Source: Mollicutes bacterium | GTDB lineage: Bacteria > Bacillota_I > Bacilli_A > RF39 > UBA660 | Direction: 5' to 3' | Assembly (NCBI GenBank): GCA_012520055.1 | Contig: JAAYPA010000020.1 | Location: forward strand, 1-62,227 | Length of the DNA: 62,227 nucleotides | Part shown: piece by piece, positions 1-62,227 of the stretch | Layout of the letters: every line of letters begins with the position of its first letter | How positions within the stretch are numbered: position 1 is the stretch's first letter | Notes under the pieces: model-generated | Database searches by the model: none | What the model saw: the letters and a program-made list of their open reading frames with translations, nothing else | Told to the model about the DNA's origin: nothing | Made by a program: the position numbers and the translations under genes

Positions 1-485
1 ATGATGAATTAGAGTTATCAGAGTTATCTGTTAATAAAGAGATATCTTATAATTCATATTATTTAGGTGATCATAATAAGAATATATATTTAGTTGATAA
101 AAAAAATAAAAAAGAATATAAAATCAATCCTAAAAAAGGAATAGTTTCGGAAATAGGAAATGAAAATAAAAAAGGAGCTATTTATGATGAAAAATGGGAA
201 AATATATCCTTAAATAAATTGGTCAATAAAGAATATAAGTTTACTGAAAAAACTATATTTGATTATAAGATTATCAATGAACACTTATATTTAGATATAG
301 ATAAAAATTTAATTTTAGTTACCAATAATAAAGTAAAAGAAATTATATATACACATCAAGACGAAGTATATTATTTGGTAAAAAATGTTCTTTTCGTCTA
401 TTCTCCAAATTCCGGAGAGGTTAAGCTTTTAGAAAATTCTGAGTGGAATTTTAACTATCGTAATACTATATTCATTTTTGATTAA
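1..485 (+). CDS. C-terminal part of a protein whose start lies upstream of the window; function unknown
   Basis: The frame starting at base 3 is open from the window edge to the stop at 483-485. The track ORF 219..485 is only its tail. Confidence 0.5.
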   Translation, partial: DELELSELSVNKEISYNSYYLGDHNKNIYLVDKKNKKEYKINPKKGIVSEIGNENKKGAIYDEKWENISLNKLVNKEYKFTEKTIFDYKIINEHLYLDIDKNLILVTNNKVKEIIYTHQDEVYYLVKNVLFVYSPNSGEVKLLENSEWNFNYRNTIFIFD

Positions 486-527
486 CCAAAAAAAATAATC
501 TGAATATCCTATAACAAAGGTGATTAG

Positions 528-836
528 ATGGATAAAACAAATACATATTATGAAACTTATATAATAGAAAATGATACCAGTTTGTTTACTTTGGCCAAAG
601 AAAAAAATATTAATCCAAATTTACTGGCAGTTTTAAATGGCTTGGACGTAACAGATTATGTATACAAAGAGCAAATAGTTTTAATACCTAAAAGGAATTA
701 TTCATACTATATTACCAAAGAAGGAGATACACTTGAGTTAGTAGCAAAAATGTTTAATATTTCATTTAATAATTTGCTTAAGGATAATGAAACAATTTAT
801 TTAAAAGAGGGACAATTAATGGTTTCCAAGAAATAA
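528..836 (+). CDS. Small protein with two LysM peptidoglycan-binding repeats
   Basis: Two LysM-like segments ('YIIENDTSLFTLAKEKNINPNLLAVLNGL', 'YITKEGDTLELVAKMFNISFNNLLKDN'). SD 'aaaggtga' lies upstream. Confidence 0.7.
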   Translation: MDKTNTYYETYIIENDTSLFTLAKEKNINPNLLAVLNGLDVTDYVYKEQIVLIPKRNYSYYITKEGDTLELVAKMFNISFNNLLKDNETIYLKEGQLMVSKK

Positions 837-893
837 GAAAAAATATTTTTTCTTATTTTTTATGTTATAATTATTACAATAAGGGTGATAGTG

Positions 894-2492
894 ATGATAC
901 TAAAGAAGCCATATGCATTTTTAATTAAAAATTTTCGCATCATTCATATCATATTATCGGTTGTAATAATTGGTATTAATATTTTATATGGTAATATTAA
1001 TAATTTTTACTCTGGGTATGTAAAAGGTACTGTCAGAGATACGATTGGATTGGCTTCCAAATATATAGATCCTTTACTTTATCTTTTACTATTTATTGTT
1101 ATTACGTTTGCTTTGATAATGTTTTTATTAATGCGTAAAAAACAAAAACCAACTTTCTTTTATATAACGTTATTTATATATTATTTAATATTACTTATAA
1201 TGGTAATAATTGCAACAAATGTCATGAAATCTGTTGAAACCTCATCACTAACTCAACAGGCATCAAGAGCTTATCGAGATATTTATTTAATCGTATCACT
1301 ACCTAGATATTATTTTATGGTTATAAGTATCATTCGTGGTATTGGTTTTGATGTAAAAAAATTTAATTTTAGCAAAGACTTAGAAGAACTGGAAATTAAA
1401 AGTGAGGATAACGAAGAATTTGAATTTGTATTAGGTACAGAAGGATATAAATATAAAAGAAAAGTCAGAAGAACACTTAGAGAATTAAAATATTATATTT
1501 TGGAGAATAAATTTATTTTCAGTATTATAGTGGGTGGAGTATTAATCGTTATACTTAGCTCAGTAATTATTCATAATAATATTTTGAATAAAACTTATAA
1601 AGTAGGCAGTTCAGGGGCAATTGGTACATTTACTTATAATATGATTGGAGCTTATGAAACCAAATATGATTATAATGGTAAACTAATATCTAAAGGCAAA
1701 AAATATTTAATATTAGATATGATAATAATTAATCGTTCAGGTAATTCTCAAGTATTAACCAATGTTTCAATGTTTTTAAAAGCTGGGAATGATTCTATTT
1801 ATAATATGCCTTCTCTAAAAAATTACTTTGTAGATTTTGGTAAAACTTATCTTAACGATGAAATACCTGGTAACACTACCAATAATTATATATTAATTTT
1901 TGAGATAGATGATAAAACAAATTATAAAAACTATTATTTAAATATTTTAAAAAATATTGAAACAAAAGATGGAGAAACTTTCTATAATTATTCAAAATTT
2001 AAAATTAAACCGATCGTTCTAAATAATACTCCTGCTGTCTTAGAGAAGAAGCCAAATGAAGTTATGTATTTTGGTGCTAACATTTTTAAAGAAACTAATT
2101 TAACCTTTAAAAGCATTGAAATTAAATCAAGTTATGAATATAAATATGAAATTTGTAATAAAGAAGATTGCACCGAGTATTATGATGTGGTAGCACCGGA
2201 TAATTCTGCAGATAATTCTTTATTAGTATTAAATTATAAATTAGATGTGAAAGATAATATTGGTTTAAAACAAACTACCACAAGTGATAAAAGTTTTTTT
2301 GATAAATTTATTAAAATAGAATATAATTATTACGGGAAGATTGTTACTAAAAATGTAAATTCTAAAATAGTAAAAACATTAGATAACATAGTGTTTATAG
2401 AGATTCCTAAGGCAGCGATAAGATCAGATTTAGTGAATTTATTAATCTCTGGGCGAAATTATAAATATTACATAAATTTAAAAGAAATATAA
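894..2492 (+). CDS. Multi-pass membrane protein with a large C-terminal extracytoplasmic region; function unknown
   Basis: Several hydrophobic helices in the first ~230 aa. SD 'aagggtga' lies 5 nt before ATG 894, and the track start at 885 is an upstream GTG. Extended -10 'tgttataat' at 861-869. Confidence 0.55.
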   Translation: MILKKPYAFLIKNFRIIHIILSVVIIGINILYGNINNFYSGYVKGTVRDTIGLASKYIDPLLYLLLFIVITFALIMFLLMRKKQKPTFFYITLFIYYLILLIMVIIATNVMKSVETSSLTQQASRAYRDIYLIVSLPRYYFMVISIIRGIGFDVKKFNFSKDLEELEIKSEDNEEFEFVLGTEGYKYKRKVRRTLRELKYYILENKFIFSIIVGGVLIVILSSVIIHNNILNKTYKVGSSGAIGTFTYNMIGAYETKYDYNGKLISKGKKYLILDMIIINRSGNSQVLTNVSMFLKAGNDSIYNMPSLKNYFVDFGKTYLNDEIPGNTTNNYILIFEIDDKTNYKNYYLNILKNIETKDGETFYNYSKFKIKPIVLNNTPAVLEKKPNEVMYFGANIFKETNLTFKSIEIKSSYEYKYEICNKEDCTEYYDVVAPDNSADNSLLVLNYKLDVKDNIGLKQTTTSDKSFFDKFIKIEYNYYGKIVTKNVNSKIVKTLDNIVFIEIPKAAIRSDLVNLLISGRNYKYYINLKEI

Positions 2493-2532
2493 GTTGAAAA
2501 GATTATTTTTATCTGTTATAATCTTTTTACGT

Positions 2533-2606
2533 GGGGCTTTAGCCAAGTGGTAAGGCAAGGGACTGCAACTCCCTGAGCACCGGTTCAAATCCGGTAGGCC
2601 CCTCCA
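2533..2606 (+). tRNA. tRNA-Cys (anticodon GCA), CCA encoded
   Basis: Cloverleaf read by hand. Acceptor ggggctt/aggcccc, anticodon stem aggga/tccct with loop c-t-GCA-a-c, T arm accgg-ttcaaat-ccggt, discriminator U, terminal CCA. Confidence 0.9.
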
Positions 2607-2617
2607 ATTTGTATATT

Positions 2618-2651
2618 AGTTGAATTTTTTTATCAAGTTCAACTTTTTTTT
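2618..2651 (+). terminator. Intrinsic terminator after tRNA-Cys
   Basis: Stem agttgaa/ttcaact followed by a T-run. Confidence 0.7.
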
Positions 2652-2758
2652 GAAATTTTTTATAGATCATATATTTAATAATTGCAATGAAGCATAATTC
2701 TTTTTAAAAAATTTGGTTATTTAAAATAAAGGATACCTAAAATAATTAAAATAAAAGT

Positions 2759-2787
2759 TTGACATAAAACCGGCAAAACCGTATAAT
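2759..2787 (+). promoter_or_regulatory. Consensus sigma-A promoter for the lipid kinase gene
   Basis: TTGACA, 17-nt spacer, TATAAT, all exact. Confidence 0.75.
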
Positions 2788-2809
2788 CTATTAATGTAAG
2801 GTGATTATA

Positions 2810-3736
2810 GTGAATACTAAAACTTGTGCGCTTATTTATAATCCAAATAGTGGTCATATTTTAAAGCCAAGATATATAAAAGAATATAAGAAAATATTAA
2901 TTAAAAGCGGATATGACCCTCGCATACTTGGAACACAATATGCCGGACATGCCAAAGAAATTGTCAGTCATTTAGATAAAGTTGATTTGGTAATCTCTAT
3001 GGGTGGCGATGGGACTTTTAATGAAGTAATGAGCGGAAATTTTGAACGTAAAGACCGCTTAATACTTGCTCATATACCTGTTGGTACAACTAATGATATA
3101 GGTGTTATGTTCGGTTATGGTAAAGACATGAAACAAAATTTAAAAGATCTACTAGATGGCGTAGTAAAAGGAATGGATGTATGTTTAATTAATGGTAGAC
3201 CATTCGTATATGTTGCAGGGTTTGGGAAGTTTTTAAATGTTGCTTATGAAACACCTAGAGCTCTGAAAAAGAAATATGGTAAAATTGCTTATGCAATAGA
3301 AGGTTTTAAAGATTTTTTAAGACCAACCAAATTATATAATATTACATATCGTATTAATGGTATAGAAAAAAAAGGCTATTATTCATTTATGCTTATTTCT
3401 AATGCCAATCGAATCGCTGGTATTAATAATTTTTATAAGGACATCAAACTAGATGATGATCAATTTGAAGTATTATTTTGTAATTTTAAAAGAAGAATTG
3501 ATATTTTAAGAACTTTTAGTGTTTTACTCACTACCGATATTACTAAAGTATCAGGCTTAGAATTTTATCGAGCCAATAAATTAGAAGTTATTTTTGACAA
3601 CTATCCAAAAAAAGCTTGGTGTATAGATGGAGAAAAATTGGATAGAGCTGTTTTAAAATATGAAATTACTAATGAAAGAAATGTCCAAATAATGCTTCCA
3701 AAAAAGAACATAGATAAAATATTTGCAAATAAATAG
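2810..3736 (+). CDS. dagK: Diacylglycerol/lipid kinase (DagK / YegS / BmrU family)
   Basis: N-terminal 'ALIYNPNSG' and the 'GGDGTFNEV' motif. SD 'aaggtga' precedes GTG 2810, and the track start 2801 is 3 codons upstream. Confidence 0.85.
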   Translation: MNTKTCALIYNPNSGHILKPRYIKEYKKILIKSGYDPRILGTQYAGHAKEIVSHLDKVDLVISMGGDGTFNEVMSGNFERKDRLILAHIPVGTTNDIGVMFGYGKDMKQNLKDLLDGVVKGMDVCLINGRPFVYVAGFGKFLNVAYETPRALKKKYGKIAYAIEGFKDFLRPTKLYNITYRINGIEKKGYYSFMLISNANRIAGINNFYKDIKLDDDQFEVLFCNFKRRIDILRTFSVLLTTDITKVSGLEFYRANKLEVIFDNYPKKAWCIDGEKLDRAVLKYEITNERNVQIMLPKKNIDKIFANK

Positions 3737-3765
3737 AAAACAAAATCATGAGATTTTGTTTTTTT
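3737..3765 (+). terminator. Intrinsic terminator, copy 1 of a repeated palindrome
   Basis: 11-bp stem aaaacaaaatc/gattttgtttt, loop atga, T-run. The same stem recurs at 4008-4032. Confidence 0.75.
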
Positions 3766-3807
3766 AAAATTAGTGATATAATAAAATACATTTAAGGGTG
3801 GTTTTAT

Positions 3808-4002
3808 ATGTTAGTAGAAGAATATAATAGTATGCATAAAGCCGGTTCTAGAGGACCGTTAGAAAAATATTTTAAAACTAAAACATTACAAAGATTAAAA
3901 GGAAAGGGTCTTTTTTGTGGAATGGATTTTGTAGGAATTCCGGAAATGAGGCCTAAATATAAATATACAAGATTAGATCATTCAAAAACACTAAAATTAT
4001 AA
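3808..4002 (+). pseudogene. N-terminal relic of an HD-domain phosphohydrolase-like gene (64 codons only)
   Basis: 'LQRLKGKGLFCGMDFVGIPEMRPKYKYTRLDHS' resembles the start of HD-domain proteins (RL..I.Q.G....P....TR.EHS). The ORF stops just after the first HD element. Confidence 0.35.
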
Positions 4003-4007
4003 ATTAA

Positions 4008-4036
4008 AAAACAAAATCTATGATTTTGTTTTTTTA
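4008..4036. terminator. Bidirectional terminator, copy 2 of the repeated palindrome
   Basis: Same 11-bp stem aaaacaaaatc/gattttgtttt, loop tat. The yfhO stop codon (4018-4020) overlaps the stem-loop junction. Confidence 0.7.
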
Positions 4037-6570
4037 ATTTTACGACTTGATAAAGCTATGAAAGTTATAAGTGACACTGCACTGATGATACTACCAACTA
4101 CTATTCCTTTTGACTTAAATTTTAATTCGATAGTATTTTCTCCTGATTTAATATCAAATGCTAGAAGAGCATTACCAATTTTATAAGTTTCAATTTCTTC
4201 ACCATTGACTTTAACTTTCCAACCTTCGTCATAAGGTATAGAAGTATATAAAACACTATCTTTTTCAAGAGTAATATTTCCTTTAATATAATTTTCTGTA
4301 AAATCAGTAATATTAACTGAGTTATTAACTAACATGTTAGCCGCTTGTTCAAAATTTGTATTATTAATGGTGTATCCATAGAAACTATCTTTAGTATAGT
4401 TATTATATCCAACATATATACTATATTCTTTATCTTCAGTACGAGTATTTATAATATACTTTTCTCCAAAACTGATATAATCAAAAACTTCGATATCTTC
4501 ACTGGCTTCTTTGTAATAATCAATAAAGTCTTCCATAAAGTACATAGTGTCATTAACAATTATAAAGTCAATATCCGGGCTATTAATGTAGAAGTACATA
4601 TTATCTTTTACATTTTTATAAGTATACTTAATTACTTTTTTTGCATAATCATAAACTTTTTCAATTTTATTAGGAACCAGTTTTACTAAAGACTCCGGTA
4701 TCGAGCTGGCTTTTTCCATAAAGTCTTTTTGAATAAATAAAGGATCATCACTATTGTAATTCCATGATTTAATATCATTATTAATAGCAAACATTAACCC
4801 GGCATTATATTTGTTTTTAAAGACAATAACATCATCTTCATTGTAATAAAGTTCATATCTTTTAATGTCCCATGTATCACCGATAAAATATTTAATATTA
4901 AACATTAAGTCATAAATTGGGGTATTTTGTTTATAATAATAACTGTTTATTTTATTTCCCGGCATTGCCAGTTTATTTTGAAGATGGGCCATATTTTCAT
5001 AGGCCATTGAACTAAAAGTAGTTTGTCCATAATAGTTATACCAAGAAGGATCATTAAAGGTTAATATTTGTGTTCTTTCAATTCGATACATTTTAGATGA
5101 CTCATTTAATTTAACATATTCAAGAGCATTTTCCGTTTTATAATAATCAGAATAAAAATCATCAATATGTTGAAATATACTCCAATTATGATTTATAGAA
5201 ATAATTATTTCTGACATAGTTAAGATAATGAATAGACCAATAGTATATTTTTTAATGTTAGGAAAATTTTGATAAATTAAATAAAGAACAAAATATAAAG
5301 TTAGTACAACAAAATTTAAAAGAATCATTTGTTTGGCAATATTACCATATTTTAAAAAATATAATAACCCTATAAATATTAAATTTAGGAAGTACACAAT
5401 ACTAACATAGCGTATTTTCAATTCTTTTAAGTAATATAATGAATATCCAGCAATAATTACAAATACAAAGGAATATATAAATGAGTAACGGTATGGTAAA
5501 TCATTTGGAACATGAAAGGCATGCCATATAAAATCAAAAGGGGCATAAAAGAAACTTAAAATAAATATAAAAATTAAACTTAAGTAAAAAATTTTAATTT
5601 TTAGTTTAATTTTAGGATTAATTATAAACAATAATAATAGGGCAATTGTTAAAATACCGGTTGAAATGTTAGCTGCATTAGATATGCCTGATTTAAATAC
5701 TGTTCGATATATTCCGGTAAAATGATTACCTAAATATTCCCAAAAAGTAAAAGCATAATACTGACTGGTTGGCCAAGAATCCGATGTAGCACTAATTGAT
5801 TTGATACTTAAAAATAATGGGATTAAAAATAAGGCAGCAATTCCTCCGGCCAGTATTGAAGCTCCGGTAAATATTAATCCTTTTTTGATAATTACTTTAA
5901 CCTTTTTTTCTTTAATAAGAAGATAACCAATAAAATATATAACTGAAAATAAACATATCATATAACCTATAAAATAGTTAGCAATTAACATAATAGCTAA
6001 ACTAATAGTATATAAATAAAATTTATTTTCATTAACTATATTTTCAATACCTAATACAATCATTGGTAAAAATACCATACCATCCAACCACATTATGTTC
6101 CAATAGTAAGCGGTAAAATAAGCACAAAATCCATATAGCAAAGCTAGAGGTATAAAACAAAGACTTTTAATATTAAATTTTTTCTTAAAGAAATATACTA
6201 ATGTTACCGAAGACATAACTGCTTTTAGACCAATAATAAATGAAAATGATGTCAGTAAGTTATTTCGGTCAAATAAGAAAATAATAATATTAAAAGGACT
6301 TGATAAATAATTTAAAAAATTCCTGATAAAAGGAAGACCCATTCCCATCGAAAAAGAATATATTAAATTTGAACCATTTTTTATTCGATCAAAAAGTTCT
6401 CCAAGCATAGGTCCATATTGATGAAAGAAATCTACAGTTAATAAAGAATTCTTCCCATATGGAGACACATCTTGTAATATGTAGATAGCCGAAATGACTA
6501 TTAAACCACACAAAAAAGTAGTATAAACCAGTAAATTATTTTTAAAATGTTTTTTAACTCTAGTTAGCAT
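4018..6570 (-). CDS. yfhO: YfhO-family polytopic membrane glycosyltransferase
   Basis: About 850 aa with many TM helices followed by a soluble C-terminal domain and a final TM. SD 'aggtga' lies before ATG 6570, and the track start 6663 adds 31 unsupported codons. Confidence 0.75.
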   Translation of the reverse strand: MLTRVKKHFKNNLLVYTTFLCGLIVISAIYILQDVSPYGKNSLLTVDFFHQYGPMLGELFDRIKNGSNLIYSFSMGMGLPFIRNFLNYLSSPFNIIIFLFDRNNLLTSFSFIIGLKAVMSSVTLVYFFKKKFNIKSLCFIPLALLYGFCAYFTAYYWNIMWLDGMVFLPMIVLGIENIVNENKFYLYTISLAIMLIANYFIGYMICLFSVIYFIGYLLIKEKKVKVIIKKGLIFTGASILAGGIAALFLIPLFLSIKSISATSDSWPTSQYYAFTFWEYLGNHFTGIYRTVFKSGISNAANISTGILTIALLLLFIINPKIKLKIKIFYLSLIFIFILSFFYAPFDFIWHAFHVPNDLPYRYSFIYSFVFVIIAGYSLYYLKELKIRYVSIVYFLNLIFIGLLYFLKYGNIAKQMILLNFVVLTLYFVLYLIYQNFPNIKKYTIGLFIILTMSEIIISINHNWSIFQHIDDFYSDYYKTENALEYVKLNESSKMYRIERTQILTFNDPSWYNYYGQTTFSSMAYENMAHLQNKLAMPGNKINSYYYKQNTPIYDLMFNIKYFIGDTWDIKRYELYYNEDDVIVFKNKYNAGLMFAINNDIKSWNYNSDDPLFIQKDFMEKASSIPESLVKLVPNKIEKVYDYAKKVIKYTYKNVKDNMYFYINSPDIDFIIVNDTMYFMEDFIDYYKEASEDIEVFDYISFGEKYIINTRTEDKEYSIYVGYNNYTKDSFYGYTINNTNFEQAANMLVNNSVNITDFTENYIKGNITLEKDSVLYTSIPYDEGWKVKVNGEEIETYKIGNALLAFDIKSGENTIELKFKSKGIVVGSIISAVSLITFIALSSRKIKKTKS

Positions 6571-6664
6571 TTTATCACCTAAAATCATTATAACATGAAA
6601 ATTTTTATTGCAAAATAAAAGAAATAGATGTATGATTATCAAGCCGAGAAAGAAGAGATACATT

Positions 6665-8461
6665 ATGGATAAAATTATTAATATTGCCGTAGTGGCCCAT
6701 GTTGATGCCGGTAAAAGTACCTTAGTTGATGCCCTACTTAAACAAAATGGTGTTTTTAGAGAAAATGAAGTCGTAGTAAACCAAGTGATGGATCGTAATG
6801 ATTTGGAACGTGAAAGAGGGATAACTATCTATTCTAAAAACTGTGCTATTCGCTATAAGGACTATAAAATAAATATAGTTGATACTCCCGGACATGCCGA
6901 CTTTTCTTCTGAAGTAGAAAGAGTTATTAAAACGGTAGATACCGTTATTTTATTGGTTGATTCATCAGAGGGTCCAATGCCACAAACTAGATTTGTTTTG
7001 AAAAAAGCCTTAGAACATAATTTAAAACCAATTTTATTTATTAATAAAATAGATAAGGCAGATGCCCGTGCATCAGAAGTTGTTGATATGACTTTTGATC
7101 TTTTTTGTGAATTAAATGCTACTAATGAACAATTAGATTTTCCTATTATATATGGTATAGCTAAAAATGGTATTGCAAAGTATAGTATGGATGATGAGAA
7201 TGCTGATGTTAAACCATTACTAGATACTATTATAAATAAATACGAATATTATAAAGGCAATCCTCAAGATAATTTACAATTACAAGTATCTAATTTAGAG
7301 TATGATGAATATATTGGTAGACTAGGTACCGGACGTATTACTAAAGGAAGTATTAAAAAAGGAGAAACAGTCAGTCTAGTTAAAAATGATGGATCTACCG
7401 AAACTTTCAAAATTACTAAAATATTTGTTAATGAAGGAATATCTAAAATAGAAGTCAATGAGGCTTTTTATGGGGACATAGTAATTGTAGCTGGTTGTCC
7501 TGATATTTCGATAGGGGATACAATATGTACTTTTAATATACTTGATTCATTACCACCAATTGAAATAGAAAAACCAACTTTAAGTATGAACTTTGTAGTT
7601 AATGACGGTCCTCTTGCTGGTCAAAGTGGTAAATACTTAACCAATCGTCATTTAAAAGAAAGATTAGAACGAGAACTTGAAACCAATGTCGGTTTGGAAG
7701 TTGAAGAATTACCGAATAATGATGGATTCAAAGTAAGTGGTAGAGGGGAATTACATCTTTCTATCTTGCTTGAAAATATGCGTAGAGAAGGTTATGAACT
7801 ATGTGTAAGTAAACCAGAAGTTTTATATGAAGAAATTGATGGTAAAAAATGTGAACCTTTTGAATCTGTTATTATTAATGTACCAAGTGATTATGCCAGT
7901 ACCATTATTAGTGATCTACAAGAAAGAAAAGCTATACTAATGAAAATGCAACAAATTGACAATTATACTAATTTAGAGTTTGAAGCTCCAACCAGAGGTT
8001 TAATCGGATATCGTAGTAATTTCATTACTAATACTAAAGGTGAAGGCATCATGATCAGAAGTTTCCTAAGTTACAAACCATATGCGGGATTTATTCAAAC
8101 CAGAAAAACCGGTGTGTTAGTTAGTATGGAAAATGGTACTGCTTTAGGTTATTCATTATTTAATCTTCAAGAAAGAGGAAAATTAATTGTTAAACCAAGC
8201 ATGGATATTTATGTTGGTATGATAGTCGGTGTACATAACAGAGAAAACGATTTGAATGTTAACCCATGTAAAAATAAAGAATTAACTAACATGCGTAGCA
8301 AAAGCAGTGATGATGCTATCATGTTAACTCCACCACTGATCTTTACCTTAGAAACAGCTCTAGAATTCATTGAAAATGATGAATATGTAGAAATTACTCC
8401 GGAAATTATCCGATTACGTAAAAAAATATTAGATACAAAACTACGCTATAGGAATAAATAG
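6665..8461 (+). CDS. typA: Translational GTPase TypA/BipA
   Basis: 'NIAVVAHVDAGKSTLVD', 'DTPGHADF', 'NKIDK'. EF-G-like domain order. Confidence 0.95.
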   Translation: MDKIINIAVVAHVDAGKSTLVDALLKQNGVFRENEVVVNQVMDRNDLERERGITIYSKNCAIRYKDYKINIVDTPGHADFSSEVERVIKTVDTVILLVDSSEGPMPQTRFVLKKALEHNLKPILFINKIDKADARASEVVDMTFDLFCELNATNEQLDFPIIYGIAKNGIAKYSMDDENADVKPLLDTIINKYEYYKGNPQDNLQLQVSNLEYDEYIGRLGTGRITKGSIKKGETVSLVKNDGSTETFKITKIFVNEGISKIEVNEAFYGDIVIVAGCPDISIGDTICTFNILDSLPPIEIEKPTLSMNFVVNDGPLAGQSGKYLTNRHLKERLERELETNVGLEVEELPNNDGFKVSGRGELHLSILLENMRREGYELCVSKPEVLYEEIDGKKCEPFESVIINVPSDYASTIISDLQERKAILMKMQQIDNYTNLEFEAPTRGLIGYRSNFITNTKGEGIMIRSFLSYKPYAGFIQTRKTGVLVSMENGTALGYSLFNLQERGKLIVKPSMDIYVGMIVGVHNRENDLNVNPCKNKELTNMRSKSSDDAIMLTPPLIFTLETALEFIENDEYVEITPEIIRLRKKILDTKLRYRNK

Positions 8462-8521
8462 TAATACCTTGAATTATATTAAATTAGAAGTTATAATTTA
8501 TTATAGAAAGAGGTAGATAAA

Positions 8522-9061
8522 ATGGAACTAAAGGGAAGCCAAACTGAGAAGAATTTAATGACAGCTTTCTCCGGAGAGAGTGAAGCTAGAAATAAGTATA
8601 CATATTATGCTTCAAAAGCAAAAAAAGATGGTTATGAACAAATAGCAGCCATCTTTGAAGAAACAGCAGGTAATGAAAAAGAACATGCCAAATTATGGTT
8701 TAAACTATTAAAAGGTGGAGATATTCCTTCAACTTTGGATAATTTAAAAGATGCGGCAGCAGGTGAAGATTATGAAGCAACTGAAATGTATGCGGAGTTT
8801 GCCAAAGTAGCTTATGAAGAAGGTTTTGAACAAATTGCCAAACTATTTGAAGGTGTAGCTCAAATAGAAGCACATCATCGTGATCGTTATTTAAAATTAG
8901 TTGGAAATATTGAAAATAATTTAGTATTTCATAAAGGTGAAGAAGTTGTTTGGATTTGTCGTAATTGTGGACATATTTATTATGGAGAAGATGCTTTAAA
9001 AGTATGTCCTGTTTGTTCTCATCCTGAATCATTTATGGAACTAAGATGTGAAAATTATTAA
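8522..9061 (+). CDS. rbr: Rubrerythrin
   Basis: Ferritin-like E..EH motifs plus a C-terminal rubredoxin-like 'CRNCG...CPVCSHP'. Confidence 0.9.
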   Translation: MELKGSQTEKNLMTAFSGESEARNKYTYYASKAKKDGYEQIAAIFEETAGNEKEHAKLWFKLLKGGDIPSTLDNLKDAAAGEDYEATEMYAEFAKVAYEEGFEQIAKLFEGVAQIEAHHRDRYLKLVGNIENNLVFHKGEEVVWICRNCGHIYYGEDALKVCPVCSHPESFMELRCENY

Positions 9062-9086
9062 AAGAAGTCATATGACTTCTTTTTTG
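9062..9086. terminator. Bidirectional terminator between rbr and the convergent Fem-like gene
   Basis: Stem agaagtc/gacttct flanked by an A-run and a T-run. Confidence 0.7.
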
Positions 9087-10328
9087 TTATAAACCTTTGA
9101 AATTTTGTAGTTCTTTCATAATTAAATCTCGACTTTGTAATTTTCTGAAATTAAATTCATCAAGTATGATATCAAATTCCCCGATAAATTCATAAATTAT
9201 TGGGTTGAAATTTAATTTAAATTGATTATATTCATAGTATTTTGAATTGCTACTTAGATCTGAAGCCAACCCGTTTAAATCTATATAATCATATTCATCT
9301 TTATAAATTTCAAATAATTTATTATATAAATAATAGTTTGGATATAAATTTTTAAAATCTTTATTATATCCACTACATAGTATTGTAATACGATTTAAAT
9401 ACTTAATAACAATAGCTCCGGCAATATAATCATTATTACCTTTCTTTAATCCTTCGGTAGCCTCAATAATATCATTTTTAAGTTGTAATAAGAGCTTATC
9501 TGATTCCATTTTTTCATTTAAGTTCTCTTCATTAGGATTATCTTGAATTAAATTATTACATTCATTATTATGCTCTAATTCCATATCATAGTTTTCTTGA
9601 GCTTGAATTAAAAACTTTTTATAATCTACTTTTACTAAAATTAATTCTGCCATGCTTTGTTTAGAAAAAATATTTAAAAGATTACGAAGACTATTAATAT
9701 TAAAGTTTGTTTCATTTTTTATGAAATTATAAAAAATATTAATATCTTTACTGGTAGCAATTTCATAATCTAAACCTCTGCGATTAGCATAGTTAAGTAA
9801 GTCTTTAGTTTCTTCATTAAGTTTATTGACATCATATTTTTTTAAATTGATATAAGTACTGATTCTTGGTGCGATTAACTCTAAAGGTTCAACTTCTCTA
9901 CGACGTTTAAACTTTAAATCTTTTAAATCATCAATAATTTTAACATTTTGATTATATGTAGCAGCAAAATTTTTCTTAGAATCTAATTCCCCGATAATAA
10001 TTTCTGGGTTAATCTTAATAAATACTATTTTTCGATCTTTACATCTTTTAACAATATCTTTAACAAAACTAGCTACTAAATCTGCATTGTAATAATCAAT
10101 TAAAAAACCTCTTGGAGCATAAGCATATCTACATAATCCAATTCTTTTATATAAAATTAAAGATGCTGCAACTAAATTATGGCTATCATCTTCATAACCA
10201 ATATAATCATAACTGAAACCTTGTTCACCCATTAATCGGGCATATGCAGAAGTTTGACAGTAATTACGTAAAGGATGATTGGCTGCAAATTGATCAAAAC
10301 GATCCATTGTTAGCTCTATAATTCGCAT
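9087..10328 (-). CDS. FemAB-family peptidoglycan interpeptide-bridge aminoacyltransferase
   Basis: N-terminus '[25 protein letters not shown]', a central coiled-coil insert, and 413 aa, typical of FemX/FemAB-type proteins. Confidence 0.75.
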
Positions 10329-10431
10329 AAATAGCCACCTCTTAATAATTATAACACAAATATATTACATTTTTTCTAGCTTGCTTATATTTTACATTTA
10401 TTTTATAATTTTTTTAGAGAATGGTGAGAAA

Positions 10432-11658
10432 ATGAAAATTAAAAATGTTTATGCAAGAGAAATTTTAGATTCAAGGGGTAATCCGACAATTGAAACAGAT
10501 TTAGAACTGGAAAACGGCATTTTAGTAAGATCTGGTGTACCCAGTGGAGCTTCAACTGGAGAAAACGAAGCTTTAGAATTAAGAGATAAAGATTCGGAAA
10601 GATATCATGGTAAAGGAGTATTAACAGCAGTAAATAACGTTAATACCATTATCAAAGATGCTTTAATAGGTAAAGATTTAAATCAAGAAGAGATTGACAA
10701 TTTATTATTGGAATTAGATGGAACACCTAATAAAAGTAAGTTGGGTGCCAATGCGATTCTTTCTGTATCGTTATGTGTGCTAAAAGCATTAGCAAAATTA
10801 AATAATCAAGAAATATATGAATACTTTGGTAAAGCAGGAGCGCTTCCTATTCCGATGATGAATATTATAAATGGTGGGGTTCATGCCAGTAGTGGTTTGG
10901 AAATCCAAGAATTTATGATTGTTCCTAAACAATCTACTTTTAAAGAAAGATTAAGATGTGGTTCAGAAGTATTCCATACTTTAAAAAAATTGTTAGCAAA
11001 TAATGGTTTTTCTACATCTGTTGGTGATGAAGGTGGTTTTGCACCAAATTTACATACCATCGAAGAAGCTTTAGATTATATTGTTAAAGCTATAAGTGAT
11101 AGTAATTATGTCCCCGGAAAAGATATATGTATTGCCCTAGATTGTGCAGCCAGTGAATTCTTTGATGGAGAAAAATATATAATTAATAAACAAAAAATAA
11201 CTAAGGATGAATTAATAAACTATTATGTGGGATTAATAGAAAAATATCCAATAATCAGTATTGAAGATGCCTTTGCGGAAAATGACATAGAATCTATTCA
11301 AAGATTAACTGCATTAATTGGTAATAAAATAATGTTAGTAGGTGATGATTATTTTGTCACTAACATTAAATATTTACAAAAAGGAATAGATGAAGAATAT
11401 AATAACGCAATCTTACTTAAACCTAATCAAATAGGTTCTGTTACAGAAATGCTAAAAACTATTGAACTGGCTAAGAAAAATAACTATAAGACAATTATTT
11501 CCCATCGTAGCGGAGAAACAGAAGATACAACAATTGCCCATTTAGCTGTTGGTTTGGATTTAGGTTATATAAAAACCGGTTCATTAAGCCGTGGGGAAAG
11601 AATCTGCAAGTATAATGAGCTATTAAGAATTGAAGAGTATAAGGGAAAAAATGAATAA
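10432..11658 (+). CDS. eno: Enolase
   Basis: '[14 protein letters not shown]', '[13 protein letters not shown]'. ATG 10432 follows SD 'ggtgag'. Confidence 0.97.
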
Positions 11659-12058
11659 TATTATAGATGTAATTAATGAAATTAATAATATCTTTGATAC
11701 TGAATTTTCAGGTAGGGGATTTTTAACAGGAAGTTATCATGATGCTGTTTCCTTTTTTACAACTGGAGCTTGTTGGTATTATGCCTATTTACTTAAACAA
11801 GTTTTTCCAGAAGGGAAGATTATTATTAGCGATGATGAACACCATGCTATCTTTGAATTAGATGGAAGTTATTATGATGTTACTGGAATAAGAAAACCAT
11901 TTGCAGGAAATTATTTTGTCGATGATGAAGTAAGAGGGTCTCCGGCCTATGACCATAGCGATCATGGAAATGTAATGCAAATGATAGAATATATGATTGC
12001 TAAACTAGAAGAAAATAGTCTTGTCCAAAAAACTGAAGAAAAAAAATTTGTAAAATAA
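11651..12058 (+). CDS. Small conserved-looking protein of unknown function, translationally coupled to eno
   Basis: ATG 11651 overlaps the eno stop by 8 nt. It contains '[10 protein letters not shown]...[17 protein letters not shown]', a Cys/His/Asp arrangement. Confidence 0.5.
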
Positions 12059-12067
12059 GGTGAGAAT

Positions 12068-13423
12068 ATGATATGGAAAGTACGTGACATAGTAAAAATT
12101 TGTAACGGAAAATTATATTGTGGTGATGAAAATGTAACATGTCAAAAATTTTCTAATGATACCCGAACTATAAATAATGGGGATATATACATTGGTATTA
12201 AAGGAGATCAGTTTGACGGTAATTCCTTTTATCAAGATGCTTTTGAAAAAGGAGCAGGGGCTTGCATATTAGAAAAATCCTATGAAAGTGAAATTAAGGT
12301 TACAGATAAACCCATTATCATAGTTAAAGATTCAATAGAAGCCTTAAAGAATTTGGCTATGGCCAAGTTAGAAATTTATAAACCTAAAGTTATCGCAGTA
12401 ACCGGGAGCGTAGGTAAAACCAGTACAAGAGATATGATTTATAGCATAATTTCTAAAAAGTATAAAACTTTAATACCGGAAAAAAATTATAATAATCATA
12501 TTGGACTTCCTTTAACTATTTTAAAATTACAAGATGAAGAAATAATTCTTTTAGAAATGGGAATGAATCACTTAGGTGAAATAGAATATCTTTCTAATAT
12601 CGCTAAACCGGATGTTGCTGTGATTACGAATATTTTACCAGTACACATTGAAAACTTAGGAAGCATGGAAAATATTTTAAAAGCAAAATTAGAAATAACT
12701 TCAGGATTAAAAAAAGACGGAATACTAATAATCAATAATGATGATGAATACTTACATAATGCTAAAATAGATTTTTCAAATATTATTACTTGTGGTATTA
12801 AGAATAATTCTACTTTTAAAGCATTGGATATTAATGATACTGATTTTGAAGTTAATATAAAGAATAAAAATTTTCAATTTGTTAACTCTATAGGAACAAA
12901 TGGGTATTTATTAAACAGTTTAATTGCCATTGCTGTCGGAGTTCATTTTGATATTCAAGTAAAAGATATTGAGGAAGCTTTACGTGAATGCAAATTAACT
13001 AGTGGTCGTTTGGAAAAATTACATTCAAACAAAGGAGCACTAATTATAAATGATTCATATAATGCCAATGCTACTTCTATGATTAATTCTCTAGAATATC
13101 TTAAAAAAGAAAAGGGAGAACGCAAAATAGCAATTCTCGGTGATATTAACGAACTTGGTGATTATGCTAAAGAAGAACATTCTAAGGTTGGAAAATATCT
13201 TGCTGAAAATTCAATAGATTATTTAATTACAATTGGAAATAACGCTAAATATATAAGTGATGAAGCCAGTAAGTGTATGAAAAATATTAAATATTTTGAA
13301 ACCAAAGAAGAAGCTAAAGAGTTTATTAAACAATTAATAAAACCAACTGATGCAATAGTTATAAAAGCTTCAAACAGTTGTAAATTTATTGAACTGGTCA
13401 ATTTTATAAAAGAAAATTGTTAA
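12068..13423 (+). CDS. murF: UDP-MurNAc-tripeptide--D-Ala-D-Ala ligase
   Basis: 'VTGSVGKTSTRDM', 'NDSYNANATSM'. Mur ligase domain order. Confidence 0.92.
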   Translation: MIWKVRDIVKICNGKLYCGDENVTCQKFSNDTRTINNGDIYIGIKGDQFDGNSFYQDAFEKGAGACILEKSYESEIKVTDKPIIIVKDSIEALKNLAMAKLEIYKPKVIAVTGSVGKTSTRDMIYSIISKKYKTLIPEKNYNNHIGLPLTILKLQDEEIILLEMGMNHLGEIEYLSNIAKPDVAVITNILPVHIENLGSMENILKAKLEITSGLKKDGILIINNDDEYLHNAKIDFSNIITCGIKNNSTFKALDINDTDFEVNIKNKNFQFVNSIGTNGYLLNSLIAIAVGVHFDIQVKDIEEALRECKLTSGRLEKLHSNKGALIINDSYNANATSMINSLEYLKKEKGERKIAILGDINELGDYAKEEHSKVGKYLAENSIDYLITIGNNAKYISDEASKCMKNIKYFETKEEAKEFIKQLIKPTDAIVIKASNSCKFIELVNFIKENC

Positions 13424-13447
13424 CACACTACTGTAGTGTGTTTTTTA
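13422..13447 (+). terminator. Intrinsic terminator after murF
   Basis: Stem aacacacta/tagtgtgtt, loop ctg, T-run. The identical stem recurs at 46925-46945. Confidence 0.8.
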
Positions 13448-13529
13448 TATAGCTAACGTAACTTGTAAAAATTGTCACAAAAAAAAGATATAATTATTTT
13501 TTCATAATTTTTTTAAAATACTTCTTATT

Positions 13530-14093
13530 TTAAATTTGTGTATTGTCTTCGATGCGGATATATGCTTTTAAAGTTTTTTCTTGATCTTCGTTTTGAATAT
13601 AAGGCTCATTTAGAAAATAAATTTCTAATTTATAAGTATGAGTTTTGTTACCATTTGTAGGAACATCATAAGAACCAACTCCTAATTCGATTGTTTTAAC
13701 ACCAGTACCTAAATTGGTCAAATCTATATTTGGGGCAACTGTTCCGTTGTTATCTGTATTAGTACTTATTAATTTATATTTTAAAGATTCCTCACTAAAA
13801 TCATTATATTCAACGATTAATATCATTTTATAACTCATTGGGACTGCGGTAGTGTTGTTACCGGTAACAGTGAATATTTTAATAGCTTTTGGCTCGTCAC
13901 CAGGAATAATATCAGATATATTAATATCGTTTCCTCCATCATAGACAATATTCATTGAACCACCAGTTACGGTAATAGTATCTGATGTTTCGCCACCAAC
14001 TAACTGGGCGGTAAAATATGCAAATGTTATACCGATAGTTAATAATAAAGCTACAGTAAATATAGATACTGATAGAGTAGAACGATTTTTCAT
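13530..14093 (-). CDS. Secreted protein with a TasA/camelysin-type (SipW-class) signal peptide; function unknown
   Basis: N-terminal TM followed by 'TFAYFTAQ'. The rest is beta-rich. It is a paralogue of 43980..44537. Confidence 0.55.
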   Translation of the reverse strand: MKNRSTLSVSIFTVALLLTIGITFAYFTAQLVGGETSDTITVTGGSMNIVYDGGNDINISDIIPGDEPKAIKIFTVTGNNTTAVPMSYKMILIVEYNDFSEESLKYKLISTNTDNNGTVAPNIDLTNLGTGVKTIELGVGSYDVPTNGNKTHTYKLEIYFLNEPYIQNEDQEKTLKAYIRIEDNTQI

Positions 14094-14266
14094 TATATCT
14101 TCACCATAAAAAAATTATATCAACATCAGTTTCTCTAAAGCAACGAAAAAGATTGACAAGTTATGTTAATAAAAATCAGAAAATGTTATAAAATAATATA
14201 AGTACTAGTTTTTATTTGATTTTAGTTAAAAAATATGTTAAATTAGTTAAGAAATTGGGTGAGTTT

Positions 14267-14482
14267 ATGGAAACATTATTATTAATTGTATCAATATTAT
14301 TAATAGCAATTGTTTTATTACAAAGTAATAAAGCATCAGATGCCAGTCAAATTATAACCGGCGGAAATGCAGAGTTATTTCAAAATCAAAAAGAAAGAGG
14401 CTCTGAACTATTAATAACTCGTATTACATTGATATTAGGTTTAGCATTTTTCGTTTTATCATTTATTTTATATATCAGTTAA
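14267..14482 (+). CDS. secG: Preprotein translocase subunit SecG
   Basis: 71 aa with two TM helices. 'LLIVSILLIAIVLLQSNKA...GG' is a typical SecG start. SD 'gggtgag'. Confidence 0.85.
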   Translation: METLLLIVSILLIAIVLLQSNKASDASQIITGGNAELFQNQKERGSELLITRITLILGLAFFVLSFILYIS

Positions 14483-14582
14483 AATGTATACAATCTTTAA
14501 AATTAGAATTAGTAGTGCCAAGTAAGGCGCTTTTTTTATAGAAAAGATTAGTTTATGCTATAATAAAAATAGGAGATTGTGT

Positions 14583-16691
14583 ATGAAAAACGAAATATTA
14601 AAAATACTAAACAGTCAGTATGAAGCCTTAGATTTAATGAAAATTAATGATATGCTAGAGCTAACTAGTGCCAAAGAGTACCTTGAACTACAAAATGAAA
14701 TAGAAAAGTTAGTAAATGAGCATATTGTTTTTAGAACAAAAAAAGAAAAATATATTCTATATAAAAATTGCCCAAACTTAAAAGTCGGAAAACTAAGTAT
14801 CAATAAAAGAGGAAGTGGTTTTCTTTTACTCGAAGGTGATGACTTATATATTAATTATAATAACTTAAATGGAGCTACTAATGGTGATATTGTTTTGGCT
14901 GAAACTTTTTTATATAATAATGAAACAGAAGGTAAGGTTTTAAAAATCTTAGAACGTAATACTAAAAACATTATTGGATCAATCTATTATAAAAATAATA
15001 AACCATACTTAAAGTTAGATGATGATAAGAAATCTATAAATATTGAATTAGATCATCATAGTACCATAAATTGTGTAGATGGAACTAAAGTATTAGTTAA
15101 TACCGTAAAAGAACTAGGTAATAATAAATATTTAGGAACTGTAGTAAAGATAATTGGGCATATCCATGATCCGGGTGTCGATATTAAATCTATTGCTTAT
15201 AAGTATGGAATTTTTGAAGATTTTAGCAAAGAAACCGAAGAACAAGTAAATAAAATTCCAACTGAAGTATTAGATAAACACTTAGTAAATCGCAAAGATT
15301 TAACTAATGAAATAATTTTTACTATTGATGGTGATGACACTAAGGATATAGATGATGCTATTAGTTTTAAATATGAAAATGGAATTTATCATTTAGGAGT
15401 ACATATTGCTGATGTCAGTTATTATGTAACTGAAGATTCTCCACTTGATCAGGATGCCTATGCAAGAGGAACAAGTTCATATTTAGCAGACTCAGTTATT
15501 CCAATGCTCCCTCATAAATTATCTAATGGTATTTGTTCTTTAAATCCAGATGTATTAAGACTTACTATATCTTGTGAAATGAAAATAGATGAAAAAGGAA
15601 ATGTAATTAGTTATGATATTTTCCCTTCTTATATAAAATCTAAAAAAAGAATGACCTATAAAAAGGTTAATGATATCTTAATGAGAGATATTGTTCCAGA
15701 AGGTTATGAAAAATATGCAGATACTCTAAAAGATATGAACCATTTAGCCAAAATACTTAGAGAACATAAAATTGAAAGAGGCTATATTGATTTTGATTTA
15801 GAAGAAGCCAAATTAATAGTTGATGAAAAAGGTAAATGTATTGATGTAGTAAAAAGAATCCGTGAAGATGGAGAAAAACTAATTGAAGATTTTATGATTG
15901 CTGCAAATGAAACAGTAGCAAGACATATTTATAATATGGGACTACCGTTTATTTATCGTATTCATGGAAAACCGAAACCAGAAAAAATTGATTCCTTTAT
16001 GCGTTTAGTAAAATTATTGGGATATCAATTAATAGGAAAATTTAAAGATATGAATTCTAAATCAATGCAAAAGATTTTAAGTCAATTAAGTGATAAACCG
16101 GAGTATGATATTTTAGCCTCTATATTACTTCGTAGTATGCAAAAAGCAATATATGCCCCAGATAATATTGGTCACTTTGGTTTAGGTAGTCAGTGTTATA
16201 CTCACTTTACCAGTCCGATAAGAAGATATCCGGATTTAATAGTTCATCGTTTACTTCGTGAATATTTATTTGAAGCTAATATCAATAATGAAATTATAGA
16301 AAAATGGGAAAATCGTTTACCGGAGATTGGTATGCAAACTTCTCAAAGAGAACAAGACGCCGTAGAAGCTGAGCGAGAAGTTGATGATATGAAAAAAGCT
16401 GAATATATGGAAAGTCATGTTGGTGAGATTTATAGCGGTATTATATCAGGAGTAACTAATTTTGGATTTTTTGTGGAACTGCCAAATACCGTAGAAGGTT
16501 TAGTTCATATTAATTCTTTAATTGGAGATTACTATGCTTATGTACCTGATTTAATGGCTATTATAGGACAAAATACTAAAAAAACTTATCGTCTTGGTTC
16601 TAAAATTACAATCAAAGTTATCGGAGCAAGCAAAGAAGCACAAACAATTGATTTTGAAATTTATGGTGGTGCAAAAAATGGAAATAAATAA
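14583..16691 (+). CDS. rnr: Ribonuclease R
   Basis: RNB domain ('[13 protein letters not shown]', 'HFGL....[14 protein letters not shown]') plus a C-terminal S1 domain. SD aggag lies 7 nt before ATG 14583. Confidence 0.95.
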
Positions 16692-17109
16692 TCGTAAAGC
16701 TTATTTTGATTATTTTGTGGAAAAAGAAGAAGAAGCAGGCATTTCTTTAACCGGTACCGAAATCAAATCAGTACGCAAAGGAAGTGTTGATTTAAAAGAT
16801 TCCTATGTCAGAATAAGAAATGGTGAAGCTTTTGTTATAAACCTGTATATTGCTAAATATGAAGAAGGTAATAGATTTAATCATGATGAAAGAAGAACCA
16901 GAAAATTATTACTCCATAAAAAAGAAATAAAAAAACTATATGATGATGCTAATGTAGATGGTTATACTCTAATTCCTTTAAAAATGTATTTAAAAAATGG
17001 TAAAGCTAAATTATTAATAGGAATATGTAAAGGAAAACATACCTATGACAAAAGACAATCTTTAAAAGAAAAAGAATTAAAAAAGGAATCGAGAATCAAT
17101 GTTTATTAA
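16678..17109 (+). CDS. smpB: SsrA-binding protein SmpB
   Basis: '[27 protein letters not shown]', '[12 protein letters not shown]'. It overlaps the rnr 3' end. Confidence 0.95.
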
Positions 17110-18925
17110 AAAATTGTTTATAGTATTCATAGGTATAACATTACTATATACAAATAAAGTTGAAGGTTTAAGTAAATCAGTAATTGATATTACCAAAATG
17201 AATCTTCAAGAAATCAGTGAAGCTTTAAATCAGAAAATAATTACCAGTGAAGAACTAGTAAAACTTTATTTAGAAAGAATCGAAGCTTATGATAAAGATT
17301 TTAATGCCATTATTAGTATTAATGAAAATGCAATAAATGAAGCTAAAGAATTAGATGAATTAAGAAGTAAAGGAAAAATTAAGTCATTACTTCATGGTAT
17401 TCCGATAATTGTTAAAGATAATATTGATGTAACCTTATTGCCCACTACAGCAGGTGCTAAAGCTTTAAAAGATAATTACCCAAAAGCTAATGCTTTTGTT
17501 ATTCAAAGATTGATGGATGCGGGAGTTATTATTCTTGCTAAAGCTAATATGAGTGAGTTTGCCTTTGAAGCAGTATCATCACGAAGTAGTTATGGAACGG
17601 TAAAAAATGCTTATAATCCTGAATATTCAGCATATGGATCAAGTGGGGGTTCGGCGGTTTCCGTTGCTTTAAATTTTGCTCCAGCTGCATTAGGTACAGA
17701 TACTAATTCATCAATAAGATTACCGGCAGCAGCAACCAATTTGGTGGGCTTTAGGCCAACTGTTGGTCTAATTAGTCGCACGGGAGTGCTGCCTTATGAT
17801 CCGGAAAGAGATACCATAGGTACTTTAACTAAAACTGTTGATGATGCTATGCTTATTATTAACATTATTAATGGATATGATAAAAATGATTATAAATCAA
17901 TAAATCAAGATACAAAAAATTATATTTTCCAAAAAAAAGACTTAAAAGGTATAACCATTGGTATACCGACAGATTTTCTAATCGGATCAGATGAAAATAA
18001 ATTACCGGAAAATAAAGAAACATATTCAGAAATTAAAGAATTAATGCAGCAAGCTATTGAGAAGTTACAAGCATCTCAGGCTAAAATAGTTTATTTAGAT
18101 AATTATTACAATTATGAAACAGATTACTGGTTTTTATCCTCTTTAAGTGGTTATTTAATATGTGACAGTTTTAATAAATATATTAAGAATACTACCGGCA
18201 CAATTAGAAGTTTCAATGATTTATATTTATCTAACGAAAAAATTACCTATTTTGGTGATTACATTGATTCATGTGATAGTCCGCCAGAAAAACTAGAAGA
18301 AAAAAATATTTTAAAAGAAGATTATCGTAAATATATAGAAAACATCATGATAGAAAACAATATTGATGTGATGATGTATCCTACTACTAAAAATAAATTA
18401 TTAAAAAGAGGTGCAACTACTAAATCTCAAAATTTATCAGCTCATGCTTCTTCTACAATCAATTATCCGGCTATTACCTTACCACTTGGTTTTGATGAAA
18501 ATAATTTACCATATGGTATTGAATTTATGGCAAAAACGAATGAAGAACAATTACTATTTGATATAGCAAACATTTATGAAAAGTTAAATGGTAATAATCT
18601 ATCCTCTCCTCTTGCTCCATCTTTATATGAAATTCCTAAGGAAGCAGAAGAATTAGTCGATAATTATAAAAATATCTTCAATAAAAACAAAAAAACCAAA
18701 CAAGAAAAATCATGGCTTATTAAAGTTCAAAATATTTTTCGAAATTATTCTGAAGAAAAAAATTTTGAAAAAATAAATATGTTAAACATAGAATATTCTA
18801 ATATAGAAAAAACAGTTATTTCTAAGACATTACCAATAGTGTATATTTTCATAGGATTGTTTTTTCTTCAAAAAATAATAAAAAATACGAAACTTAAGCC
18901 TAAAAGACTGAAAAAACATAAATAA
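17099..18925 (+). CDS. Amidase-signature (AS) family amidase with an N-terminal signal peptide and a C-terminal membrane anchor
   Basis: '[10 protein letters not shown]', '[11 protein letters not shown]'. N-terminus '[23 protein letters not shown]' and C-terminus '[17 protein letters not shown]' followed by a basic tail. Confidence 0.8.
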
Positions 18926-18979
18926 ATATTTATGTTTTTTATTTTTAATGTATAATTTTGAATAAAAGGGAGTCTAGTA

Positions 18980-19687
18980 GTGATGGTGAAGTTTATTGTA
19001 GTTGATGACAATAGTGAATTTCAAAATATTATTTGTAAAGTGATAGATAATACCATGTTTAAAACCGAAGAAGAATATTATATTGAAAAATACAATAAAT
19101 ACTGCTGTGATTTACATAAGGCTATCGTGGATTGTTCAACTCAAAAAATTTATATTTTAGACATTGATTTAGGTCACTTACATTCCGGATTGGATATTGC
19201 TAAAGAAATCCGTAAGTATGATTGGGATGGAGAAATAATTTTTATTACCAGTCATGATAAGATGTTTGAAACAGTTTATCGTAATATTTTTAAAGTCTTT
19301 GATTTTATTGAAAAATTTATTTCTCTTGAAGAACGTCTTGCTAAAGATTTAAAAATAATCGTGTCTCAAAAAGCAGATTATGGGAAATTTTATTATTGTA
19401 ATAATAAAACGGATATGCAAATTTATTATAAAGATATTACTTATATTTACCGAGATACTGCCGAAAGAAAATTGGTCATTAAAACTACCAACAATAAATT
19501 TCTTTTAAATAAATCTATTTTAGAAATATCAAAAGAATTAGACAATAGATTTAAACAAGTTCATCGCGCCTGTATTGTTAATAAAGATCGTGTAAATATA
19601 TTTAATTGGTCAAAAGGCTACTTTATTTTAGATAATGGTGAAAAAGTTGATCTTTGTTCTAAAAACTTTAAGGAGAATATCTCGTGA
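18980..19687 (+). CDS. agrA: LytTR-family response regulator (AgrA-like)
   Basis: REC domain ('IVVDDN', 'ILDIDL') plus a LytTR C-terminus ('FKQVHRACIVNKDRV'). Confidence 0.85.
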   Translation: MMVKFIVVDDNSEFQNIICKVIDNTMFKTEEEYYIEKYNKYCCDLHKAIVDCSTQKIYILDIDLGHLHSGLDIAKEIRKYDWDGEIIFITSHDKMFETVYRNIFKVFDFIEKFISLEERLAKDLKIIVSQKADYGKFYYCNNKTDMQIYYKDITYIYRDTAERKLVIKTTNNKFLLNKSILEISKELDNRFKQVHRACIVNKDRVNIFNWSKGYFILDNGEKVDLCSKNFKENIS

Positions 19688-20946
19688 CTGATATAAATAA
19701 TTTCCCCGGTTTTTTAACTATCGTATTTAGTTATTTTGTCTTTTTATATGCCTATGGTTATTTTAATGATATTAAAGTTATAATCAACTATAAAACTTTT
19801 TTCATTATTTTGTTATCTTCAATTTTAATCTTTATTAATAATCTTTATAATGACCAATATTTAAAGATTCCGGTAGCTTTTTGTATTTTAACTTTTTTCT
19901 TTTATTATATATTTAATACTTCTATCTTTGAAAATATGTTTTTAAGTTTTTTTATAGGATTAACATCCTTAGTTGTTGAATTTATTTTATCTATTTTTGT
20001 TTGTTTAGCTATATTAAATATATCCGATATAAATGATAGTTATTTATTAAAAGATTGCTTTTCTTTAATCTGTTTTTGGATTTATTATTTTGCACATAGA
20101 ATCCCATTTATAAAAAATATCTATAAAAAAGCATTGAATTTTTTTGAAGGTGCCAAAAAAAGAACCATTTATATTTGTATTTCTTTATTTATTATTTATT
20201 TCTTATATACGGTATATGCTGTCGATTATCCCAATATCAGATTTTATATTTTCAGTCTTATTATAATAATATTAATAAGTACTTTGATTATCTTTTATTT
20301 TAGAGAAGTACACAACAACAGTGTTTTAAATATTAAAAATAAATACTTAACAGAAAATCAAATTATGTATAAAAATCTCATAGATGATTTTAGAATTATA
20401 AAACATAATTTATTAAATGATTTTTTATTTATAAGTACTTTATGTGATATTAATACTCAGCAATTAATCAAAGAAAAAGTATCAAAATATAATTTTAATA
20501 AATATGATTTTAATTTTTTTGATAAATTACCCGAGGGGTTACAAGGAATTTTATTTTTTAAATCCAGTATTGCTCAGAAAAAGAATATTGATTTCTATTT
20601 AGAAAATAATATTAATTCTGAAATTCAGAAATGTATCAAATTATACATTGATTTATGCGAAGCCATTAGTATTGCCTTGGATAATGCAATAGAAGCCAGC
20701 AGTAATGCTAAAATTAAAGCAGTTTATATTAATTTAGATGAGGATAACAACAAAGTTATCATAGAAATATTAAATACTTATAGTAATGATATTGACTTAG
20801 ATAATATTGGTAATAAAAATTATAGTACTAAGATAACTAAAAGTGGACTGGGTTTATATTATATAAAGCATCTAAATAAGGATATTAGTATTAAAACTTC
20901 TTTCATATTTGATTTATTCAAAATCCAAATTACGGCAATAAAATAA
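19684..20946 (+). CDS. agrC: AgrC-like (HPK10) membrane histidine kinase
   Basis: About 6 TM helices, an H-box 'FRIIKHNLLND', and a GHKL ATPase ('LDNAIEAS', 'GLGLYYI'). The start overlaps the regulator stop (GTGA). Confidence 0.8.
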   Translation: MTDINNFPGFLTIVFSYFVFLYAYGYFNDIKVIINYKTFFIILLSSILIFINNLYNDQYLKIPVAFCILTFFFYYIFNTSIFENMFLSFFIGLTSLVVEFILSIFVCLAILNISDINDSYLLKDCFSLICFWIYYFAHRIPFIKNIYKKALNFFEGAKKRTIYICISLFIIYFLYTVYAVDYPNIRFYIFSLIIIILISTLIIFYFREVHNNSVLNIKNKYLTENQIMYKNLIDDFRIIKHNLLNDFLFISTLCDINTQQLIKEKVSKYNFNKYDFNFFDKLPEGLQGILFFKSSIAQKKNIDFYLENNINSEIQKCIKLYIDLCEAISIALDNAIEASSNAKIKAVYINLDEDNNKVIIEILNTYSNDIDLDNIGNKNYSTKITKSGLGLYYIKHLNKDISIKTSFIFDLFKIQITAIK

Positions 20947-20965
20947 GGCTTTATAGCCTTATTTT
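20941..20965. terminator. Bidirectional terminator shared by convergent agrC and agrD
   Basis: Stem ataaggct/agccttat, loop ttat. Both stop codons lie inside the hairpin. Confidence 0.7.
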
Positions 20966-21063
20966 ATTAATGATTTTGGACATTCCGGTTCTTCAAGTAA
21001 CCAGAACCAAGAAGCTGCGGAATAGCCAATTGATTTTCCTAAAGCAGCTATCGCTTCAATCAT
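20959..21063 (-). CDS. agrD: AgrD-type autoinducing-peptide precursor (34 aa, absent from the ORF track)
   Basis: Hand translation gives MIEAIAALGKSIGYSAASWFWLLEEPECPKSLIK. SD 'aaaggag' lies 8 nt upstream, immediately after the agrB stop. The tail 'EEPECPKSL' matches the conserved acidic AgrD tail. Confidence 0.75.
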   Translation of the reverse strand: MIEAIAALGKSIGYSAASWFWLLEEPECPKSLIK

Positions 21064-21084
21064 GAAAACCACTCCTTTCTTTTA

Positions 21085-21681
21085 TTAATTCAATTGACAA
21101 TATAAATAATTATTATATGAAACATTAAAAATCTTATAAATAAGTGGTGTAATAAGTATGCTTTGATGTATTAAGGCCAAAGCAATAATAGTTGTTATAT
21201 CGCTGTCAATTAATAAAATTAGGAGGCTGTATATAAGCACAAAAAACATGGTATATAATTTTAATTTTGTACGATATTTTTCACTGGTAATCGGTCTTTT
21301 TGGTGTATCTGCCGGACTATAAATTACATATATTATGAGAGAAAATATAACTGCAAATATCTTTATAATAAAATTTAAAGAAATTACTGTTGATAAATAC
21401 GGTAATCCGATAAAAGCAATACTAGATAGTATCCAGCAAGTAAGACTGTTTTTAGCATGAAAACCAAAACTAAAACTTCTTAAAGGGACATAAAAGATGA
21501 AAAATAATAAGCTTTCCCAAAAGATGTCTAAGATGGTATTGATAGTGAAAAAAACGAGAAATCTACTAACATTTAGATAAATGGCTTCTAATCCATATCT
21601 TATTTCTGAAAGTTTAATATCATCATATTTATTTAAATTTTTAATCTTGTTCATAATGGAATCGACTACTATTCTTTTCAC
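21085..21681 (-). CDS. agrB: AgrB-type membrane cysteine peptidase (AIP processing)
   Basis: 'RSFSFGFHAKNSLTCWILS' matches the AgrB catalytic H...C region, and it has 4-6 TM helices. The start is uncertain (GTG 21681 preferred; alternatives are TTG 21696 and ATG 21654). Confidence 0.8.
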   Translation of the reverse strand: MKRIVVDSIMNKIKNLNKYDDIKLSEIRYGLEAIYLNVSRFLVFFTINTILDIFWESLLFFIFYVPLRSFSFGFHAKNSLTCWILSSIAFIGLPYLSTVISLNFIIKIFAVIFSLIIYVIYSPADTPKRPITSEKYRTKLKLYTMFFVLIYSLLILLIDSDITTIIALALIHQSILITPLIYKIFNVSYNNYLYCQLN

Positions 21682-21970
21682 TTTATCACCCGGCAATAAA
21701 AGAGTATCACAAAATATATTTATTGATAATTTTTATGTTTGAAATGTCGTATTTTGTAGATAAAACAATATCATTCTCACTATATAATTACAAACAATTC
21801 ATTTAATGCATCTTCTAAAGCTTTTAGACCGATTTCGACACAAATTTTAAAATTTTGTTGTTATACTGGCAATGTCACTTAAAATAAAACCCACTTAGTT
21901 TGCTTAAAGAACTGTTTTTTGTGATGTCTTGAGGCTGTACAAAATTTAGTTAGAAGGGAAGGTGTTATGC

Positions 21971-22186
21971 ATGAGAGGTAAAGTGAAGTGGTTCAACAAC
22001 GAAAAAGGATATGGGTTTATTGAGTACGAGGATTTGGAAGATATTTTTGTACATTACTCGGCTATTAACAAAGAAGGTTACAAAACTCTTAAAGAAGGCG
22101 ATATCGTTGATTTTAATTTAATTGAAACTGTCAAAGGCTTACAAGCAGTTGATGTAACCGAAGTAAAAATGACTACAATTCTGTAG
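21971..22186 (+). CDS. csp: Cold-shock protein (CspA family)
   Basis: '[16 protein letters not shown]', 'DIFVHYSAI'. A long 5' untranslated region lies upstream. Confidence 0.92.
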
Positions 22187-22234
22187 TTTTTTTCTTCCTC
22201 CTATGCTATAATTTAGATAGGAGATGATGGAAAA

Positions 22235-22771
22235 ATGAAATTAAAAATTTTATCTGAAAAAATAAAAATTACCCCGGCTATTAAGGACTACATCGAGGAA
22301 AAAATCTGTAAATTAGATAAATATTTTGATTCTCCGGATAATGTTGAAGCCAAAGTAATGGTAAGAATCAAAAACAATAATCAAATAATTGAAGTAACCG
22401 TACCTACTAAACTCTTTACTTTAAGATCTGAAGAAAGTCATTCAGATTTATATGCGGCTATTGATTTGGTTATCGATAAATTAGAAGGACAGTTTAGAAA
22501 ACATAAAACCAGATTAAATGATAGATACAAAAAAGGTGCTAAAGAAAAAGATTTCATCTTTGATTTTGAAAATGAAGATGCAGAAGAAAATAAAAGTAAG
22601 ATAGTTAAACGTAAAACCATTGATTCCAAACCAATGGACGAAGAAGAAGCTATTTTACAAATGGAATTATTAGGTCATGACTTCTTTATCTTTAAGAATG
22701 TTGACGAAGATTGTTTCTCAGTTATCTATAAAAGAAAAGATGGAGAGTACGGAATAATTAATACCTTATAA
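22235..22771 (+). CDS. hpf: Ribosome hibernation promoting factor (long HPF)
   Basis: An S30AE N-domain plus the C-terminal dimerisation domain 'KPM..EEAILQMELLGHDFFIFKN'. Confidence 0.92.
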   Translation: MKLKILSEKIKITPAIKDYIEEKICKLDKYFDSPDNVEAKVMVRIKNNNQIIEVTVPTKLFTLRSEESHSDLYAAIDLVIDKLEGQFRKHKTRLNDRYKKGAKEKDFIFDFENEDAEENKSKIVKRKTIDSKPMDEEEAILQMELLGHDFFIFKNVDEDCFSVIYKRKDGEYGIINTL

Positions 22772-22847
22772 AAGGATTTATTAATCCTTTTTTTGATGAT
22801 ATATTAAGAATAGATATGATATAATAAATTTTAGCGAGGTGAGCATC

Positions 22848-25340
22848 ATGAGTTTTTTAAGAAAACTTGTTGATACTGAATATAAAGAATTAAGAAGATT
22901 TGAAAAATTAGCTGATCAAATAGAAGCTTTAGATGAAGAATACTCTAAAATGAGTGATGAAGAATTAGCAGGTAAGACAGCTATCTTTAAAGAAAGATTG
23001 GCTAAAGGAGAAACTTTAGATGATATTTTAGTGGAGGCTTTTGCTACAGCAAGAGAGGTAGCTTATCGTCAAATTGGTGAAAAACCATATCGAGTTCAAT
23101 TAATTGGTGGTATGGCTATTCACTATGGTAATATTGCCGAAATGAAAACCGGTGAAGGTAAAACAATCACGACAGTATTACCGGCTTACTTAAATGCTTT
23201 AACTGGTAAAGGAGTACATGTAGTTACCGTAAATGAATACTTAACTGCTCGTAATGCCGAATGGATGGGACCTATCTATAATTTTTTGGGTGTAACCGTA
23301 GGTGTTAACTTAAGAGAACTTACTCCAGAACAAAAAAGAGAAGCTTATAACTGTGATATAACTTATTCTACCAATAATGAAGTTGGTTTTGATTATTTAA
23401 GAGATAATATGGTAGCCCGTAAAGAAGACAGAGTTCTAAGAGATTTAAACTATGTTATTATTGACGAGGTCGATTCTATATTAATTGATGAAGCAAGGAC
23501 ACCATTAATTATTTCCGGTGGTAAAATGAATTCGGCTAATCTATATATGGATGCCGATAAAGCTGTCAAAAGATTAAAAGCAGATGAAGATTTTAAAATA
23601 GATGAAAAAATAAAATCTGTTATGTTAACTGAACAAGGCAGTCGAAAACTAGAAACTTACTTCAAAGTTGATAATTTATATGATGCTAACAATACCGCTT
23701 TAGTCCATCATATTAACCAAGCATTAAAAGCAAACTATGCTATGAAAAATGATGTTGATTATGTAGTTGAAGATGGAGAGGTTATTATTGTTGACCAATT
23801 TACCGGTCGTCTAATGCATGGTCGACAATTCAGTGAAGGTTTGCATCAAGCTATTGAAGCTAAAGAAAATGTTAAAATTAATGAAGAAACCAGAACAATG
23901 GCTACCATAACATTTCAAAATTTATTCAGAATGTATAGCAAAATATCAGGTATGACTGGTACAGCTAAGACTGAAGAAGAAGAATTTAGAGATATTTATA
24001 ACATGTATGTTATTGAAATACCAACCAATAAACCATGTATTAGACAAGATATGGCTGATTTAATTTTTGCAACCGAAAAGGGTAAATATAATGCCATTGT
24101 TTCATTTATTAAAGAAGTACATGAAACAGGGCAACCAATTCTGGTAGGTACAATATCCGTTGAAAAGAATGAATATCTATCATCACTGTTAACAAAAGCA
24201 AAGCTAAAACACGAAGTCTTAAATGCTAAAAATCATGCTCGTGAAGCAGAGATTATTGCCAATGCCGGTCAAAAATATGCGATTACCATCGCTACTAATA
24301 TGGCTGGACGTGGTACAGATATCAAACTTGGTGAAGGTGTAAAAGAATTAGGCGGTTTATGTGTTATCGGTACAGAAAGACATGAATCACGTCGTATTGA
24401 TAACCAATTAAGGGGTCGTTCAGGACGTCAAGGAGATCCTGGTTATTCTCAATTTTTTGTGTCTTTTGAAGATGAACTAATGCGTAGATTTGGAACAGAT
24501 CGTATTAAAACTATGATACAAAGTATCGGATATGATGAAACTCAACCTATCAGATCTAAAATGTTTACCAAAAGTATTGAAAGTGCTCAAAAGAAAGTTG
24601 AAGGCAATAACTACGATTCTCGTAAAAGTCTTCTTGATTATGATAATATCGTCAGTGAACAAAGAAAAATTATTTATGAAAAAAGAAACAATGTTTTAGA
24701 TATTGAAAATATACAAGAATCTGTTTATTTAACTTTCAATGATTATATTGCTGATTACATTGAATCTAAATTAGGTCAAAGTAATTCATTTACTAAAGAT
24801 GATTATCAAACCATAACTGATTATTTTAATAATAACTTTTTAAAATATCAAAAAATAGAAGTAGCAGATATCCAAAAATTAGATGTTGATAGCTTAATAG
24901 ATTATATTTATGATAAATTTATTGAAAATTTTGAATCTAAATTAAAGGAAGTTCCTCAAGAAATTATCAATGATTTTGAAAGACAAATCAGTTTAAGAGT
25001 TATTGATGAAGCATGGATAACTCACATTAACTCAATGGAACATTTAAGAGAAGGAATCGGACTTCGTGGTTATGGACAAACTAGTCCTCTTCAAGCCTAT
25101 GCTTTAGAAGGTTATGAAATTTTTGATCAAATGTTAGATACTATTGATTCTAATATTACCAACTTCTTAATGAAAGTAGAAATCAGACAAAATATTGCTC
25201 CTGAAAAGAAAACTCCAATATATACAAATGATGGAAAAGAAACAATCAAAAAATCTCCAACAAAAACAATAAAAATCGGGCGTAATGATCCATGTCCATG
25301 TGGCTCAGGAAAGAAATATAAACAGTGTTGTGGTAAGTAA
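22848..25340 (+). CDS. secA: Preprotein translocase ATPase SecA
   Basis: 'MKTGEGKT', the DEAD-like 'IIDEVDSILIDEARTPLIISG', and a C-terminal zinc motif 'CPCGSGKKYKQCCGK'. Confidence 0.97.
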   Translation: MSFLRKLVDTEYKELRRFEKLADQIEALDEEYSKMSDEELAGKTAIFKERLAKGETLDDILVEAFATAREVAYRQIGEKPYRVQLIGGMAIHYGNIAEMKTGEGKTITTVLPAYLNALTGKGVHVVTVNEYLTARNAEWMGPIYNFLGVTVGVNLRELTPEQKREAYNCDITYSTNNEVGFDYLRDNMVARKEDRVLRDLNYVIIDEVDSILIDEARTPLIISGGKMNSANLYMDADKAVKRLKADEDFKIDEKIKSVMLTEQGSRKLETYFKVDNLYDANNTALVHHINQALKANYAMKNDVDYVVEDGEVIIVDQFTGRLMHGRQFSEGLHQAIEAKENVKINEETRTMATITFQNLFRMYSKISGMTGTAKTEEEEFRDIYNMYVIEIPTNKPCIRQDMADLIFATEKGKYNAIVSFIKEVHETGQPILVGTISVEKNEYLSSLLTKAKLKHEVLNAKNHAREAEIIANAGQKYAITIATNMAGRGTDIKLGEGVKELGGLCVIGTERHESRRIDNQLRGRSGRQGDPGYSQFFVSFEDELMRRFGTDRIKTMIQSIGYDETQPIRSKMFTKSIESAQKKVEGNNYDSRKSLLDYDNIVSEQRKIIYEKRNNVLDIENIQESVYLTFNDYIADYIESKLGQSNSFTKDDYQTITDYFNNNFLKYQKIEVADIQKLDVDSLIDYIYDKFIENFESKLKEVPQEIINDFERQISLRVIDEAWITHINSMEHLREGIGLRGYGQTSPLQAYALEGYEIFDQMLDTIDSNITNFLMKVEIRQNIAPEKKTPIYTNDGKETIKKSPTKTIKIGRNDPCPCGSGKKYKQCCGK

Positions 25341-25400
25341 CTCGCAAGCCCAAGTAATATAAGGGAAAACGCGAGTTTTTCTTTTTTGCAAAAAATCGGC

Positions 25401-25424
25401 TAGAACCATGTTTAGAACCATTTT
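25401..25424 (+). repeat. Left copy of an imperfect 24-nt direct repeat (itself a tandem 'agaaccat' doublet)
   Basis: 'tagaaccatgtttagaaccatttt' against 'taaaaccatttttagaaccattaa' at 26717-26740. 20 of 24 bases are identical, with a 12-nt exact core. Confidence 0.5.
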
Positions 25425-25502
25425 GTGTCCATATTATAAAAAAGAAAATTTTATTATGGTATAATATTATATGAAGAAAAAACTTTATTCATGGGAGGTT
25501 TT

Positions 25503-26582
25503 ATGAAAAAAAGAAAAAAAGTAATTATTGTAATTACAGTTATAATACTTGTATTAATGTTATTTGTTGAATTATTTTTAAAAAGAATAATTAGTGCCTC
25601 TGTACATTTTCAATTATTACAACATTACGAAAATAGAACAGATATTTTATCATTTATTAATATAATTGTAACCACATTAATAAGTTTGCTTGTTTATAAT
25701 TTATCTAAAAAAATAGATGAACAAAACAAATTGGATAAAGAAAGAAAAAGATACGAATCAATTTGTGTAGTATACGATTACTTAAATGATATTATTTTAT
25801 ACATAAAGAAGAAAGTTTTTAAAGATAAGGAAGATTATTTTCAACTTGATTTTAATGATGATTTTATGAAGAATGTTTATAATCTTAATAAAGATGTTTT
25901 AACAGAATCTGATATTGAGTATATTAGAAAAATAGATCGCTCATTAAATAATTATTTAAAAAATATTCAAGGTAGTAATAATAATTCAAAACTTTCAATT
26001 AAATGGGTTTATAAAAACATTTTTGATTTAAATATAGAAATAGATAAAATCGAAAAAATGAATAATTTGGTAGATACAGATATTATGATTAATATTCAAC
26101 TCTTAAATGTACTTTGTAAACTTAGAAAAGAACTTGGATACAATTATTGTAAAAATGTTAAATATAGCAAATATACATTAGATATTACCAATTTTAAAAA
26201 TAATATTCAAATTGAAAAAAAATATGAAAAAGAATATTATATGAAAAATGATTCTGGTTATGTTCAAATATATGAACCGGTTTTTTATACTTTCGGTAAT
26301 CCATTCATAAATGGTGGTGTAATATATAAAGGCAGTATTAAAGATTATAAATTAAATGGTTATGGAGAATATTTTTATTATAAAGAAAATAAAAATGAAA
26401 AAATATATGTTAATAGTGATGACCTTGTTGAAGTAAATGCTACTAAAATAAAGAAAATACTTGAAAACGAAAATATTAATTGTAATACTAATTTAAAGTT
26501 TGATGGTTATTTTGAAAATGGTATAATTAACAATGGCACAATTAAATTTACGGATTCAGAACAAAAAGATTTGACTATTTAA
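25503..26582 (+). CDS. Membrane-anchored protein with C-terminal MORN-like repeats; function unknown
   Basis: Two N-terminal TM helices and a long helical middle. 'YKGSIKDYKLNGYGEYFY' and 'FDGYFENGIINNGTIKF' are MORN-like. It has its own extended -10 (tggtataat, 25457-25465) and SD gggagg. Confidence 0.6.
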   Translation: MKKRKKVIIVITVIILVLMLFVELFLKRIISASVHFQLLQHYENRTDILSFINIIVTTLISLLVYNLSKKIDEQNKLDKERKRYESICVVYDYLNDIILYIKKKVFKDKEDYFQLDFNDDFMKNVYNLNKDVLTESDIEYIRKIDRSLNNYLKNIQGSNNNSKLSIKWVYKNIFDLNIEIDKIEKMNNLVDTDIMINIQLLNVLCKLRKELGYNYCKNVKYSKYTLDITNFKNNIQIEKKYEKEYYMKNDSGYVQIYEPVFYTFGNPFINGGVIYKGSIKDYKLNGYGEYFYYKENKNEKIYVNSDDLVEVNATKIKKILENENINCNTNLKFDGYFENGIINNGTIKFTDSEQKDLTI

Positions 26583-26597
26583 AAATAGTCTTTTTTT
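26573..26597 (+). terminator. Intrinsic terminator after the MORN gene
   Basis: Stem gactatt/aatagtc, loop taaa, T-run. Confidence 0.75.
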
Positions 26598-26716
26598 CTT
26601 GTCTAACTCCAGAATAGCTGTGGACAAAAAGTTAGACATTGTAATTTATTAATAGGCACTTATTCAAGCATTTAAAAGGGTTTAAGAAGCTTTCAAAAAT
26701 ATAACACAATTACACC

Positions 26717-26740
26717 TAAAACCATTTTTAGAACCATTAA
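26717..26740 (+). repeat. Right copy of the imperfect direct repeat
   Basis: See 25401-25424. It lies directly next to the 3' end of the integrase relic. Confidence 0.5.
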
Positions 26741-26766
26741 GGCACAAAAAAAGGCATTTCTGCCCA

Positions 26767-27050
26767 TTATTTCGTCTTCAGTTCATTCATTACATCAACA
26801 ACACTATTTAATGCACTATCGAACATATAAGAATAAGTATTAAGAGTTTCATTAATATCAGAGTGACCTAAATATTTTGATACAACACTTATGTTAGCGC
26901 CACTATTAATAAGTAGAGATGCACAACTATGTCTAAAATCATGTAATCATATTTCTTTAACACCAGCTTTTTCTGCTACTACAACTTTTCTTCTTCTAGC
27001 AGTAGAGTAAGGAATAGGTGTAATACCTCTGGTATATTTGTAAGTCTTTC
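26767..27050 (-). pseudogene. 3' relic of a tyrosine recombinase / phage integrase (about 94 codons, in-frame TGA)
   Basis: Minus-strand translation gives '...AGVKEI*LHDFRHSCASLLINSGANISVVSKYLGHSDINETLNTYSYMF...'. This is the R-H-R-Y catalytic C-terminus. The N-terminal two-thirds are missing, there is a stop at 26947-26949, and its own terminator gggcagaaatgcc plus T-run lies at 26745-26766. Confidence 0.75.
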
Positions 27051-27054
27051 GGCT

Positions 27055-27258
27055 CAAGCAAGTGAAGAAAGAGATTATGATAAAACTCCTTTTTGGCGCA
27101 CATTAAAATCGAATGGAGAGTTAAATGAAAAATATCCGGGAGGCATAGAATTACAAAAAAAATTACTAGAAGAAGAAGGCCATAATATAATAACAAAAGG
27201 TAAGAAAAATAATAAATATTATGTTAAAGATTTTGAAACAAAATTATATGATCTTTAA
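27055..27258 (+). pseudogene. 3' relic of an MGMT/Atl-like DNA-binding-domain gene
   Basis: 'TPFWRTLKSNGELNEKYPGGIELQKKLLEEEGHNI' resembles the C-terminal half of MGMT-family proteins. There is no start codon, and upstream it runs into the antisense of the integrase relic. Confidence 0.4.
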
Positions 27259-27286
27259 TAAAATTGAATTATAGGAGATGATAAAC

Positions 27287-27614
27287 TTGATCAAAACATA
27301 TAATAAATTGGTAAGAGATAAAGATACCGGAAATTATTAAAAATAACAATGGTATTCCCAAAACCAAAATTCTTAATGACATTGAATACAAAAAAGAACT
27401 AGAAATTAAACTGACTGAAGAAATAAATGAAGTATTAAATTCAGCGGATGGGGAAAAACGGTTGGAAGAACTTGCTGATGTTTTAGAAGTTGTAAAATCT
27501 CTAGCAGAACTTGAAAAAAACACTTTAGATGATATTATTGATTTAGCAAATAAAAAAAGAGAAAAACGCGGAGGATTTGAACTAAAAATATATTTAGAAG
27601 AAGCAGATGAATAA
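27287..27614 (+). pseudogene. MazG-like nucleoside triphosphate pyrophosphohydrolase, disrupted by a 1-nt insertion
   Basis: 'LIKTYNKLVRDK' then an extra g at 27323. The restored frame reads 'IPEIIKNNNGIPKTKILND...EELADVLEVVKSLAEL...KREKRGGFELKIYLEE'. Confidence 0.6.
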
Positions 27615-27668
27615 TCTACTTTTTAATTGAAATGAATCTTATGATATAATGATTGAGAGGTTGAAATT

Positions 27669-28361
27669 ATGAATGCAAAAAAGGTTAGTAAATTAATTAA
27701 AGAAATCCGAAAAAAACATAATTTAACTCAAAAAGAATTAGCTGATAAATATAATGTAACTTATCAAGCAGTAAGTAAATGGGAAAATGGTAAAAACTTA
27801 CCTGATATGATGTTATTAAAACAAATCAGTAAAGATTTTAATATTAGTTTGGATGACATTCTGGAAGGAAAATATAATACTAATAAGAGATTAAATATAT
27901 CTATAGTCATTATAATGATATTGATAAGCGGATTAATATATTTAATTATTAATATTGATAATGAAGATTTTAAATTTAAAACAATTACTACGGAATGTAA
28001 TAATTTCAAAATTTCCGGGATCATATCTTATAGTAATAAAAAATCTGCCATTTATATTGATACAATAGAATATTGTGGTGGAGATAATTTAGAGATTTAT
28101 CAAAACATTGAATGTAATTTATATGAAACTAATAACAATATTATCAAAAGAATAAGTACTTGTGATTATAAAAATAATCAAAATGTTTCACTTGAAAAAT
28201 TTCTGGAAAACATTAATATTACCATAGACAATTATTATCAAATATGTAAAGAATTTAAAAATAATTTATATTTGGAAATAAATGCTACTGATAAAAATAA
28301 TAAAATAACTACTTACAAAGTACCTTTAACTTTAAAAGAAAATTGCTCAACCAATAGTTGA
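27669..28361 (+). CDS. XRE-family HTH protein with a membrane anchor and an extracytoplasmic domain
   Basis: 'LTQKELADKYNVTYQAVSKWENGKNLPD', one TM ('ISIVIIMILISGLIYLII'), then a Cys-containing C-terminal domain of about 130 aa. Confidence 0.75.
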   Translation: MNAKKVSKLIKEIRKKHNLTQKELADKYNVTYQAVSKWENGKNLPDMMLLKQISKDFNISLDDILEGKYNTNKRLNISIVIIMILISGLIYLIINIDNEDFKFKTITTECNNFKISGIISYSNKKSAIYIDTIEYCGGDNLEIYQNIECNLYETNNNIIKRISTCDYKNNQNVSLEKFLENINITIDNYYQICKEFKNNLYLEINATDKNNKITTYKVPLTLKENCSTNS

Positions 28362-28429
28362 GTTTTTTCAACTTTCACGTTATCGTTTTTTCTAAATTTA
28401 TTAGTTAGAATGCTAGTGAAAGGAGTATT

Positions 28430-29083
28430 ATGAAAAAAATATTATTTTTAATTTTAAGTTTATTATTAGTAGGAGGCTGTACTAACAAAGAAGCTTTTCC
28501 TCTTCCCCAAGTTTCAGAAGGATTAAGAGGGCAGCTAGGAATTGATGCTAATATCAACGAAGCAACCATAGATAATTATTTAAATATAGAAGATGCTTTA
28601 TATTATGATATGAGAATGTTAAAAGATGACGCTGAATATGAAAATATCGGTGGAGATTCTTATTTATCAGGTTTTGTAAATGGCTTTGAAGTATTACCTT
28701 TTCCTTATTTATGTACCATAAGTGGTTTACCTGAAGAAGTTGGAAAATCATATAATGGAGAAACATTATATACTTTGACTTCTGATGGAGAGTATATTCC
28801 TAATTATGAAGAATCATATGAAGTACTGGAATATTTCTTTCCTAAAGATAAAATAATTTTCTTAATGTGTGGTGGCGGCGGTTATGCCGGACTGACCAAG
28901 AATATGTTGATAACTTTAGGCTGGGATGAAACTAAAATATATAATGTAGGTGCATATTGGTCATATGAAGGAAATAATAATGTAAAAGTAAAAACCACCA
29001 GAAATAATAAGATAGTATATGATTTTTGGAAAATACCTTACCATGATATTAACTTTAAAACTTTACATAAATTAGAACAATGA
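28430..29083 (+). CDS. Lipoprotein with a probable rhodanese-like domain
   Basis: Lipobox 'LLLVGGC'. 'IIFLMCGGGGYAGLTKNMLITLGWDETKIYNVGAYWSYEG' resembles a rhodanese active-site loop and C-terminus. Confidence 0.5.
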   Translation: MKKILFLILSLLLVGGCTNKEAFPLPQVSEGLRGQLGIDANINEATIDNYLNIEDALYYDMRMLKDDAEYENIGGDSYLSGFVNGFEVLPFPYLCTISGLPEEVGKSYNGETLYTLTSDGEYIPNYEESYEVLEYFFPKDKIIFLMCGGGGYAGLTKNMLITLGWDETKIYNVGAYWSYEGNNNVKVKTTRNNKIVYDFWKIPYHDINFKTLHKLEQ

Positions 29084-29523
29084 AAAAAATACTGATAATA
29101 ATATTTATAGGTATATGTTTAATAATAATTTTAAATAAACCTAAAACATTTTATCTGGAAAGTAAATATTATGGCTTTGGAGAATTATCAAATATAAATC
29201 AGGTTACTTTAAATAATTTCATTAAAGAAAAAGAATCATTTGTGCTATATATATATGGTAATTGTGTATGTAGTACAAAATTTAACAGTATTATTAAAGA
29301 GTTTGCCGAAAGAAATAATATTGTAATCCATACCTTAGATTCAGAATTAGTAAGTCAAACAGAAATTGATGATATCAAGTATTTTCCAACAATAGTTGTC
29401 TTTAAAAAAGGAAAAATTGTTGATTACTTAAAATCAGATCGTGATGATAATTTGATATATTATGAATCATCTGAAGAATTTTCCAAATGGCTAACTTCTT
29501 ATATTAATATTAATAGAAAATAG
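29080..29523 (+). CDS. Membrane-anchored thioredoxin-fold protein with a CxC motif
   Basis: N-terminal TM. 'FVLYIYGNCVCSTKF' occupies the CxxC position, and 'FPTIVVFKKGKIVD' is the typical cis-Pro region. The start overlaps the preceding stop (ATGA). Confidence 0.55.
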   Translation: MKKILIIIFIGICLIIILNKPKTFYLESKYYGFGELSNINQVTLNNFIKEKESFVLYIYGNCVCSTKFNSIIKEFAERNNIVIHTLDSELVSQTEIDDIKYFPTIVVFKKGKIVDYLKSDRDDNLIYYESSEEFSKWLTSYININRK

Positions 29524-29575
29524 GAGCTTATTTTCTATTTTTTATGTTATAATAAAATTGAGAGGTGCATGAAAA

Positions 29576-30680
29576 ATGCCAGTAGAAGAACTTTTAACTA
29601 AATTAGATGAATATATCCAAAGAGTAGATTTTATTGGGAGGTCTCTTTGACCCGGAAAGTAAAAAAAATAAAATCAAAGAACTGGAAGAAAAATTAAATG
29701 ATCCCAATATATGGAACAATCCCATTGAGGGAAATAAAATAAATTCAGAATTAACCGGTTTAAAAAAAGAAATAGAAAATTATGAAAATATTAAAAATGA
29801 TTTATCTGAATATCAAGAATTACTAACTATCAGTAATGAACCTGATATAGTTAATGAAATAGAACAAAATATTAAAAATATTAATGAAAGAGTTGAAAAT
29901 TTAGAACTAACTACTCTTTTAAATGGAAAATATGATGAGAATGATTGTTATCTAGAAATTCATCCTGGAGCAGGTGGAACAGAAGCTTGTGACTGGGCCG
30001 GAATGTTACTTAGAATGTATGAACAATTTTGTAATAAAAGTAATTATTCTTATGAAGAAATCCATATTCAAGATGGTGAAGAAGCTGGCATAAAAAGCGC
30101 TATTATTAAAATTTCTGGTAAAAATCCATATGGATATTTTAAAGGTGAGCAAGGTGTTCATCGTTTAGTACGCATCAGTCCATTTGATTCAGGAGCAAGA
30201 AGACATACATCATTTGCGGCAGTATCAATTATTCCTGAGATTGAAGATGCTGGAGATGTTGTTATTAAACCGGAAGATATTAGAGTAGATGTTTATCGTA
30301 GTAGTGGTAAAGGTGGACAAGGCGTCAATACTACTGATTCGGCCGTAAGAATAACTCATTTACCAACGGGAATAGTAGTAACATGTCAAAATGAAAGAAG
30401 CCAAATTAAAAACAAAGATATTGCAATGAAAATTCTTATGGGTAAATTAGAACAAATCAATGAAGAAAAACACAATAGTGAATTAAGTAGTTTAAAAGGA
30501 AACCAAAATATTAATTTTGGTAGTCAAATTCGTAATTATACTTTAGAACCATATCGGTTAGTAAAAGACGTCCGTACCGGTTATGAAACTTCGGATACTG
30601 ATGGTGTACTTGATGGAAATATATTTCCATTTATGAAAGAATATTTAAGGGTAGTTGGTAGTAATGAAAAAAATAATTAA
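29576..30680 (+). CDS. prfB: Peptide chain release factor 2, expressed through a programmed +1 frameshift
   Basis: ORF0 ATG 29576 runs to 'GGGAGG TCT CTT TGA C', with TGA at 29648-29650. The +1 frame continues from GAC 29649 to 30680. 'SPFDS', the SPF-type motif and the 'GGQGVNTTDSAVRITHLPTG' GGQ motif are present. Confidence 0.95.
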
Positions 30681-31500
30681 AATAATTATTGGTTGCTTAT
30701 TAATAGCATTATCTTATAATATCTTTTTTCTTCCTTATGATATTGTACCTAATGGTATTTTTGGATTTGCTACTTTATTAAATCTTAAAACCAGTTATGA
30801 TCCTGCGTTATTTTTAAGTATCGTAAACTTATTTTTAATAATTATCAGTTTATGCACTTTAGGTGGCTTTAAATCTAAAGAATATGTTTGGCCTGGAATG
30901 TTGATTCCTTTGTTTATTTGTTTAGAAACTTATTTTGATAATTACTTAATCTTAGAAAGTGAAAAGATTATTGCAGTTATAGCAGGAAGTTTTATTACCG
31001 GTCTAGGCTATGGAATTATTTATAAAGAAGGCAAAAATGTTGGAGGATTAGATATTATTCAAGATATTGTCAACAGTGTTGCTGTCTATCGTAGTCATTT
31101 AATTTCTTATTTTTTAGAAGGAATAGTTGTTCTTTTAACATTAGTATTTTATGGCTTTGAAAGTATGGTTTATACCATCATAGTTATTGTAGTAGTAAGA
31201 TATATGACGACAAAATCAAAAGTAGGAATAAGTTCTAGTAAAAATTTCTTTATCATTACTACTAAGGAAGAAGAAGTAAAAAAATATATTATGGATGAAT
31301 TAAAAAATGATCTAACTGAATTTACAGTAAAAGGTGGTTACAGTAAACATAAAGCTAAAATATTAATGACGGTTATGGATACTAAAAATTATTATATTTT
31401 AAAAGAAGGTATTTTAAAAATAGATCCTAAAGCCTTTATATCTATTACGGATAGTTATGAAATTATCAACAAAAATCGTAATATAGCTAGAAGCTCTTGA
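30664..31500 (+). CDS. YitT-family membrane protein (DUF2179 C-terminal domain)
   Basis: 5-6 TM helices ('GGLDIIQDIV') plus a soluble C-terminal domain. ATG 30664 overlaps the prfB 3' end. Confidence 0.75.
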   Translation: MKKIIKIIIGCLLIALSYNIFFLPYDIVPNGIFGFATLLNLKTSYDPALFLSIVNLFLIIISLCTLGGFKSKEYVWPGMLIPLFICLETYFDNYLILESEKIIAVIAGSFITGLGYGIIYKEGKNVGGLDIIQDIVNSVAVYRSHLISYFLEGIVVLLTLVFYGFESMVYTIIVIVVVRYMTTKSKVGISSSKNFFIITTKEEEVKKYIMDELKNDLTEFTVKGGYSKHKAKILMTVMDTKNYYILKEGILKIDPKAFISITDSYEIINKNRNIARSS

Positions 31501-31528
31501 TAAAAAAAGTTTGGGAGTTATAATATAG

Positions 31529-32662
31529 ATGAATAGTGTAGGTGTGGGTATGAAAGTTCCTAAAAAATTTCGTGATGATGTCCGAATTTTATTTATGGAT
31601 ACGGTTGAAGAATTAGGTAAATCGGTTAAGAAAAGATTAACTGAAGAACATGGTTTTACCGAAGAAAGTTTTATTAATGTAGAACTGACCAGATTCGGCA
31701 ATGGTGAAGGTAAAGCTAAGTTAATTAATTCAGTCCGAAGTAAAAGATTCTTTATAATTACCGATGTCTGTAATCATAGTATTAAATATAAAGCTTATGG
31801 AAAAATGCATACTAAAATGCCTGATGAACACTTTCAAGATTTAAAAAGAGTTATTTCAGCAGCCTGTGGTAATGCGATAGAAATAACTGTTATCGAAACT
31901 ATTTTATATTCCAGTAGGCAACATAAAAGAAATGGCAGAGAATCTTTAGATTGTGCTTTTGCTCTTCAAGAATTACAAGATATGGGAGTAAAATGTATAA
32001 CTACGTTTGATGCTCATAATGTTGAAGTAAGACAAGCAATTCCTTTAATCCCTTTTGATAATATTATTCCTACTGATCCAATGCTTTCTAGTTTTGTTCA
32101 AAATGAAGATATTGATTATGATAAATTACTTGTCATATCACCTGACGAAGGAGCAATGGGTAGAACGAGATTCTATTCCGGAATGCTAGGCTGTGATATC
32201 GGAATGTTCTATAAAAGAAGAGATTATTCTAAAGTAGATGAAAATGGTAAAAATCCGATTGCCGAACATGTTTATTTAGGTAAAGATATCGATAATGGAC
32301 AGTATTTAATTATAGATGATATGATCTCCAGTGGAGGAAGTATTATTGATATTCTTAAAAAGATTAAAAATAAAAATCCTTCTAAAATATGGGTAATGGC
32401 AACTTTTGCTTTATTTACAGAAGGTCTCAACCAATTTGATAATGCTTATGAAGAAGGATTATTAACCGGAGTATATTGTTCTAATTTTACAGATGTCTCG
32501 GAAGAAGCTTTGAAAAAGCCTTGGCTTAAAAGAGTAGACTGTTCAGGACTTCTTGCTGATTGCTTAGTTACCTATGCATGTAATGAGCCAATGTCTTATA
32601 TTTTAAACGGTCGCAAAGAATTATATGAAAAAATAGCTAAATTTAAAGCTAGTAAAAAATAA
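31529..32662 (+). CDS. Ribose-phosphate pyrophosphokinase-like protein (long, divergent form)
   Basis: 'RFGNGEGKAKL', 'SSRQHKR' and the PRPP loop 'LIIDDMISSGGS'. It is about 60 aa longer than canonical Prs. An alternative start is ATG 31550. Confidence 0.7.
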   Translation: MNSVGVGMKVPKKFRDDVRILFMDTVEELGKSVKKRLTEEHGFTEESFINVELTRFGNGEGKAKLINSVRSKRFFIITDVCNHSIKYKAYGKMHTKMPDEHFQDLKRVISAACGNAIEITVIETILYSSRQHKRNGRESLDCAFALQELQDMGVKCITTFDAHNVEVRQAIPLIPFDNIIPTDPMLSSFVQNEDIDYDKLLVISPDEGAMGRTRFYSGMLGCDIGMFYKRRDYSKVDENGKNPIAEHVYLGKDIDNGQYLIIDDMISSGGSIIDILKKIKNKNPSKIWVMATFALFTEGLNQFDNAYEEGLLTGVYCSNFTDVSEEALKKPWLKRVDCSGLLADCLVTYACNEPMSYILNGRKELYEKIAKFKASKK

Positions 32663-32703
32663 ACTTATAGTTTATTTTTTTATTATACAGAATATATTTT
32701 AAT

Positions 32704-33366
32704 ATGAAAAAAGTTTTTATATTTACCTTTATTTCAGTTTGGTTTTTAATTTTAACAGTTTTTAAAGTGGATGCCAACAATTTAACTTATCCCCTAATTG
32801 GTAAAATAATTATTATTGATCCCGGACACGGTGGAGTTGATAATGGAGCAAGTTATAAACTTGTTTATGAAGATGAAATAAATCTATCTATCAGTTTAAA
32901 ATTAAGAAATGAACTAGAGAAAAACGGAGCAGCAGTTATCATGACCAGAGAAGAAGATTATGATTTATCAAGACCAAATGCTTTGTATCGTAAAAAAAGT
33001 GACTTTGATAATCGAATCAAATTAATAAATAATAGTGGTGCTGATCTGTATTTAAGTATTCATCTTAATTATTATGGTAATGCTAAATATTATGGACCAC
33101 AAGTGTTTTATGTAAATAACTTTGAAGAAAATAAAATAATAGCTCAGTTTATTCAAGAAGAATTAAATAAAAATTTAAATACTAAAAGAGTTATAAAAAT
33201 AAACATTAATACCAATTATATGTATCCAAAATTAAATGTTAAAGGTGCCTTAATTGAATGTGGATTTTTATCTAATCCTCAGGAAAGAAAAAATTTACAA
33301 AGTGATGAATATCAAGAAAAATTTGCTCAAATAATTACCTCAGCAATTATCAAATACTATAATTGA
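32704..33366 (+). CDS. cwlD: N-acetylmuramoyl-L-alanine amidase, CwlD-like (Amidase_3)
   Basis: Signal/TM segment, 'IIIDPGHGGVDNGA', 'LSIHLN', 'ALIECGFLSNP'. Confidence 0.85.
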   Translation: MKKVFIFTFISVWFLILTVFKVDANNLTYPLIGKIIIIDPGHGGVDNGASYKLVYEDEINLSISLKLRNELEKNGAAVIMTREEDYDLSRPNALYRKKSDFDNRIKLINNSGADLYLSIHLNYYGNAKYYGPQVFYVNNFEENKIIAQFIQEELNKNLNTKRVIKININTNYMYPKLNVKGALIECGFLSNPQERKNLQSDEYQEKFAQIITSAIIKYYN

Positions 33367-33440
33367 TTTTTTTAAATGCCTACTCATAAAACAGTGTTTT
33401 TTTAGAAATTTTGTGCTATAATTTTAGAATAGGTGAGGCC

Positions 33441-34370
33441 ATGGCAGTTAAGGTATTTAAAACAATTGACGAGCAAATTCATATACTTCAAAATAAAGGC
33501 ATGATTTTTGATGATGTTGATTTTGCCAAAGACATACTGATCAGAGAAAATTATTTTTTTGTCAGTGGCTATCGTCATTTATTTTTGAAAAGTCCCAGGG
33601 ATAGAAGTTTTATTAAGGGAACTACTTTTCGAGAATTATATGCGGTGTTTAATTTTGATAGACAAATAAGGAATATTATTTTTAAAAATTTATTGATAGT
33701 AGAAAACAATATGAAAAGTATTTTTTCCTATCAATTATCAAAAAAGTATGGGTATCGAGAATCAGATTATTTAAGAGCATCAAATTTTACGACTAATTCG
33801 GAAAGATCTCGCCAAGTTAATGACTTACTTAAAAAAATGAAAAGACAAATTAGAGTAAATGGAGGACAGCACTCAGCAACCAGTCACTATATTAATAATT
33901 ATGGATATATACCGATGTGGGTTGTTGTTAAAGTTTTGTCTTTTGGTATAATCAGTGAATTATTCTTAATTATGAAAAGAGAAGATCAAGAAGCTATTGC
34001 CAAAATATATAATTTAAGTGTTGAAAATTTAAGTGATTATATGCCGATACTGGCTAACTTCCGTAATTTGTGTGCTCATGAGGATATCCTATATAATCAT
34101 AGGACACAAAGATCTATAGGAGATACCAAATATCATTATGTATTAAATATTCCTTTGATGGATGGTGATTATATTTATGGAAAAAATGACTTCTTTTCCT
34201 TAATAATTATTTTAAAACAATTATTAAGAGAAGATGAATTTAGACTATTAGTAAATGAAATGAGTTATGAAATAAATATCTTAGCCGGAAAATTGAAAAC
34301 TATTCAGATAGGAAAAGTTTTAGATGTCATGGGTATTCCCACTAATTTTAAAGAATTACTAAATATATAA
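33441..34370 (+). CDS. Abi_2 family (AbiD/AbiF-like) abortive-infection-type protein
   Basis: 'FKTIDEQIHILQNKGMIF', 'ENYFFVSGYRHLF', 'YIPMWVVVKVLSFG', 'LANFRNLCAHEDILYN'. SD aggtgagg before ATG 33441, and an extended -10 'tgctataat' upstream. Confidence 0.75.
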   Translation: MAVKVFKTIDEQIHILQNKGMIFDDVDFAKDILIRENYFFVSGYRHLFLKSPRDRSFIKGTTFRELYAVFNFDRQIRNIIFKNLLIVENNMKSIFSYQLSKKYGYRESDYLRASNFTTNSERSRQVNDLLKKMKRQIRVNGGQHSATSHYINNYGYIPMWVVVKVLSFGIISELFLIMKREDQEAIAKIYNLSVENLSDYMPILANFRNLCAHEDILYNHRTQRSIGDTKYHYVLNIPLMDGDYIYGKNDFFSLIIILKQLLREDEFRLLVNEMSYEINILAGKLKTIQIGKVLDVMGIPTNFKELLNI

Positions 34371-34382
34371 GGAGTGATATTA

Positions 34383-35486
34383 ATGAAAAAAAGTAAGAAT
34401 ATTTTAGTGCTTTTAATTGTTGCCTGCGCCAGTATAATTCTAGGTGGAGCAGGAGCTTATTATGGTAATTATAAATGGGGTTGGTTTTCTAAGACAGTTA
34501 TCAATAAAGTAGAAAAAGAAACTACGATTGTGGATAATGGAATAGCTGAAGCTGTAGAAAAGTTATATGATGCTGTAGTTGTTGTAGAATCATTTAAAAA
34601 TGATAAATTAGTCAGTAGTGGAACTGGATTTGTTTACAAAACGGAAGGTAATAAAGCTTATATTATTACCAATGCCCATGTTGTAACAAATGCGACTAAA
34701 GTAGAAGTAATGTTTACTAATCACAAATCTTATGAAGTTAAATTAGTCGGTCAAGATGTATATGCCGATATTGCTGTACTTTCAATAGATAAAGATAAAA
34801 TTACTTCTGTAGCAAAATTAGGTAGCAGTGAAAAAGCTCGTTTAGGAGATACGTTATTTACAATCGGTGCTCCTCTTGACTCAGAATATTCCTGGACCGT
34901 AACAAGAGGCATCTTAAGTGGTAAAGAGCGTTTAGTTGAAGTTAGTACCGGTAATAGTGGGGTAGCTAACTGGGTTATGAGCGTTCTTCAAACAGATGCT
35001 GCTATTAACTCAGGTAACAGTGGTGGACCGATTGCTAACTCAAATGGAGAAGTAATTGGTGTAACAAATATGAAACTGGTTAGTAGCGGTGTAGAAGGAA
35101 TGGGCTTTGCTATTCCGATCGAAGATGCGGTTAATTATGCAGATCAATTAGCAGAAAATAAAGAAATTGTAAGACCGGTTTTAGGAGTAGGGACACTAAA
35201 TGTTACTGAAACAGAAACTTTACAATATCAATATGGTATTGCCATTGATTCATCTATTAGTGGCGGAGCAGTTGTAGCTTACGTTCAAGCCGGAAGTCCG
35301 GCAGCTGAAGCAGGGTTAGAAAAAGGTGACGTTATTGTTAAATTCGGTAACTACGATGTTTCTACTTCAGCTAAATTAAAATATTATTTGTATAAATATA
35401 ATGTTGGTGACAAAGTAAAAATTGAGTATATCAGAGGAACTAAAAGAAAATCTGTAACAGTTAATCTTACTCAAAAAGCAAGTTAA
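34383..35486 (+). CDS. htrA: HtrA/DegP-family serine protease with a PDZ domain
   Basis: TM anchor, 'ITNAHVV', 'DIAVL', 'NSGNSGGP', and a C-terminal PDZ. Confidence 0.92.
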   Translation: MKKSKNILVLLIVACASIILGGAGAYYGNYKWGWFSKTVINKVEKETTIVDNGIAEAVEKLYDAVVVVESFKNDKLVSSGTGFVYKTEGNKAYIITNAHVVTNATKVEVMFTNHKSYEVKLVGQDVYADIAVLSIDKDKITSVAKLGSSEKARLGDTLFTIGAPLDSEYSWTVTRGILSGKERLVEVSTGNSGVANWVMSVLQTDAAINSGNSGGPIANSNGEVIGVTNMKLVSSGVEGMGFAIPIEDAVNYADQLAENKEIVRPVLGVGTLNVTETETLQYQYGIAIDSSISGGAVVAYVQAGSPAAEAGLEKGDVIVKFGNYDVSTSAKLKYYLYKYNVGDKVKIEYIRGTKRKSVTVNLTQKAS

Positions 35487-35506
35487 AAAGGCTAGTAAGC
35501 CTTTTT
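35486..35506 (+). terminator. Intrinsic terminator after htrA
   Basis: Stem aaaggct/agccttt, loop agta, T-run. Confidence 0.75.
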
Positions 35507-35544
35507 ATTATGTGTTATACTACCGATTGAAAGAAAGTGATACT

Positions 35545-36642
35545 ATGTTAAAAGCCGGAATTGTTGGTTTACCGAATGTTGGTAAAAGTACTTTATTTAA
35601 TGCGATTACAAAGAAAAATATTTTAGCTGCTAATTATCCTTTTGCAACCATTGATCCTAATGTAGGTGTAGTAACCGTACCTGATGCCAGATTAGAATTT
35701 TTAGAAAATATATATCTTCCGGAAAGAACTATTCCCACTACTTATGAATTTACAGATATTGCTGGATTAGTTAAGGGTGCCTCTGAAGGAGAAGGCTTAG
35801 GTAATAAGTTTTTATCCCATATTAGAGAAGTAGATGCGATTGTTGAAGTAGTTAGATGTTTTGATGATAATGATATTATCCATGTTGTAGGAAATACTGA
35901 CCCAATCAGAGATATTGAAATTATCAATACTGAACTGATTATGGCTGATCTAGAAATAATTCAAAATCGTTTAGAAAAGATTGCTAAAAAAGCTAGTATG
36001 TCAAAAGATCCGAAAGAAGTAATGGAATATGAATTATTAAAAAAATGTGAAGATAATTTACTTAAAAATAATCCTCTTAGAAGAATGGAACTTACTAACG
36101 ATGAGAAAATACTTTTAAAAAATTTTGCTTTTATTACTTTAAAACCGATTATCTATATGGCTAATGTTAATGAAGAAGATGCGGTAATCGGATATAATGA
36201 ATATACTAAATCAGTTTCTGAATATGCTGAAAAAGAAAATGCTTCAGTTATTGTTATGAGTGCAAAAATAGAAAGTGAACTTGCCGAACTAAGTGATGAT
36301 GATAAGAAACAATTTTTAACTGATTTAGGTATAGCTAACAGTGGATTAGATAAACTAATATATGCTACCTATGATTTACTGGGTTTAGCTACTTTCTTTA
36401 CCGTTGGTAAAGATGAATGTCGTGCTTGGACTTTCCAAAAAGGAATGAAAGCTCCACAATGTGCGGGAATAATTCATACTGATTTTGAAAGAGGTTTTAT
36501 TAAAGCAGAAGTCATGTCATTTGATGACTTTAAAGAATATGGATCTGAAATTAAAGTTAAAGAAGCGGGGAAAGTTCGTTTAGAAGGAAAAGACTATTTG
36601 ATGAAAGACGGAGATATCTGTTATTTCCGCTTTAATGTCTAA
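35545..36642 (+). CDS. ychF: Ribosome-binding ATPase YchF
   Basis: '[16 protein letters not shown]', '[10 protein letters not shown]', and a C-terminal TGS-like domain. Confidence 0.95.
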
Positions 36643-36651
36643 TTATTTTAT

Positions 36652-36753
36652 TTGCATATAATTAAGTGGTATGCTATAATACCTGCAGAGCTTTTATGGC
36701 TCCTTGCTTGATTTTAAATCAGGCCGTTTAGACCAAAAGGAGGGAAGAAAAAA
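36652..36753 (+). promoter_or_regulatory. rpsF promoter plus a structured leader of about 65 nt
   Basis: TTGCAT, 17-nt spacer, (TGc)TATAAT at 36652-36680. The GC-enriched leader 'gagcttttatggctcc...' could be the S6:S18-binding rpsF leader class. This is not verified. Confidence 0.5.
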
Positions 36754-37044
36754 ATGAACAAATATGAAATAATGCTTATTGTAAAAACTACTACTGCAGA
36801 AGAAGAAGTTAAAGAAGTTGTAAGTTCTTTAAAATCAATTATTACTAAAATGAAAGGTAAGATTATTGATGAAAAAGAAATGGGACGTAAAGAACTTGCT
36901 TATCCGATAAAAAAAGAAGTTAGTGGTTTTTATTTTGTTTTTAATTGCGAAGCAAATCCTGAAGCAATTGCTGAATTTGATCGTAAAGCAGGACTTAATG
37001 AAAATATCATTAGACATTTAATTATAAGATTAGATGAGGAGTAA
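36754..37044 (+). CDS. rpsF: 30S ribosomal protein S6
   Basis: 'YEIMLIV', 'GRKELAYPI', and the rpsF-ssb-rpsR context. Confidence 0.95.
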   Translation: MNKYEIMLIVKTTTAEEEVKEVVSSLKSIITKMKGKIIDEKEMGRKELAYPIKKEVSGFYFVFNCEANPEAIAEFDRKAGLNENIIRHLIIRLDEE

Positions 37045-37047
37045 AAT

Positions 37048-37506
37048 ATGAATAACGTTAGTTTAGTTGGTAGACTTACCAAAGACCCTGAACTTAGAAC
37101 AATTGCCAGTGGCAATACAACTACGACTATCACTGTCGCAGTTAATAGACGTTTTACAAACCAAGCAGGAGAAAGAGAAGCTGATTTTATTTCTGTAGTA
37201 TTATGGAATAAACAAGCTGAAAACTGTGCTAAATATTGTAAAAAAGGTACTCAAGTCGGAGTAACTGGAAGAATACAAACTAGAAGTTATGATGCTCAAG
37301 ATGGAACAAAAAGATACGTTACCGAAGTTGTAGCTGATACTATTACTTTCTTAAGTGGTAAAAGTGATAATAGTGGTATGGGTCCTGATGGAGCACCAGA
37401 TTATAATATAGAACAAAGTCCGATAGAAACTTCTGATATCAGCGAAGATCCATTTAAGGATTTCGGATCTGAAGTTGTTTTGAGTGACGACGATTTACCG
37501 TTTTAA
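37048..37506 (+). CDS. ssb: Single-stranded DNA-binding protein
   Basis: OB fold 'MNNVSLVGRLTKDPELR' and an acidic tail 'DDDLPF'. Confidence 0.95.
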   Translation: MNNVSLVGRLTKDPELRTIASGNTTTTITVAVNRRFTNQAGEREADFISVVLWNKQAENCAKYCKKGTQVGVTGRIQTRSYDAQDGTKRYVTEVVADTITFLSGKSDNSGMGPDGAPDYNIEQSPIETSDISEDPFKDFGSEVVLSDDDLPF

Positions 37507-37518
37507 AGGAGGATTATA

Positions 37519-37734
37519 ATGGCTGAATTTCATCGTAAAAAGAAGAGAATATGTCAAATGTGCGCTGGAAAAAGCGTTGATTATAAAGATGCTGCAATTG
37601 TAAGCAAATATATCAATGAAAAAGGAAAAATAGTTCCAAGACGTGCATCTGGAGCTTGTGCTAAACATCAAAGATATATTGCTATGCAAATTAAAAGAGC
37701 ACGCTTTATGGCACTTATTCCATTTGTTAAATAA
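37519..37734 (+). CDS. rpsR: 30S ribosomal protein S18
   Basis: 'DYKD...L.KYI.EKGKI.PRR.SG.CAKHQR'. Confidence 0.95.
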   Translation: MAEFHRKKKRICQMCAGKSVDYKDAAIVSKYINEKGKIVPRRASGACAKHQRYIAMQIKRARFMALIPFVK

Positions 37735-37760
37735 AAGATATAATTTATATCTTTTTTTTT
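37733..37760 (+). terminator. Intrinsic terminator after rpsR
   Basis: 10-bp stem aaaagatata/tatatctttt, loop att, T-run. Confidence 0.8.
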
Positions 37761-37774
37761 GCTATAATATTACT

Positions 37775-38944
37775 ATGAAGTTATTAAAGATATTAATGAT
37801 TTATTTTATTTTTTTATTAGGTGGTTGTCAAAAAGAAATACCTGATGATGTAATTCTGTCTTTTTTAAATGAAATAAATGTATATGAAGATATTATGTTC
37901 TTAGATTTAATTGAAAATAGTAATGTTCAAATTATTAATGAAAACTATAAAATCTTCCCTGATAAAATTGGTACTCAAAAATTTAAAATTAAATATAAAT
38001 ATAATGAAAAGAATTATACTGAAGAATTTACCGTAGATGTTGTTGATAAAGTAAATCCTTTTGTTTATGCCGGAACAACTCAAACTATTAAGCAAAATAC
38101 TAGTCCGCATTTTTGCGATTCAATAATATATGGTGATAATTATGATACTGATCCTAAGTGTGAAATTATCGGAGAATTTGATTCAACAAATATCGGTAAA
38201 TATGATATTCAAATGAAAATAACTGATCAAAGTGGTAATGAAACAATAAGAAAATTAATTGTTAATGTCGTTGATAAACTACCCCAAAGCAATCCATCCT
38301 CCAAAGAACCTTTAGAATTTTCTAAAGTTATTGAAGAAAATCAAAATGATAATATAAAGTTTGGAATAGATGTATCAAGTTGGCAAGAATCTATCGATTT
38401 TAATGATGTGAAAAATGCTGGAGCTTCCTTCGTTATGATTAGATTAGGTTTTCAGAGTAAAAGCACCGGTGAATTAAAACTTGATAGTTATTTTAAAGAA
38501 AACCTAGAGAAAGCTAAAGCAGCGGGTTTACAAGTAGGAGTATATCTTTATATTTTATCTTCCAATAAAGGAGAAGCTAAAAATGGGGCTTTATGGGTAA
38601 TCAATGAATTAAATGGTGAGTCTTTAGAATTACCGATAGCCTTTGATTGGGAAGATTTTTCTAAGTTTCGGGAATATAAATTAAGTTTATATACCTTAAA
38701 TGAAATGGCTGACGCTTTTATTAAAACAGCTATAGATCATGGGTATCAAGGGATGCTTTATAGTAGTAAAACATATTTAGAAAATTTCTGGCAAAATCGT
38801 TATGATTATCCGGTATGGCTAGCCCATTATACAAGTAAATCCAATTATGAAGGTAAATACTTAATGTGGCAATTATCCAATAACGGAAAAATACCAGGTA
38901 TAAATGGACCTGTTGATATCAATATTATGTATTTAGATAACTAA
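37775..38944 (+). CDS. Lipoprotein GH25 muramidase (lysozyme) with an N-terminal Ig-like region
   Basis: Lipobox 'IFLLGGC' and GH25 'FGIDVSSWQESIDFNDVKNAGASFVMIRLG'. The track ORF start 37643 overlaps rpsR and is rejected. Confidence 0.8.
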   Translation: MKLLKILMIYFIFLLGGCQKEIPDDVILSFLNEINVYEDIMFLDLIENSNVQIINENYKIFPDKIGTQKFKIKYKYNEKNYTEEFTVDVVDKVNPFVYAGTTQTIKQNTSPHFCDSIIYGDNYDTDPKCEIIGEFDSTNIGKYDIQMKITDQSGNETIRKLIVNVVDKLPQSNPSSKEPLEFSKVIEENQNDNIKFGIDVSSWQESIDFNDVKNAGASFVMIRLGFQSKSTGELKLDSYFKENLEKAKAAGLQVGVYLYILSSNKGEAKNGALWVINELNGESLELPIAFDWEDFSKFREYKLSLYTLNEMADAFIKTAIDHGYQGMLYSSKTYLENFWQNRYDYPVWLAHYTSKSNYEGKYLMWQLSNNGKIPGINGPVDINIMYLDN

Positions 38945-39014
38945 TAAGATACAGTAAAAAGTATCTTTTTTTTTGATACTTTGATATAATAATTGTACCT
39001 GGGAGGTATGTTTT

Positions 39015-39458
39015 ATGAAAGTAATCTTACTCCAAAATGTTAAAAATGTTGGCAAAAAAGATGAAATAGTCGAAGTAAGTGATGGCTATGCTCAAAACTT
39101 TCTGTTTAAGAAAGGCCTAGCTATTAAATATACAGCAGGTAGTAACAATCATCTTGATAAAGAACTCCAAGAAAGAGAAGAAAAAGAACAAGAACTAATT
39201 AAAGCAGCAAATATTGAAAAAGAAAAAATCGAAAAAACTAAACTTACCTTTAAACTAAAAACCGGTAAGGAAGGTAAACTTTTTGGTTCTGTGTCTAGTA
39301 AACAAATAGCACAAGAGTTTGCTAAAAAAGATATTAAAATAGATAAAAAACTAATTAATATAACTCATACCATTGATTCTTTGGGAACCCATATCGTAGA
39401 AATAAATTTACATAAAAAAGTGGTTGCCAAAGCAACCGTCGTAGTTGAAGAGGTGTAA
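39015..39458 (+). CDS. rplI: 50S ribosomal protein L9
   Basis: 'MKVILLQNVKNVGKKDEIVEVSDGYAQNFL'. Confidence 0.95.
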   Translation: MKVILLQNVKNVGKKDEIVEVSDGYAQNFLFKKGLAIKYTAGSNNHLDKELQEREEKEQELIKAANIEKEKIEKTKLTFKLKTGKEGKLFGSVSSKQIAQEFAKKDIKIDKKLINITHTIDSLGTHIVEINLHKKVVAKATVVVEEV

Positions 39459-39461
39459 AAA

Positions 39462-40808
39462 ATGATTGAACGTAAATTGCCCCAAAATAAAGAAGCCGAA
39501 ATGGCCGTATTAGGAAGTGCTTTTCTAACTGGCTATGCTTTAGATAAAGTCTGTGAAGAACTTACTCCGGACATGTTTTTAAGTGAGGCTAATCGTCGTA
39601 TCTTTGAAGCAATTTACGAACTACATGAAAGTAAAATACCTCTTGATTCAGCAACAGTAAAAAATGAAATAGAAAAAAAAGGTAGTATTAATAGTATTGG
39701 CGGAATAGAATATTTAAGCGAAGTAATTGATTCGGTAATAACTGCTGCTAATGTTGATTATTATATTGATATTGTAAGAGAAAAAGCATTAAGAAGAAAA
39801 CTTATTGAAGTAACTAATTTAATTTGTCATAATGCTTATAACGAAGAAGAAAACACTAATGAAATAATTGATGATGCGGAAAAGAAAATCTTTGCCGTAA
39901 CTAAAGCTCGCAAAGCCGGGGAATTCAAAACTATCGGGGAAGTTATCAGAAATACCCAAGAACATTTGGAAAGACTGGCTAAAAATCAAGCTGATATTAC
40001 CGGAGTACCAAGTGGATTTTATGATTTAGATAAAATAACGAGTGGATTTCATGAAAATGAACTCGTTATTGTTGCCGCAAGACCGGCCATGGGTAAAACT
40101 GCTTTTGGTTTAAATCTAGCAGTTAATGCAGCATTAAATACTAAAAAACCGGTAGCTATTTTCAATATGGAAATGAGTGCCGAACAACTGGCTTTACGTA
40201 TGATTGCAGCAGCTGGTTCAATTGATATGAATAAACTTAAAACTGGAAGACTGGAACATAGTGACTGGAAAAAAGTTAACGAAGCAATGAGTCAATTAGG
40301 TGAAACCGAAATCTATATTGAAGATGCGTCCGGTATGACTGTTTCCGAAATAAGAGCTAAATGTAGAAGGTTAGCTACCAGTGATAAAGGACTTTCTATG
40401 GTTATCATCGACTACTTACAATTAATTGAGGGAAGTAGCAGATATGCCGGAAATCGTCAACAAGAAGTATCTGAAATATCAAGATCATTAAAAACTATGG
40501 CTATGGAATTAAAAGTTCCAGTTATAGCTCTAGCTCAATTATCTCGTAGTGTTGAACTAAGAGAAAATAAAAGACCTTTAATGAGTGACTTAAGAGAATC
40601 AGGATCAATTGAACAAGACGCCGACATAGTTATGTTCTTATATCGTGATGATTATTATAATAAAACTGCTCAAGAAAGTAACAATACTTCAATAACTGAA
40701 CTTATTATCGGTAAACATCGTAATGGTAGTACCGGAACAGTAGAGTTACTATTTGAAAGAAGTATGAGTAATTTCAGAAACTATTTAAAATCAAGTGAGG
40801 AAAAATAA
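39462..40808 (+). CDS. dnaB: Replicative DNA helicase (DnaB family)
   Basis: 'PQNKEAEMAVLGS', Walker A 'ARPAMGKTAF', 'RESGSIEQDAD'. Confidence 0.95.
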   Translation: MIERKLPQNKEAEMAVLGSAFLTGYALDKVCEELTPDMFLSEANRRIFEAIYELHESKIPLDSATVKNEIEKKGSINSIGGIEYLSEVIDSVITAANVDYYIDIVREKALRRKLIEVTNLICHNAYNEEENTNEIIDDAEKKIFAVTKARKAGEFKTIGEVIRNTQEHLERLAKNQADITGVPSGFYDLDKITSGFHENELVIVAARPAMGKTAFGLNLAVNAALNTKKPVAIFNMEMSAEQLALRMIAAAGSIDMNKLKTGRLEHSDWKKVNEAMSQLGETEIYIEDASGMTVSEIRAKCRRLATSDKGLSMVIIDYLQLIEGSSRYAGNRQQEVSEISRSLKTMAMELKVPVIALAQLSRSVELRENKRPLMSDLRESGSIEQDADIVMFLYRDDYYNKTAQESNNTSITELIIGKHRNGSTGTVELLFERSMSNFRNYLKSSEEK

Positions 40809-42340
40809 TGAGAATAAAAAATAATATTCTAGGATTCTTTCTTTCAATTATTATTGGAATATTTGTTTTTTTCGTGGGTATTAATGCCAAAGGAGAAGGA
40901 ACACCAAACCTTGTTTATCGAGTTTACTTAAATGGTGAAACGGTTGGATATATTAATTCAGATAAAGAATTACTTGATTTGATTGATTTAAAACAAAAAC
41001 AAATAAAGGAAAAATATCATGTTGATAAAGTATATCCCCCAAGAGGTTTGGAAATTAAAGAAACATATACTTATAATGATGTGGCAATTTCTTCCGAAGA
41101 AATATATGAAATAATTGAGGATAAACAACCATTTACTATTAATGGTTATACGATAGTAATTGATTATCCCGACAGTGAAGATGAAAGTCAGAATAAAGAA
41201 AATATTTATATTAATGTATTAAAAAAAGAAGATTTTGAAGAAGCTTTTAAAGATGTAATCAGAGCATTTGTCGGTTCAAAAGAATTTGAACTATACACTA
41301 CCGACAGTCAACCGAAAATAATTGATGTAGGTTCTAATATTGAAACTATTTATTGGGAAGAAAAAGTAACTATTAAAGAAAACTTAATAAGTGTTGATTC
41401 TGAGATATTTACCAGTGCCAATGATATAAGTAAATATTTACTCTTTGGAACTTTAGATAAACAAGATACTTATGAAATTAAACAAGGGGATGATATAAAG
41501 ACTGTAGCTCATAATAATAATTTATCTGTTGAGGAATTCTTAATAGTTAATCCTCAGTTTACCAGTGAAAATATTATATTAAATCCAGGCCAAATCGTTA
41601 ATATTGGTTTAATTAAACCTTTAGTTACCGTTGTTGCCGAAATGCACGTTGTTGAAGATTTGGTTTATCGTTTTAAAACAGAATATATTGAAGATGAAAC
41701 AGCTTATTATGGTACCCAAAAAGTAATTCAAGAAGGTGCAGACGGTATAACCAGAGTTACCGAAAAAGTATTATATAAAAATGGGGAAATAAATAACTTA
41801 GTTATTAATCATGCTTTATCCGTTGAAATTAAACCGGTAATTAATAAAATAATTTCCCGTGGTATCAGAAGTAATAGTGGATATGGTTTTGAATATTATA
41901 CAAGTGCTGATAGTGCCTGGATGTGGCCAACAGTTAACCCTTGTATTATTACCAGTTATGTTTCACCAAGATGGGGAGGTTATCATAAAGGACTTGATAT
42001 TTCTGGAGCCGGATCTGGTTCACCTATTTATTCTGCTACTGACGGAGTTGTCATTGATGTTACCACCGGATGTGCTTCACCTAGTTCTGGTCTAAGCGAC
42101 AATTGTGGTGGTGGATATGGTAACAAAGTTACCGTTCAAACTTCCGATGGATTATATGCAATCATATATGCTCACTTAACCCGAGATGTCAAAGCAAAAG
42201 TAGGAGATAGAGTTAACCGTGGCCAAATAATCGGTTATATGGGTAGCTCAGGTAAATCTACTGGAACTCACTTACATTTTGAAATTAGAAATACACTTGG
42301 ATCCATAGTTGATCCATGTAAGAAATTCTATAACTGCTAG
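40808..42340 (+). CDS. Membrane-anchored M23 peptidase with LysM and G5 domains
   Basis: TM, LysM ('YEIKQGDDIKTVAHNNNLSVEEF'), G5 ('QEGADGITRV'), and M23 ('HKGLDISG', 'GSSGKSTGTHLHFEI'). Confidence 0.85.
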   Translation: MRIKNNILGFFLSIIIGIFVFFVGINAKGEGTPNLVYRVYLNGETVGYINSDKELLDLIDLKQKQIKEKYHVDKVYPPRGLEIKETYTYNDVAISSEEIYEIIEDKQPFTINGYTIVIDYPDSEDESQNKENIYINVLKKEDFEEAFKDVIRAFVGSKEFELYTTDSQPKIIDVGSNIETIYWEEKVTIKENLISVDSEIFTSANDISKYLLFGTLDKQDTYEIKQGDDIKTVAHNNNLSVEEFLIVNPQFTSENIILNPGQIVNIGLIKPLVTVVAEMHVVEDLVYRFKTEYIEDETAYYGTQKVIQEGADGITRVTEKVLYKNGEINNLVINHALSVEIKPVINKIISRGIRSNSGYGFEYYTSADSAWMWPTVNPCIITSYVSPRWGGYHKGLDISGAGSGSPIYSATDGVVIDVTTGCASPSSGLSDNCGGGYGNKVTVQTSDGLYAIIYAHLTRDVKAKVGDRVNRGQIIGYMGSSGKSTGTHLHFEIRNTLGSIVDPCKKFYNC

Positions 42341-42348
42341 GTGAGGAT

Positions 42349-43113
42349 ATGGAAGTAACAGTACTAGCCAGTGGATCAAAGGGTAATTCGACTTTAATTA
42401 AAACTAAGAATAAATTAATTTTAGTTGATGCCGGTATGAATATGAAATACTTAGAAACTAAACTAAGAGAAATAGAAGTATTACTTAAAGATATTGATTA
42501 TATTATTATTACTCATACCCATTCTGACCATATTAGTTCTTTACCGGTTTTAATTAAAACAATACATCCTACAGTTATTGTTACGAAAAAAATGTTAAAA
42601 GATTTATCTATTTTAAATGAATATGACCAAGTATTATTTTTAGAAAATGATTTAGAAATAGATAATTTAAAAATAGAATCAATCCCTACTAGTCATGATG
42701 CAATTGACAGTAGGGGTTATATTATTAGTGAAGATAATACTTCTGTAGTAATAATAACTGATACTGGGTATTTAAATAAAAAATACTTTGATAAATTATA
42801 TAATAAAGATCTTTATATTTTTGAAAGTAATCATGATATAGAAATGCTTTTACATGGAAGATATCCTAAATGGTTAAAACAAAGAGTATTAAGTGATGTC
42901 GGACATCTTTCCAATCAATCAGCTTCTTATTATTTAAGTAAGTTAATTGGGCCTAATACCAAAAAGATTATTTTGGCTCATCTTAGTGAAGAAAACAATA
43001 CTCCAGATATGGCTTTAGATAGTATTAAAGAATATTTTTCACAAGAAAATATTGAGTTTACAAATATTGTCATTGCTAATCAGTTTGAAATAACCGAAAG
43101 GACAAAAATATGA
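42349..43113 (+). CDS. yycJ: MBL-fold metallo-hydrolase, YycJ/WalJ-like
   Basis: 'ASGSKGNSTLI', 'ITHTHSDH', and its position upstream of rlmH. Confidence 0.8.
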   Translation: MEVTVLASGSKGNSTLIKTKNKLILVDAGMNMKYLETKLREIEVLLKDIDYIIITHTHSDHISSLPVLIKTIHPTVIVTKKMLKDLSILNEYDQVLFLENDLEIDNLKIESIPTSHDAIDSRGYIISEDNTSVVIITDTGYLNKKYFDKLYNKDLYIFESNHDIEMLLHGRYPKWLKQRVLSDVGHLSNQSASYYLSKLIGPNTKKIILAHLSEENNTPDMALDSIKEYFSQENIEFTNIVIANQFEITERTKI

Positions 43114-43541
43114 TAAGATTAATAGTAGTAGGTAAAATTAAAGAACAATATTTAGTTAATATGATAGAAGATTATTTTAAAAGAATTAACAAATATCATA
43201 AACTGGAAATTGTATTAATACCTGATAGTAATCCTAAATTAGAAGCAGAAAAGATTATTAAAAAAATAGAAAATAATTATAATGTTGCTTTAGATATTCA
43301 TGGAGAAGAATTAGATTCTCCAAAGTTTGCTAAGTTTATCGAACAAACTTTAATGACTAAAGCCAATATTAATTTTATTATTGGTGGATCAGAAGGATTA
43401 ACCAGTGAAGTAATAACAAAATGTGATAAACGAATTTCTTTTGGAAAAATGACTTTTCCACATGGTTTATTTAGAGCTAACCTTTTAGAACAAATTTATC
43501 GCAGTTTTAAAATACTAAATAATGAAACATATCATAAGTGA
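43110..43541 (+). CDS. rlmH: 23S rRNA (pseudouridine1915-N3)-methyltransferase RlmH
   Basis: SPOUT family, 'IIGGSEGL', 'SFGKMTFPH'. Confidence 0.9.
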   Translation: MIRLIVVGKIKEQYLVNMIEDYFKRINKYHKLEIVLIPDSNPKLEAEKIIKKIENNYNVALDIHGEELDSPKFAKFIEQTLMTKANINFIIGGSEGLTSEVITKCDKRISFGKMTFPHGLFRANLLEQIYRSFKILNNETYHK

Positions 43542-43547
43542 GGTAGT

Positions 43548-43976
43548 ATGGAAAAGCAGTATATTCCGGTTGTAGGAACAGCCTTTGTTAAAGATGGAAA
43601 ATTATTAATCAGTATGTCACAAAGAAGTTCAAAAAAAGGAAAATTTACATTAGTTGGTGGGGGAGTAGAGCTTGGTGAAACTTATAAGGAAGCAGCCGTA
43701 AGAGAAATTAGTGAAGAAATTGCTAATGGTTTCCAAATAAGTGAAGATGAATTAGAAGAAATCCTGTGTTTTAGAGAACCGGCATTATCGGATCCCAATT
43801 TAAATATTGAAATGCATATGATGCTTGCCAAAAAAGAAATTGATGTAGAATTATTACCAAATGATGAAATTTTGGAATATAGGTGGTATACTTTAGGTGA
43901 AGATGATTCAATACTAGCTACTGCCATCAAGGATCATTTTATTCCTTGGGCAGTTGAAAACAATATTATGTACTAG
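43548..43976 (+). CDS. NUDIX hydrolase
   Basis: Nudix box 'GGGVELGETYKEAAVREISEEI'. Confidence 0.85.
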   Translation: MEKQYIPVVGTAFVKDGKLLISMSQRSSKKGKFTLVGGGVELGETYKEAAVREISEEIANGFQISEDELEEILCFREPALSDPNLNIEMHMMLAKKEIDVELLPNDEILEYRWYTLGEDDSILATAIKDHFIPWAVENNIMY

Positions 43977-43979
43977 GCT

Positions 43980-44537
43980 ATGAATGATTTAAATATAGAA
44001 AAATCTAAATGTAGTTTTTTAAAGTTTATGGCAATTTTAATTCCACTTGTCATAGTAATTTCATATGCCTTTTTTACCGATAATGGTATAAGAGAAAAAG
44101 AAATGATCTTCCATTTGGAAAATACTTCATATATTAATTTAATTACCGATAATAATGATTATATTAATAGTACTAATATAGGTTGTACTAATACTGATGC
44201 TATAGATCAAGAGGCTAAAAAGAAAACATTTAAAATTAAAACCGGTAATAATAAACATAATCTTACCTATGATTTATCTTTATGTGAATTAACCTTAAGT
44301 TCTAAACTACAGGTTCCGGAGTTCAAATGGCAATTAACTAAAGATGATGCGGTTATTAATGAAGGAAATTTTGATACTTACAGTGATAGTATTAATTTAG
44401 CTTCCGGATTAATTATTGAATCAAACAGTGTTCAGGAGTATGAATTAAAAGTTTGGTTGGAAGAAACCGAAGAAAATAAAAGTATTGATAATAAAGGTAT
44501 ATTTAGTGGTAAAATTTCTTTCAATTTGGTTGATTAA
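43980..44537 (+). CDS. Second TasA/camelysin-type signal-peptide protein; function unknown
   Basis: TM followed by 'YAFFTDNG'. It has the same overall architecture as 13530..14093. Confidence 0.5.
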   Translation: MNDLNIEKSKCSFLKFMAILIPLVIVISYAFFTDNGIREKEMIFHLENTSYINLITDNNDYINSTNIGCTNTDAIDQEAKKKTFKIKTGNNKHNLTYDLSLCELTLSSKLQVPEFKWQLTKDDAVINEGNFDTYSDSINLASGLIIESNSVQEYELKVWLEETEENKSIDNKGIFSGKISFNLVD

Positions 44538-44640
44538 ATTTTCTTGTTATGTTAAGATATTTAAGGTGGTAGAAATGATGGTAGTAGAGAGCGTGAAACT
44601 ATTTCTAAATATCGTTGTTACTAATTTTATTTTTAAACTT

Positions 44641-44667
44641 AAAACACTAAGCAATTAGTGTTTTTTG
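44641..44667 (+). terminator. Leader terminator (possible attenuator) upstream of the pyrP relic and upp
   Basis: 10-bp stem aaaacactaa/ttagtgtttt, GNRA loop gcaa, T-run. It sits between a putative promoter (tgttaagat) and SD ggagg. Confidence 0.6.
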
Positions 44668-44698
44668 TATGTCCATCACAAATTAGAAGGAGGAAAAA

Positions 44699-44902
44699 AT
44701 GAAAAACAAATTAATTCTTGATGTTCATGACAAACCAAAAACCGCAGCTTTGTTAATTTTAGGTTTGGGAGGAGCAGCTTTATCAATTGTTACTAAAAAC
44801 ATATCTTTTAGTATTTCGGGAATGAGTTTAGTAGCCATAATCGGTGTACTTTTAAATAGAGGTTTACCAAAAGAAAGGACAGTTAATAAATATGACTTAT
44901 AG
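44699..44902 (+). pseudogene. pyrP: Internally deleted uracil permease (pyrP/uraA) relic, 67 codons
   Basis: The N-terminus 'MKNKLILDVHDKPK' is a permease start, fused to 'ILGLGGAALSIV...[22 protein letters not shown]'. This matches the last TM of B. subtilis PyrP ('VIGVGGAFIQV...VSGMALAAIVGVILNLILPQAKEE', recalled from memory). Confidence 0.65.
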
Positions 44903-45521
44903 TCTTGAAAAAAATAATGCATTAATAAAACATAAGTTAAGCATTTTAAGAAATAAAAAAACCGGCACTAAAGAATTCAGAGAGCTTATTAATGAAATAG
45001 CTACACTTTTATGTTATGAAGCCATGAAAGATGTAAAGCTTGAAGAATGTACTATTGAAACACCTATTTGTAAAACCAAAGGATATTTACTAGATGAAAA
45101 TAAATATGCTTTTATCTCTATATTAAGAGCTGGAAACGGTATGATTGATGGTTTAACTAAAGTTATACCAAATGCTAAGATTGGTCATATCGGATTATAT
45201 CGTAATGAAGAAACTTTAGAACCGGTAAAATATTACTATAAAGTACCTAAAGATATTAAAAATCGTGAAGTAATTCTTCTTGATCCGATGCTGGCAACCG
45301 GAGGGTCAGCAGCCGAATCTATCAAATTATTAAAAGAAGAAGGCGTAAAGAAAATAAAATTCTTATGTATTATTGCTGCTCCGGAAGGTATAACTAAATT
45401 ACAGATAGAATATCCAGATGTAGATATCTATTGTGCTGTAATTGATGAATGTTTGAATGAAAATGGTTATATTGTTCCCGGTTTAGGGGATGCCGGAGAT
45501 CGTATTTTCGGTACCAAATAA
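44892..45521 (+). CDS. upp: Uracil phosphoribosyltransferase
   Basis: '[14 protein letters not shown]', 'ILRAGNGM', '[12 protein letters not shown]', '[12 protein letters not shown]'. Confidence 0.95.
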
Positions 45522-45573
45522 GAAGTTTATACTTCTTTTTTTTATGTTATAATACGAAAGAAGGAGTAAAAAT

Positions 45574-46233
45574 ATGTTTAATAATGATTGGGATCAAATA
45601 TTAAAAGTAGTATGGACAAGTCCAGGATTTAAAAATTTTATGGATATGGTAAACAAGGAATACGAAAACAATATTGTCTATCCACCTAAGGATTATATAT
45701 TTAATGCTTTGAAGCTTACTCCTTATAAGGATGTTAAAGTTGTCATAGTAGGACAGGATCCTTATCATGGAGAAAAAGAAGCCCATGGATTATCTTTTTC
45801 TGTTCAAAATGGCATAAAACTTCCACCGTCTTTAAAAAATATTTTTAAAGAATTGGAAGATGACTTAAATATTAAATCACCTAATTGTGGTGATCTTACT
45901 AAATGGGCTAAAGAAGGAGTATTACTTTTAAATTCTACTTTAACGGTTATCAAAGATCATCCAAACAGTCATAAAGACTTAGGTTGGAGCCTTTTAACGG
46001 ATTATATTATTAAAGCATTAAATTTAAGAGAAGATCCAGTCGTTTTTATCTTATGGGGTAATTTTGCCCGTAGCAAAAAAGAACTCATTACTAACAAACA
46101 CCATTTAATTATTGAATCTACCCATCCATCACCATTTAGTGCTAATCATGGTTTCTTTGGAAGCAAGCCTTTTTCCAAAACTAATGAATTTCTAACAAAT
46201 AATCATAAACCACCGATAGATTGGCAGTTATAG
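45574..46233 (+). CDS. ung: Uracil-DNA glycosylase (family 1)
   Basis: 'VVIVGQDPYHG', 'GLSFSV', 'GVLLLN', 'HPSPFSA'. Confidence 0.95.
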   Translation: MFNNDWDQILKVVWTSPGFKNFMDMVNKEYENNIVYPPKDYIFNALKLTPYKDVKVVIVGQDPYHGEKEAHGLSFSVQNGIKLPPSLKNIFKELEDDLNIKSPNCGDLTKWAKEGVLLLNSTLTVIKDHPNSHKDLGWSLLTDYIIKALNLREDPVVFILWGNFARSKKELITNKHHLIIESTHPSPFSANHGFFGSKPFSKTNEFLTNNHKPPIDWQL

Positions 46234-46289
46234 ATTGCTATTTCTCAAAAATATGATAACATATAGAAAAACATTTCAAGGGGATTTTT

Positions 46290-46925
46290 ATGACAGGTTT
46301 TAGAGAAACTAAAGAATTGGAAGAGTTAGAAAATTTATATAATAAATATAGAAAATATAGTCCTGATTTAAAATATAATTTAGAGTCGGTAAACGGAACA
46401 AAATATCTTAAAGAATTAATGGAAATTTATCTATCTGCTTTTAATACAGCTGATAAGAATCTTAATATAAGAAGACCGATGTTAGAAAGTATTGAAAGTA
46501 TTGATAATAATGTTTCTAAACAATTAAATGAAGATATAAATAAAAGTTGGATATTTTATTTTTTATATAACATGTATTTTTTAAAAAGAGTTTTAAGATT
46601 ATATTTTAATCAAATAAAAGTTGAAAATTTTATAGAGTTTTGTAATTTATATTTATTTTTAGATATAGCTGAAGAATTATATAAATTACCAAATTTTGCA
46701 AAATATAGTTTTAATTCTAAAGAAGCACATGAAACAGACAATATAGATTATAGTTATAGAGTTAATCTGGCTGGACAGATAGTTTGCCATTTTAAATCAA
46801 GAAAAGAAGTATTATGGAAAATAGTCAAAGATTATTTAAAAGATGGTGAAAAAAACACTAAATATTTATATGGAATTGCTCCAAAAAAAAACAAAAATAA
46901 TGTAATTGAATTTCGTAAAAAATAA
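46290..46925 (+). CDS. Hypothetical protein, apparently all-helical
   Basis: Long ORF with SD 'aagggga'. I recognise no motif. Confidence 0.45.
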   Translation: MTGFRETKELEELENLYNKYRKYSPDLKYNLESVNGTKYLKELMEIYLSAFNTADKNLNIRRPMLESIESIDNNVSKQLNEDINKSWIFYFLYNMYFLKRVLRLYFNQIKVENFIEFCNLYLFLDIAEELYKLPNFAKYSFNSKEAHETDNIDYSYRVNLAGQIVCHFKSRKEVLWKIVKDYLKDGEKNTKYLYGIAPKKNKNNVIEFRKK

Positions 46926-46948
46926 ACACACTAAATTAGTGTGTTTTA
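46924..46948. terminator. Bidirectional terminator with the same stem as the murF terminator
   Basis: Stem aacacacta/tagtgtgtt, loop aat. Confidence 0.75.
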
Positions 46949-47494
46949 TAATTTAAAGTCTTCTTTATCTTCATCAAACATATTTTTTCCGTCAAAGAAG
47001 GTTTGAACTTCTATATGATGAATTTTAGCTATAATATTAGAAGGGAATCTTTTAATTAATTTATTTAATAAACTTGTATACCTATTATAAAAGGTTTTAG
47101 ATGCTTCTAGTCTTTCATTTAATTCATATATTTCTTCAAAATTATCATTAAATGCTTCAGTATCTACTAAAGTACTGTGGTCGGTTTTTATCTGATTTAT
47201 TAAATTATTATATTCGGTTAATTTTCTTTCCAAATCAAAACTGGATATATTTACTTCTCTTAATTTACTAAAAGGTTCAAAAGTTTTTTCCTTTATATCA
47301 GTATTATCCATAATAATTTGTTTTAAAATTTCTAACAAATCATATTTTTTACGTAGTAATTCATCTATAATTCCTTCAGCTTCATTAATTTTAATTTTAT
47401 GAGCTTGTAAATTATTATAAGATAATATATAAATTAATCCGAATATACCAAGTAATATTATGACTGTTAAAAAAATAGTAATTATATTGTCCAC
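46946..47494 (-). CDS. lemA: LemA-family membrane protein
   Basis: One TM followed by 'NNLQAHKIKINEAEGIIDELLRKKYDLL' and 'ASKTFYNRYTSLLNKLIKRFPSNIIA'. I prefer GTG 47494 after SD ggtga, and the track start 47602 overlaps the neighbouring promoter. Confidence 0.75.
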   Translation of the reverse strand: MDNIITIFLTVIILLGIFGLIYILSYNNLQAHKIKINEAEGIIDELLRKKYDLLEILKQIIMDNTDIKEKTFEPFSKLREVNISSFDLERKLTEYNNLINQIKTDHSTLVDTEAFNDNFEEIYELNERLEASKTFYNRYTSLLNKLIKRFPSNIIAKIHHIEVQTFFDGKNMFDEDKEDFKL

Positions 47495-47566
47495 ATCCGT
47501 CACCAGTATAATTATATCATAGCATAAATATTTATGGTATAATTTTAGAAAACTAAGGATGGTAAA

Positions 47567-48088
47567 ATGAAAATAGAATGTATAAAAGTAGGAGATTTCC
47601 AAACTAATTGTTATATATTAAATAAAAATGGTAAAAAAATTATCATAGATCCCGGTGCTGAATTTTTAAAGATTGATCAATATATTAATAATGATTTAGT
47701 TGCAATATTAATAACTCATAATCATTTTGATCATGTAGGAGCTTTAGAGTCATTAAAAGAAAAATATCATGTTCCGGTATATAAATATGATAATTTAAAA
47801 GATTATTTGGAAATTGCCGATTTTAAATTTAAGACTATTCATAATCCAGGCCATACCATAGATTTGGTTGGTTATTTAATAGATAATCATTTATTTGGTG
47901 GAGATTTTATTTTTAAAAACACAATAGGTCGAACTGATTTACCAACCGGAAATAATAAAGACATGAAAAAAAGTATTGAAAACATTCTAAAATATCCGGA
48001 TGATTTAATTATTTATCCGGGTCATGATGATATTACAACTTTAAAAGATGAAAGAATAAATTTAGAAAATATTTTAAAATATCTTTAA
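47567..48088 (+). CDS. MBL-fold hydrolase (glyoxalase II-like)
   Basis: 'LITHNHFDHVGA', 'PGHT', 'GDFIF...GRTDLP'. Extended -10 'tggtataat' upstream. Confidence 0.8.
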   Translation: MKIECIKVGDFQTNCYILNKNGKKIIIDPGAEFLKIDQYINNDLVAILITHNHFDHVGALESLKEKYHVPVYKYDNLKDYLEIADFKFKTIHNPGHTIDLVGYLIDNHLFGGDFIFKNTIGRTDLPTGNNKDMKKSIENILKYPDDLIIYPGHDDITTLKDERINLENILKYL

Positions 48089-48348
48089 ATAATCATTCTT
48101 TCTTCAAATTCAATATAATAAATATATTTTTGCGGAATAAAATACCAATTCCCATTACTAGGATCACTTAGTATCAGTGAGTCTTCTTTATATTGTTCTA
48201 AAATACCGGAAAATATCTTATGATCTTCAGTATTATATATTAAAGAATAAACTTTAATTTTTTTTCCGATATTATCTTTTAAAATATTATAATCATTTCT
48301 TATTTCATTTTCTTCAAATGAAGGATTTTTAAAAAATGTTCCATTCAT
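48085..48348 (-). CDS. gerQ: GerQ-like spore coat protein
   Basis: 'IGKKIKVYSLIYNTEDHKIFSGILEQYKEDSLILSDPSNGNWYFIPQKYIYYIEFEE' parallels the conserved C-terminal domain of B. subtilis GerQ. Confidence 0.6.
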   Translation of the reverse strand: MNGTFFKNPSFEENEIRNDYNILKDNIGKKIKVYSLIYNTEDHKIFSGILEQYKEDSLILSDPSNGNWYFIPQKYIYYIEFEERMII

Positions 48349-48466
48349 ATTATCACCTAATAAAAAATATGTATTTTGTGTTAAATTATGTTATATTATA
48401 TAAATGATATATATTGATTTTTAAAGTAAAAAAAGATATACTACCGCTAAAGAAAGAAGGAATACC

Positions 48467-49945
48467 ATGCGTGAACTAACCGATCAAGAAGAAGTCAGAA
48501 GACAAAAATTAGAAGAGTTACGTCAAAAAGGAGTAAATCCTTTTGGTGGAAAATATGATGTGACTAGTGATTCTAAACAAATTAAAGATAACTTTGATAA
48601 ATACAGTAAAGAAGAACTAGCTGAATCTAAACCGGAAGTAATTATAGCAGGACGTATCGTTTCTAAACGTCGTAGTGGTAAGGCTGGTTTTATGCATATT
48701 TTAGATAAATATGGTAAAATTCAAATTTATATCAGTATTGATTCAGTTGGAGAAGAAAACTATGAATTATATAAAGAAGCCGATTTAGGAGATATTATTG
48801 GTATTGAAGGTTTTGTATGCAGAACCAATACCGGAGAACTTACCGTTCATGCTACTAAATATATTCATTTAGTAAAAGCTTTAAGACCATTACCGGAAAA
48901 ATATCATGGTCTTCAAGATACGGAAGAAAGATACAGAAGACGTTATGTTGATTTAATTGTTAATGAAGATGCTCGTAGAATTGCTTTTACAAGACCAAAG
49001 ATTATTCGTAAAATTCAAAATTATTTAGATAACTTAGGTTATGTTGAAGTTGAAACTCCGATATTAGGAACTATTTTAGGAGGAGCAGCTGCAAGACCAT
49101 TTGTAACTCACCATAATACTTTAGATATTGATATGTACTTAAGAATAGCTACCGAATTACCTTTAAAAAGATTATTAGTGGGTGGTATGGATGCTGTTTA
49201 TGAAATTGGTAGATTATTTAGAAATGAAGGTATGGATCGCTCTCATAATCCGGAATTTACAACTATCGAATTATATAAAGCTTACAGTGATTTAAATGGT
49301 ATGATGCAGTTATGTGAAGATTTATTCAAAATAGTTGCCAAAGATATTTGCGGAACCTATAAATTTAACTGGAAAGATCATGAAATAGATCTTGAACCAA
49401 ATTTTAGAAAAGTACATATGGTTGATTTAATAAAAGAAAAAACCGGTATCAATTTCTTTGATAATATGAGTTTAGAAGAAGCCAGAAAATTAGCTGCTGA
49501 ACATCAAATTGAAATTGAAGAACATTTTGGTTATGGACATATTGTTAATGCTTTCTTTGAAAAATACTGTGAAGAAGATGTGGTTGAACCAACCTTTGTA
49601 TATGGTCATCCGATTGAAATTAGTCCACTGGCTACTAAATCAAAAGATCCAAGATGGACTGAAAGATTTGAATTATTTATCGGGGGTTCGGAATTTGCCA
49701 ATGCATTTACTGAATTAAATGATCCGATTGATCAATATGAAAGATTTGAAAATCAAATGAAAGAAAGAGAACTTGGTAATGATGAAGCCAATGAAATGGA
49801 TCTTGATTTCGTTGAAGCCCTAGAATATGGCATGCCACCTGCCGGTGGTATGGGGATCGGTATTGATCGTTTGATAATGTTATTAACAGGAGCAGATACT
49901 ATTCGGGAAGTAATTTTATTCCCAACTATGAAAATTAAGTACTAA
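48467..49945 (+). CDS. lysS: Lysine--tRNA ligase (class II)
   Basis: OB anticodon-binding domain plus class II motifs ('FRNEG', 'GMGIGIDRL'). Confidence 0.96.
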   Translation: MRELTDQEEVRRQKLEELRQKGVNPFGGKYDVTSDSKQIKDNFDKYSKEELAESKPEVIIAGRIVSKRRSGKAGFMHILDKYGKIQIYISIDSVGEENYELYKEADLGDIIGIEGFVCRTNTGELTVHATKYIHLVKALRPLPEKYHGLQDTEERYRRRYVDLIVNEDARRIAFTRPKIIRKIQNYLDNLGYVEVETPILGTILGGAAARPFVTHHNTLDIDMYLRIATELPLKRLLVGGMDAVYEIGRLFRNEGMDRSHNPEFTTIELYKAYSDLNGMMQLCEDLFKIVAKDICGTYKFNWKDHEIDLEPNFRKVHMVDLIKEKTGINFFDNMSLEEARKLAAEHQIEIEEHFGYGHIVNAFFEKYCEEDVVEPTFVYGHPIEISPLATKSKDPRWTERFELFIGGSEFANAFTELNDPIDQYERFENQMKERELGNDEANEMDLDFVEALEYGMPPAGGMGIGIDRLIMLLTGADTIREVILFPTMKIKY

Positions 49946-49959
49946 GTACTTAATTTTTT
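49934..49959 (+). terminator. Intrinsic terminator after lysS
   Basis: 9-bp stem attaagtac/gtacttaat with the stop codon in the loop, then a T-run. Confidence 0.7.
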
Positions 49960-50037
49960 ATTTAATTTTGCTTAAAATAAGCAAAAAATAGGCGAAAAAA
50001 ATAAAATTGTGTTATAATTATTTTAGGAGGAGGTAAA

Positions 50038-51447
50038 ATGAAAAAGTTTTGGGAAAAGCATGATTTAGTAAAAATAGCTGGTATTATGGTCTTATTCGTA
50101 GTATTACTTTCTTGGGTAATTCCTCAAGGATACTGGAGTGGATCAGAATTAATGGTTAGTGATATTACCAGAGTAGGTATTTTTGATTTCTTTACCTATG
50201 GATTATTAGGTATATATTATTTCCCTGTAGTTGTAACTTTCTTATTTCTTTTAGGAGGTTTTTATCAATTACTTGGAAAAATTAAAGGATATCAAAGATT
50301 AACTGATGGTGTTGCTAAGACATTTAAAGGTAATGAAATTCTATTTGCTTTATTAGTTTCATTCTTCATTGCTGCGTTATCAGCAATTATTAATGATAAC
50401 TTTGTAGTACTAGCATTCATTCCATTCTTTATAACAGTTTTATCTAAATTGAAACTAGACAAATTAACAGGAGTTGCTATTACATTTGGCTCATTGTTAA
50501 TCGGTATGTTAGGTTCAGTTTATGGTCAAAGTGTTGCCGGAGTAAATGCCAGTGAATTAAGTGCTGATTATAATACCTTTTTATGGGTAAAATTAGCATT
50601 ATTCGGAGCTGCTTTTGTAATCTTTAATTTATTCAATGTTTTACATATTAAAAAAGTATTAAAGAATAAAAAAGCTGATTTAATAGAAGATACATTTAAA
50701 TCTGAAGAAATCACTAAGCCAAAAACAATATGGCCAGTAGCTACAATTTTAATATTATTTGTTATTATTACTATTATGGCTTACTTACCATGGAGTAAGG
50801 CTTTAGGAGTAGATATTTTTGAAAAAGCTACTACTTGGATTAAAGAGGTAGAAATCTTAGATTCACCAATCTTTGCTTATATCTTTGGATCTACTGATGC
50901 CTTTACATCATTCGGATCTTGGGATTTATTTGGTATTCAAGTAGTAATGATGGTAGCTACTCTATTTATTAAATTAGCATATAAAGTTAGTTGGAATGAT
51001 TATTTAACTGCTTTTGGTGAAGGATTAAAGAAATCAGGTAAATTAGTAATTATTTTACTTGTTTGCTACAATATTGCAGCATTTTCTGTAATGTTCCCAG
51101 TTATACCAACTGTTATTGATTGGTTAATGAATTTATTAGATAAATTCAATGTAATCTTAGGAACAATTGGTGGATTTATTACTTCACTGTTCAGTGTCGA
51201 ATATCGTTACACTGTTCAATTGGTAGGAAAATATTTCATCACTAATTATTCAGAATTTGCTAAACAATCTGCTCTAATGTTACAATCTACTTACGGATTA
51301 GCTTCATTTATTACACCAGCTTCAGCATTCCTGTTCATAGGTTTATCTTATGTAGGAGTAAGCTATAAAGACTGGTTTAAATATATTTGGAAATTCCTAG
51401 TAGCTATGTTTGTAGTTATTGTAATATTGATGTTAATAATATTTTAA
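50038..51447 (+). CDS. Polytopic membrane transporter, YfcC/DcuC-like family (putative)
   Basis: About 12 TM helices. The N-terminus 'VLLSWVIPQGYW' resembles YfcC-family starts. Confidence 0.55.
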   Translation: MKKFWEKHDLVKIAGIMVLFVVLLSWVIPQGYWSGSELMVSDITRVGIFDFFTYGLLGIYYFPVVVTFLFLLGGFYQLLGKIKGYQRLTDGVAKTFKGNEILFALLVSFFIAALSAIINDNFVVLAFIPFFITVLSKLKLDKLTGVAITFGSLLIGMLGSVYGQSVAGVNASELSADYNTFLWVKLALFGAAFVIFNLFNVLHIKKVLKNKKADLIEDTFKSEEITKPKTIWPVATILILFVIITIMAYLPWSKALGVDIFEKATTWIKEVEILDSPIFAYIFGSTDAFTSFGSWDLFGIQVVMMVATLFIKLAYKVSWNDYLTAFGEGLKKSGKLVIILLVCYNIAAFSVMFPVIPTVIDWLMNLLDKFNVILGTIGGFITSLFSVEYRYTVQLVGKYFITNYSEFAKQSALMLQSTYGLASFITPASAFLFIGLSYVGVSYKDWFKYIWKFLVAMFVVIVILMLIIF

Positions 51448-51493
51448 ATGTGAAAAAGATGTTAGTTATTAACATCTTTTTTTATGGAAGTAA

Positions 51494-51522
51494 TTGACTT
51501 ATGTATAAACATTTGCTAAAAT
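51494..51522 (+). promoter_or_regulatory. Sigma-A promoter of the pheST leader
   Basis: TTGACT, 17-nt spacer, TAAAAT. Confidence 0.65.
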
Positions 51523-51529
51523 CAAAAGA

Positions 51530-51741
51530 ACAAAACGCAATGAATATATATAGTAATTATAAGTATATATTTAAAGAGAGTAGATATTATTAGCTGAGAG
51601 TATCTATAAATGAGTACATATAATGAAGTTCAATATAGGAGCGTTATTCGCATAATCAGCGTTATTGATTAAAGTGCATGAAATCATGAAGTAAGGTGGT
51701 ACCGCGGGAGTTATCTCGCCCTTATATTTATGATTTTTTTA
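51530..51741 (+). promoter_or_regulatory. T-box leader, Phe specifier (UUC)
   Basis: Conserved T-box sequence 'aaggtggtaccgcg' at 51693-51706, an 'agagag' AG-box-like element, and candidate specifier 'gaa-TTC-a' at 51629-51632. A long helix 51681-51690/51727-51736 is followed by a T-run as terminator. It lies directly upstream of pheS. Confidence 0.8.
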
Positions 51742-51756
51742 TTGGAGGAAATGGAT

Positions 51757-52767
51757 ATGAAAGAAGAATTAAAAAACTTAGTTGAAATGGCTACTGAAGA
51801 AGCTAAAAGTATTAAAACGGAGAATGATTATTTAAATATTAAATCTAAATATTTAGGTAAAAAAAGTAAATTATCCGAATATATGAGTAGTCTTAAAGAT
51901 ATGACGGTTGAAGATAAGAAGAAGTATGGACCATTATTTAATAAAATTAAAAATGATTTAGAAGCTTTATTTACTAATTATTATGAAAATGCTATTAATG
52001 GAGAAGAAAAGATTACTTTTGATCCAACTATCCCAGCTGATGAAAAAAATGGATCTCTTCATCCGGTAACTATTGTAGCAAAAGAAATTACTGATATTTT
52101 AAAAAATATCGGATTTATGGTATTAGAGGGACCAGAAATGGAATCGGATTACTATAATTTTGTGGCTTTAAATGTTCCCAAAAATCATCCGGCTCGTGAT
52201 ATGCAAGATACTTATTGGTTAGATAATGGAGCATTACTTCGTACTCATACTAGTCCTGTTCAAGCTAGAGCTATGGAAAAATATGGAGCACCTATTAAAA
52301 TGTGTGTTCCAGGTAGAGTATTCCGTAATGAAGATTTAGATGCTTCTCATGAAAATACTTTCTTCCAATTAGAAGGCATGGTAATTGATAAAAATATCTC
52401 AATAAGCAATGTTATTTATGTTATGAAGGGTATGCTTAGAGAAGTTTTTAAACAAGATGTTGAAGTTCGTTTAAGACCGGGATTTTTCCCATTCGTCGAA
52501 CCGGGATTTGAACTAGATTGTTCATGTACAATATGTAATGGTAAAGGATGTCCGACTTGTAAAAACAGTGGTTGGATAGAATTATGCCCATGTGGTATGG
52601 TTCATCCCGAAGTACTAAAAATGAGTGGTGTAGACCCCGAAGAATATACCGGATTTGCTTTTGGTTTAGGTTTAACCAGAATGGCTATGATGAAATATAA
52701 AATTAGTGATATAAGAGGATTTAATTCTGGTGATTTAAGATTCTTAGATCAGTTTAATGTTAGGTAG
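51757..52767 (+). CDS. pheS: Phenylalanine--tRNA ligase alpha subunit
   Basis: 'HPARDMQDT', 'FRNE', 'GFAFGLGLTRM'. SD ggagg lies 8 nt before ATG 51757. Confidence 0.96.
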   Translation: MKEELKNLVEMATEEAKSIKTENDYLNIKSKYLGKKSKLSEYMSSLKDMTVEDKKKYGPLFNKIKNDLEALFTNYYENAINGEEKITFDPTIPADEKNGSLHPVTIVAKEITDILKNIGFMVLEGPEMESDYYNFVALNVPKNHPARDMQDTYWLDNGALLRTHTSPVQARAMEKYGAPIKMCVPGRVFRNEDLDASHENTFFQLEGMVIDKNISISNVIYVMKGMLREVFKQDVEVRLRPGFFPFVEPGFELDCSCTICNGKGCPTCKNSGWIELCPCGMVHPEVLKMSGVDPEEYTGFAFGLGLTRMAMMKYKISDIRGFNSGDLRFLDQFNVR

Positions 52768-52775
52768 GTGAAAAT

Positions 52776-55112
52776 ATGAAAATATCTTGTAATATATTAA
52801 AGAAACATATTAAAAACAGTGATAAAATTGATTTTTTAAATATTTGGGATAAATTTACCATTCGCAGTGCTGAAGTTGAAGGCATTGAAATTAAAGGTCA
52901 AAACTTTGATAATGTCGTAACAGCTAAAATTATTGAATGTGAAAAACATCCTAAATCAGAAAAATTATCAATCTTAAAAGTTGATACTGGAGAAGAAGTA
53001 TTACAAATTGTTTGTGGTGCTCCCAATGTAAGAGTAGGGCTTATTGGTGCTTTAATCAAAATTGGTGGTCATATTGATGATATTACAATTTCTAAAAGAC
53101 CTCTTGTGGGTATTGATTCTTATGGTATGATGTGTAGTGGAAAAGAACTTGGTATCAGTGATGATCATTCCGGAATCATCGAACTTCCTGAAGATACTCC
53201 GATTGGTATTGATATTAAGAAAATATTACCTATTGAAGATATTATTGTTGAAATTGATAACAAATCTCTTACTCATCGTCCTGATTTATGGGGTCATTAT
53301 GGTATAGCCAGAGAAATAGCTGCAATAACTGGAACAGAGTTATTGCCTTTGGAACTTGCCGATGTTAATTATGATGGTAAAGAATTAAATGTAACAATTG
53401 AAAATCCCGATCTTTGCTATCGTTATACCAGTTTAAAAATTGATAATATTAAAAATAGTAAGACACCTTTATGGATGCAAATATTTTTATATTATGCTGG
53501 AATGAAAAGTATTAACTTAACTGTTGATTTAACAAACTATATTATGCTTGAGTTAGGCCAACCAATGCATGCTTTTGATTCCCGAAAGGTTAATAATATT
53601 GAAATCGGTTTAGCTAAAGCCGGAGATAAATATACTACCTTAGATGGCATTGAAAGAACATTAACTGATCATGACTTAATGATTAAAAATGATAGTAAGT
53701 ATATAGCTATTGCCGGTATTATGGGTGGATTAGACAGTGAAATCATAGATGATACTGACTCTATTATTTTAGAAAGTGCTTGTTTTGAAGCATCTACAGT
53801 TCGTAAAACTGCTATATCTCAAGGCCTACGCACTGAAGCATCTACCCGTTATGAAAAAAGCTTAGATCCAAACTTAACTATCATAGCTTCCAAAAGATTC
53901 TTAAGACTATTAAAAGATGAGAATCCTGATCTTACTTTAGGTTCAGCTCTAACTGATGTTTATCCTAATGAATTTAAAGAAAAAGAAGTTATTTTAAATA
54001 AAAGTTTACTATATAGATACTTTGATTTTGAACTAGAAGATGAAGCTGTTAAACACATTTTAGAATCGTTAGAATTTAAAGTAGAAATAAAAAAAGATTA
54101 CTTTAAAGTTATTGTTCCAACTTTCAGAGCTACTAAAGATGTTACGATAGCTGCTGATTTAATTGAAGAAATTGGTCGGATTTATGGTTATGAAAACTTT
54201 GTACCTAAACCAGTAAAAATGGATTTAAATTTTGTTAAACAAGAACCGGCTTATGATGAAGGTTATATAGTAAAAAACTATTTAGCTACTAAATATAACT
54301 GCCATGAAGTTCATACTTATTTATGGAATAAGACAAGTTTCTTAAAAGAAATTAATATCACAAAAGATAACGTAAAATTACTTGGTAAAAGCGAAGATAA
54401 TATTTTAAGAGATGATTTAAATTTAAGTTTACTTGAAGTAGCTTTTAATAATATTAAATATTATGATGAATTTAATATTATGGAAATCGGTACAATTATT
54501 AAAGATAATGAAAATCATAAGATGTTAAGTATCTTATTATGCGGACCACAAAAAGATTTGAAAAATCTTTATAATAAAGCTAAAGAAATGACTGTTAATA
54601 TCTTAAGAAATTTAAAAAACAAAACACCAATCTTTGATTTTGGATCATCAGAAACTTATTATAATCAAGATTTAATTCAAGATATTATTGTTGATAATAA
54701 TATTATCGGACAAATAAAAACATTTAATAAAAATGTTAATAATAAGATAAGTAAAAAGCATACTTTTGTAGTTTTAGAAATTGACTTTGAAAAATATCTA
54801 AATTTTGATTTAGATAAAACTAATTACCAAGAAATTAGTAAATATCCATCAACTGAACTTGACTATACTATCATCATGAAACGTGGTGAGTATTACGACA
54901 AACTATCTAAAATTTTAGATGAGTTTACTAGCCCGATTATCATAAATCGCAAATTAGTAGATATTTATTTGGAAGAGAAAACTAAAAAAATTACGATAAG
55001 ATATATTGTTGGTTCAAAAGAAAAAACCCTAACAAGTGAAGAGTTACAAAACTTTAAAGATGAATTTATTAAATTCTTAATAAAAAATGAATTGAATATC
55101 GTAAAAGAATAG
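52776..55112 (+). CDS. pheT: Phenylalanine--tRNA ligase beta subunit
   Basis: tRNA-binding N-domain ('HPKSEKLSILKVD'), B3/4, B5 and FDX-ACB domains. Confidence 0.95.
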   Translation: MKISCNILKKHIKNSDKIDFLNIWDKFTIRSAEVEGIEIKGQNFDNVVTAKIIECEKHPKSEKLSILKVDTGEEVLQIVCGAPNVRVGLIGALIKIGGHIDDITISKRPLVGIDSYGMMCSGKELGISDDHSGIIELPEDTPIGIDIKKILPIEDIIVEIDNKSLTHRPDLWGHYGIAREIAAITGTELLPLELADVNYDGKELNVTIENPDLCYRYTSLKIDNIKNSKTPLWMQIFLYYAGMKSINLTVDLTNYIMLELGQPMHAFDSRKVNNIEIGLAKAGDKYTTLDGIERTLTDHDLMIKNDSKYIAIAGIMGGLDSEIIDDTDSIILESACFEASTVRKTAISQGLRTEASTRYEKSLDPNLTIIASKRFLRLLKDENPDLTLGSALTDVYPNEFKEKEVILNKSLLYRYFDFELEDEAVKHILESLEFKVEIKKDYFKVIVPTFRATKDVTIAADLIEEIGRIYGYENFVPKPVKMDLNFVKQEPAYDEGYIVKNYLATKYNCHEVHTYLWNKTSFLKEINITKDNVKLLGKSEDNILRDDLNLSLLEVAFNNIKYYDEFNIMEIGTIIKDNENHKMLSILLCGPQKDLKNLYNKAKEMTVNILRNLKNKTPIFDFGSSETYYNQDLIQDIIVDNNIIGQIKTFNKNVNNKISKKHTFVVLEIDFEKYLNFDLDKTNYQEISKYPSTELDYTIIMKRGEYYDKLSKILDEFTSPIIINRKLVDIYLEEKTKKITIRYIVGSKEKTLTSEELQNFKDEFIKFLIKNELNIVKE

Positions 55113-55147
55113 TGATAAAATAAATATGTATTTAGGAGAGATTTATT

Positions 55148-55606
55148 TTGAAAAAAGAAAAACCTACTTGGAAAGATTGACCAACTATAATCAATAAAAT
55201 ACCAGAAGATGATACATTATTGTTTTTTATAGACGAAAGTGGTGAAGGTACACTAAGAAAAATTAACCAAGCTTTTGTTGAGAAAGATGAAAATAAAGAA
55301 TTCAGTCAAAGACATGATATATATATTTTAAATGGAATAACTATAACTGGTAAAAATCATTATTATCTTCAGAATAATTTAAATAAAATTAAAAGAAAAT
55401 TATACGAAAACATAAAAGCAGTTTACTTTAGAAAAAAGTGGACTCAATTAAAAAATGGGAAATGTATTACTACTTCGGGTATTGAGTTAGCTGATTTAAC
55501 AATATCTCCTATAAGAAGAATTTTACATGCAGAATATTTAATTATCGAAAGTAAATTTTTACAATATCCTTTTTATAGAAATAGAGGATTATCATTTATA
55601 GAATAA
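55148..55606 (+). pseudogene. DUF3800-like gene interrupted by an in-frame TGA and apparently shortened
   Basis: SD aggag lies 9 nt before TTG 55148. It reads 'LKKEKPTWKD' then TGA (55178-55180) then 'PTIINKIPEDDTLLFFIDESGEG...GIELADLTISPIRR'. The 'DESG' and 'ADL' elements are typical of DUF3800. Confidence 0.5.
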
Positions 55607-55644
55607 AAAAAGCAATTATAGATTAAATTGCTTTTTTATTTTTA

Positions 55645-55773
55645 AAAAATAACCCCACCTCTAAGAGTGGGTCGGCGGCATAAAGCAGGCCTACGTAATT
55701 AGAAAGGAGGTGAATAATAATGTTGAAAGAACATTAATTTTCACTCTCATATCCATGGAATAATCCATGGACA
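55645..55773 (-). ncRNA. Candidate small RNA (about 130 nt) containing a 14-nt copy of the 16S rRNA 3' tail
   Basis: Minus-strand promoter (see next feature). A 5' hairpin uccaugga-uuau-uccaugga and a second hairpin uaauguu-cuuuc-aacauua. A single-stranded 'UCACCUCCUUUCUA' and a GC-rich 3' hairpin cccac(u)cu-uag-ag(g)uggg followed by a U-run at about 55645. Confidence 0.4.
55752..55771. repeat. Perfect palindrome TCCATGGA-ataa-TCCATGGA
   Basis: Read directly. It could be the 5' hairpin of the candidate sRNA or an operator for the adjacent HTH protein. Confidence 0.8.
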
Positions 55774-55778
55774 CTTAT

Positions 55779-55807
55779 ATTATATGCATTTTGGCATAAA
55801 AAATCAA
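55779..55807 (-). promoter_or_regulatory. Sigma-A-type promoter for the candidate sRNA
   Basis: On the minus strand: TTGATT (55807-55802), 17-nt spacer, TATAAT (55784-55779). Confidence 0.5.
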
Positions 55808-55880
55808 GAAAAATAAAAAGCTTTACTTTTGTTAGTTAATAAGTTAGAATATAATTAGAATAATATTAACAGGTGATAAT

Positions 55881-56843
55881 ATGAGAAAAACCGTTGGTGA
55901 TAACTTAAAACTATTTAGAATTAGATCAGGATTTTCAATGGCTGCTGCCGGTGAAGCTTTGAGTATTTCGGCTCCTGCTATCTTAAAATATGAAAGAAAT
56001 CAAATTATTGCTTCATTAGAAAGATTACAAGACTTTGCTAATCTTTATAATGTTACGATTGAAGATATTCTTGATGTTGAAGAAACTATTGATATTAAGT
56101 TTATGAATTTTAAATGTCATAATCGAGTTTCCGATATTAGAAAAATTAAGATCAAAGATTTAATTACTATTAAAATTGAAGCATATTTTCATTTATTAAA
56201 ATTAGCCGATATTACCTATCAAAATAAATTTGGTGTCCATATGGTTAATACTTTAGAGGAAGCAGAAAGTTTAGCTACTAAATTAAGAATTTTCTTTACG
56301 ATTCCTCTAAAAGATCCTATATCTAATTTAGTTTATTTATTAGAAAACAATAATATTATGATTATTACATTACCTAAGAATAAAGTGACAGAAGGTTTTA
56401 TTGGTTATTATGAGATAATCAATAATGTTCCGATTATTGTAGTTCCTCAGGCAGAAAACAGTTATGAACAACGTTATAGTATTGCTAAGTATTTAGGTGA
56501 ACTTTTAATTGTTAATAATACAAAAAAAGATCTTCTTACTACTCAGTTTGCTTTGTCTTTACTTATTCCAAAAACAGCTTTATTAGAAGAATTTGATGAC
56601 AAGAGAGTTAAGATAGATTTTAGAGAAATAGAAATCTTCAGTAATAATTACCGGGTAAGCTATAAACATATAGTTCAAAGATTAAAAGATAGTCATATTA
56701 TTACTCCAAGTAATGCTAAATATTTAAACATTCATATTAATAAAAATAATATAAAAGAAAATGAATATTATGAAGTACCTTATGTTTACGATAAATTAAA
56801 AGCTAAGCTTAGTGCTAAAGGTATATTAAAAGTAAGGAAGTGA
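55881..56843 (+). CDS. XRE-family HTH fused to an ImmA/IrrE (M78)-like domain lacking the HExxH motif
   Basis: HTH 'FSMAAAGEALSISAPAILKYERNQ'. The C-terminal 'EQRYSIAKYLGELL...QFALSLLIPKTAL' aligns to the 'R.RFT.AHELGH...FA..LLMP' pattern, with KYLGE in place of HELGH. Confidence 0.65.
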   Translation: MRKTVGDNLKLFRIRSGFSMAAAGEALSISAPAILKYERNQIIASLERLQDFANLYNVTIEDILDVEETIDIKFMNFKCHNRVSDIRKIKIKDLITIKIEAYFHLLKLADITYQNKFGVHMVNTLEEAESLATKLRIFFTIPLKDPISNLVYLLENNNIMIITLPKNKVTEGFIGYYEIINNVPIIVVPQAENSYEQRYSIAKYLGELLIVNNTKKDLLTTQFALSLLIPKTALLEEFDDKRVKIDFREIEIFSNNYRVSYKHIVQRLKDSHIITPSNAKYLNIHINKNNIKENEYYEVPYVYDKLKAKLSAKGILKVRK

Positions 56844-56847
56844 AGAA

Positions 56848-57561
56848 ATGAAAGTAAGAAATATTATTAAATTTGGGATGATTGGTATTTTACTATTAGT
56901 AACAGTATCTTATTTCTTAGTTATAGGTTATAATTATAAAATTAAAGAAAAAGCCTATGATTACTTAAATACACAAGGTTGTAATGAGCAAAGAATTGAA
57001 AAAATAGAGGTAAGTTTTGATTATAAGAATTTATGGAAATTTAAAAATCCTTGGCATATCAAAGCTAACGTTTATGGTAAATATGAATTGATTTTGATTT
57101 ATAAAGGTAAAAAAATTGGCATTGATAAACAAACTGATCAAGATTTGATTAATAGATTAAATGATAAAAATTTATGTAATCAAGAAGAAGATTTGTATGG
57201 AAAAGAATCTAATATCCACATGCAACCTAATTTAATCAGTATGGTTATATCTGACTATGTAAATAACAAAGCGAAAATAATTATTTATAATAAAACCGGT
57301 AGTACTTATACATATGGTGGAGATTATAGCCTAGAATATTATAAAGATAACAAATGGTATCAAATTATACCTTTAAATGAACCGGTATTTGATATGATGG
57401 GTTATCAAATACCGTCGCTATCATCAGCAGACTTAGAAATCGATTTCAGTACTTATTATGGCAACTTACTTCCGGGAAAATATCGCGTTATTAAAGAACT
57501 TACTCTTAAAAGTGATTCTGAGAAAACCGTATATGCGGAAGCTAGATTTGATATAGTTTAA
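56848..57561 (+). CDS. Membrane-anchored protein with a DUF3139-like N-domain and an Ig-like (Big_14-type) C-domain
   Basis: TM; 'YLNTQGCNEQRIEKIEV'; C-terminus 'IIIYNKTGSTYTYGGDYSLEYYKDNKWYQI...LLPGKYRVIKEL'. There is a 4-nt gap after the HTH gene. Confidence 0.55.
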   Translation: MKVRNIIKFGMIGILLLVTVSYFLVIGYNYKIKEKAYDYLNTQGCNEQRIEKIEVSFDYKNLWKFKNPWHIKANVYGKYELILIYKGKKIGIDKQTDQDLINRLNDKNLCNQEEDLYGKESNIHMQPNLISMVISDYVNNKAKIIIYNKTGSTYTYGGDYSLEYYKDNKWYQIIPLNEPVFDMMGYQIPSLSSADLEIDFSTYYGNLLPGKYRVIKELTLKSDSEKTVYAEARFDIV

Positions 57562-57653
57562 AATACGTACATTTATTTGACATTTAGACTCTAAATGTCT
57601 TTTTTTTATATCCAGATAATGCTATAATTCTTATAGAAAAGGTAGGAATCTTT

Positions 57654-59723
57654 ATGAATTATCTAGACAATCTAAACGAAGAACAAAAGAAGGCAGTAAC
57701 TCATAAAGATGGACCGGTTTTAGTTATGGCTGGAGCCGGAAGTGGAAAGACAAAAGTACTGACCACCCGTATTGTCCATTTAATAAAAGAAGGAATACCT
57801 AATCACAATATTTTGGCAATAACTTTTACAAATAAAGCTGCTAATGAAATGAGAAGCAGAGTATATAATATGATAGGTGATGTATCAGCATTTATTGGTA
57901 CTTTTCACTCTTTTGGTTTAAGAATAATCAGAGAAAATTATGAGGAGTTAAATTTAACCAGTAATTTTACGATTATCGATAGTGATGATTGTTTAACAGT
58001 AATTAAAAAGATATTAAAAGAAAAAAACTTAGATCCTAAGCAATATAGTCCATATTATATTAGGAACAGAATCAGTTTTATTAAAAATCAAATGCTTAGT
58101 GATATTGAATTAGAAAGATTATTTAATACTCCGATTGATAAAGTTGTCGTAGAAATATATAAATCATATTGTGCAAAATTAATTGCTAATTCCAGTGTAG
58201 ACTTTGATGATTTATTATTATTGCCTGTTAATCTTTTTATGAAAAATAAAATGATTTTAGATTATTATCAAGAAAAATATAAATATATTTTAATAGATGA
58301 GTATCAAGATACTAATCCGGTTCAATATAAATTATCAGTGTTATTATCGGGTAAATATAAAAATATTTTTGTAGTCGGTGATATAAATCAAAGTATCTAT
58401 GCTTTTAGACAAGCTGACTACCGTAATATTATTAACTTTGAAAATGATTTTAAGGATTGTAAGGTAATTAAACTTGAACATAATTATCGAAGTACCAATA
58501 CTATTTTAAGTGCCGCTAACGAAGTTATTAAGAATAATAAAGAAAGAGTAGATTTAGATCTTTATTCAGAAAAAGGTGAAGGAGTTAAAATCAAATACTT
58601 TCGCAGTTATGATGAAAAACATGAAATAGGTTTGGTAATAGATGAAATAAATGATTTAATCAATAAAGGCAATAAATACAGTGATGTAGCAGTTTTATAT
58701 CGTACCAATGCTCAAGCCAGAGTAATCGAAGAAGTATTTTTAAGTAAAGGTGTGCCTTGTAAAGTTGTAGGTAGTTACTTCTTTATTGATCGTAAAGAAA
58801 TTAAAGATTTAATTGCTTATTTAAGATTAATATATAATCAAGATGATGAAATAAGTTTAAGAAGAGTTATCAACGTACCTAAAAGAGGTATTGGAGAAGC
58901 TGCTCTTAGAACTTTGGAAGATGTAGCTAAAGAAAAAAATACCAATATGTTTGAAGCTTTATCAAGCAGAAAGGAATTAGAATTTAAAGAAATTATCTTA
59001 AAATTAAAGGAGATAAGTGAAAATTCCAGTTTAACTGATCTAATTGATTCTATTTTAGAATTATCGGGTATGAAGCGTGAACTAGAATCATCTAAATCCT
59101 TAGATGATGAAATAAGACTGGAAAACTTACAAGAATTTAAAAGTATTACCGCTTCATATGAAGAAAGAACCGGTTCAGTTAATTTAGGAGACTTCTTAGA
59201 AGAAATAACATTAATAAGTGATGTATCCAACCATAAAAGTGATGGTGAAGAAGTTACTTTAATGACTTTACATAGTGCTAAAGGATTGGAATTTAAAATA
59301 GTTTTCTTAGTAGGTATGGAAGAAGGATTATTTCCTCATAATATGTCTATCATGGAAGATAATCTGGAAGAAGAAAGAAGATTATGCTATGTCGGTATAA
59401 CCAGAGCAAAAGAAAGATTATATTTAACTAATGCCAAAAGAAGAATGCTTTATGGTAAAGAACAACAAAATATGCCATCTAGATTTATTACAGAAATAAA
59501 TGCTAAACACTTAGAGCAAAACTTTGAAGAACCTAAGATTATCAATAAAGAAAATATGTATACCGATGCTAATGAAGATATTAATGAAGGATCTATCATT
59601 AGTCATGATGTCCATGGTACCGGTGTAGTAGTAAAAGATGAAGGTAATTTAATTGAAGTAGCTTTCAAATCGGGAGTAAAAAAATTACTTAAAAATCATA
59701 AAAGTATTAAAAAAGTTATGTAA
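57654..59723 (+). CDS. pcrA: ATP-dependent DNA helicase PcrA (UvrD family)
   Basis: 'LNEEQKKAV', 'AGAGSGKT', 'DEYQDTN', 'TLHSAKGLEF', 'YVGITRAKE'. Confidence 0.95.
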   Translation: MNYLDNLNEEQKKAVTHKDGPVLVMAGAGSGKTKVLTTRIVHLIKEGIPNHNILAITFTNKAANEMRSRVYNMIGDVSAFIGTFHSFGLRIIRENYEELNLTSNFTIIDSDDCLTVIKKILKEKNLDPKQYSPYYIRNRISFIKNQMLSDIELERLFNTPIDKVVVEIYKSYCAKLIANSSVDFDDLLLLPVNLFMKNKMILDYYQEKYKYILIDEYQDTNPVQYKLSVLLSGKYKNIFVVGDINQSIYAFRQADYRNIINFENDFKDCKVIKLEHNYRSTNTILSAANEVIKNNKERVDLDLYSEKGEGVKIKYFRSYDEKHEIGLVIDEINDLINKGNKYSDVAVLYRTNAQARVIEEVFLSKGVPCKVVGSYFFIDRKEIKDLIAYLRLIYNQDDEISLRRVINVPKRGIGEAALRTLEDVAKEKNTNMFEALSSRKELEFKEIILKLKEISENSSLTDLIDSILELSGMKRELESSKSLDDEIRLENLQEFKSITASYEERTGSVNLGDFLEEITLISDVSNHKSDGEEVTLMTLHSAKGLEFKIVFLVGMEEGLFPHNMSIMEDNLEEERRLCYVGITRAKERLYLTNAKRRMLYGKEQQNMPSRFITEINAKHLEQNFEEPKIINKENMYTDANEDINEGSIISHDVHGTGVVVKDEGNLIEVAFKSGVKKLLKNHKSIKKVM

Positions 59724-59750
59724 TGATAACTTTTTTATTAAATGTTATAA

Positions 59751-61750
<2,000 letters not shown>

Positions 61751-61751
<1 letters not shown>

Positions 61752-61784
61752 AGACACGTATTAAAATAATACGTGTCTTTTTTA
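61751..61784 (+). terminator. Intrinsic terminator after ligA
   Basis: 12-bp stem aagacacgtatt/aatacgtgtctt followed by a T-run. Confidence 0.85.
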
Positions 61785-61853
61785 ATCATAAAAAAGCATC
61801 ACCTTAAATCAATTACTTATATATCGATTTAAAGGGTACTTAGTCTTATTGTT

Positions 61854-62227
61854 TTAAGAACAACCCCATTGTGTTCTAGCGGTAAGTAAGCTTGTTAAAG
61901 CTGTTGAACTTAAACCATTAAATATATCACAAGCTGAATGTTCTAATTTTGAGATATCCCAACCACTTAAATCACCGATTGACCAAGTTGTTGCACTCTC
62001 TCCAGCATCATAAAACATCCCATACATATCTGTAACATTAGAAGTGTCCCAACCACTTAAATCTAATTCAAATTCTGCAGCACTCTCTCCAGCTGAAGCA
62101 AACATAAATGCCATAGTTTTAGTTTCAGTTGTTATAAATTTTCCTGATAAAGATTTTAGATTAATAAGACCTGAAAACAAATAATCACTATGAATCGGAG
62201 CTTTTACTCCACCTTTTTGACCAATGG
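61854..62227 (-). CDS. C-terminal part of a DUF285/BspA-type repeat surface protein (continues beyond the window)
   Basis: 'LDLSGWDTSNVTDMYGMFYDAG' and 'GDLSGWDISKL' repeats. The frame is open to the window edge. Confidence 0.65.
   Translation of the reverse strand, partial: IGQKGGVKAPIHSDYLFSGLINLKSLSGKFITTETKTMAFMFASAGESAAEFELDLSGWDTSNVTDMYGMFYDAGESATTWSIGDLSGWDISKLEHSACDIFNGLSSTALTSLLTARTQWGCS

Follow-up and report, generated by a model that had tools for sequence, protein, structure and literature searches.

In staphylococcal AgrD precursors, the C-terminal tail always starts with Asp-Glu and carries conserved Pro, Glu and Leu residues at tail positions 6, 8 and 9 (PMC4774685). The lactone autoinducing peptide (AIP) of Staphylococcus pseudintermedius, RIPT[STGFF], is followed by the tail DEPEIPAELLEEDK (PMC4774685), and replacement of its ring serine by cysteine lowers the activity (PMC3673130). 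Besides S. pseudintermedius, Ser lactones are known in the form of GBAP and of Clostridioides difficile AgrD2, while a six-residue ring is known from Clostridium acetobutylicum (PMC12312760, PMC4916163). As such, the view of the initial annotation of the DNA studied here, namely that lactone AIPs are known from the S. intermedius group, has to be widened, since GBAP of Enterococcus faecalis, AgrD2 of C. difficile (NSA[SSWVA]) and the AIP of H. thermocellum are of the Ser type as well.

The locus analysed here lies in a stretch of 62,227 nucleotides with a GC content of about 27%, in the following called the window, and its features are compiled in Table 1. The presence of a 34-aa AgrD gene, as postulated in the initial annotation, could be confirmed: the translation reads as written there, a ribosome-binding site precedes the ATG (21063-21061; the TAA stop codon occupies 20961-20959), agrB adjoins on the same strand with a gap of 21 nt between its stop codon and agrD, and the peptide reaches 21.9 bits against TIGR04223 (AgrD family cyclic lactone autoinducer peptide; curated cutoff 19). 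This sole NCBIfam match spans AgrD residues 4-34, corresponding to positions 6-38 of the 38 profile positions. The exact peptide is further present in NCBI nr, and one ENA contig (L161) carries a 34-aa gene call for it. Judged by its sequence and context, the reverse-strand ORF at 20959-21063 is a genuine AgrD signal-peptide precursor gene. A GTG at 21072, which the ORF finder offered as an alternative start, was rejected as it falls within the AGGAG site, leaving the ATG as the start codon, and an antisense ORF at 20970-21065 on the forward strand found no support and was set aside. The Pfam search of the peptide gave no AgrD match at E <= 1, and a sub-threshold match to the Cmr2 Zn-binding family was dismissed as spurious. 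For the N-terminal leader (residues 1-12), an Eisenberg hydrophobic moment of 0.43-0.50, computed for this peptide alone, is suggestive of an amphipathic helix. Within the window, no second agrB and no second AgrD-like ORF were found.

Table 1. Coordinates of the agr locus features in the window.
Feature	Position	Strand	Basis
AgrA-like LytTR response regulator	18980..19687	+	Response_reg and LytTR domains
AgrC-like membrane GHKL histidine kinase, convergent with agrBD	19684..20946	+	PF14501 HATPase_c_5, E 1e-11
Palindrome (hairpin) between the convergent stop codons of agrC and agrD	20937..20968	.	terminator scan; 15-bp stem, -18.8 kcal/mol
agrD, AIP precursor MIEAIAALGKSIGYSAASWFWLLEEPECPKSLIK (34 aa; stop codon within the coordinates)	20959..21063	-	ORF reading; TIGR04223 match; equivalent small ORF 3' of agrB in 153/161 loci
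EEPECPKSLIK, C-terminal recognition tail that AgrB presumably removes	20962..20994	-	Pro6/Leu9 as in staphylococcal AgrD
Predicted AIP macrocycle S18-W-F-W-L-L23	20995..21012	-	Ser18 in the Cys column; end predicted from the tail rule
Ribosome-binding site AGGAG	21072..21076	-	8 nt 5' of the agrD ATG; read from the sequence
agrB, membrane cysteine endopeptidase/cyclase	21085..21696	-	PF04647, E 4.4e-35
Promoter-like TTGCCA-17-TAAAAT 5' of agrB	21844..21872	-	10/12 match; part of a conserved Ser-clade block (8 loci)

The genes surrounding agrD are those of an agr system. The agrB ORF as called comprises 203 aa, and since homologues mostly comprise 198 aa, it is likely that translation starts at the GTG at 21681, which would give a protein of that very length. 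Residues His80 and Cys87 of AgrB are invariant in an alignment of 32 homologues and appear to correspond, by motif position and not by direct alignment, to H77 and C84 of S. aureus AgrB (residues as cited in PMC4774685). A search of the PDB by sequence and by profile detected no homologue of AgrB. On the opposite strand, the AgrC-like kinase shows a full-length but weak match to staphylococcal AgrC (NF046015), the regulator matches AgrA (NF046049) with an E value of 6e-11 that stays below the cutoff, and the two genes overlap by 4 nt. This arrangement, with agrBD facing agrA-agrC, is well conserved, as the kinase is kept at the same position and in the same orientation in 111 of the 116 loci with enough flanking sequence, in clades with serine and with cysteine at the ring position alike, and every locus with sufficient flank retains an intact AgrB, AgrC and AgrA. 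Identities of 37-66% for the kinase and 49-89% for the regulator indicate a faster divergence of the former, in line with what co-evolution of sensor and peptide would bring about. The hairpin between the two convergent stop codons has a z score of -5.5, none of 200 shuffled sequences folds equally well, and it is likely a bidirectional terminator. Further upstream, 54 nt 5' of the regulator gene, the window encodes a 608-aa amidase-signature protein (17099-18925, forward strand) with a signal-like N-terminal segment and a hydrophobic, basic C-terminal anchor.

With regard to regulation, the promoter scan as a whole gave no more hits than expected from shuffled sequences, and the promoter-like site 5' of agrB may belong instead to the divergent csp gene. 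In the window (21700-21900, reverse strand) and in seven further loci (L001-L007), all with serine at the ring position, we observed conserved blocks 5' of agrB, namely AGTGAC..AGTATAACAA, GGTCTAAAAG, TATAGTGAGAA and TGATA, which might be regulator sites or promoters; the gene concerned could be agrB or else the divergent cold-shock gene, which is located on the forward strand at about 21962. LytTR-type direct repeats (at least 8 nt within 40 nt) were found neither upstream of agrB nor upstream of the regulator gene, and autoinduction is hence an assumption.

A prominent property of the window peptide is the residue at its predicted ring-closing position, Ser18, which is encoded by TCT (21012-21010, reverse strand). 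In order to put this residue into context, AgrB was used as query, yielding 87 homologues in the protein collection, and an AgrB alignment retrieved 80 loci from species-representative genomes and 80 from metagenomes, i.e. 161 loci including the window, in each of which the small ORF 3' of agrB was read by script. An AgrD-like ORF was found in 153 of these 161 loci. The pattern C-x5-[DE]EP, commonly in the form C-x5-DEPE[CM]P, occurs in 131 loci, the pattern S-x5-[ED]E..CP in the same register in 18, and a cysteine followed by six residues before the tail in five. The claims that serine occupies the position of the thiolactone cysteine and that the only cysteine resides in the discarded tail are thus both borne out, as Ser18 falls into the column that Cys occupies in 131 relatives and the sole cysteine, Cys28 (codon TGT, 20982-20980, reverse strand), lies within EEPECPKSLIK. 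The homologue alignment suggested in the initial annotation further shows that serine is not the lone mutation of a single allele among relatives with cysteine: all 18 loci with a readable downstream ORF and an AgrB at least 45% identical to that of the window carry serine at the ring column.

These Ser loci encode 14 distinct peptides, or 17 if near-identical cluster variants are counted. Their predicted rings are SWFWLL (shared by the window and P0095), SWWWLL, SWIWIT, SWFWLT, SILWIV, SYLWLT, SYFWLS, SIIWFT, SFLWFF, SFLWFC, SLWFFF, SYWFFY, SFFWIM, SMFWIA, SFFWIA and SLWWIA. A maximum-likelihood tree of 144 AgrB proteins places the Ser type in one clade (support 100/96) that requires a single change; the clade was recovered in 100% of 200 bootstrap trees, and none of 500 label shuffles scored as low. 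Its sister, L035 (C-LWWLI DEPECPKSLIK), is of the Cys type, shares the tail and closely resembles the Ser type in its ring. The family profile captures the Ser clade incompletely, since one member (L001) scores 24.7 bits against TIGR04223 and five others that were tested score 13.8-17, below the cutoff of 19. Ser-clade members of the latter kind may consequently go unnamed by the NCBI family pipeline.

The survey also brought up several loci that deserve mention in their own right. The five loci with a cysteine and six residues before the DEP tail (L010, L021, L024, L070 and L072; e.g. C-VWFWLA DEPEMPKSLIER) form a separate AgrB clade (100/95), for which seven-residue rings are predicted. One locus (L043:1770-2151) carries two tandem AgrD-like ORFs after a single agrB (...SMCPVGWIDEPEMSKNMIER and ...SSCAAGWFDEPEMSKNMIER), suggesting a duplicated signal gene, while in another (L117:584-1017) the agrB homologue is followed, in place of AgrD, by an ORF of more than 70 aa without the AgrD tail motif. 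The peptide P0100, a cluster variant of the L007-type AgrD found on one 599-nt ENA contig, has the ring S-FLWFC with cysteine as the last ring residue and could represent an error or a real allele.

From our point of view, these data are best explained by an agr-type quorum-sensing system of an uncultured digester bacterium, the AgrD of which gives rise to a six-residue lactone closed through Ser18, and we hold this explanation as a whole to be probable. Gene identity, operon context, the serine in the Cys column, its clade-wide occurrence and purifying selection on agrD are shown by the data presented here. With respect to the chemistry, AgrB would cut AgrD between L23 and E24 by means of His80 and Cys87, which would free the tail EEPECPKSLIK and leave an acyl-enzyme thioester. 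The hydroxyl of Ser18 would then attack this thioester to form the six-residue lactone S-W-F-W-L-L, some peptidase would trim the N-terminal, possibly amphipathic leader, and the AgrC-like kinase and LytTR regulator, which are encoded convergently, would act as the sensing system for the exported peptide. Cleavage site, ring size, lactone formation and the N-terminal end are predictions at this stage, as are export, autoinduction and signalling.

One could imagine that the mature signal is not a lactone at all. If the peptide were trimmed to a tail-less ring with an N-terminal serine, an O-to-N acyl shift could convert it into cyclo(SWFWLL), or it could be hydrolysed to a linear peptide. It has been reported that tail-less thiolactone AIPs of clostridia rearrange to lactams, and the fate of tail-less Ser-cyclised AIPs has been stated to be open (PMC8251862). 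An exocyclic tail is moreover absent from many AIPs in related groups, and the lactam would have the same mass as the lactone. However, the O-to-N shift requires a free amine on that very serine, and the residues preceding Ser18, like those of tailed AIPs, are of small size and rich in Ser and Thr, so that we regard a signal other than the lactone as unlikely.

The size of the predicted lactone follows from the register of the tail. If E24 is taken as its first residue, P29 and L32 become the sixth and the ninth residue of EEPECPKSLIK, in accordance with the rule of an acidic residue followed by Glu, Pro6 and Leu9; Ser18 is then located six residues before the tail start, exactly as is the cysteine in the 131 Cys-type relatives. 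By this rule the AIP would end at L23 and the ring would comprise the six residues S-W-F-W-L-L, which we consider probably correct given a cleavage site extrapolated from staphylococci. The six-residue spacing in all 131 Cys-type relatives argues for six being the norm of this family. The initial annotation had proposed the ring SWFWL and the tail LEEPECPKSL; of this proposal the acidic recognition tail stands, while the register is one residue out and probably has to be changed to SWFWLL and EEPECPKSLIK. It is true that five-residue rings are the commonest among characterised AIPs (PMC4916163) and that the register in this lineage rests on extrapolation from staphylococci, such that AgrB might cut after L22 to yield the lactone S-W-F-W-L and the tail LEEPECPKSLIK. 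Such a tail would, however, carry Pro at position 7 and Leu at position 10 instead of the staphylococcal positions 6 and 9, and as the D-E pair is found six residues after the cysteine in 131 relatives, tails throughout the family would have to start with a hydrophobic residue. In addition, the five relatives with a cysteine and six residues before DEP show that rings of this family vary towards greater length, and altogether a five-residue ring seems quite unlikely.

Ser18 is also by far the best candidate for the ring-closing residue itself. The nine-residue Ser lactone of GBAP could suggest a similar ring closed by Ser15 (SAASWFWLL), and the invariance of Cys28 in 17 of 17 Ser-type peptides could point to this tail residue in combination with a different cleavage site. 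Three residues before the ring serine, however, the clade varies between S, A and T (Ala in GATAS of L002), only the Ser18 column being invariant, and 57 of the 106 Cys-type relatives with the same PKSL tail have Met, Ala or Thr in place of Cys28, which is followed by only six residues. Both residues were rejected on the basis of conservation, which makes ring closure elsewhere than at Ser18 very improbable.

Several lines of evidence indicate that the serine is maintained. Most members use TCT or TCA as the codon of the ring serine, while L083, L087, L088 and L092 have AGT or AGC. The use of both TCN and AGY, which are two nucleotide steps apart or derive from TGY by separate one-step changes, implies that serine was reached or kept more than once. 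Between L007 and L089, whose AgrB proteins are clearly diverged, the agrD genes differ by eight synonymous and no non-synonymous changes among 30 codons, and agrD is under purifying selection. The agrD of the window is also identical to the letter in contigs of four runs from different digester, biogas and sludge studies. The notion that the change from cysteine to serine inactivated signal production, leaving a decaying or 'cheater' agr locus, can draw on the frequent agr loss-of-function variants of staphylococci and on one near-identical strain (ENA contig of 25469 nt) in which AgrD (P0089) has 31 aa and ends in ...EEPECQNH and AgrB (P0003) has only 153 aa, a combination that stems either from faulty assembly or from an agr allele that has decayed within the population. 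Given this selection, the retention of serine in 17 distinct peptides with AgrB identities down to 45% and with two codon families, and the intact agr proteins of all loci with enough flank, decay is hardly credible.

Apart from the serine, the clade differs from its relatives in further respects, as became apparent from the comparison of its 17 distinct peptides with 106 distinct Cys-type peptides. The Trp-rich core noted in the initial annotation holds true clade-wide, with at least one Trp in 17 of 17 rings (mean 1.41 per ring) versus 32 of 106 Cys-type rings (mean 0.35), and Trp is located at ring position 4 in 15 of 17 versus 12 of 106 peptides. The tail starts with Glu in 13 of 17 Ser-clade peptides and with Asp in 103 of 106 Cys-type peptides, and its fifth residue is invariably Cys in the Ser clade (17 of 17), while the 106 relatives have Met (51), Cys (49), Ala (5) or Thr (1) at this position. 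Since the Ser type represents one clade, these differences in Trp, Glu and tail Cys may simply be inherited. A serine hydroxyl is a poorer nucleophile than a cysteine thiol, and AgrB has four residues that are largely specific to the Ser clade, namely N53, P71, F79 (directly before His80) and L145; these four are the sole AgrB changes seen in the clade. One could speculate that the signal of the clade is a Trp-anchored six-residue lactone of the type S-x-x-W-hydrophobic-x with a chemistry undescribed for agr, that it would rearrange by an O-to-N shift into a homodetic cyclic hexapeptide if tail-less, and that the AgrB changes, F79 in particular, together with the invariant tail Cys are adaptations which activate the hydroxyl. 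We regard this scenario in its entirety as unlikely.

With respect to habitat, DNA runs from about 11 studies, labelled as anaerobic digester, bioreactor, sludge or biogas fermenter, contain the locus with a word share of 80-99%, and related metagenome-assembled genomes are mostly labelled 'Bacilli bacterium'. Several low-GC contigs with a Firmicute-type agr locus (L001, L002, L006, L035 and others) bear the titles 'uncultured Muribaculaceae bacterium' or 'Bacteroides helcogenes' and are probably mislabelled or mis-binned. In the only run labelled RNA-Seq (X10), the locus resides on a 7.2-kb contig which spans the convergent genes, so that this run probably represents DNA, and none of the sampled locus words was present in three true metatranscriptome runs.

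Compared with the described systems, the locus shares with that of S. pseudintermedius and S. intermedius the serine at the ring column, a similar tail (DEPEIPAEL versus EEPECPKSL in the window, both with Pro6 and Leu9), an N-terminal leader that in the window may be amphipathic as well, and an adjoining AgrB with catalytic His and Cys. It differs from this system in the ring, which has five residues in the staphylococci and a predicted six in the window, where it is Trp-rich and fully hydrophobic, as well as in gene order, since the staphylococci have a co-oriented agrBDCA operon with RNAIII whereas agrBD of the window converges on agrA-agrC; the organism is, moreover, uncultured and non-staphylococcal. 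The AgrD of C. acetobutylicum ([CVLVTL]) resembles that of the window in its six-residue macrocycle and in the separate transcription units of agrBD and agrCA (PMC12312760, PMC4916163), but its ring is a thiolactone closed via cysteine. FsrD/GBAP of E. faecalis (QN[SPNIFGQWM]) combines a Ser-closed lactone, which is only predicted in the window, with an AgrB-type enzyme and AgrC/AgrA-type sensing, and is set apart by its nine-residue ring and by the location of fsrD in frame within fsrB. The C. difficile AgrD2 peptide and the Ser-type AIP of H. thermocellum likewise have serine at the ring column and originate from non-staphylococcal Firmicutes, but their rings comprise five residues and they belong to other lineages with other tails. 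The closest resemblance in length, six-residue spacing, PECPKSLIK tail and convergent locus is found in the Cys-type AgrDs of related uncultured Bacilli (L035, and L026 with C-FVVIV DEPECPKSLIK), which differ from the Ser clade in their Cys ring residue, a mostly D-initial tail and the rarer occurrence of Trp.

The clade-wide serine predicts an oxygen-linked (lactone) signal, i.e. a rare but already known type. The union of serine with a six-residue ring was not found in the AIP literature examined, and it is predicted to combine two variations that are each already known. What the present analysis adds is a whole clade sharing this serine. It comprises at least 16 predicted rings that differ from one another, every one of them accompanied by a matching AgrB and AgrC, and its members are neither staphylococci nor enterococci but uncultured low-GC Bacilli of anaerobic digesters and related habitats. 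In practical terms, the finding provides exact masses and sequences for tests with synthetic peptides or by heterologous expression, while the concept of agr signalling is left unchanged. For the predicted lactone, the calculated [M+H]+ is 833.4345 (SWFWLL), 904.4716 (ASWFWLL), 975.5087 (AASWFWLL), 1062.5407 (with SAA-) or 1225.6040 (with YSAA-), in each case 18.011 Da less than for the linear peptide. Since a Cys-using sister and outgroups exist in the same register, the clade further allows for a clean comparison of what AgrB needs for a hydroxyl versus a thiol nucleophile, and it raises the second comparative question of what leads a lineage to give up a reactive thioester in favour of the more stable ester.

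Follow-up and report, generated by a model that had tools for sequence, protein, structure and literature searches.

The gap of 4.2 kb between secA and prfB is divided into three layers when it is set against relatives, and its left part is quite probably the defunct remnant of a small phage-like mobile element, one that targets the last 45 bases of the essential gene secA, as judged by sequence comparison. A sequence-only reading had described 25341–29575 as a foreign stretch in an integration hot spot that was repeatedly hit and eroded. All features it had listed were found, at or near the places it assigned them, including the 3′ relics of an integrase and an MGMT-like gene and a frameshifted MazG-like gene. 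An insertion is indeed present, but its true left edge lies at ~25295, inside secA, and the three genes at 27669–29523 are resident. Table 1 gives the features of the interval by their position in the window, by which we mean the whole 62,227-nt stretch of DNA that was analysed.

Table 1. Features of the secA–prfB interval and its flanking genes (window coordinates).
Feature	Position	Strand	Remarks
secA	22839–25340	+	
Layer 1: putative attL-side stump of an integrative element	25295–27028		Element ~9–11 kb when intact
Attachment core, last ~46 nt of secA	25295–25340	+	Encodes ...CPCGSGKKYKQCCGK and stop; element-supplied
secA terminator hairpin and T-run	25341–25387	+	Read from sequence; part of the repeated att unit
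TAGAACCAT 9-mer pair	25401–25421	+	2–3 copies at the same place in intact elements
Variable cargo slot	25425–26588	+	One gene here, 25503–26582
Degenerate secA 3′ core copy (pseudo-core)	26610–26655	+	Aligned by eye to true cores and to the stretch next to the integrase in L044, L054 and L056
Second 9-mer pair, TAAAACCAT and TAGAACCAT	26717–26737	+	Adjoins integrase 3′ end; kept in all intact elements
Integrase terminator hairpin	26752–26765	−	
Tyrosine integrase 3′ relic, residues 288–374 of 374	26767–27028	−	PF00589, E = 2.8e-13; tblastn
Deletion junction, integrase codon ~288 to MGMT-like codon ~79	27028–27029		No clear microhomology
Layer 2: MGMT-like and MazG-like genes	27029–27614		This species only; both intact in some sibling strains
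MGMT/ATL-like gene, 3′ part	27029–27258	+	PFWR replaces the catalytic PCHR motif
MazG-like gene	27278–27614	+	Reading frame of 111 aa, disrupted here by a single extra A (27320–27322)
Layer 3: XRE-TM, rhodanese-like lipoprotein and CxC thioredoxin-like cluster	27669–29523		Resident
XRE-type HTH regulator, membrane-tethered, outside domain with six Cys	27669–28361	+	PF01381, E = 1.9e-17
Rhodanese-like-fold lipoprotein	28430–29083	+	Invariant Cys147 in motif MCGGGGYAG
Membrane-anchored thioredoxin-fold protein, CxC in place of CxxC	29080–29523	+	PF00085, E = 7e-4, below cut-off
prfB	29576–30680		+1 frameshift site CTT TGA C at 29645–29651

Attachment units at the secA 3′ end

Conspecific secA sequences (L029, L037) show 1–4 differences over ~2.45 kb up to 25294 and dense mismatches from 25295 onward, so the element boundary lies inside secA. 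The 3′ ~45 nt of the gene are repeated in arrays in L039, L054, and L056, where the terminator has been copied along with the core. The imperfect direct repeats pointed out earlier (25400–25422 and 26716–26738, identical at 21 of 23 positions) belong to two att units of secA-3′ core, ~60 nt, and 9-mer pair, with the cargo slot between the units. The 9-mer TAGAACCAT has four exact occurrences in the 62-kb window, three of them inside the two repeat pairs. We propose that the pair at 25401–25421 represents the P′ arm-type integrase binding sites of attL. Arm sites do not usually stand as far from the functional core as the internal pair does (1–2 kb), and the 9-mers could have another role, e.g. 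in regulation. At attR, the layout in L054, L055, L056, and L059 is three 9-mers followed by a secA 3′ copy.

Intact elements in other metagenomes

Intact copies of the element from other metagenomes measure ~9–11 kb and are always found at the secA 3′ end; each close relative of the integrase on a contig long enough to include the flank also lies at secA. Read in the orientation of secA, these elements start with the ~45-nt core, which restores the SecA zinc-finger tail, and the terminator, followed by 2–3 TAGAACCAT repeats, the variable cargo slot, and a degenerate core with two further TAGAACCAT repeats. The integrase, a 374-aa tyrosine type with an arm-binding N-terminal domain, reads back toward secA. 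Behind it come a CI-like repressor and a divergent gene of 84 aa, then the replisome organiser, the helicase-loader-like gene, and the HNH endonuclease. Restriction-modification genes often make up the second cargo region, which leads to three TAGAACCAT/G repeats, a spacer of ~95 nt, and, as attR, the secA 3′ core in a displaced copy. PHROGs identified the integrase, the repressor, the replisome organiser, the helicase-loader-like gene, and the HNH endonuclease, and L054 contains no structural genes.

The integrase stands beside secA in L048, L056, and L060, while L044–L046 extend to the secA stop/terminator and L054, L055, and L059 have the displaced secA 3′ copies at attR. No single contig was seen to carry both ends, attL and attR, of one undamaged element: both are present in L056, where the integrase is truncated at the 5′ end and fused to another gene, and L054 lacks attL. 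For the live element we infer that the integrase would recombine the secA 3′ end with a lambda-type attP, in which 9-mer arm sites flank the core. Successive integrations stack modules in tandem.

Integrase relic and deletion junction

The 87 residues of the relic are 98% identical to residues 288–374 of the intact integrase P0017, which scores above the Pfam cut-offs for both Arm-DNA-bind_4 and Phage_integrase. Compared by codon with the intact gene in L044, 7 of 261 nt differ. A nonsense codon is found at 26947–26949 (TGA; AGA for Arg in intact copies), and at 26827–26829 a change from CAT to TAT turns His into Tyr within YxH, the motif of the catalytic Tyr.

That the deletion junction is genuine, and polymorphic, is shown by independent sequences: it is spanned by a 12-kb contig from another sample (L017) as well as by unitigs in four metagenomes (X1–X4), and ten sibling contigs with an intact MGMT-like gene diverge completely to the left of 27029. 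The layout suggests a single deletion with one end at integrase codon ~287 and the other mid-way in the MGMT-like gene; lost with it would be the modules for regulation and replication as well as attR and adjacent island DNA. The remnant would comprise attL, one cargo gene, and an integrase stump that may have gained its stop codon and the His-to-Tyr change afterwards, and it would be immobile.

Cargo gene and the MGMT-like/MazG-like layer

DNA matches to intact elements cover 25335–25438 at 90–92% and 26581–27028 at 93–95%; similarity ends at 25424–25438 and restarts at 26579–26589, with unrelated genes in between. The 359-aa membrane ORF in this slot, earlier called a MORN protein, is present as described, with a pair of TM helices at the N-terminus, one helical domain, and a C-terminal domain of beta-hairpin repeats, but the name reflects a by-eye resemblance only: no match was obtained in Pfam, PHROG, or PADLOC. 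The protein has ~13 homologues at ~50% identity, and its AF2 model (mean pLDDT 80) gave no significant match in the PDB. That the gene was kept for its function, as had been suggested, is a weak case, given that one sibling contig carries it with an internal 68-nt frameshifting deletion and that, by contig depth, the segment is carried by only ~30–60% of the population in three of four metagenomes. The MORN-like cargo gene probably encodes an accessory membrane protein that is dispensable in the population. A GC profile, put forward earlier as a check, does not separate foreign from resident genes, as the MORN-like gene (19.5%) is close to the resident XRE-TM (20.8%) and Trx-like (21.6%) genes, and promoter predictions carry little information in DNA so rich in AT.

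Sibling strains have an intact 154-aa gene whose 3′ part matches the MGMT-like piece without a difference, and the extra A in the MazG-like gene is missing in most contigs of runs X1 and X4. Both genes have Pfam matches under the cut-off (PF01035 for the MGMT-like piece) and are probably an older layer; they are confined to this species.

A resident cluster next to prfB

The sequence-only reading had counted the three genes next to prfB as inserted material, which we reject. In L001 (PrfB identity 76%), the cluster is found in the same order directly after secA, and the lipoprotein belongs to a large conserved family (3,362 homologues, many at ~65–70% identity); on this comparison the cluster is resident and not foreign, its ancestry at the exact site resting on one genome, L001. 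The three proteins of L001 and the window share 63%, 68%, and 41% amino-acid identity, compared with 69–77% for the flanking core genes. The Trx-like gene, the last of these, is fast evolving, and the XRE-TM orthologue of L001, directly after secA, has kept all six Cys. In L002, which is as closely related, the cluster is absent from the secA–prfB gap. The AF2 model of the lipoprotein (mean pLDDT 85) has only sulfurtransferases as top PDB matches, with E values of about 1e-2 and probabilities of up to 0.97. Going by fold and motifs only, the cluster is most likely an extracytoplasmic sulfur/thiol-redox module.

Alternative states of the site and their explanation

Alignment of relatives over the interval revealed prfB directly after secA in one and different genes in the gap of another. 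At the position of 25397–27028, same-species contigs whose flanks are 99.7–99.8% identical have at least four different gene sets instead, and relatives have up to five tandem secA 3′ copies between small gene modules. L039 has five core copies, and two of its modules have their own matched 9-mer on both sides, TAGATACGT and TTACCCACA. The claim of a repeatedly hit and eroded hot spot is borne out by these empty, alternative, and tandem-array states.

Arrays of this kind might instead be an integron-like platform, in which core-bounded modules, the MORN-like cassette among them, are captured and shuffled singly by an integrase in trans and are not the leftovers of whole elements with lost integrases. 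We regard this as unlikely, even though near-identical elements (integrase ends 93–95%) carry entirely different cargo between two core-plus-9-mer units, L039 places its five cores between modules of 1–3 genes with no integrase in 17 kb, and one P′ leader with a TATCTACAC pair precedes different genes in L029/L037 and in L039. The distinct 9-mers on both sides of the two L039 modules fit separate elements with separate integrase specificities, and the integrase-adjacent internal core is degenerate and conserved so across elements, which argues against ongoing recombination there; neither a free cassette circle nor an identical cassette in two contexts was seen.

It is very improbable that no site-specific element was involved and that the segment, with the integrase relic as an unrelated passenger, was swapped between strains only by homologous recombination via conserved flanking genes, secA to the left and the MGMT-like/MazG-like genes to the right. 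Homologous exchange surely spreads variants within the species, and the nearly identical flanks with sharp switch points agree with it, but the left switch point marks the beginning of a 45-nt stretch of which duplicates stand at the ends of elements in several genera, and the close integrase relatives at secA have matching 9-mer clusters at both ends.

A strain mis-join in the metagenome bin, at the integrase/MGMT-like or the secA/cargo junction, is largely refuted and hardly credible: the site is an assembly-graph branch point, with many contigs ending at 25296–25340 or starting at 27029, but L017 crosses the former junction, L033–L035 run from secA into the cargo gene, a 1,702-nt unitig over 25357–27058 recurs in separate runs, and up to 93% of sampled 31-mers of 25300–27100 are found in runs from about ten studies.

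Comparison with known systems

The secA element is similar to PICIs (SaPI-like phage satellites) in its size of ~10 kb, the end-placed integrase beside a repressor and a divergent early gene, the phage-type replication module, the absence of capsid, tail, and lysis genes, the accessory/defence genes near the ends, and the dedicated chromosomal att site. Unlike PICIs, it has no identified terminase small subunit, capsid-remodelling gene, or cos site, only an HNH endonuclease; its replication genes encode a DnaD-like organiser and a loader instead of a primase-helicase; its host is an uncultured low-GC Bacilli lineage and its target secA.

Site-specific accretion is known from the conjugative ICESt1/ICESt3 and the CIMEs at the fda 3′ end in Streptococcus thermophilus, where a tyrosine integrase is likewise aimed at the 3′ end of a housekeeping gene and att-flanked modules without integrase accumulate in tandem beside a full element; the secA element differs in its target gene, in lacking a relaxase/conjugation gene, and in its phage-type replication module. 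SCC/SCCmec composite islands at the rlmH (orfX) 3′ end of staphylococci use large serine recombinases (Ccr) and short direct repeats without arm sites. They likewise insert into the final bases of a conserved housekeeping gene, which is kept intact, form tandem arrays split by target-gene 3′ copies, and carry resistance/defence cargo, whereas the secA element has a tyrosine integrase that includes an arm-binding domain, and its 9-mer repeats form clusters.

Lambda-type attP combines a short intergenic core with arm-type sites. Clustered direct repeats on both arms of the core, a separate N-terminal arm-binding domain, and an integrase gene that abuts the P′ arm and reads toward attL are common to both, but the core of the secA element is ~45 nt of coding sequence plus terminator, and a cargo slot and degenerate second core separate its functional attL from the integrase gene. 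Integron cassette arrays also have short gene modules split by recombination-site repeats and an associated tyrosine recombinase; in integrons, attC folds into single-strand hairpins, an arm-binding domain is absent from IntI, and cassettes are mostly promoterless, whereas the repeats of the secA element are gene 3′ copies with module-specific 9-mers.

The secA 3′ end in this bacterial lineage holds as a hot spot where elements pile up, and the hot-spot reading gains a defined mechanism.

Contents of the gap between secA and prfB

All the features that a sequence-only reading had listed between the end of secA (25340) and the start of prfB (29576) were found there in the window, and their positions are collected in the table. 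That reading had also proposed a GC profile as a check; host DNA has ~27% GC, and foreign and resident genes were not told apart by GC content. A promoter scan was close to noise at this composition, with 53 sites found against 37 ± 8 expected.

Features in and around the secA–prfB gap of the window
Feature	Position	Strand	Remarks
MORN-like ORF, 359 aa	25503–26582	+	GGGAGG ribosome-binding site ahead of ATG at 25503
23-nt direct repeat	25400–25422 and 26716–26738		21/23 identical
Degenerate core copy	26610–26655		near integrase
Tyrosine integrase C-terminus (relic)	26767–27028	minus	PF00589 E = 2.8e-13; in-frame TGA
MGMT-like gene, 3′ part	27029–27258
MazG-like gene	27278–27614		one extra base breaks frame
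XRE-HTH protein with TM segment (XRE-TM)	27669–28361		co-directional with next two genes
Lipoprotein	28430–29083		no Pfam match
Membrane-anchored thioredoxin-like protein (Trx-like)	29080–29523
prfB +1 frameshift site	29645–29651		classic CTT TGA C; GGGAGG few bases upstream

The programmed frameshift site of prfB, with its GGGAGG, indicates that the host uses RF2, that TGA is a stop codon and that translation table 11 applies. The in-frame TGA of the integrase relic was considered as the sign of a donor using code 4 and rejected, as intact copies of the gene have AGA at this position and RF2 is present in the host, its gene carrying a TGA frameshift site.

Two further loci were noted outside the gap. 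One is agr-like (~18980–21700; a LytTR response regulator, an HATPase_c_5 kinase, AgrB and an ORF of 34 aa); it precedes the cold-shock gene, hpf and secA and is kept in all conspecific contigs. An Abi_2 (abortive-infection-like) gene (~33441–34370) lies in a conserved region downstream of an amidase gene and is split into two ORFs in contig L021.

The three-gene cluster next to prfB

Relatives were located by a PrfB scan of genome contigs together with exact-protein look-ups. In the relative L002 (72% PrfB identity) hpf, secA and prfB are contiguous, which represents the empty state. In L001 (76% PrfB identity) secA is followed after 26 nt by the XRE-TM, lipoprotein and Trx-like genes and then by prfB, and 25341–27668 is wholly absent. 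In L003, from Candidatus Aphodocola (54% PrfB identity), the gap is occupied by a gene for a HAD hydrolase and one for a zinc-ribbon protein. Between the window and L001 the cluster proteins share 63% (XRE-TM), 68% (lipoprotein) and 41% (Trx-like) identity, and the core proteins 77% (SecA, C-terminal part), 76% (PrfB) and 69% (YitT). The lipoprotein has 3,362 homologues, among which more than 100 clusters are at about 65–70% identity. Together, the identities to L001 and the size of the lipoprotein family argue that the three genes are resident DNA of the lineage and lie outside the foreign insert. The earlier proposal that the whole gap is an integration hot spot therefore stands for 25295–27614 but not for this cluster.

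Our best guess from the models and conserved cysteines is that the cluster may encode an extracytoplasmic sulfur/thiol-redox module under a membrane-tethered regulator. Cys147 of the lipoprotein is invariant among its homologues, and all top Foldseek matches of its AlphaFold model (mean pLDDT 85) are sulfurtransferases of the rhodanese type, these matches being weak (E about 1e-2, probability up to 0.97, TM-scores 0.3–0.4). The XRE-TM protein has six outside cysteines that are kept in the window and L001, and the third protein has a CxC motif and a thioredoxin-like fold.

An integrase family at the 3′ end of secA

The 87-residue integrase relic was searched as a padded query, which let full-length proteins be recovered. 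It shares 98% identity over its length with the C-terminus of P0017, an intact tyrosine integrase of 374 aa that lies above the Pfam cut-offs for both Arm-DNA-bind_4 and Phage_integrase; its N-terminal arm-DNA-binding domain (PF14657) scores 23.4 bits against a cut-off of 22.3 (E = 4.6e-5).

Contigs with P0017-type integrases (L044–L048) and metagenome loci (L054–L062) share one layout. Read in the orientation of secA, it begins with the secA 3′ end and terminator, two to three copies of the 9-mer TAGAACCAT and variable genes on the strand of secA, followed by two further TAGAACCAT with the integrase terminator and the integrase on the opposite strand. A 220-aa repressor, a divergent 84-aa gene, a replisome organiser (PHROG 428/5968), a helicase-loader-like gene, an HNH endonuclease and a second variable region come next, and the element closes with TAGAACCAT, TAGAACCAT, TAGAACCAG, a spacer of ~95 nt and the final ~45 nt of secA in a further copy. 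In L054 the distance between integrase and attR core is at least 9.4 kb, and the repressor, the 84-aa divergent gene, the replisome organiser and the helicase-loader-like gene are all present. In the second variable region L054 has DpnII-like restriction-modification genes together with an ATPase, L056 has a type I system, and L048 encodes a large methyltransferase. The window matches the DNA of intact elements at 90–92% over 25335–25438 and at 93–95% over 26581–27028, with no match in between.

No virion structural or lysis genes were found among the ORFs or PHROG matches of L054, L044 and L048. A search for a packaging or hijacking module (terS, cpm/ppi or cos) turned up nothing beyond an HNH endonuclease (phrog_144, E = 9.5e-24), which weakly matches a terminase-small-subunit family through its HNH part. 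No close relative of the integrase was found in IMG/VR, where a scan for the 9-mer-pair pattern gave 71 raw matches, and the nearest integrases of GenBank phages are at most 29% identical.

We considered whether the secA target is common to the wider integrase family and discarded this, as integrases of ~69% identity do not share it and one is at recG. The latter (69% identical at the C-terminus; L049 5400–11400, and L050) belongs to a Mob_Pre/AAA_25 mobilisable element beside the recG 3′ end, from which it follows that target choice switches within the wider family.

Attachment sites and candidate arm sites

The repeated core copies share sequence from CCATGTGG, which encodes Pro-Cys-Gly in the zinc-binding tail of SecA, up to and including the stop codon and terminator. 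The element thus swaps the end of secA for its own near-identical copy, and the SecA C-terminus after insertion still reads ...CPCGSGKKYKQCCGK. In L056 the core is duplicated at both ends, with ~45-nt copies of the secA 3′ end at attL (the end at secA) and attR (the far end); attR with such a copy was also seen in L054, L055 and L059. Two to three TAGAACCAT lie about 60–76 nt after the core and three ~95 nt before the attR core, all in the same orientation, which makes these repeats candidate arm sites for the integrase.

In the window, three of the four exact TAGAACCAT belong to the two pairs, and no 9-mer cluster of the attR type was found there, so that attL alone survives. The degenerate core copy, a feature of the integrase-proximal region, lies ~60 nt before the second 9-mer pair, and the cargo slot is bracketed by two units, each made up of a core, a spacer of ~60 nt and a 9-mer pair. 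The 23-nt direct repeats are the best-preserved stretch of these units. Their interpretation as simple att duplications around one element was rejected because they form part of the two longer units, and these units and the integrase are components of one composite element.

Cargo slot and MORN-like gene

The slot beside secA differs in gene content between elements. The window has the MORN-like gene; other elements have a Macro-domain protein with two unknowns, a metallophosphoesterase (matching the PADLOC candidate PDC-S10) with a 326-aa unknown, a ZIP-type membrane protein (assigned by eye) with other membrane proteins, or other unknowns. The label "MORN" was not borne out: the protein has no Pfam match at E ≤ 0.1, nothing significant in PHROG or PADLOC and no PDB fold match below E = 0.1, and a YxGx..GxGxY motif seen by eye is all that recalls a MORN repeat. 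Its AlphaFold model (mean pLDDT 80) has two N-terminal TM helices, a helical domain and a domain of beta-hairpin repeats. The family is small (~13 clusters at ~50% identity, none annotated), and no called gene on record encodes exactly this protein. In L017 (~547–586; window 26380–26447) a 68-nt deletion leaves two ORFs. We read the product as a dispensable accessory membrane protein; nothing but the neighbouring cargo genes hints at phage exclusion or immunity as its role.

Decay of the window copy

Homology to the integrase stops at 27028 and homology to the MGMT-like gene starts at 27029, with no useful microhomology at the junction. Since the rest of the integrase and element core would lie to the right of 27028, as the MGMT-like gene does, one deletion would explain the losses. 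It would have removed integrase codons 1–287, the regulation and replication modules, attR and any further modules, along with TfoX_C and the first ~78 codons of the MGMT-like gene. Of the 261 nt of the relic, 7 depart from the intact integrase gene. Five of these changes are synonymous, one turns AGA into TGA and one replaces His by Tyr in the YxH motif that holds the catalytic Tyr. These mutations are ordinary decay and no sign of recoding. The window copy has neither attR nor a functional integrase; it is a dead remnant of an element whose kind, though newly recognised, is conventional. In the decayed element of L056 (8605–9825) an integrase without its first ~43 residues is fused in frame to the N-terminus of a 107-aa gene whose normal place is beyond the HNH gene, a second, independent internal deletion of the element core.

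Variation within the species

Conspecific contigs L018 and L020–L028 are 99.7–99.8% identical to the window to the right of 27029 and wholly different to the left of it. In these, the MGMT-like gene is intact (154 aa) and is preceded by an intact or decayed TfoX_C gene. Upstream of both, L020 (1–3570) has two ADP-ribosylglycohydrolase genes, a PvuRts1I-like/SRA endonuclease (a family that cuts modified cytosine DNA), two unknowns and YgjV, and further to the left of TfoX_C L021 has a membrane protein and L027 the end of an IS110-type transposase. On the secA side, L033–L035 agree with the window. L029 and L037 have only 1–4 differences up to 25294, then dense mismatches through the last 46 nt of secA and the terminator, and unrelated DNA beyond about 25396 that runs into an ABC ATPase gene. 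Two TATCTACAC lie between secA and this gene (L029 13107–13334, L037 3397–3753), of which the contigs contain the first 54 residues alone (PF00005, E = 2.5e-6). By eye, these 54 residues resemble the N-terminus of Lsa-type ABC-F proteins.

The names "MGMT" and "MazG" are weak, both Pfam scores being under the cut-off. The MGMT-like protein reaches 21.3 bits against PF01035 (cut-off 27) over its C-terminal half only and has PFWR in place of the PCHR active-site motif, so neither the fragment nor the intact allele qualifies as an MGMT or alkyltransferase-like protein. Seven contigs have an unbroken MazG-like gene (111 aa), and at least three independent homopolymer frameshift alleles occur in other conspecific contigs (window 27320–27322; L018, L020), which could reflect ongoing loss or phase-variation-like switching. 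Both "pseudogenes" are polymorphic alleles.

The segment 25357–27058 forms a separate unitig in four metagenomes, with a depth of ~30–60% of its flanks in three of the four runs (99 vs 229–245 in run X1). A number of contigs from other contexts either stop within 25296–25340 or include it, and sampled 31-mers of 25300–27100 were found in runs of about ten studies of digesters, sludge and bioreactors. Presence/absence polymorphism is seen in the empty site of L002, in L001, in the conspecific variants and in the unitig depth. The window arrangement is real, widespread and polymorphic.

Tandem stacking at secA

The bovine metagenome contig L039, with a MORN-like homologue after secA, has five secA 3′ cores within 7.3 kb. 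Its array (6428–15700) consists of modules with a TetR-like gene, methyltransferase and the MORN-like homologue; a peptidase S66; a second tyrosyl-tRNA synthetase; a YoaP-type acetyltransferase; and a GNAT acetyltransferase with further genes. The MccF family belongs to S66, and the synthetase, the peptidase and the two acetyltransferases look like resistance or immunity cargo. Two modules are each flanked by a 9-mer of their own, one by TAGATACGT (6556 and 9109) and the other by TTACCCACA (10800 and 12462), as would be expected from successive site-specific insertions by elements with different arm specificities. Four to five cores are present in L056. The region downstream of secA in L003 (8420–8600) has tandem and inverted GTTTCCA repeats (tandem TTTGTTTCCA and an inverted pair of it), and part of the terminator is duplicated; it resembles the scar that an element of this kind would leave on being lost.

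A bolder reading, which we hold to be improbable, is that the secA 3′ end in this uncultured lineage of Bacilli is a gene-capture platform, where cassettes are inserted, stacked and exchanged singly by arm-binding integrases acting in trans from satellite-like elements. The cassettes would be small and promoter-bearing, each bounded by a secA 3′ copy and integrase-specific 9-mers, and their cargo would be of the resistance, immunity or defence type (extra tyrosyl-tRNA synthetase, S66 peptidase, acetyltransferases, ABC ATPase, restriction systems and the MORN-like protein). If true, the platform would be a double-strand, arm-site-dependent analogue of the integron.

Relation to known elements and significance

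Judged by its sequence, a live element would work much like a lambda-type integrative element, with which it has in common the arm-binding integrase domain and clustered same-orientation repeats on both sides of the core. The intact relatives also resemble PICI-type satellites in their integrase, divergent regulatory pair, replication module and lack of virion genes, and L054, at its minimum of 9.4 kb, compares with a PICI size class of about 10–15 kb; they differ in having no recognised packaging module. Unlike integrative mobilisable elements, L044, L048 and L054 have no relaxase. The stacking is similar to CIME/ICE accretion at fda and to SCC arrays at rlmH. No report of secA as an attachment site was found in the literature searched.

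The formerly vague "eroded hot spot" now has a recombinase family with the last ~45 nt of secA as its target, and both candidate arm sites and a cargo slot can be named. The annotation of the gap is corrected with respect to the envelope cluster and the MGMT-like and MazG-like genes. The integrase, together with its att sites, might be developed into a tool for site-specific integration, and accessory, defence and resistance genes of the poorly known Bacilli of digesters and the gut might be found with the secA site as a marker.

Follow-up and report, generated by a model that had tools for sequence, protein, structure and literature searches.

A structured small RNA linked to DUF3800 genes in uncultured Bacillota, probably a twelfth DUF3800-associated RNA motif

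Results

A small RNA gene predicted on the minus strand of the window (the complete 62,227-nt stretch of DNA analyzed here) belongs to a conserved RNA family with covarying structure. Together with a convergently oriented DUF3800 gene, the RNA constitutes a mobile two-gene module whose components show obligate genomic linkage, and it probably represents a twelfth DUF3800-associated motif, set apart from the published eleven solely through the available Rfam models. Tentatively, we read the module as a stand-alone RNA gene paired with a DUF3800 nuclease, in which the RNA may act in trans and restrain the nuclease in the manner of an antitoxin.

Transcription signals and architecture of the RNA gene

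The original prediction placed a promoter, a 5' hairpin, a second hairpin, a 14-nt block matching the 16S rRNA tail and a terminator on the minus strand, and all of these elements were recovered on that strand. The features of the locus are as follows:

55779-55807, minus strand: sigma-A-type promoter (-35 TTGATT, 17-nt spacer, -10 TATAAT)
55644-55775, minus strand: predicted non-coding RNA of ~130 nt, a DUF3800-associated structured small RNA (from covariance model and fold)
55749-55774, minus strand: P1 hairpin at the transcript 5' end (UGUCCAUGGA / UCCAUGGAUA, loop UUAU)
55707-55748, minus strand: P2 long helix, with purine-rich 5' arm GAGAGUGAA and pyrimidine-rich 3' arm UUCACCUC
55700-55713, minus strand: 14-nt 16S-tail-like block UCACCUCCUUUCUA, in the P2 3' arm and the junction to P3
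55674-55699, minus strand: nearly invariant junction UUACGUA and P3 core hairpin
55644-55671, minus strand: P4 intrinsic terminator (stem CCCACU/GGUGGG, then GUUAUUUUUU)
55607-55636, no strand assigned: AT-rich hairpin flanked on either side by A- and T-runs, a putative bidirectional terminator between the RNA gene and the convergent DUF3800 gene
55148-55606, plus strand: DUF3800-family pseudogene, the partner of the RNA (Pfam DUF3800 match, 18.9 bits)

The promoter scored 10 out of 12 and was the top promoter-like site within the 1.5 kb scanned (55000-56500), with a predicted transcription start at ~55772-55775 on the minus strand. P1 contains a perfect 8-bp hairpin (UCCAUGGA-UUAU-UCCAUGGA, 55752-55771) that reaches 11 bp in the minimum-free-energy fold, and P2 encloses a variable 7-bp hairpin, which corresponds to the second hairpin predicted originally. 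The P3 layout reads GGC, internal loop, GC, loop UUUAU, GC, C, GCC, and the P4 stem spans 55671-55654 on the minus strand, ahead of the GUUAUUUUUU tract. The window RNA was matched over its full length by a covariance model of the family (112.3 bits, E = 5.8e-20), and the 131-nt RNA folds with an energy of -43.6 kcal/mol (z = -6.2 versus dinucleotide shuffles). GC content is 0.41 at the RNA gene versus ~0.2-0.3 in the flanks. The accompanying claim that this is the only GC-enriched non-coding patch does not hold, as a tRNA (2533-2603) and a T-box (51531-51726) are also GC-rich and non-coding. As far as can be read from the DNA, the proposal that the minus strand encodes a structured, non-coding small RNA with a transcription unit of its own is thus supported.

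Conservation and covariation of the RNA family

Comparison with related genomes bore out the RNA gene, yielding 11 distinct variants, all from uncultured AT-rich Bacillota, in which the helices covary and the promoter, the four helices P1-P4 and the terminator are kept without exception (11/11). In every variant, a TTGA(Y)W element, a spacer of 17 or 18 nt and a TATAAT or TATACT element lie at a constant distance from P1, and the four-element architecture is reached by each of the 11 sequences when folded singly. A covariance model built from nine sequences scored all copies at 81-128 bits and also detected an unseeded, divergent second copy in locus L023 (3723-3838, 55 bits), which is located upstream of the DUF3800 gene and oriented away from it.

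Direct alignment with MAFFT misaligned P1 of L029 and the registers of P2, and the analysis was hence based on the covariance-model alignment, on single folds and on a test of cognate versus non-cognate arms. The 11-sequence model alignment follows the model structure by construction, leaves P1 of L029 misaligned and contains two registers of P2. Within it, standard pairs make up 87.6% of the alignment cells and both-sided changes occur at 14 of 31 pairs. None of 500 shuffles matched the observed covariation, and pairing fell to 42-49% in controls with slid partners. P1, P3 and P4 were independently recovered by RNAalifold.

At the level of individual helices, compensatory double changes were found in 4 of the 8 P1 pairs in the 11-sequence alignment (for instance, C-G to U-A between the window and L001), five variants carry a GNRA loop on P1, and cognate P1 arms pair at -9.4 kcal/mol versus -4.0 kcal/mol for non-cognate arms. 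The corresponding values for P2 are -7.6 and -5.1 kcal/mol, and its arms covary as GUGAA/UUCAC, AUGAA/UUCAU, GAAAGAAUGA/UCAUUUUUUC and UGAAAUAAUGA/UCAUUAUUUCA; within P2, the window and L001 share only 54% identity in the interior, and the hairpin still forms in both. The P3 core is 100% paired in all 11 sequences, with compensatory changes at two pairs (GC in eight, CG in two and AU in one; AU in seven and CG in four) that include GGC/GCC, GCC/GGC (L029, L035) and GAC/GUC (the upstream copy of L023) in P3a, and GC/GC versus GA/UC in P3b. This core, written UUACGUAGGC...CCGCCGACCCAC, lies between invariant flanks (UUACGUAGGC ... CCGCCGAC). P4 is conserved in all variants, with a compensatory CUCAC/GUGAG in L026 versus CCCAC/GUGGG, and over the segment comprising P3 and P4 (55645-55693) the window and L001 share 98% identity, compared to ~85% in the flanking genes. 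The strand assignment draws on ~26 G.U cells that would become A.C mismatches if read on the opposite strand, and on the promoter and terminator, both of which are conserved and on the minus strand.

Coding potential of the locus

No minus-strand open reading frame is conserved among the variants, in agreement with the earlier view that the strand holds no plausible one with a Shine-Dalgarno (SD) sequence. An alternative in which the locus encodes a small protein, either a hydrophobic minus-strand peptide of 19-27 aa or a plus-strand type I toxin with the RNA as its antisense, was nonetheless weighed. The window and L001 share a minus-strand frame of the same length (19 aa; MRVKINVLSTLLFTSFLIT vs MRGIIIVFIYILVTSFLIT), and a hydrophobic peptide was plausible from these two sequences. 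Across further variants, however, the minus-strand frames range from 8 to 32 codons (8-32 aa) with varying frame and stop, some cross the terminator, and in L017, L021 and L023 they are absent or run through it, so that the peptide was discarded as a candidate. Read on the plus strand, the 14-mer gives a perfect SD, which is followed by an ATG 8-9 nt downstream in four variants (window, L001, L015 and L021), and hydrophobic frames of 35, 42 and 22 aa are present in L015, L014 and L021, respectively. The frame behind the SD is nevertheless 5 aa long both in the window and in L028, where the DUF3800 gene is intact, 14 aa in L001, and 2-9 aa or absent in L017, L023 and L026, with frames differing over conserved bases; an SD-led type I toxin was rejected given the lack of a conserved frame among variants. 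A plus-strand promoter is not evident, and hydrophobic frames arise by chance in U-rich sequence. A conserved hydrophobic toxin frame with a ribosome-binding site under the antisense, as in type I toxin-antitoxin systems, was thus found on neither strand, and we regard a small-protein gene as extremely improbable.

The RNA accompanies DUF3800 genes

The RNA had been interpreted as one half of a switch with the HTH-ImmA-like gene from which it is divergently transcribed. Ten orthologues of this HTH(XRE)/M78-like gene were taken from species-representative genomes, and the element was present in a single one of their loci, L001 (89% protein identity, ~87% DNA identity over the region). In L002-L010, which share the HTH gene without DUF3800, only ~60 nt upstream of the HTH start, corresponding to the gene's own promoter, are kept, and a covariance-model search of these nine loci found no copy of the RNA. 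In L007 and L008, pheT and its terminator are directly upstream of the HTH promoter region. Since the nine loci keep just the HTH promoter, the window is seen to carry an insertion of ~700 bp between pheT and the HTH gene, and this insertion consists of the DUF3800-like open reading frame and the RNA gene. The nine loci without the element led us to reject a partnership with the HTH/M78-like regulator, whether as a switch or as an Rgg/SHP-like peptide pair. An exact-protein look-up returned no identical sequence on record for the HTH protein. An annotation as a candidate anti-SD small RNA transcribed divergently from an HTH regulator would miss that the element entered with a DUF3800 module and has no relation to the HTH gene.

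The DUF3800 "relic", previously treated as a mere neighbor, is instead the constant companion of the RNA. Homologues of the relic frame, followed by a profile search, yielded ~60 proteins of ~280-296 aa. Contigs were sampled for ten DUF3800 protein clusters with identities from 51% down to 37% to P0035, the intact DUF3800 allele of the window's species that served as reference for identities. The RNA was found beside the DUF3800 gene in all ten clusters and in at least eight genomic neighborhoods, with flanking genes that include pheST and HTH, glycosyltransferase clusters, a two-component system with an ABC transporter, sigma factor genes, comEC and M16 peptidases, spoIVA, and a methyltransferase/SocA-Panacea island. 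The RNA gene lies past the DUF3800 stop codon, in convergent orientation and at a gap of about 0-37 nt. The exception is L029, in which an inserted IS200-type element holds the two genes 754 nt apart; L035 represents the same site without the IS interruption. A hairpin equivalent to 55607-55636 is located between the genes in 7 of 9 adjacent loci, counting the window and L028 separately and leaving out L029, and is missing in L017 and L023, where no separate terminator lies between the stop codon and the RNA 3' end (gaps of 16 and -1 nt).

The convergent orientation of 10 of the 11 RNA copies, along with the tight arrangement in L017 and L023, would suit a cis-antisense mechanism akin to type I toxin-antitoxin systems, in which the RNA would pair with the 3' ends of read-through DUF3800 mRNAs and trigger their degradation. 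Such antisense overlap is possible at these two loci. The terminator hairpin between the genes in most loci, the IS insertion in L029 and the upstream, divergent second copy in L023 favor action in trans over antisense and make the latter unlikely as a general mechanism; moreover, antisense pairing needs neither four covarying helices nor an invariant core. We therefore deem cis-antisense regulation improbable as the function of the RNA.

A predicted RNase HII-like protein that has been repeatedly inactivated

Along its whole length, the Pfam DUF3800 profile matched four of five tested DUF3800 proteins above the gathering score. An AlphaFold2 model of P0035 (pLDDT 87.5, pTM 0.85) has type 2 RNases H (RNase HII/H2/HIII) as its best structural matches, led by 1eke (E = 4.9e-4, probability 1.0) and followed by 2dff, 3puf and 2d0a, and all 37 sequences compared share, unchanged, an N-terminal DESG motif along with several other acidic residues. 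The protein is hence predicted to adopt an RNase HII-like fold, in agreement with the RNase H(2)-like fold stated for DUF3800 in the literature (PMC7736814, PMC10910872). DUF3800 is the effector of type VII retrons (Mestre et al. 2020, PMC7736814), and TPR-DUF3800 proteins are found next to Cas12a2/a3 loci. The PADLOC defense models did not match the DUF3800 protein, and neither did any sequence in a PDB sequence search.

The window's own DUF3800 gene is a freshly inactivated pseudogene. L028, which belongs to the same species and carries a 100% identical RNA gene, has an intact 283-aa DUF3800 gene, with respect to which the window copy shows a TGA at 55178-55180, an in-frame internal deletion of 393 nt and, over the 459 nt compared, 2 mismatches (the TGA and one other). 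Inactivation was also observed by decay in L001 and by a frameshift in L015/L016 that is present in two independent assemblies, in addition to the deletion shared by the window, L012 and L013. The DUF3800 gene has thus apparently been inactivated in three separate, presumably independent lineages, and the RNA is intact in all of them. No damaged RNA beside an intact DUF3800 protein was found among the loci sampled.

The 16S-tail-like block is conserved but half-masked

The exact 14-mer TCACCTCCTTTCTA is located at 55700-55713 on the minus strand, where 0.48 matches would be expected by chance with two mismatches. The Bacillus-type 16S 3' end is the reference for this identity. The claimed 14-nt identity is therefore exact with respect to that textbook tail, the host's own 16S gene lying outside the window. 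Rfam scans returned no SSU rRNA match that would extend the homology past the terminal 14 nt, and a 16S fragment or pseudogene was rejected as the origin of the block, since the bases 5' of the 14-mer (UUCUUUCAACAUUAUUAU) are the AU-rich P2 interior and not helix 45.

The block UCACCUCCUUUCUA is kept at 13-14 of 14 positions in 8 of the 11 variants and is reduced to 7-8 of 14 in the remaining three (L017 and both L023 copies). L017, without the block, encodes a protein 70% identical to that of L014, which bears it, and L026 keeps the block with a protein ~47% identical to the window type. Two registers were predicted, one in which CACCUC is paired and CUUUCU free (window, L001, L026, L029, L035), and another in which CUUUCU is paired and CUC looped out (L014, L015, L021). 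Half of the block is predicted to be base-paired and half single-stranded in each carrier, and five of the eight carriers have the CCUCC core paired (unpaired probability ~0.25). Given its position in the P2 3' arm and these two half-paired registers, the block is never fully presented.

These observations bear on the original suggestion that the RNA presents an anti-SD sequence able to pair with many SD regions, which can be framed as a 16S-tail mimic that represses the translation of numerous mRNAs or of DUF3800. The exact 14-mer, the predicted single-stranded half and the retention of the block despite changes in its P2 partner arm and register speak for such a role; the block is better conserved than its pairing partner, and its persistence in eight variants within a diverged surrounding helix may denote some sequence-specific role. 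The block is, however, lost in three variants, among them L017 despite its closeness to L014, its core is mostly paired, and the invariant P3 core is left unexplained. In addition, the DUF3800 genes have unremarkable SD regions whose sequence neither tracks nor covaries with the RNA variants, and duplexes between RNA and DUF3800 translation start show no cognate advantage (-19.0 kcal/mol cognate vs -20.2 kcal/mol non-cognate), so that specific pairing with the DUF3800 ribosome-binding site was rejected. An anti-SD mimic in this sense appears to have little probability.

A further reading makes use of the same block. P2, with its SD-like purine strand and a near-perfect copy of the 16S tail, could imitate, within one molecule, the SD:anti-SD duplex of the ribosome or the 16S 3' end, in which case the DUF3800 protein would be a translation-targeting toxin or defense effector and the RNA a decoy antitoxin by which it is titrated. 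We consider this quite improbable. If true, it would provide a function for DUF3800 RNAs and a new class of RNA-decoy toxin-antitoxin system, and the natural target of the DUF3800 protein would be the 16S 3' end region or initiation complexes.

Relation to known RNAs and systems

As anticipated in the original prediction, the RNA does not correspond to a named family: the Rfam scan gave no family match in the variants searched, and in the window (55500-55950) there was no hit at gathering thresholds and none meaningful at E <= 10. The Rfam models of the DUF3800 motifs gave no hits at E <= 10 in this segment, in L023 3650-5087 or in L014 5340-5640, nor at E <= 1 in eight whole loci (Rfam 15). 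All eleven published motifs are, we assume, represented in Rfam. Entries for DUF3800 RNA motifs include RF02969 and RF02968. Weinberg et al. 2017 (PMC5737381) reported the motif DUF3800-I and ten others, II to XI, all in the vicinity of DUF3800 genes; the eleven structures are mutually dissimilar and of no evident function, several end in Rho-independent terminators, and they occur on either side of the gene and in either orientation (PMC5737381). A search of a literature library found no later functional work on DUF3800 RNAs. The present RNA has the two defining properties of this class, an adjacent DUF3800 (PF12686) gene and a covarying structure, and further shares with it the organization as an independent unit with a Rho-independent terminator and the occurrence on either side of the gene. 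What appears to distinguish it is a four-helix fold with an invariant UUACGUAGGC...CCGCCGACCCAC core, together with the anti-SD-like block. The lack of an Rfam match, the linkage to DUF3800 and the covariation together underlie its assignment as probably a twelfth motif.

Other systems resemble the module in part. Type III toxin-antitoxin systems (ToxIN, CptIN, TenpIN) likewise combine a nuclease and a small RNA in a small, mobile and scattered module, and the proposed shared logic, by analogy, would be an RNA that binds and neutralizes a protein toxin. Their antitoxins, however, consist of tandem repeats located upstream of and co-oriented with the toxin gene and are processed by the endoribonuclease toxin, whereas the present RNA, as read from sequence and folds, is single-copy, non-repetitive and convergent with its own promoter, and the protein is predicted to have an RNase HII-like fold. 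Type VII retrons, which comprise a reverse transcriptase, an msr/msd non-coding RNA and a DUF3800 effector and are likely defense or abortive-infection modules (PMC7736814), similarly couple an RNase H2-like DUF3800 protein to a structured non-coding RNA. Gene tables show no reverse transcriptase gene in the window or any related locus, and the Rfam retron msr/msd models did not match the RNA. RsaE/RoxS-type C-rich small RNAs of Bacillota share the presence of a promoter and terminator of their own and a pyrimidine-rich, SD-complementary sequence, but expose their C-rich motifs in loops, while the CCUCC block of the present RNA is helical and dispensable in 3 of the 11 variants; Rfam gave no match above noise to RsaE or other small RNA families. 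The possibility that the segment is a known phage element was also addressed, and BLASTN against phage and plasmid collections returned no match. A metagenome scan with a 21-mer from the core recovered just a chance match in a high-GC contig (L011), and of three viral-contig scans two were empty and the third gave a chance high-GC match (L034).

Discussion

The comparative analysis points to a module made up of a strong promoter, an RNA of ~130 nt and a protein of ~285 aa. Under the reading that we tentatively favor, the RNA would be expressed from its own strong, constitutive promoter and stopped at its own terminator, with a bidirectional terminator between it and the DUF3800 mRNA in most loci. 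This independent start and stop, together with the insulation, indicate that the RNA most likely acts in trans. It may then bind the DUF3800 protein through the invariant P3/junction core, and the bound RNA may hold the nuclease in check like an antitoxin, following a logic analogous to that of type III toxin-antitoxin systems and of retron pairs of non-coding RNA and effector. A toxin would be expected to be lost before its antidote, and the decay of the protein with retention of the RNA follows that order. This asymmetry comprises three events in a small sample, and it would also be explained if the RNA had a function independent of the protein. Nor does simple protein binding explain why 8 of 11 variants keep the anti-SD-like block so strongly conserved.

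Rather than an inhibitor, the RNA could be a required scaffold or guide subunit of a DUF3800 ribonucleoprotein, and strict gene linkage and an independent transcription unit likewise fit this alternative. RNase H-fold nucleases often make use of RNAs, as seen in Argonaute, Cas9/Cas12 and TnpB/IscB; TPR-DUF3800 proteins accompany Cas12a2/a3 loci, and the variable P2 interior could carry specificity. That variable segment is, however, an internally paired hairpin that leaves no free guide, there were no target-like matches, with the search of phage and plasmid collections using the whole element returning none, and in L001 purifying selection still acts on the RNA core despite the decay of the protein gene, which would not be expected of a mere cofactor. 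A cofactor or guide function is in our judgment rather unlikely, and an antitoxin-like RNA acting in trans remains the reading that we tentatively adopt.

DUF3800 proteins recur in type VII retrons and near Cas12a2/a3. At least 11 unrelated structured RNAs occur with them, and what these RNAs do has been an open question since 2017. The locus described here adds a further compact RNA architecture in a minimal two-gene module and is thus a new structural variant in a known, functionally unexplained class, with no support for a role as a general anti-SD regulator. The natural "knock-outs" of the protein and the naturally duplicated RNA with swapped P2 and P3 make simple tests possible, and the half-masked 16S-tail-like sequence (the CCUCCUUUCU block) is an unusual conserved feature that can be mutated. 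An RNA neighboring a DUF3800 gene will not surprise specialists; the compact module, its natural variants and the 16S-tail-like sequence provide an experimental handle on the class.

Recent decay of the DUF3800 gene

The DUF3800 gene, the convergent partner of the RNA gene, occupies positions 55148-55606 of the window and was compared with the intact allele found in a separate sample of the same species (L028, 4001-4852). Across 459 nt the two alleles differ by only 2 mismatches, one of which gives the lesion listed below, and the window allele has additionally lost 393 nt with the frame kept.

55178-55180: in-frame stop codon (TGA)

The window gene is a pseudogene of very recent origin. Related truncated alleles are present in two further contigs, L012 (152 aa) and L013 (112 aa).

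Genomic context of the module

The gap in the window that separates the pheT stop codon (55112) from the DUF3800 start (55148), positions 55113-55147, contains no terminator; the pheT terminator of relatives (L007, L008) is displaced there by the inserted module. In carriers, DUF3800 is probably transcribed jointly with the T-box-controlled pheST operon. The T-box leader is one of the two remaining GC-enriched non-coding patches in the window:

51531-51726: T-box leader, 5' of pheS (97.1 bits)
2533-2603: tRNA gene

On the other side of the module, the roughly 60 nt that precede the HTH(XRE)/M78-like gene (55821-55880) are kept in 10 of 10 orthologous loci, the proteins of which are 59-89% identical. 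Within this segment, an inverted repeat (GTTAAT...ATTAAC) flanks a -10 box (TAGAAT) and is probably the regulator's own operator. Four of these loci (L001, L005, L006 and L007) come from MAGs labelled 'uncultured Muribaculaceae' yet harbor an AT-rich, Bacillota-type T-box/pheST locus, so these bins seem to have been assigned to the wrong taxon.

A sub-threshold match to Rfam n00280 ('C. difficile sRNA included into helicase gene'), scoring 58.7 bits where the gathering score is 65.2, was also observed at L028 8586-8685, inside a PcrA/UvrD helicase coding sequence, the counterpart of which is the interior of pcrA in the window (57654-59723).

Insertion and duplication within the module

In L029, a Y1 transposase gene of the IS200/IS605 type (4856-5609) lies precisely between the DUF3800 and RNA genes, its leader resembling STnc490 at 45.7 bits, under the gathering score. 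Insertions of this type also occur in L030 and L033, and L035 presents the same neighbourhood as L029 but without the IS.

A different arrangement is seen in L023, where a single DUF3800 gene lies between two minus-strand RNA genes (3723-3838 and 4864-4986). The two share the same promoter sequence and an almost identical P1 hairpin, but P2 and P3 diverge, with P3a reading GAC/GUC in one versus GGC/GCC in the other. The two genes are a natural 'domain swap' pair.
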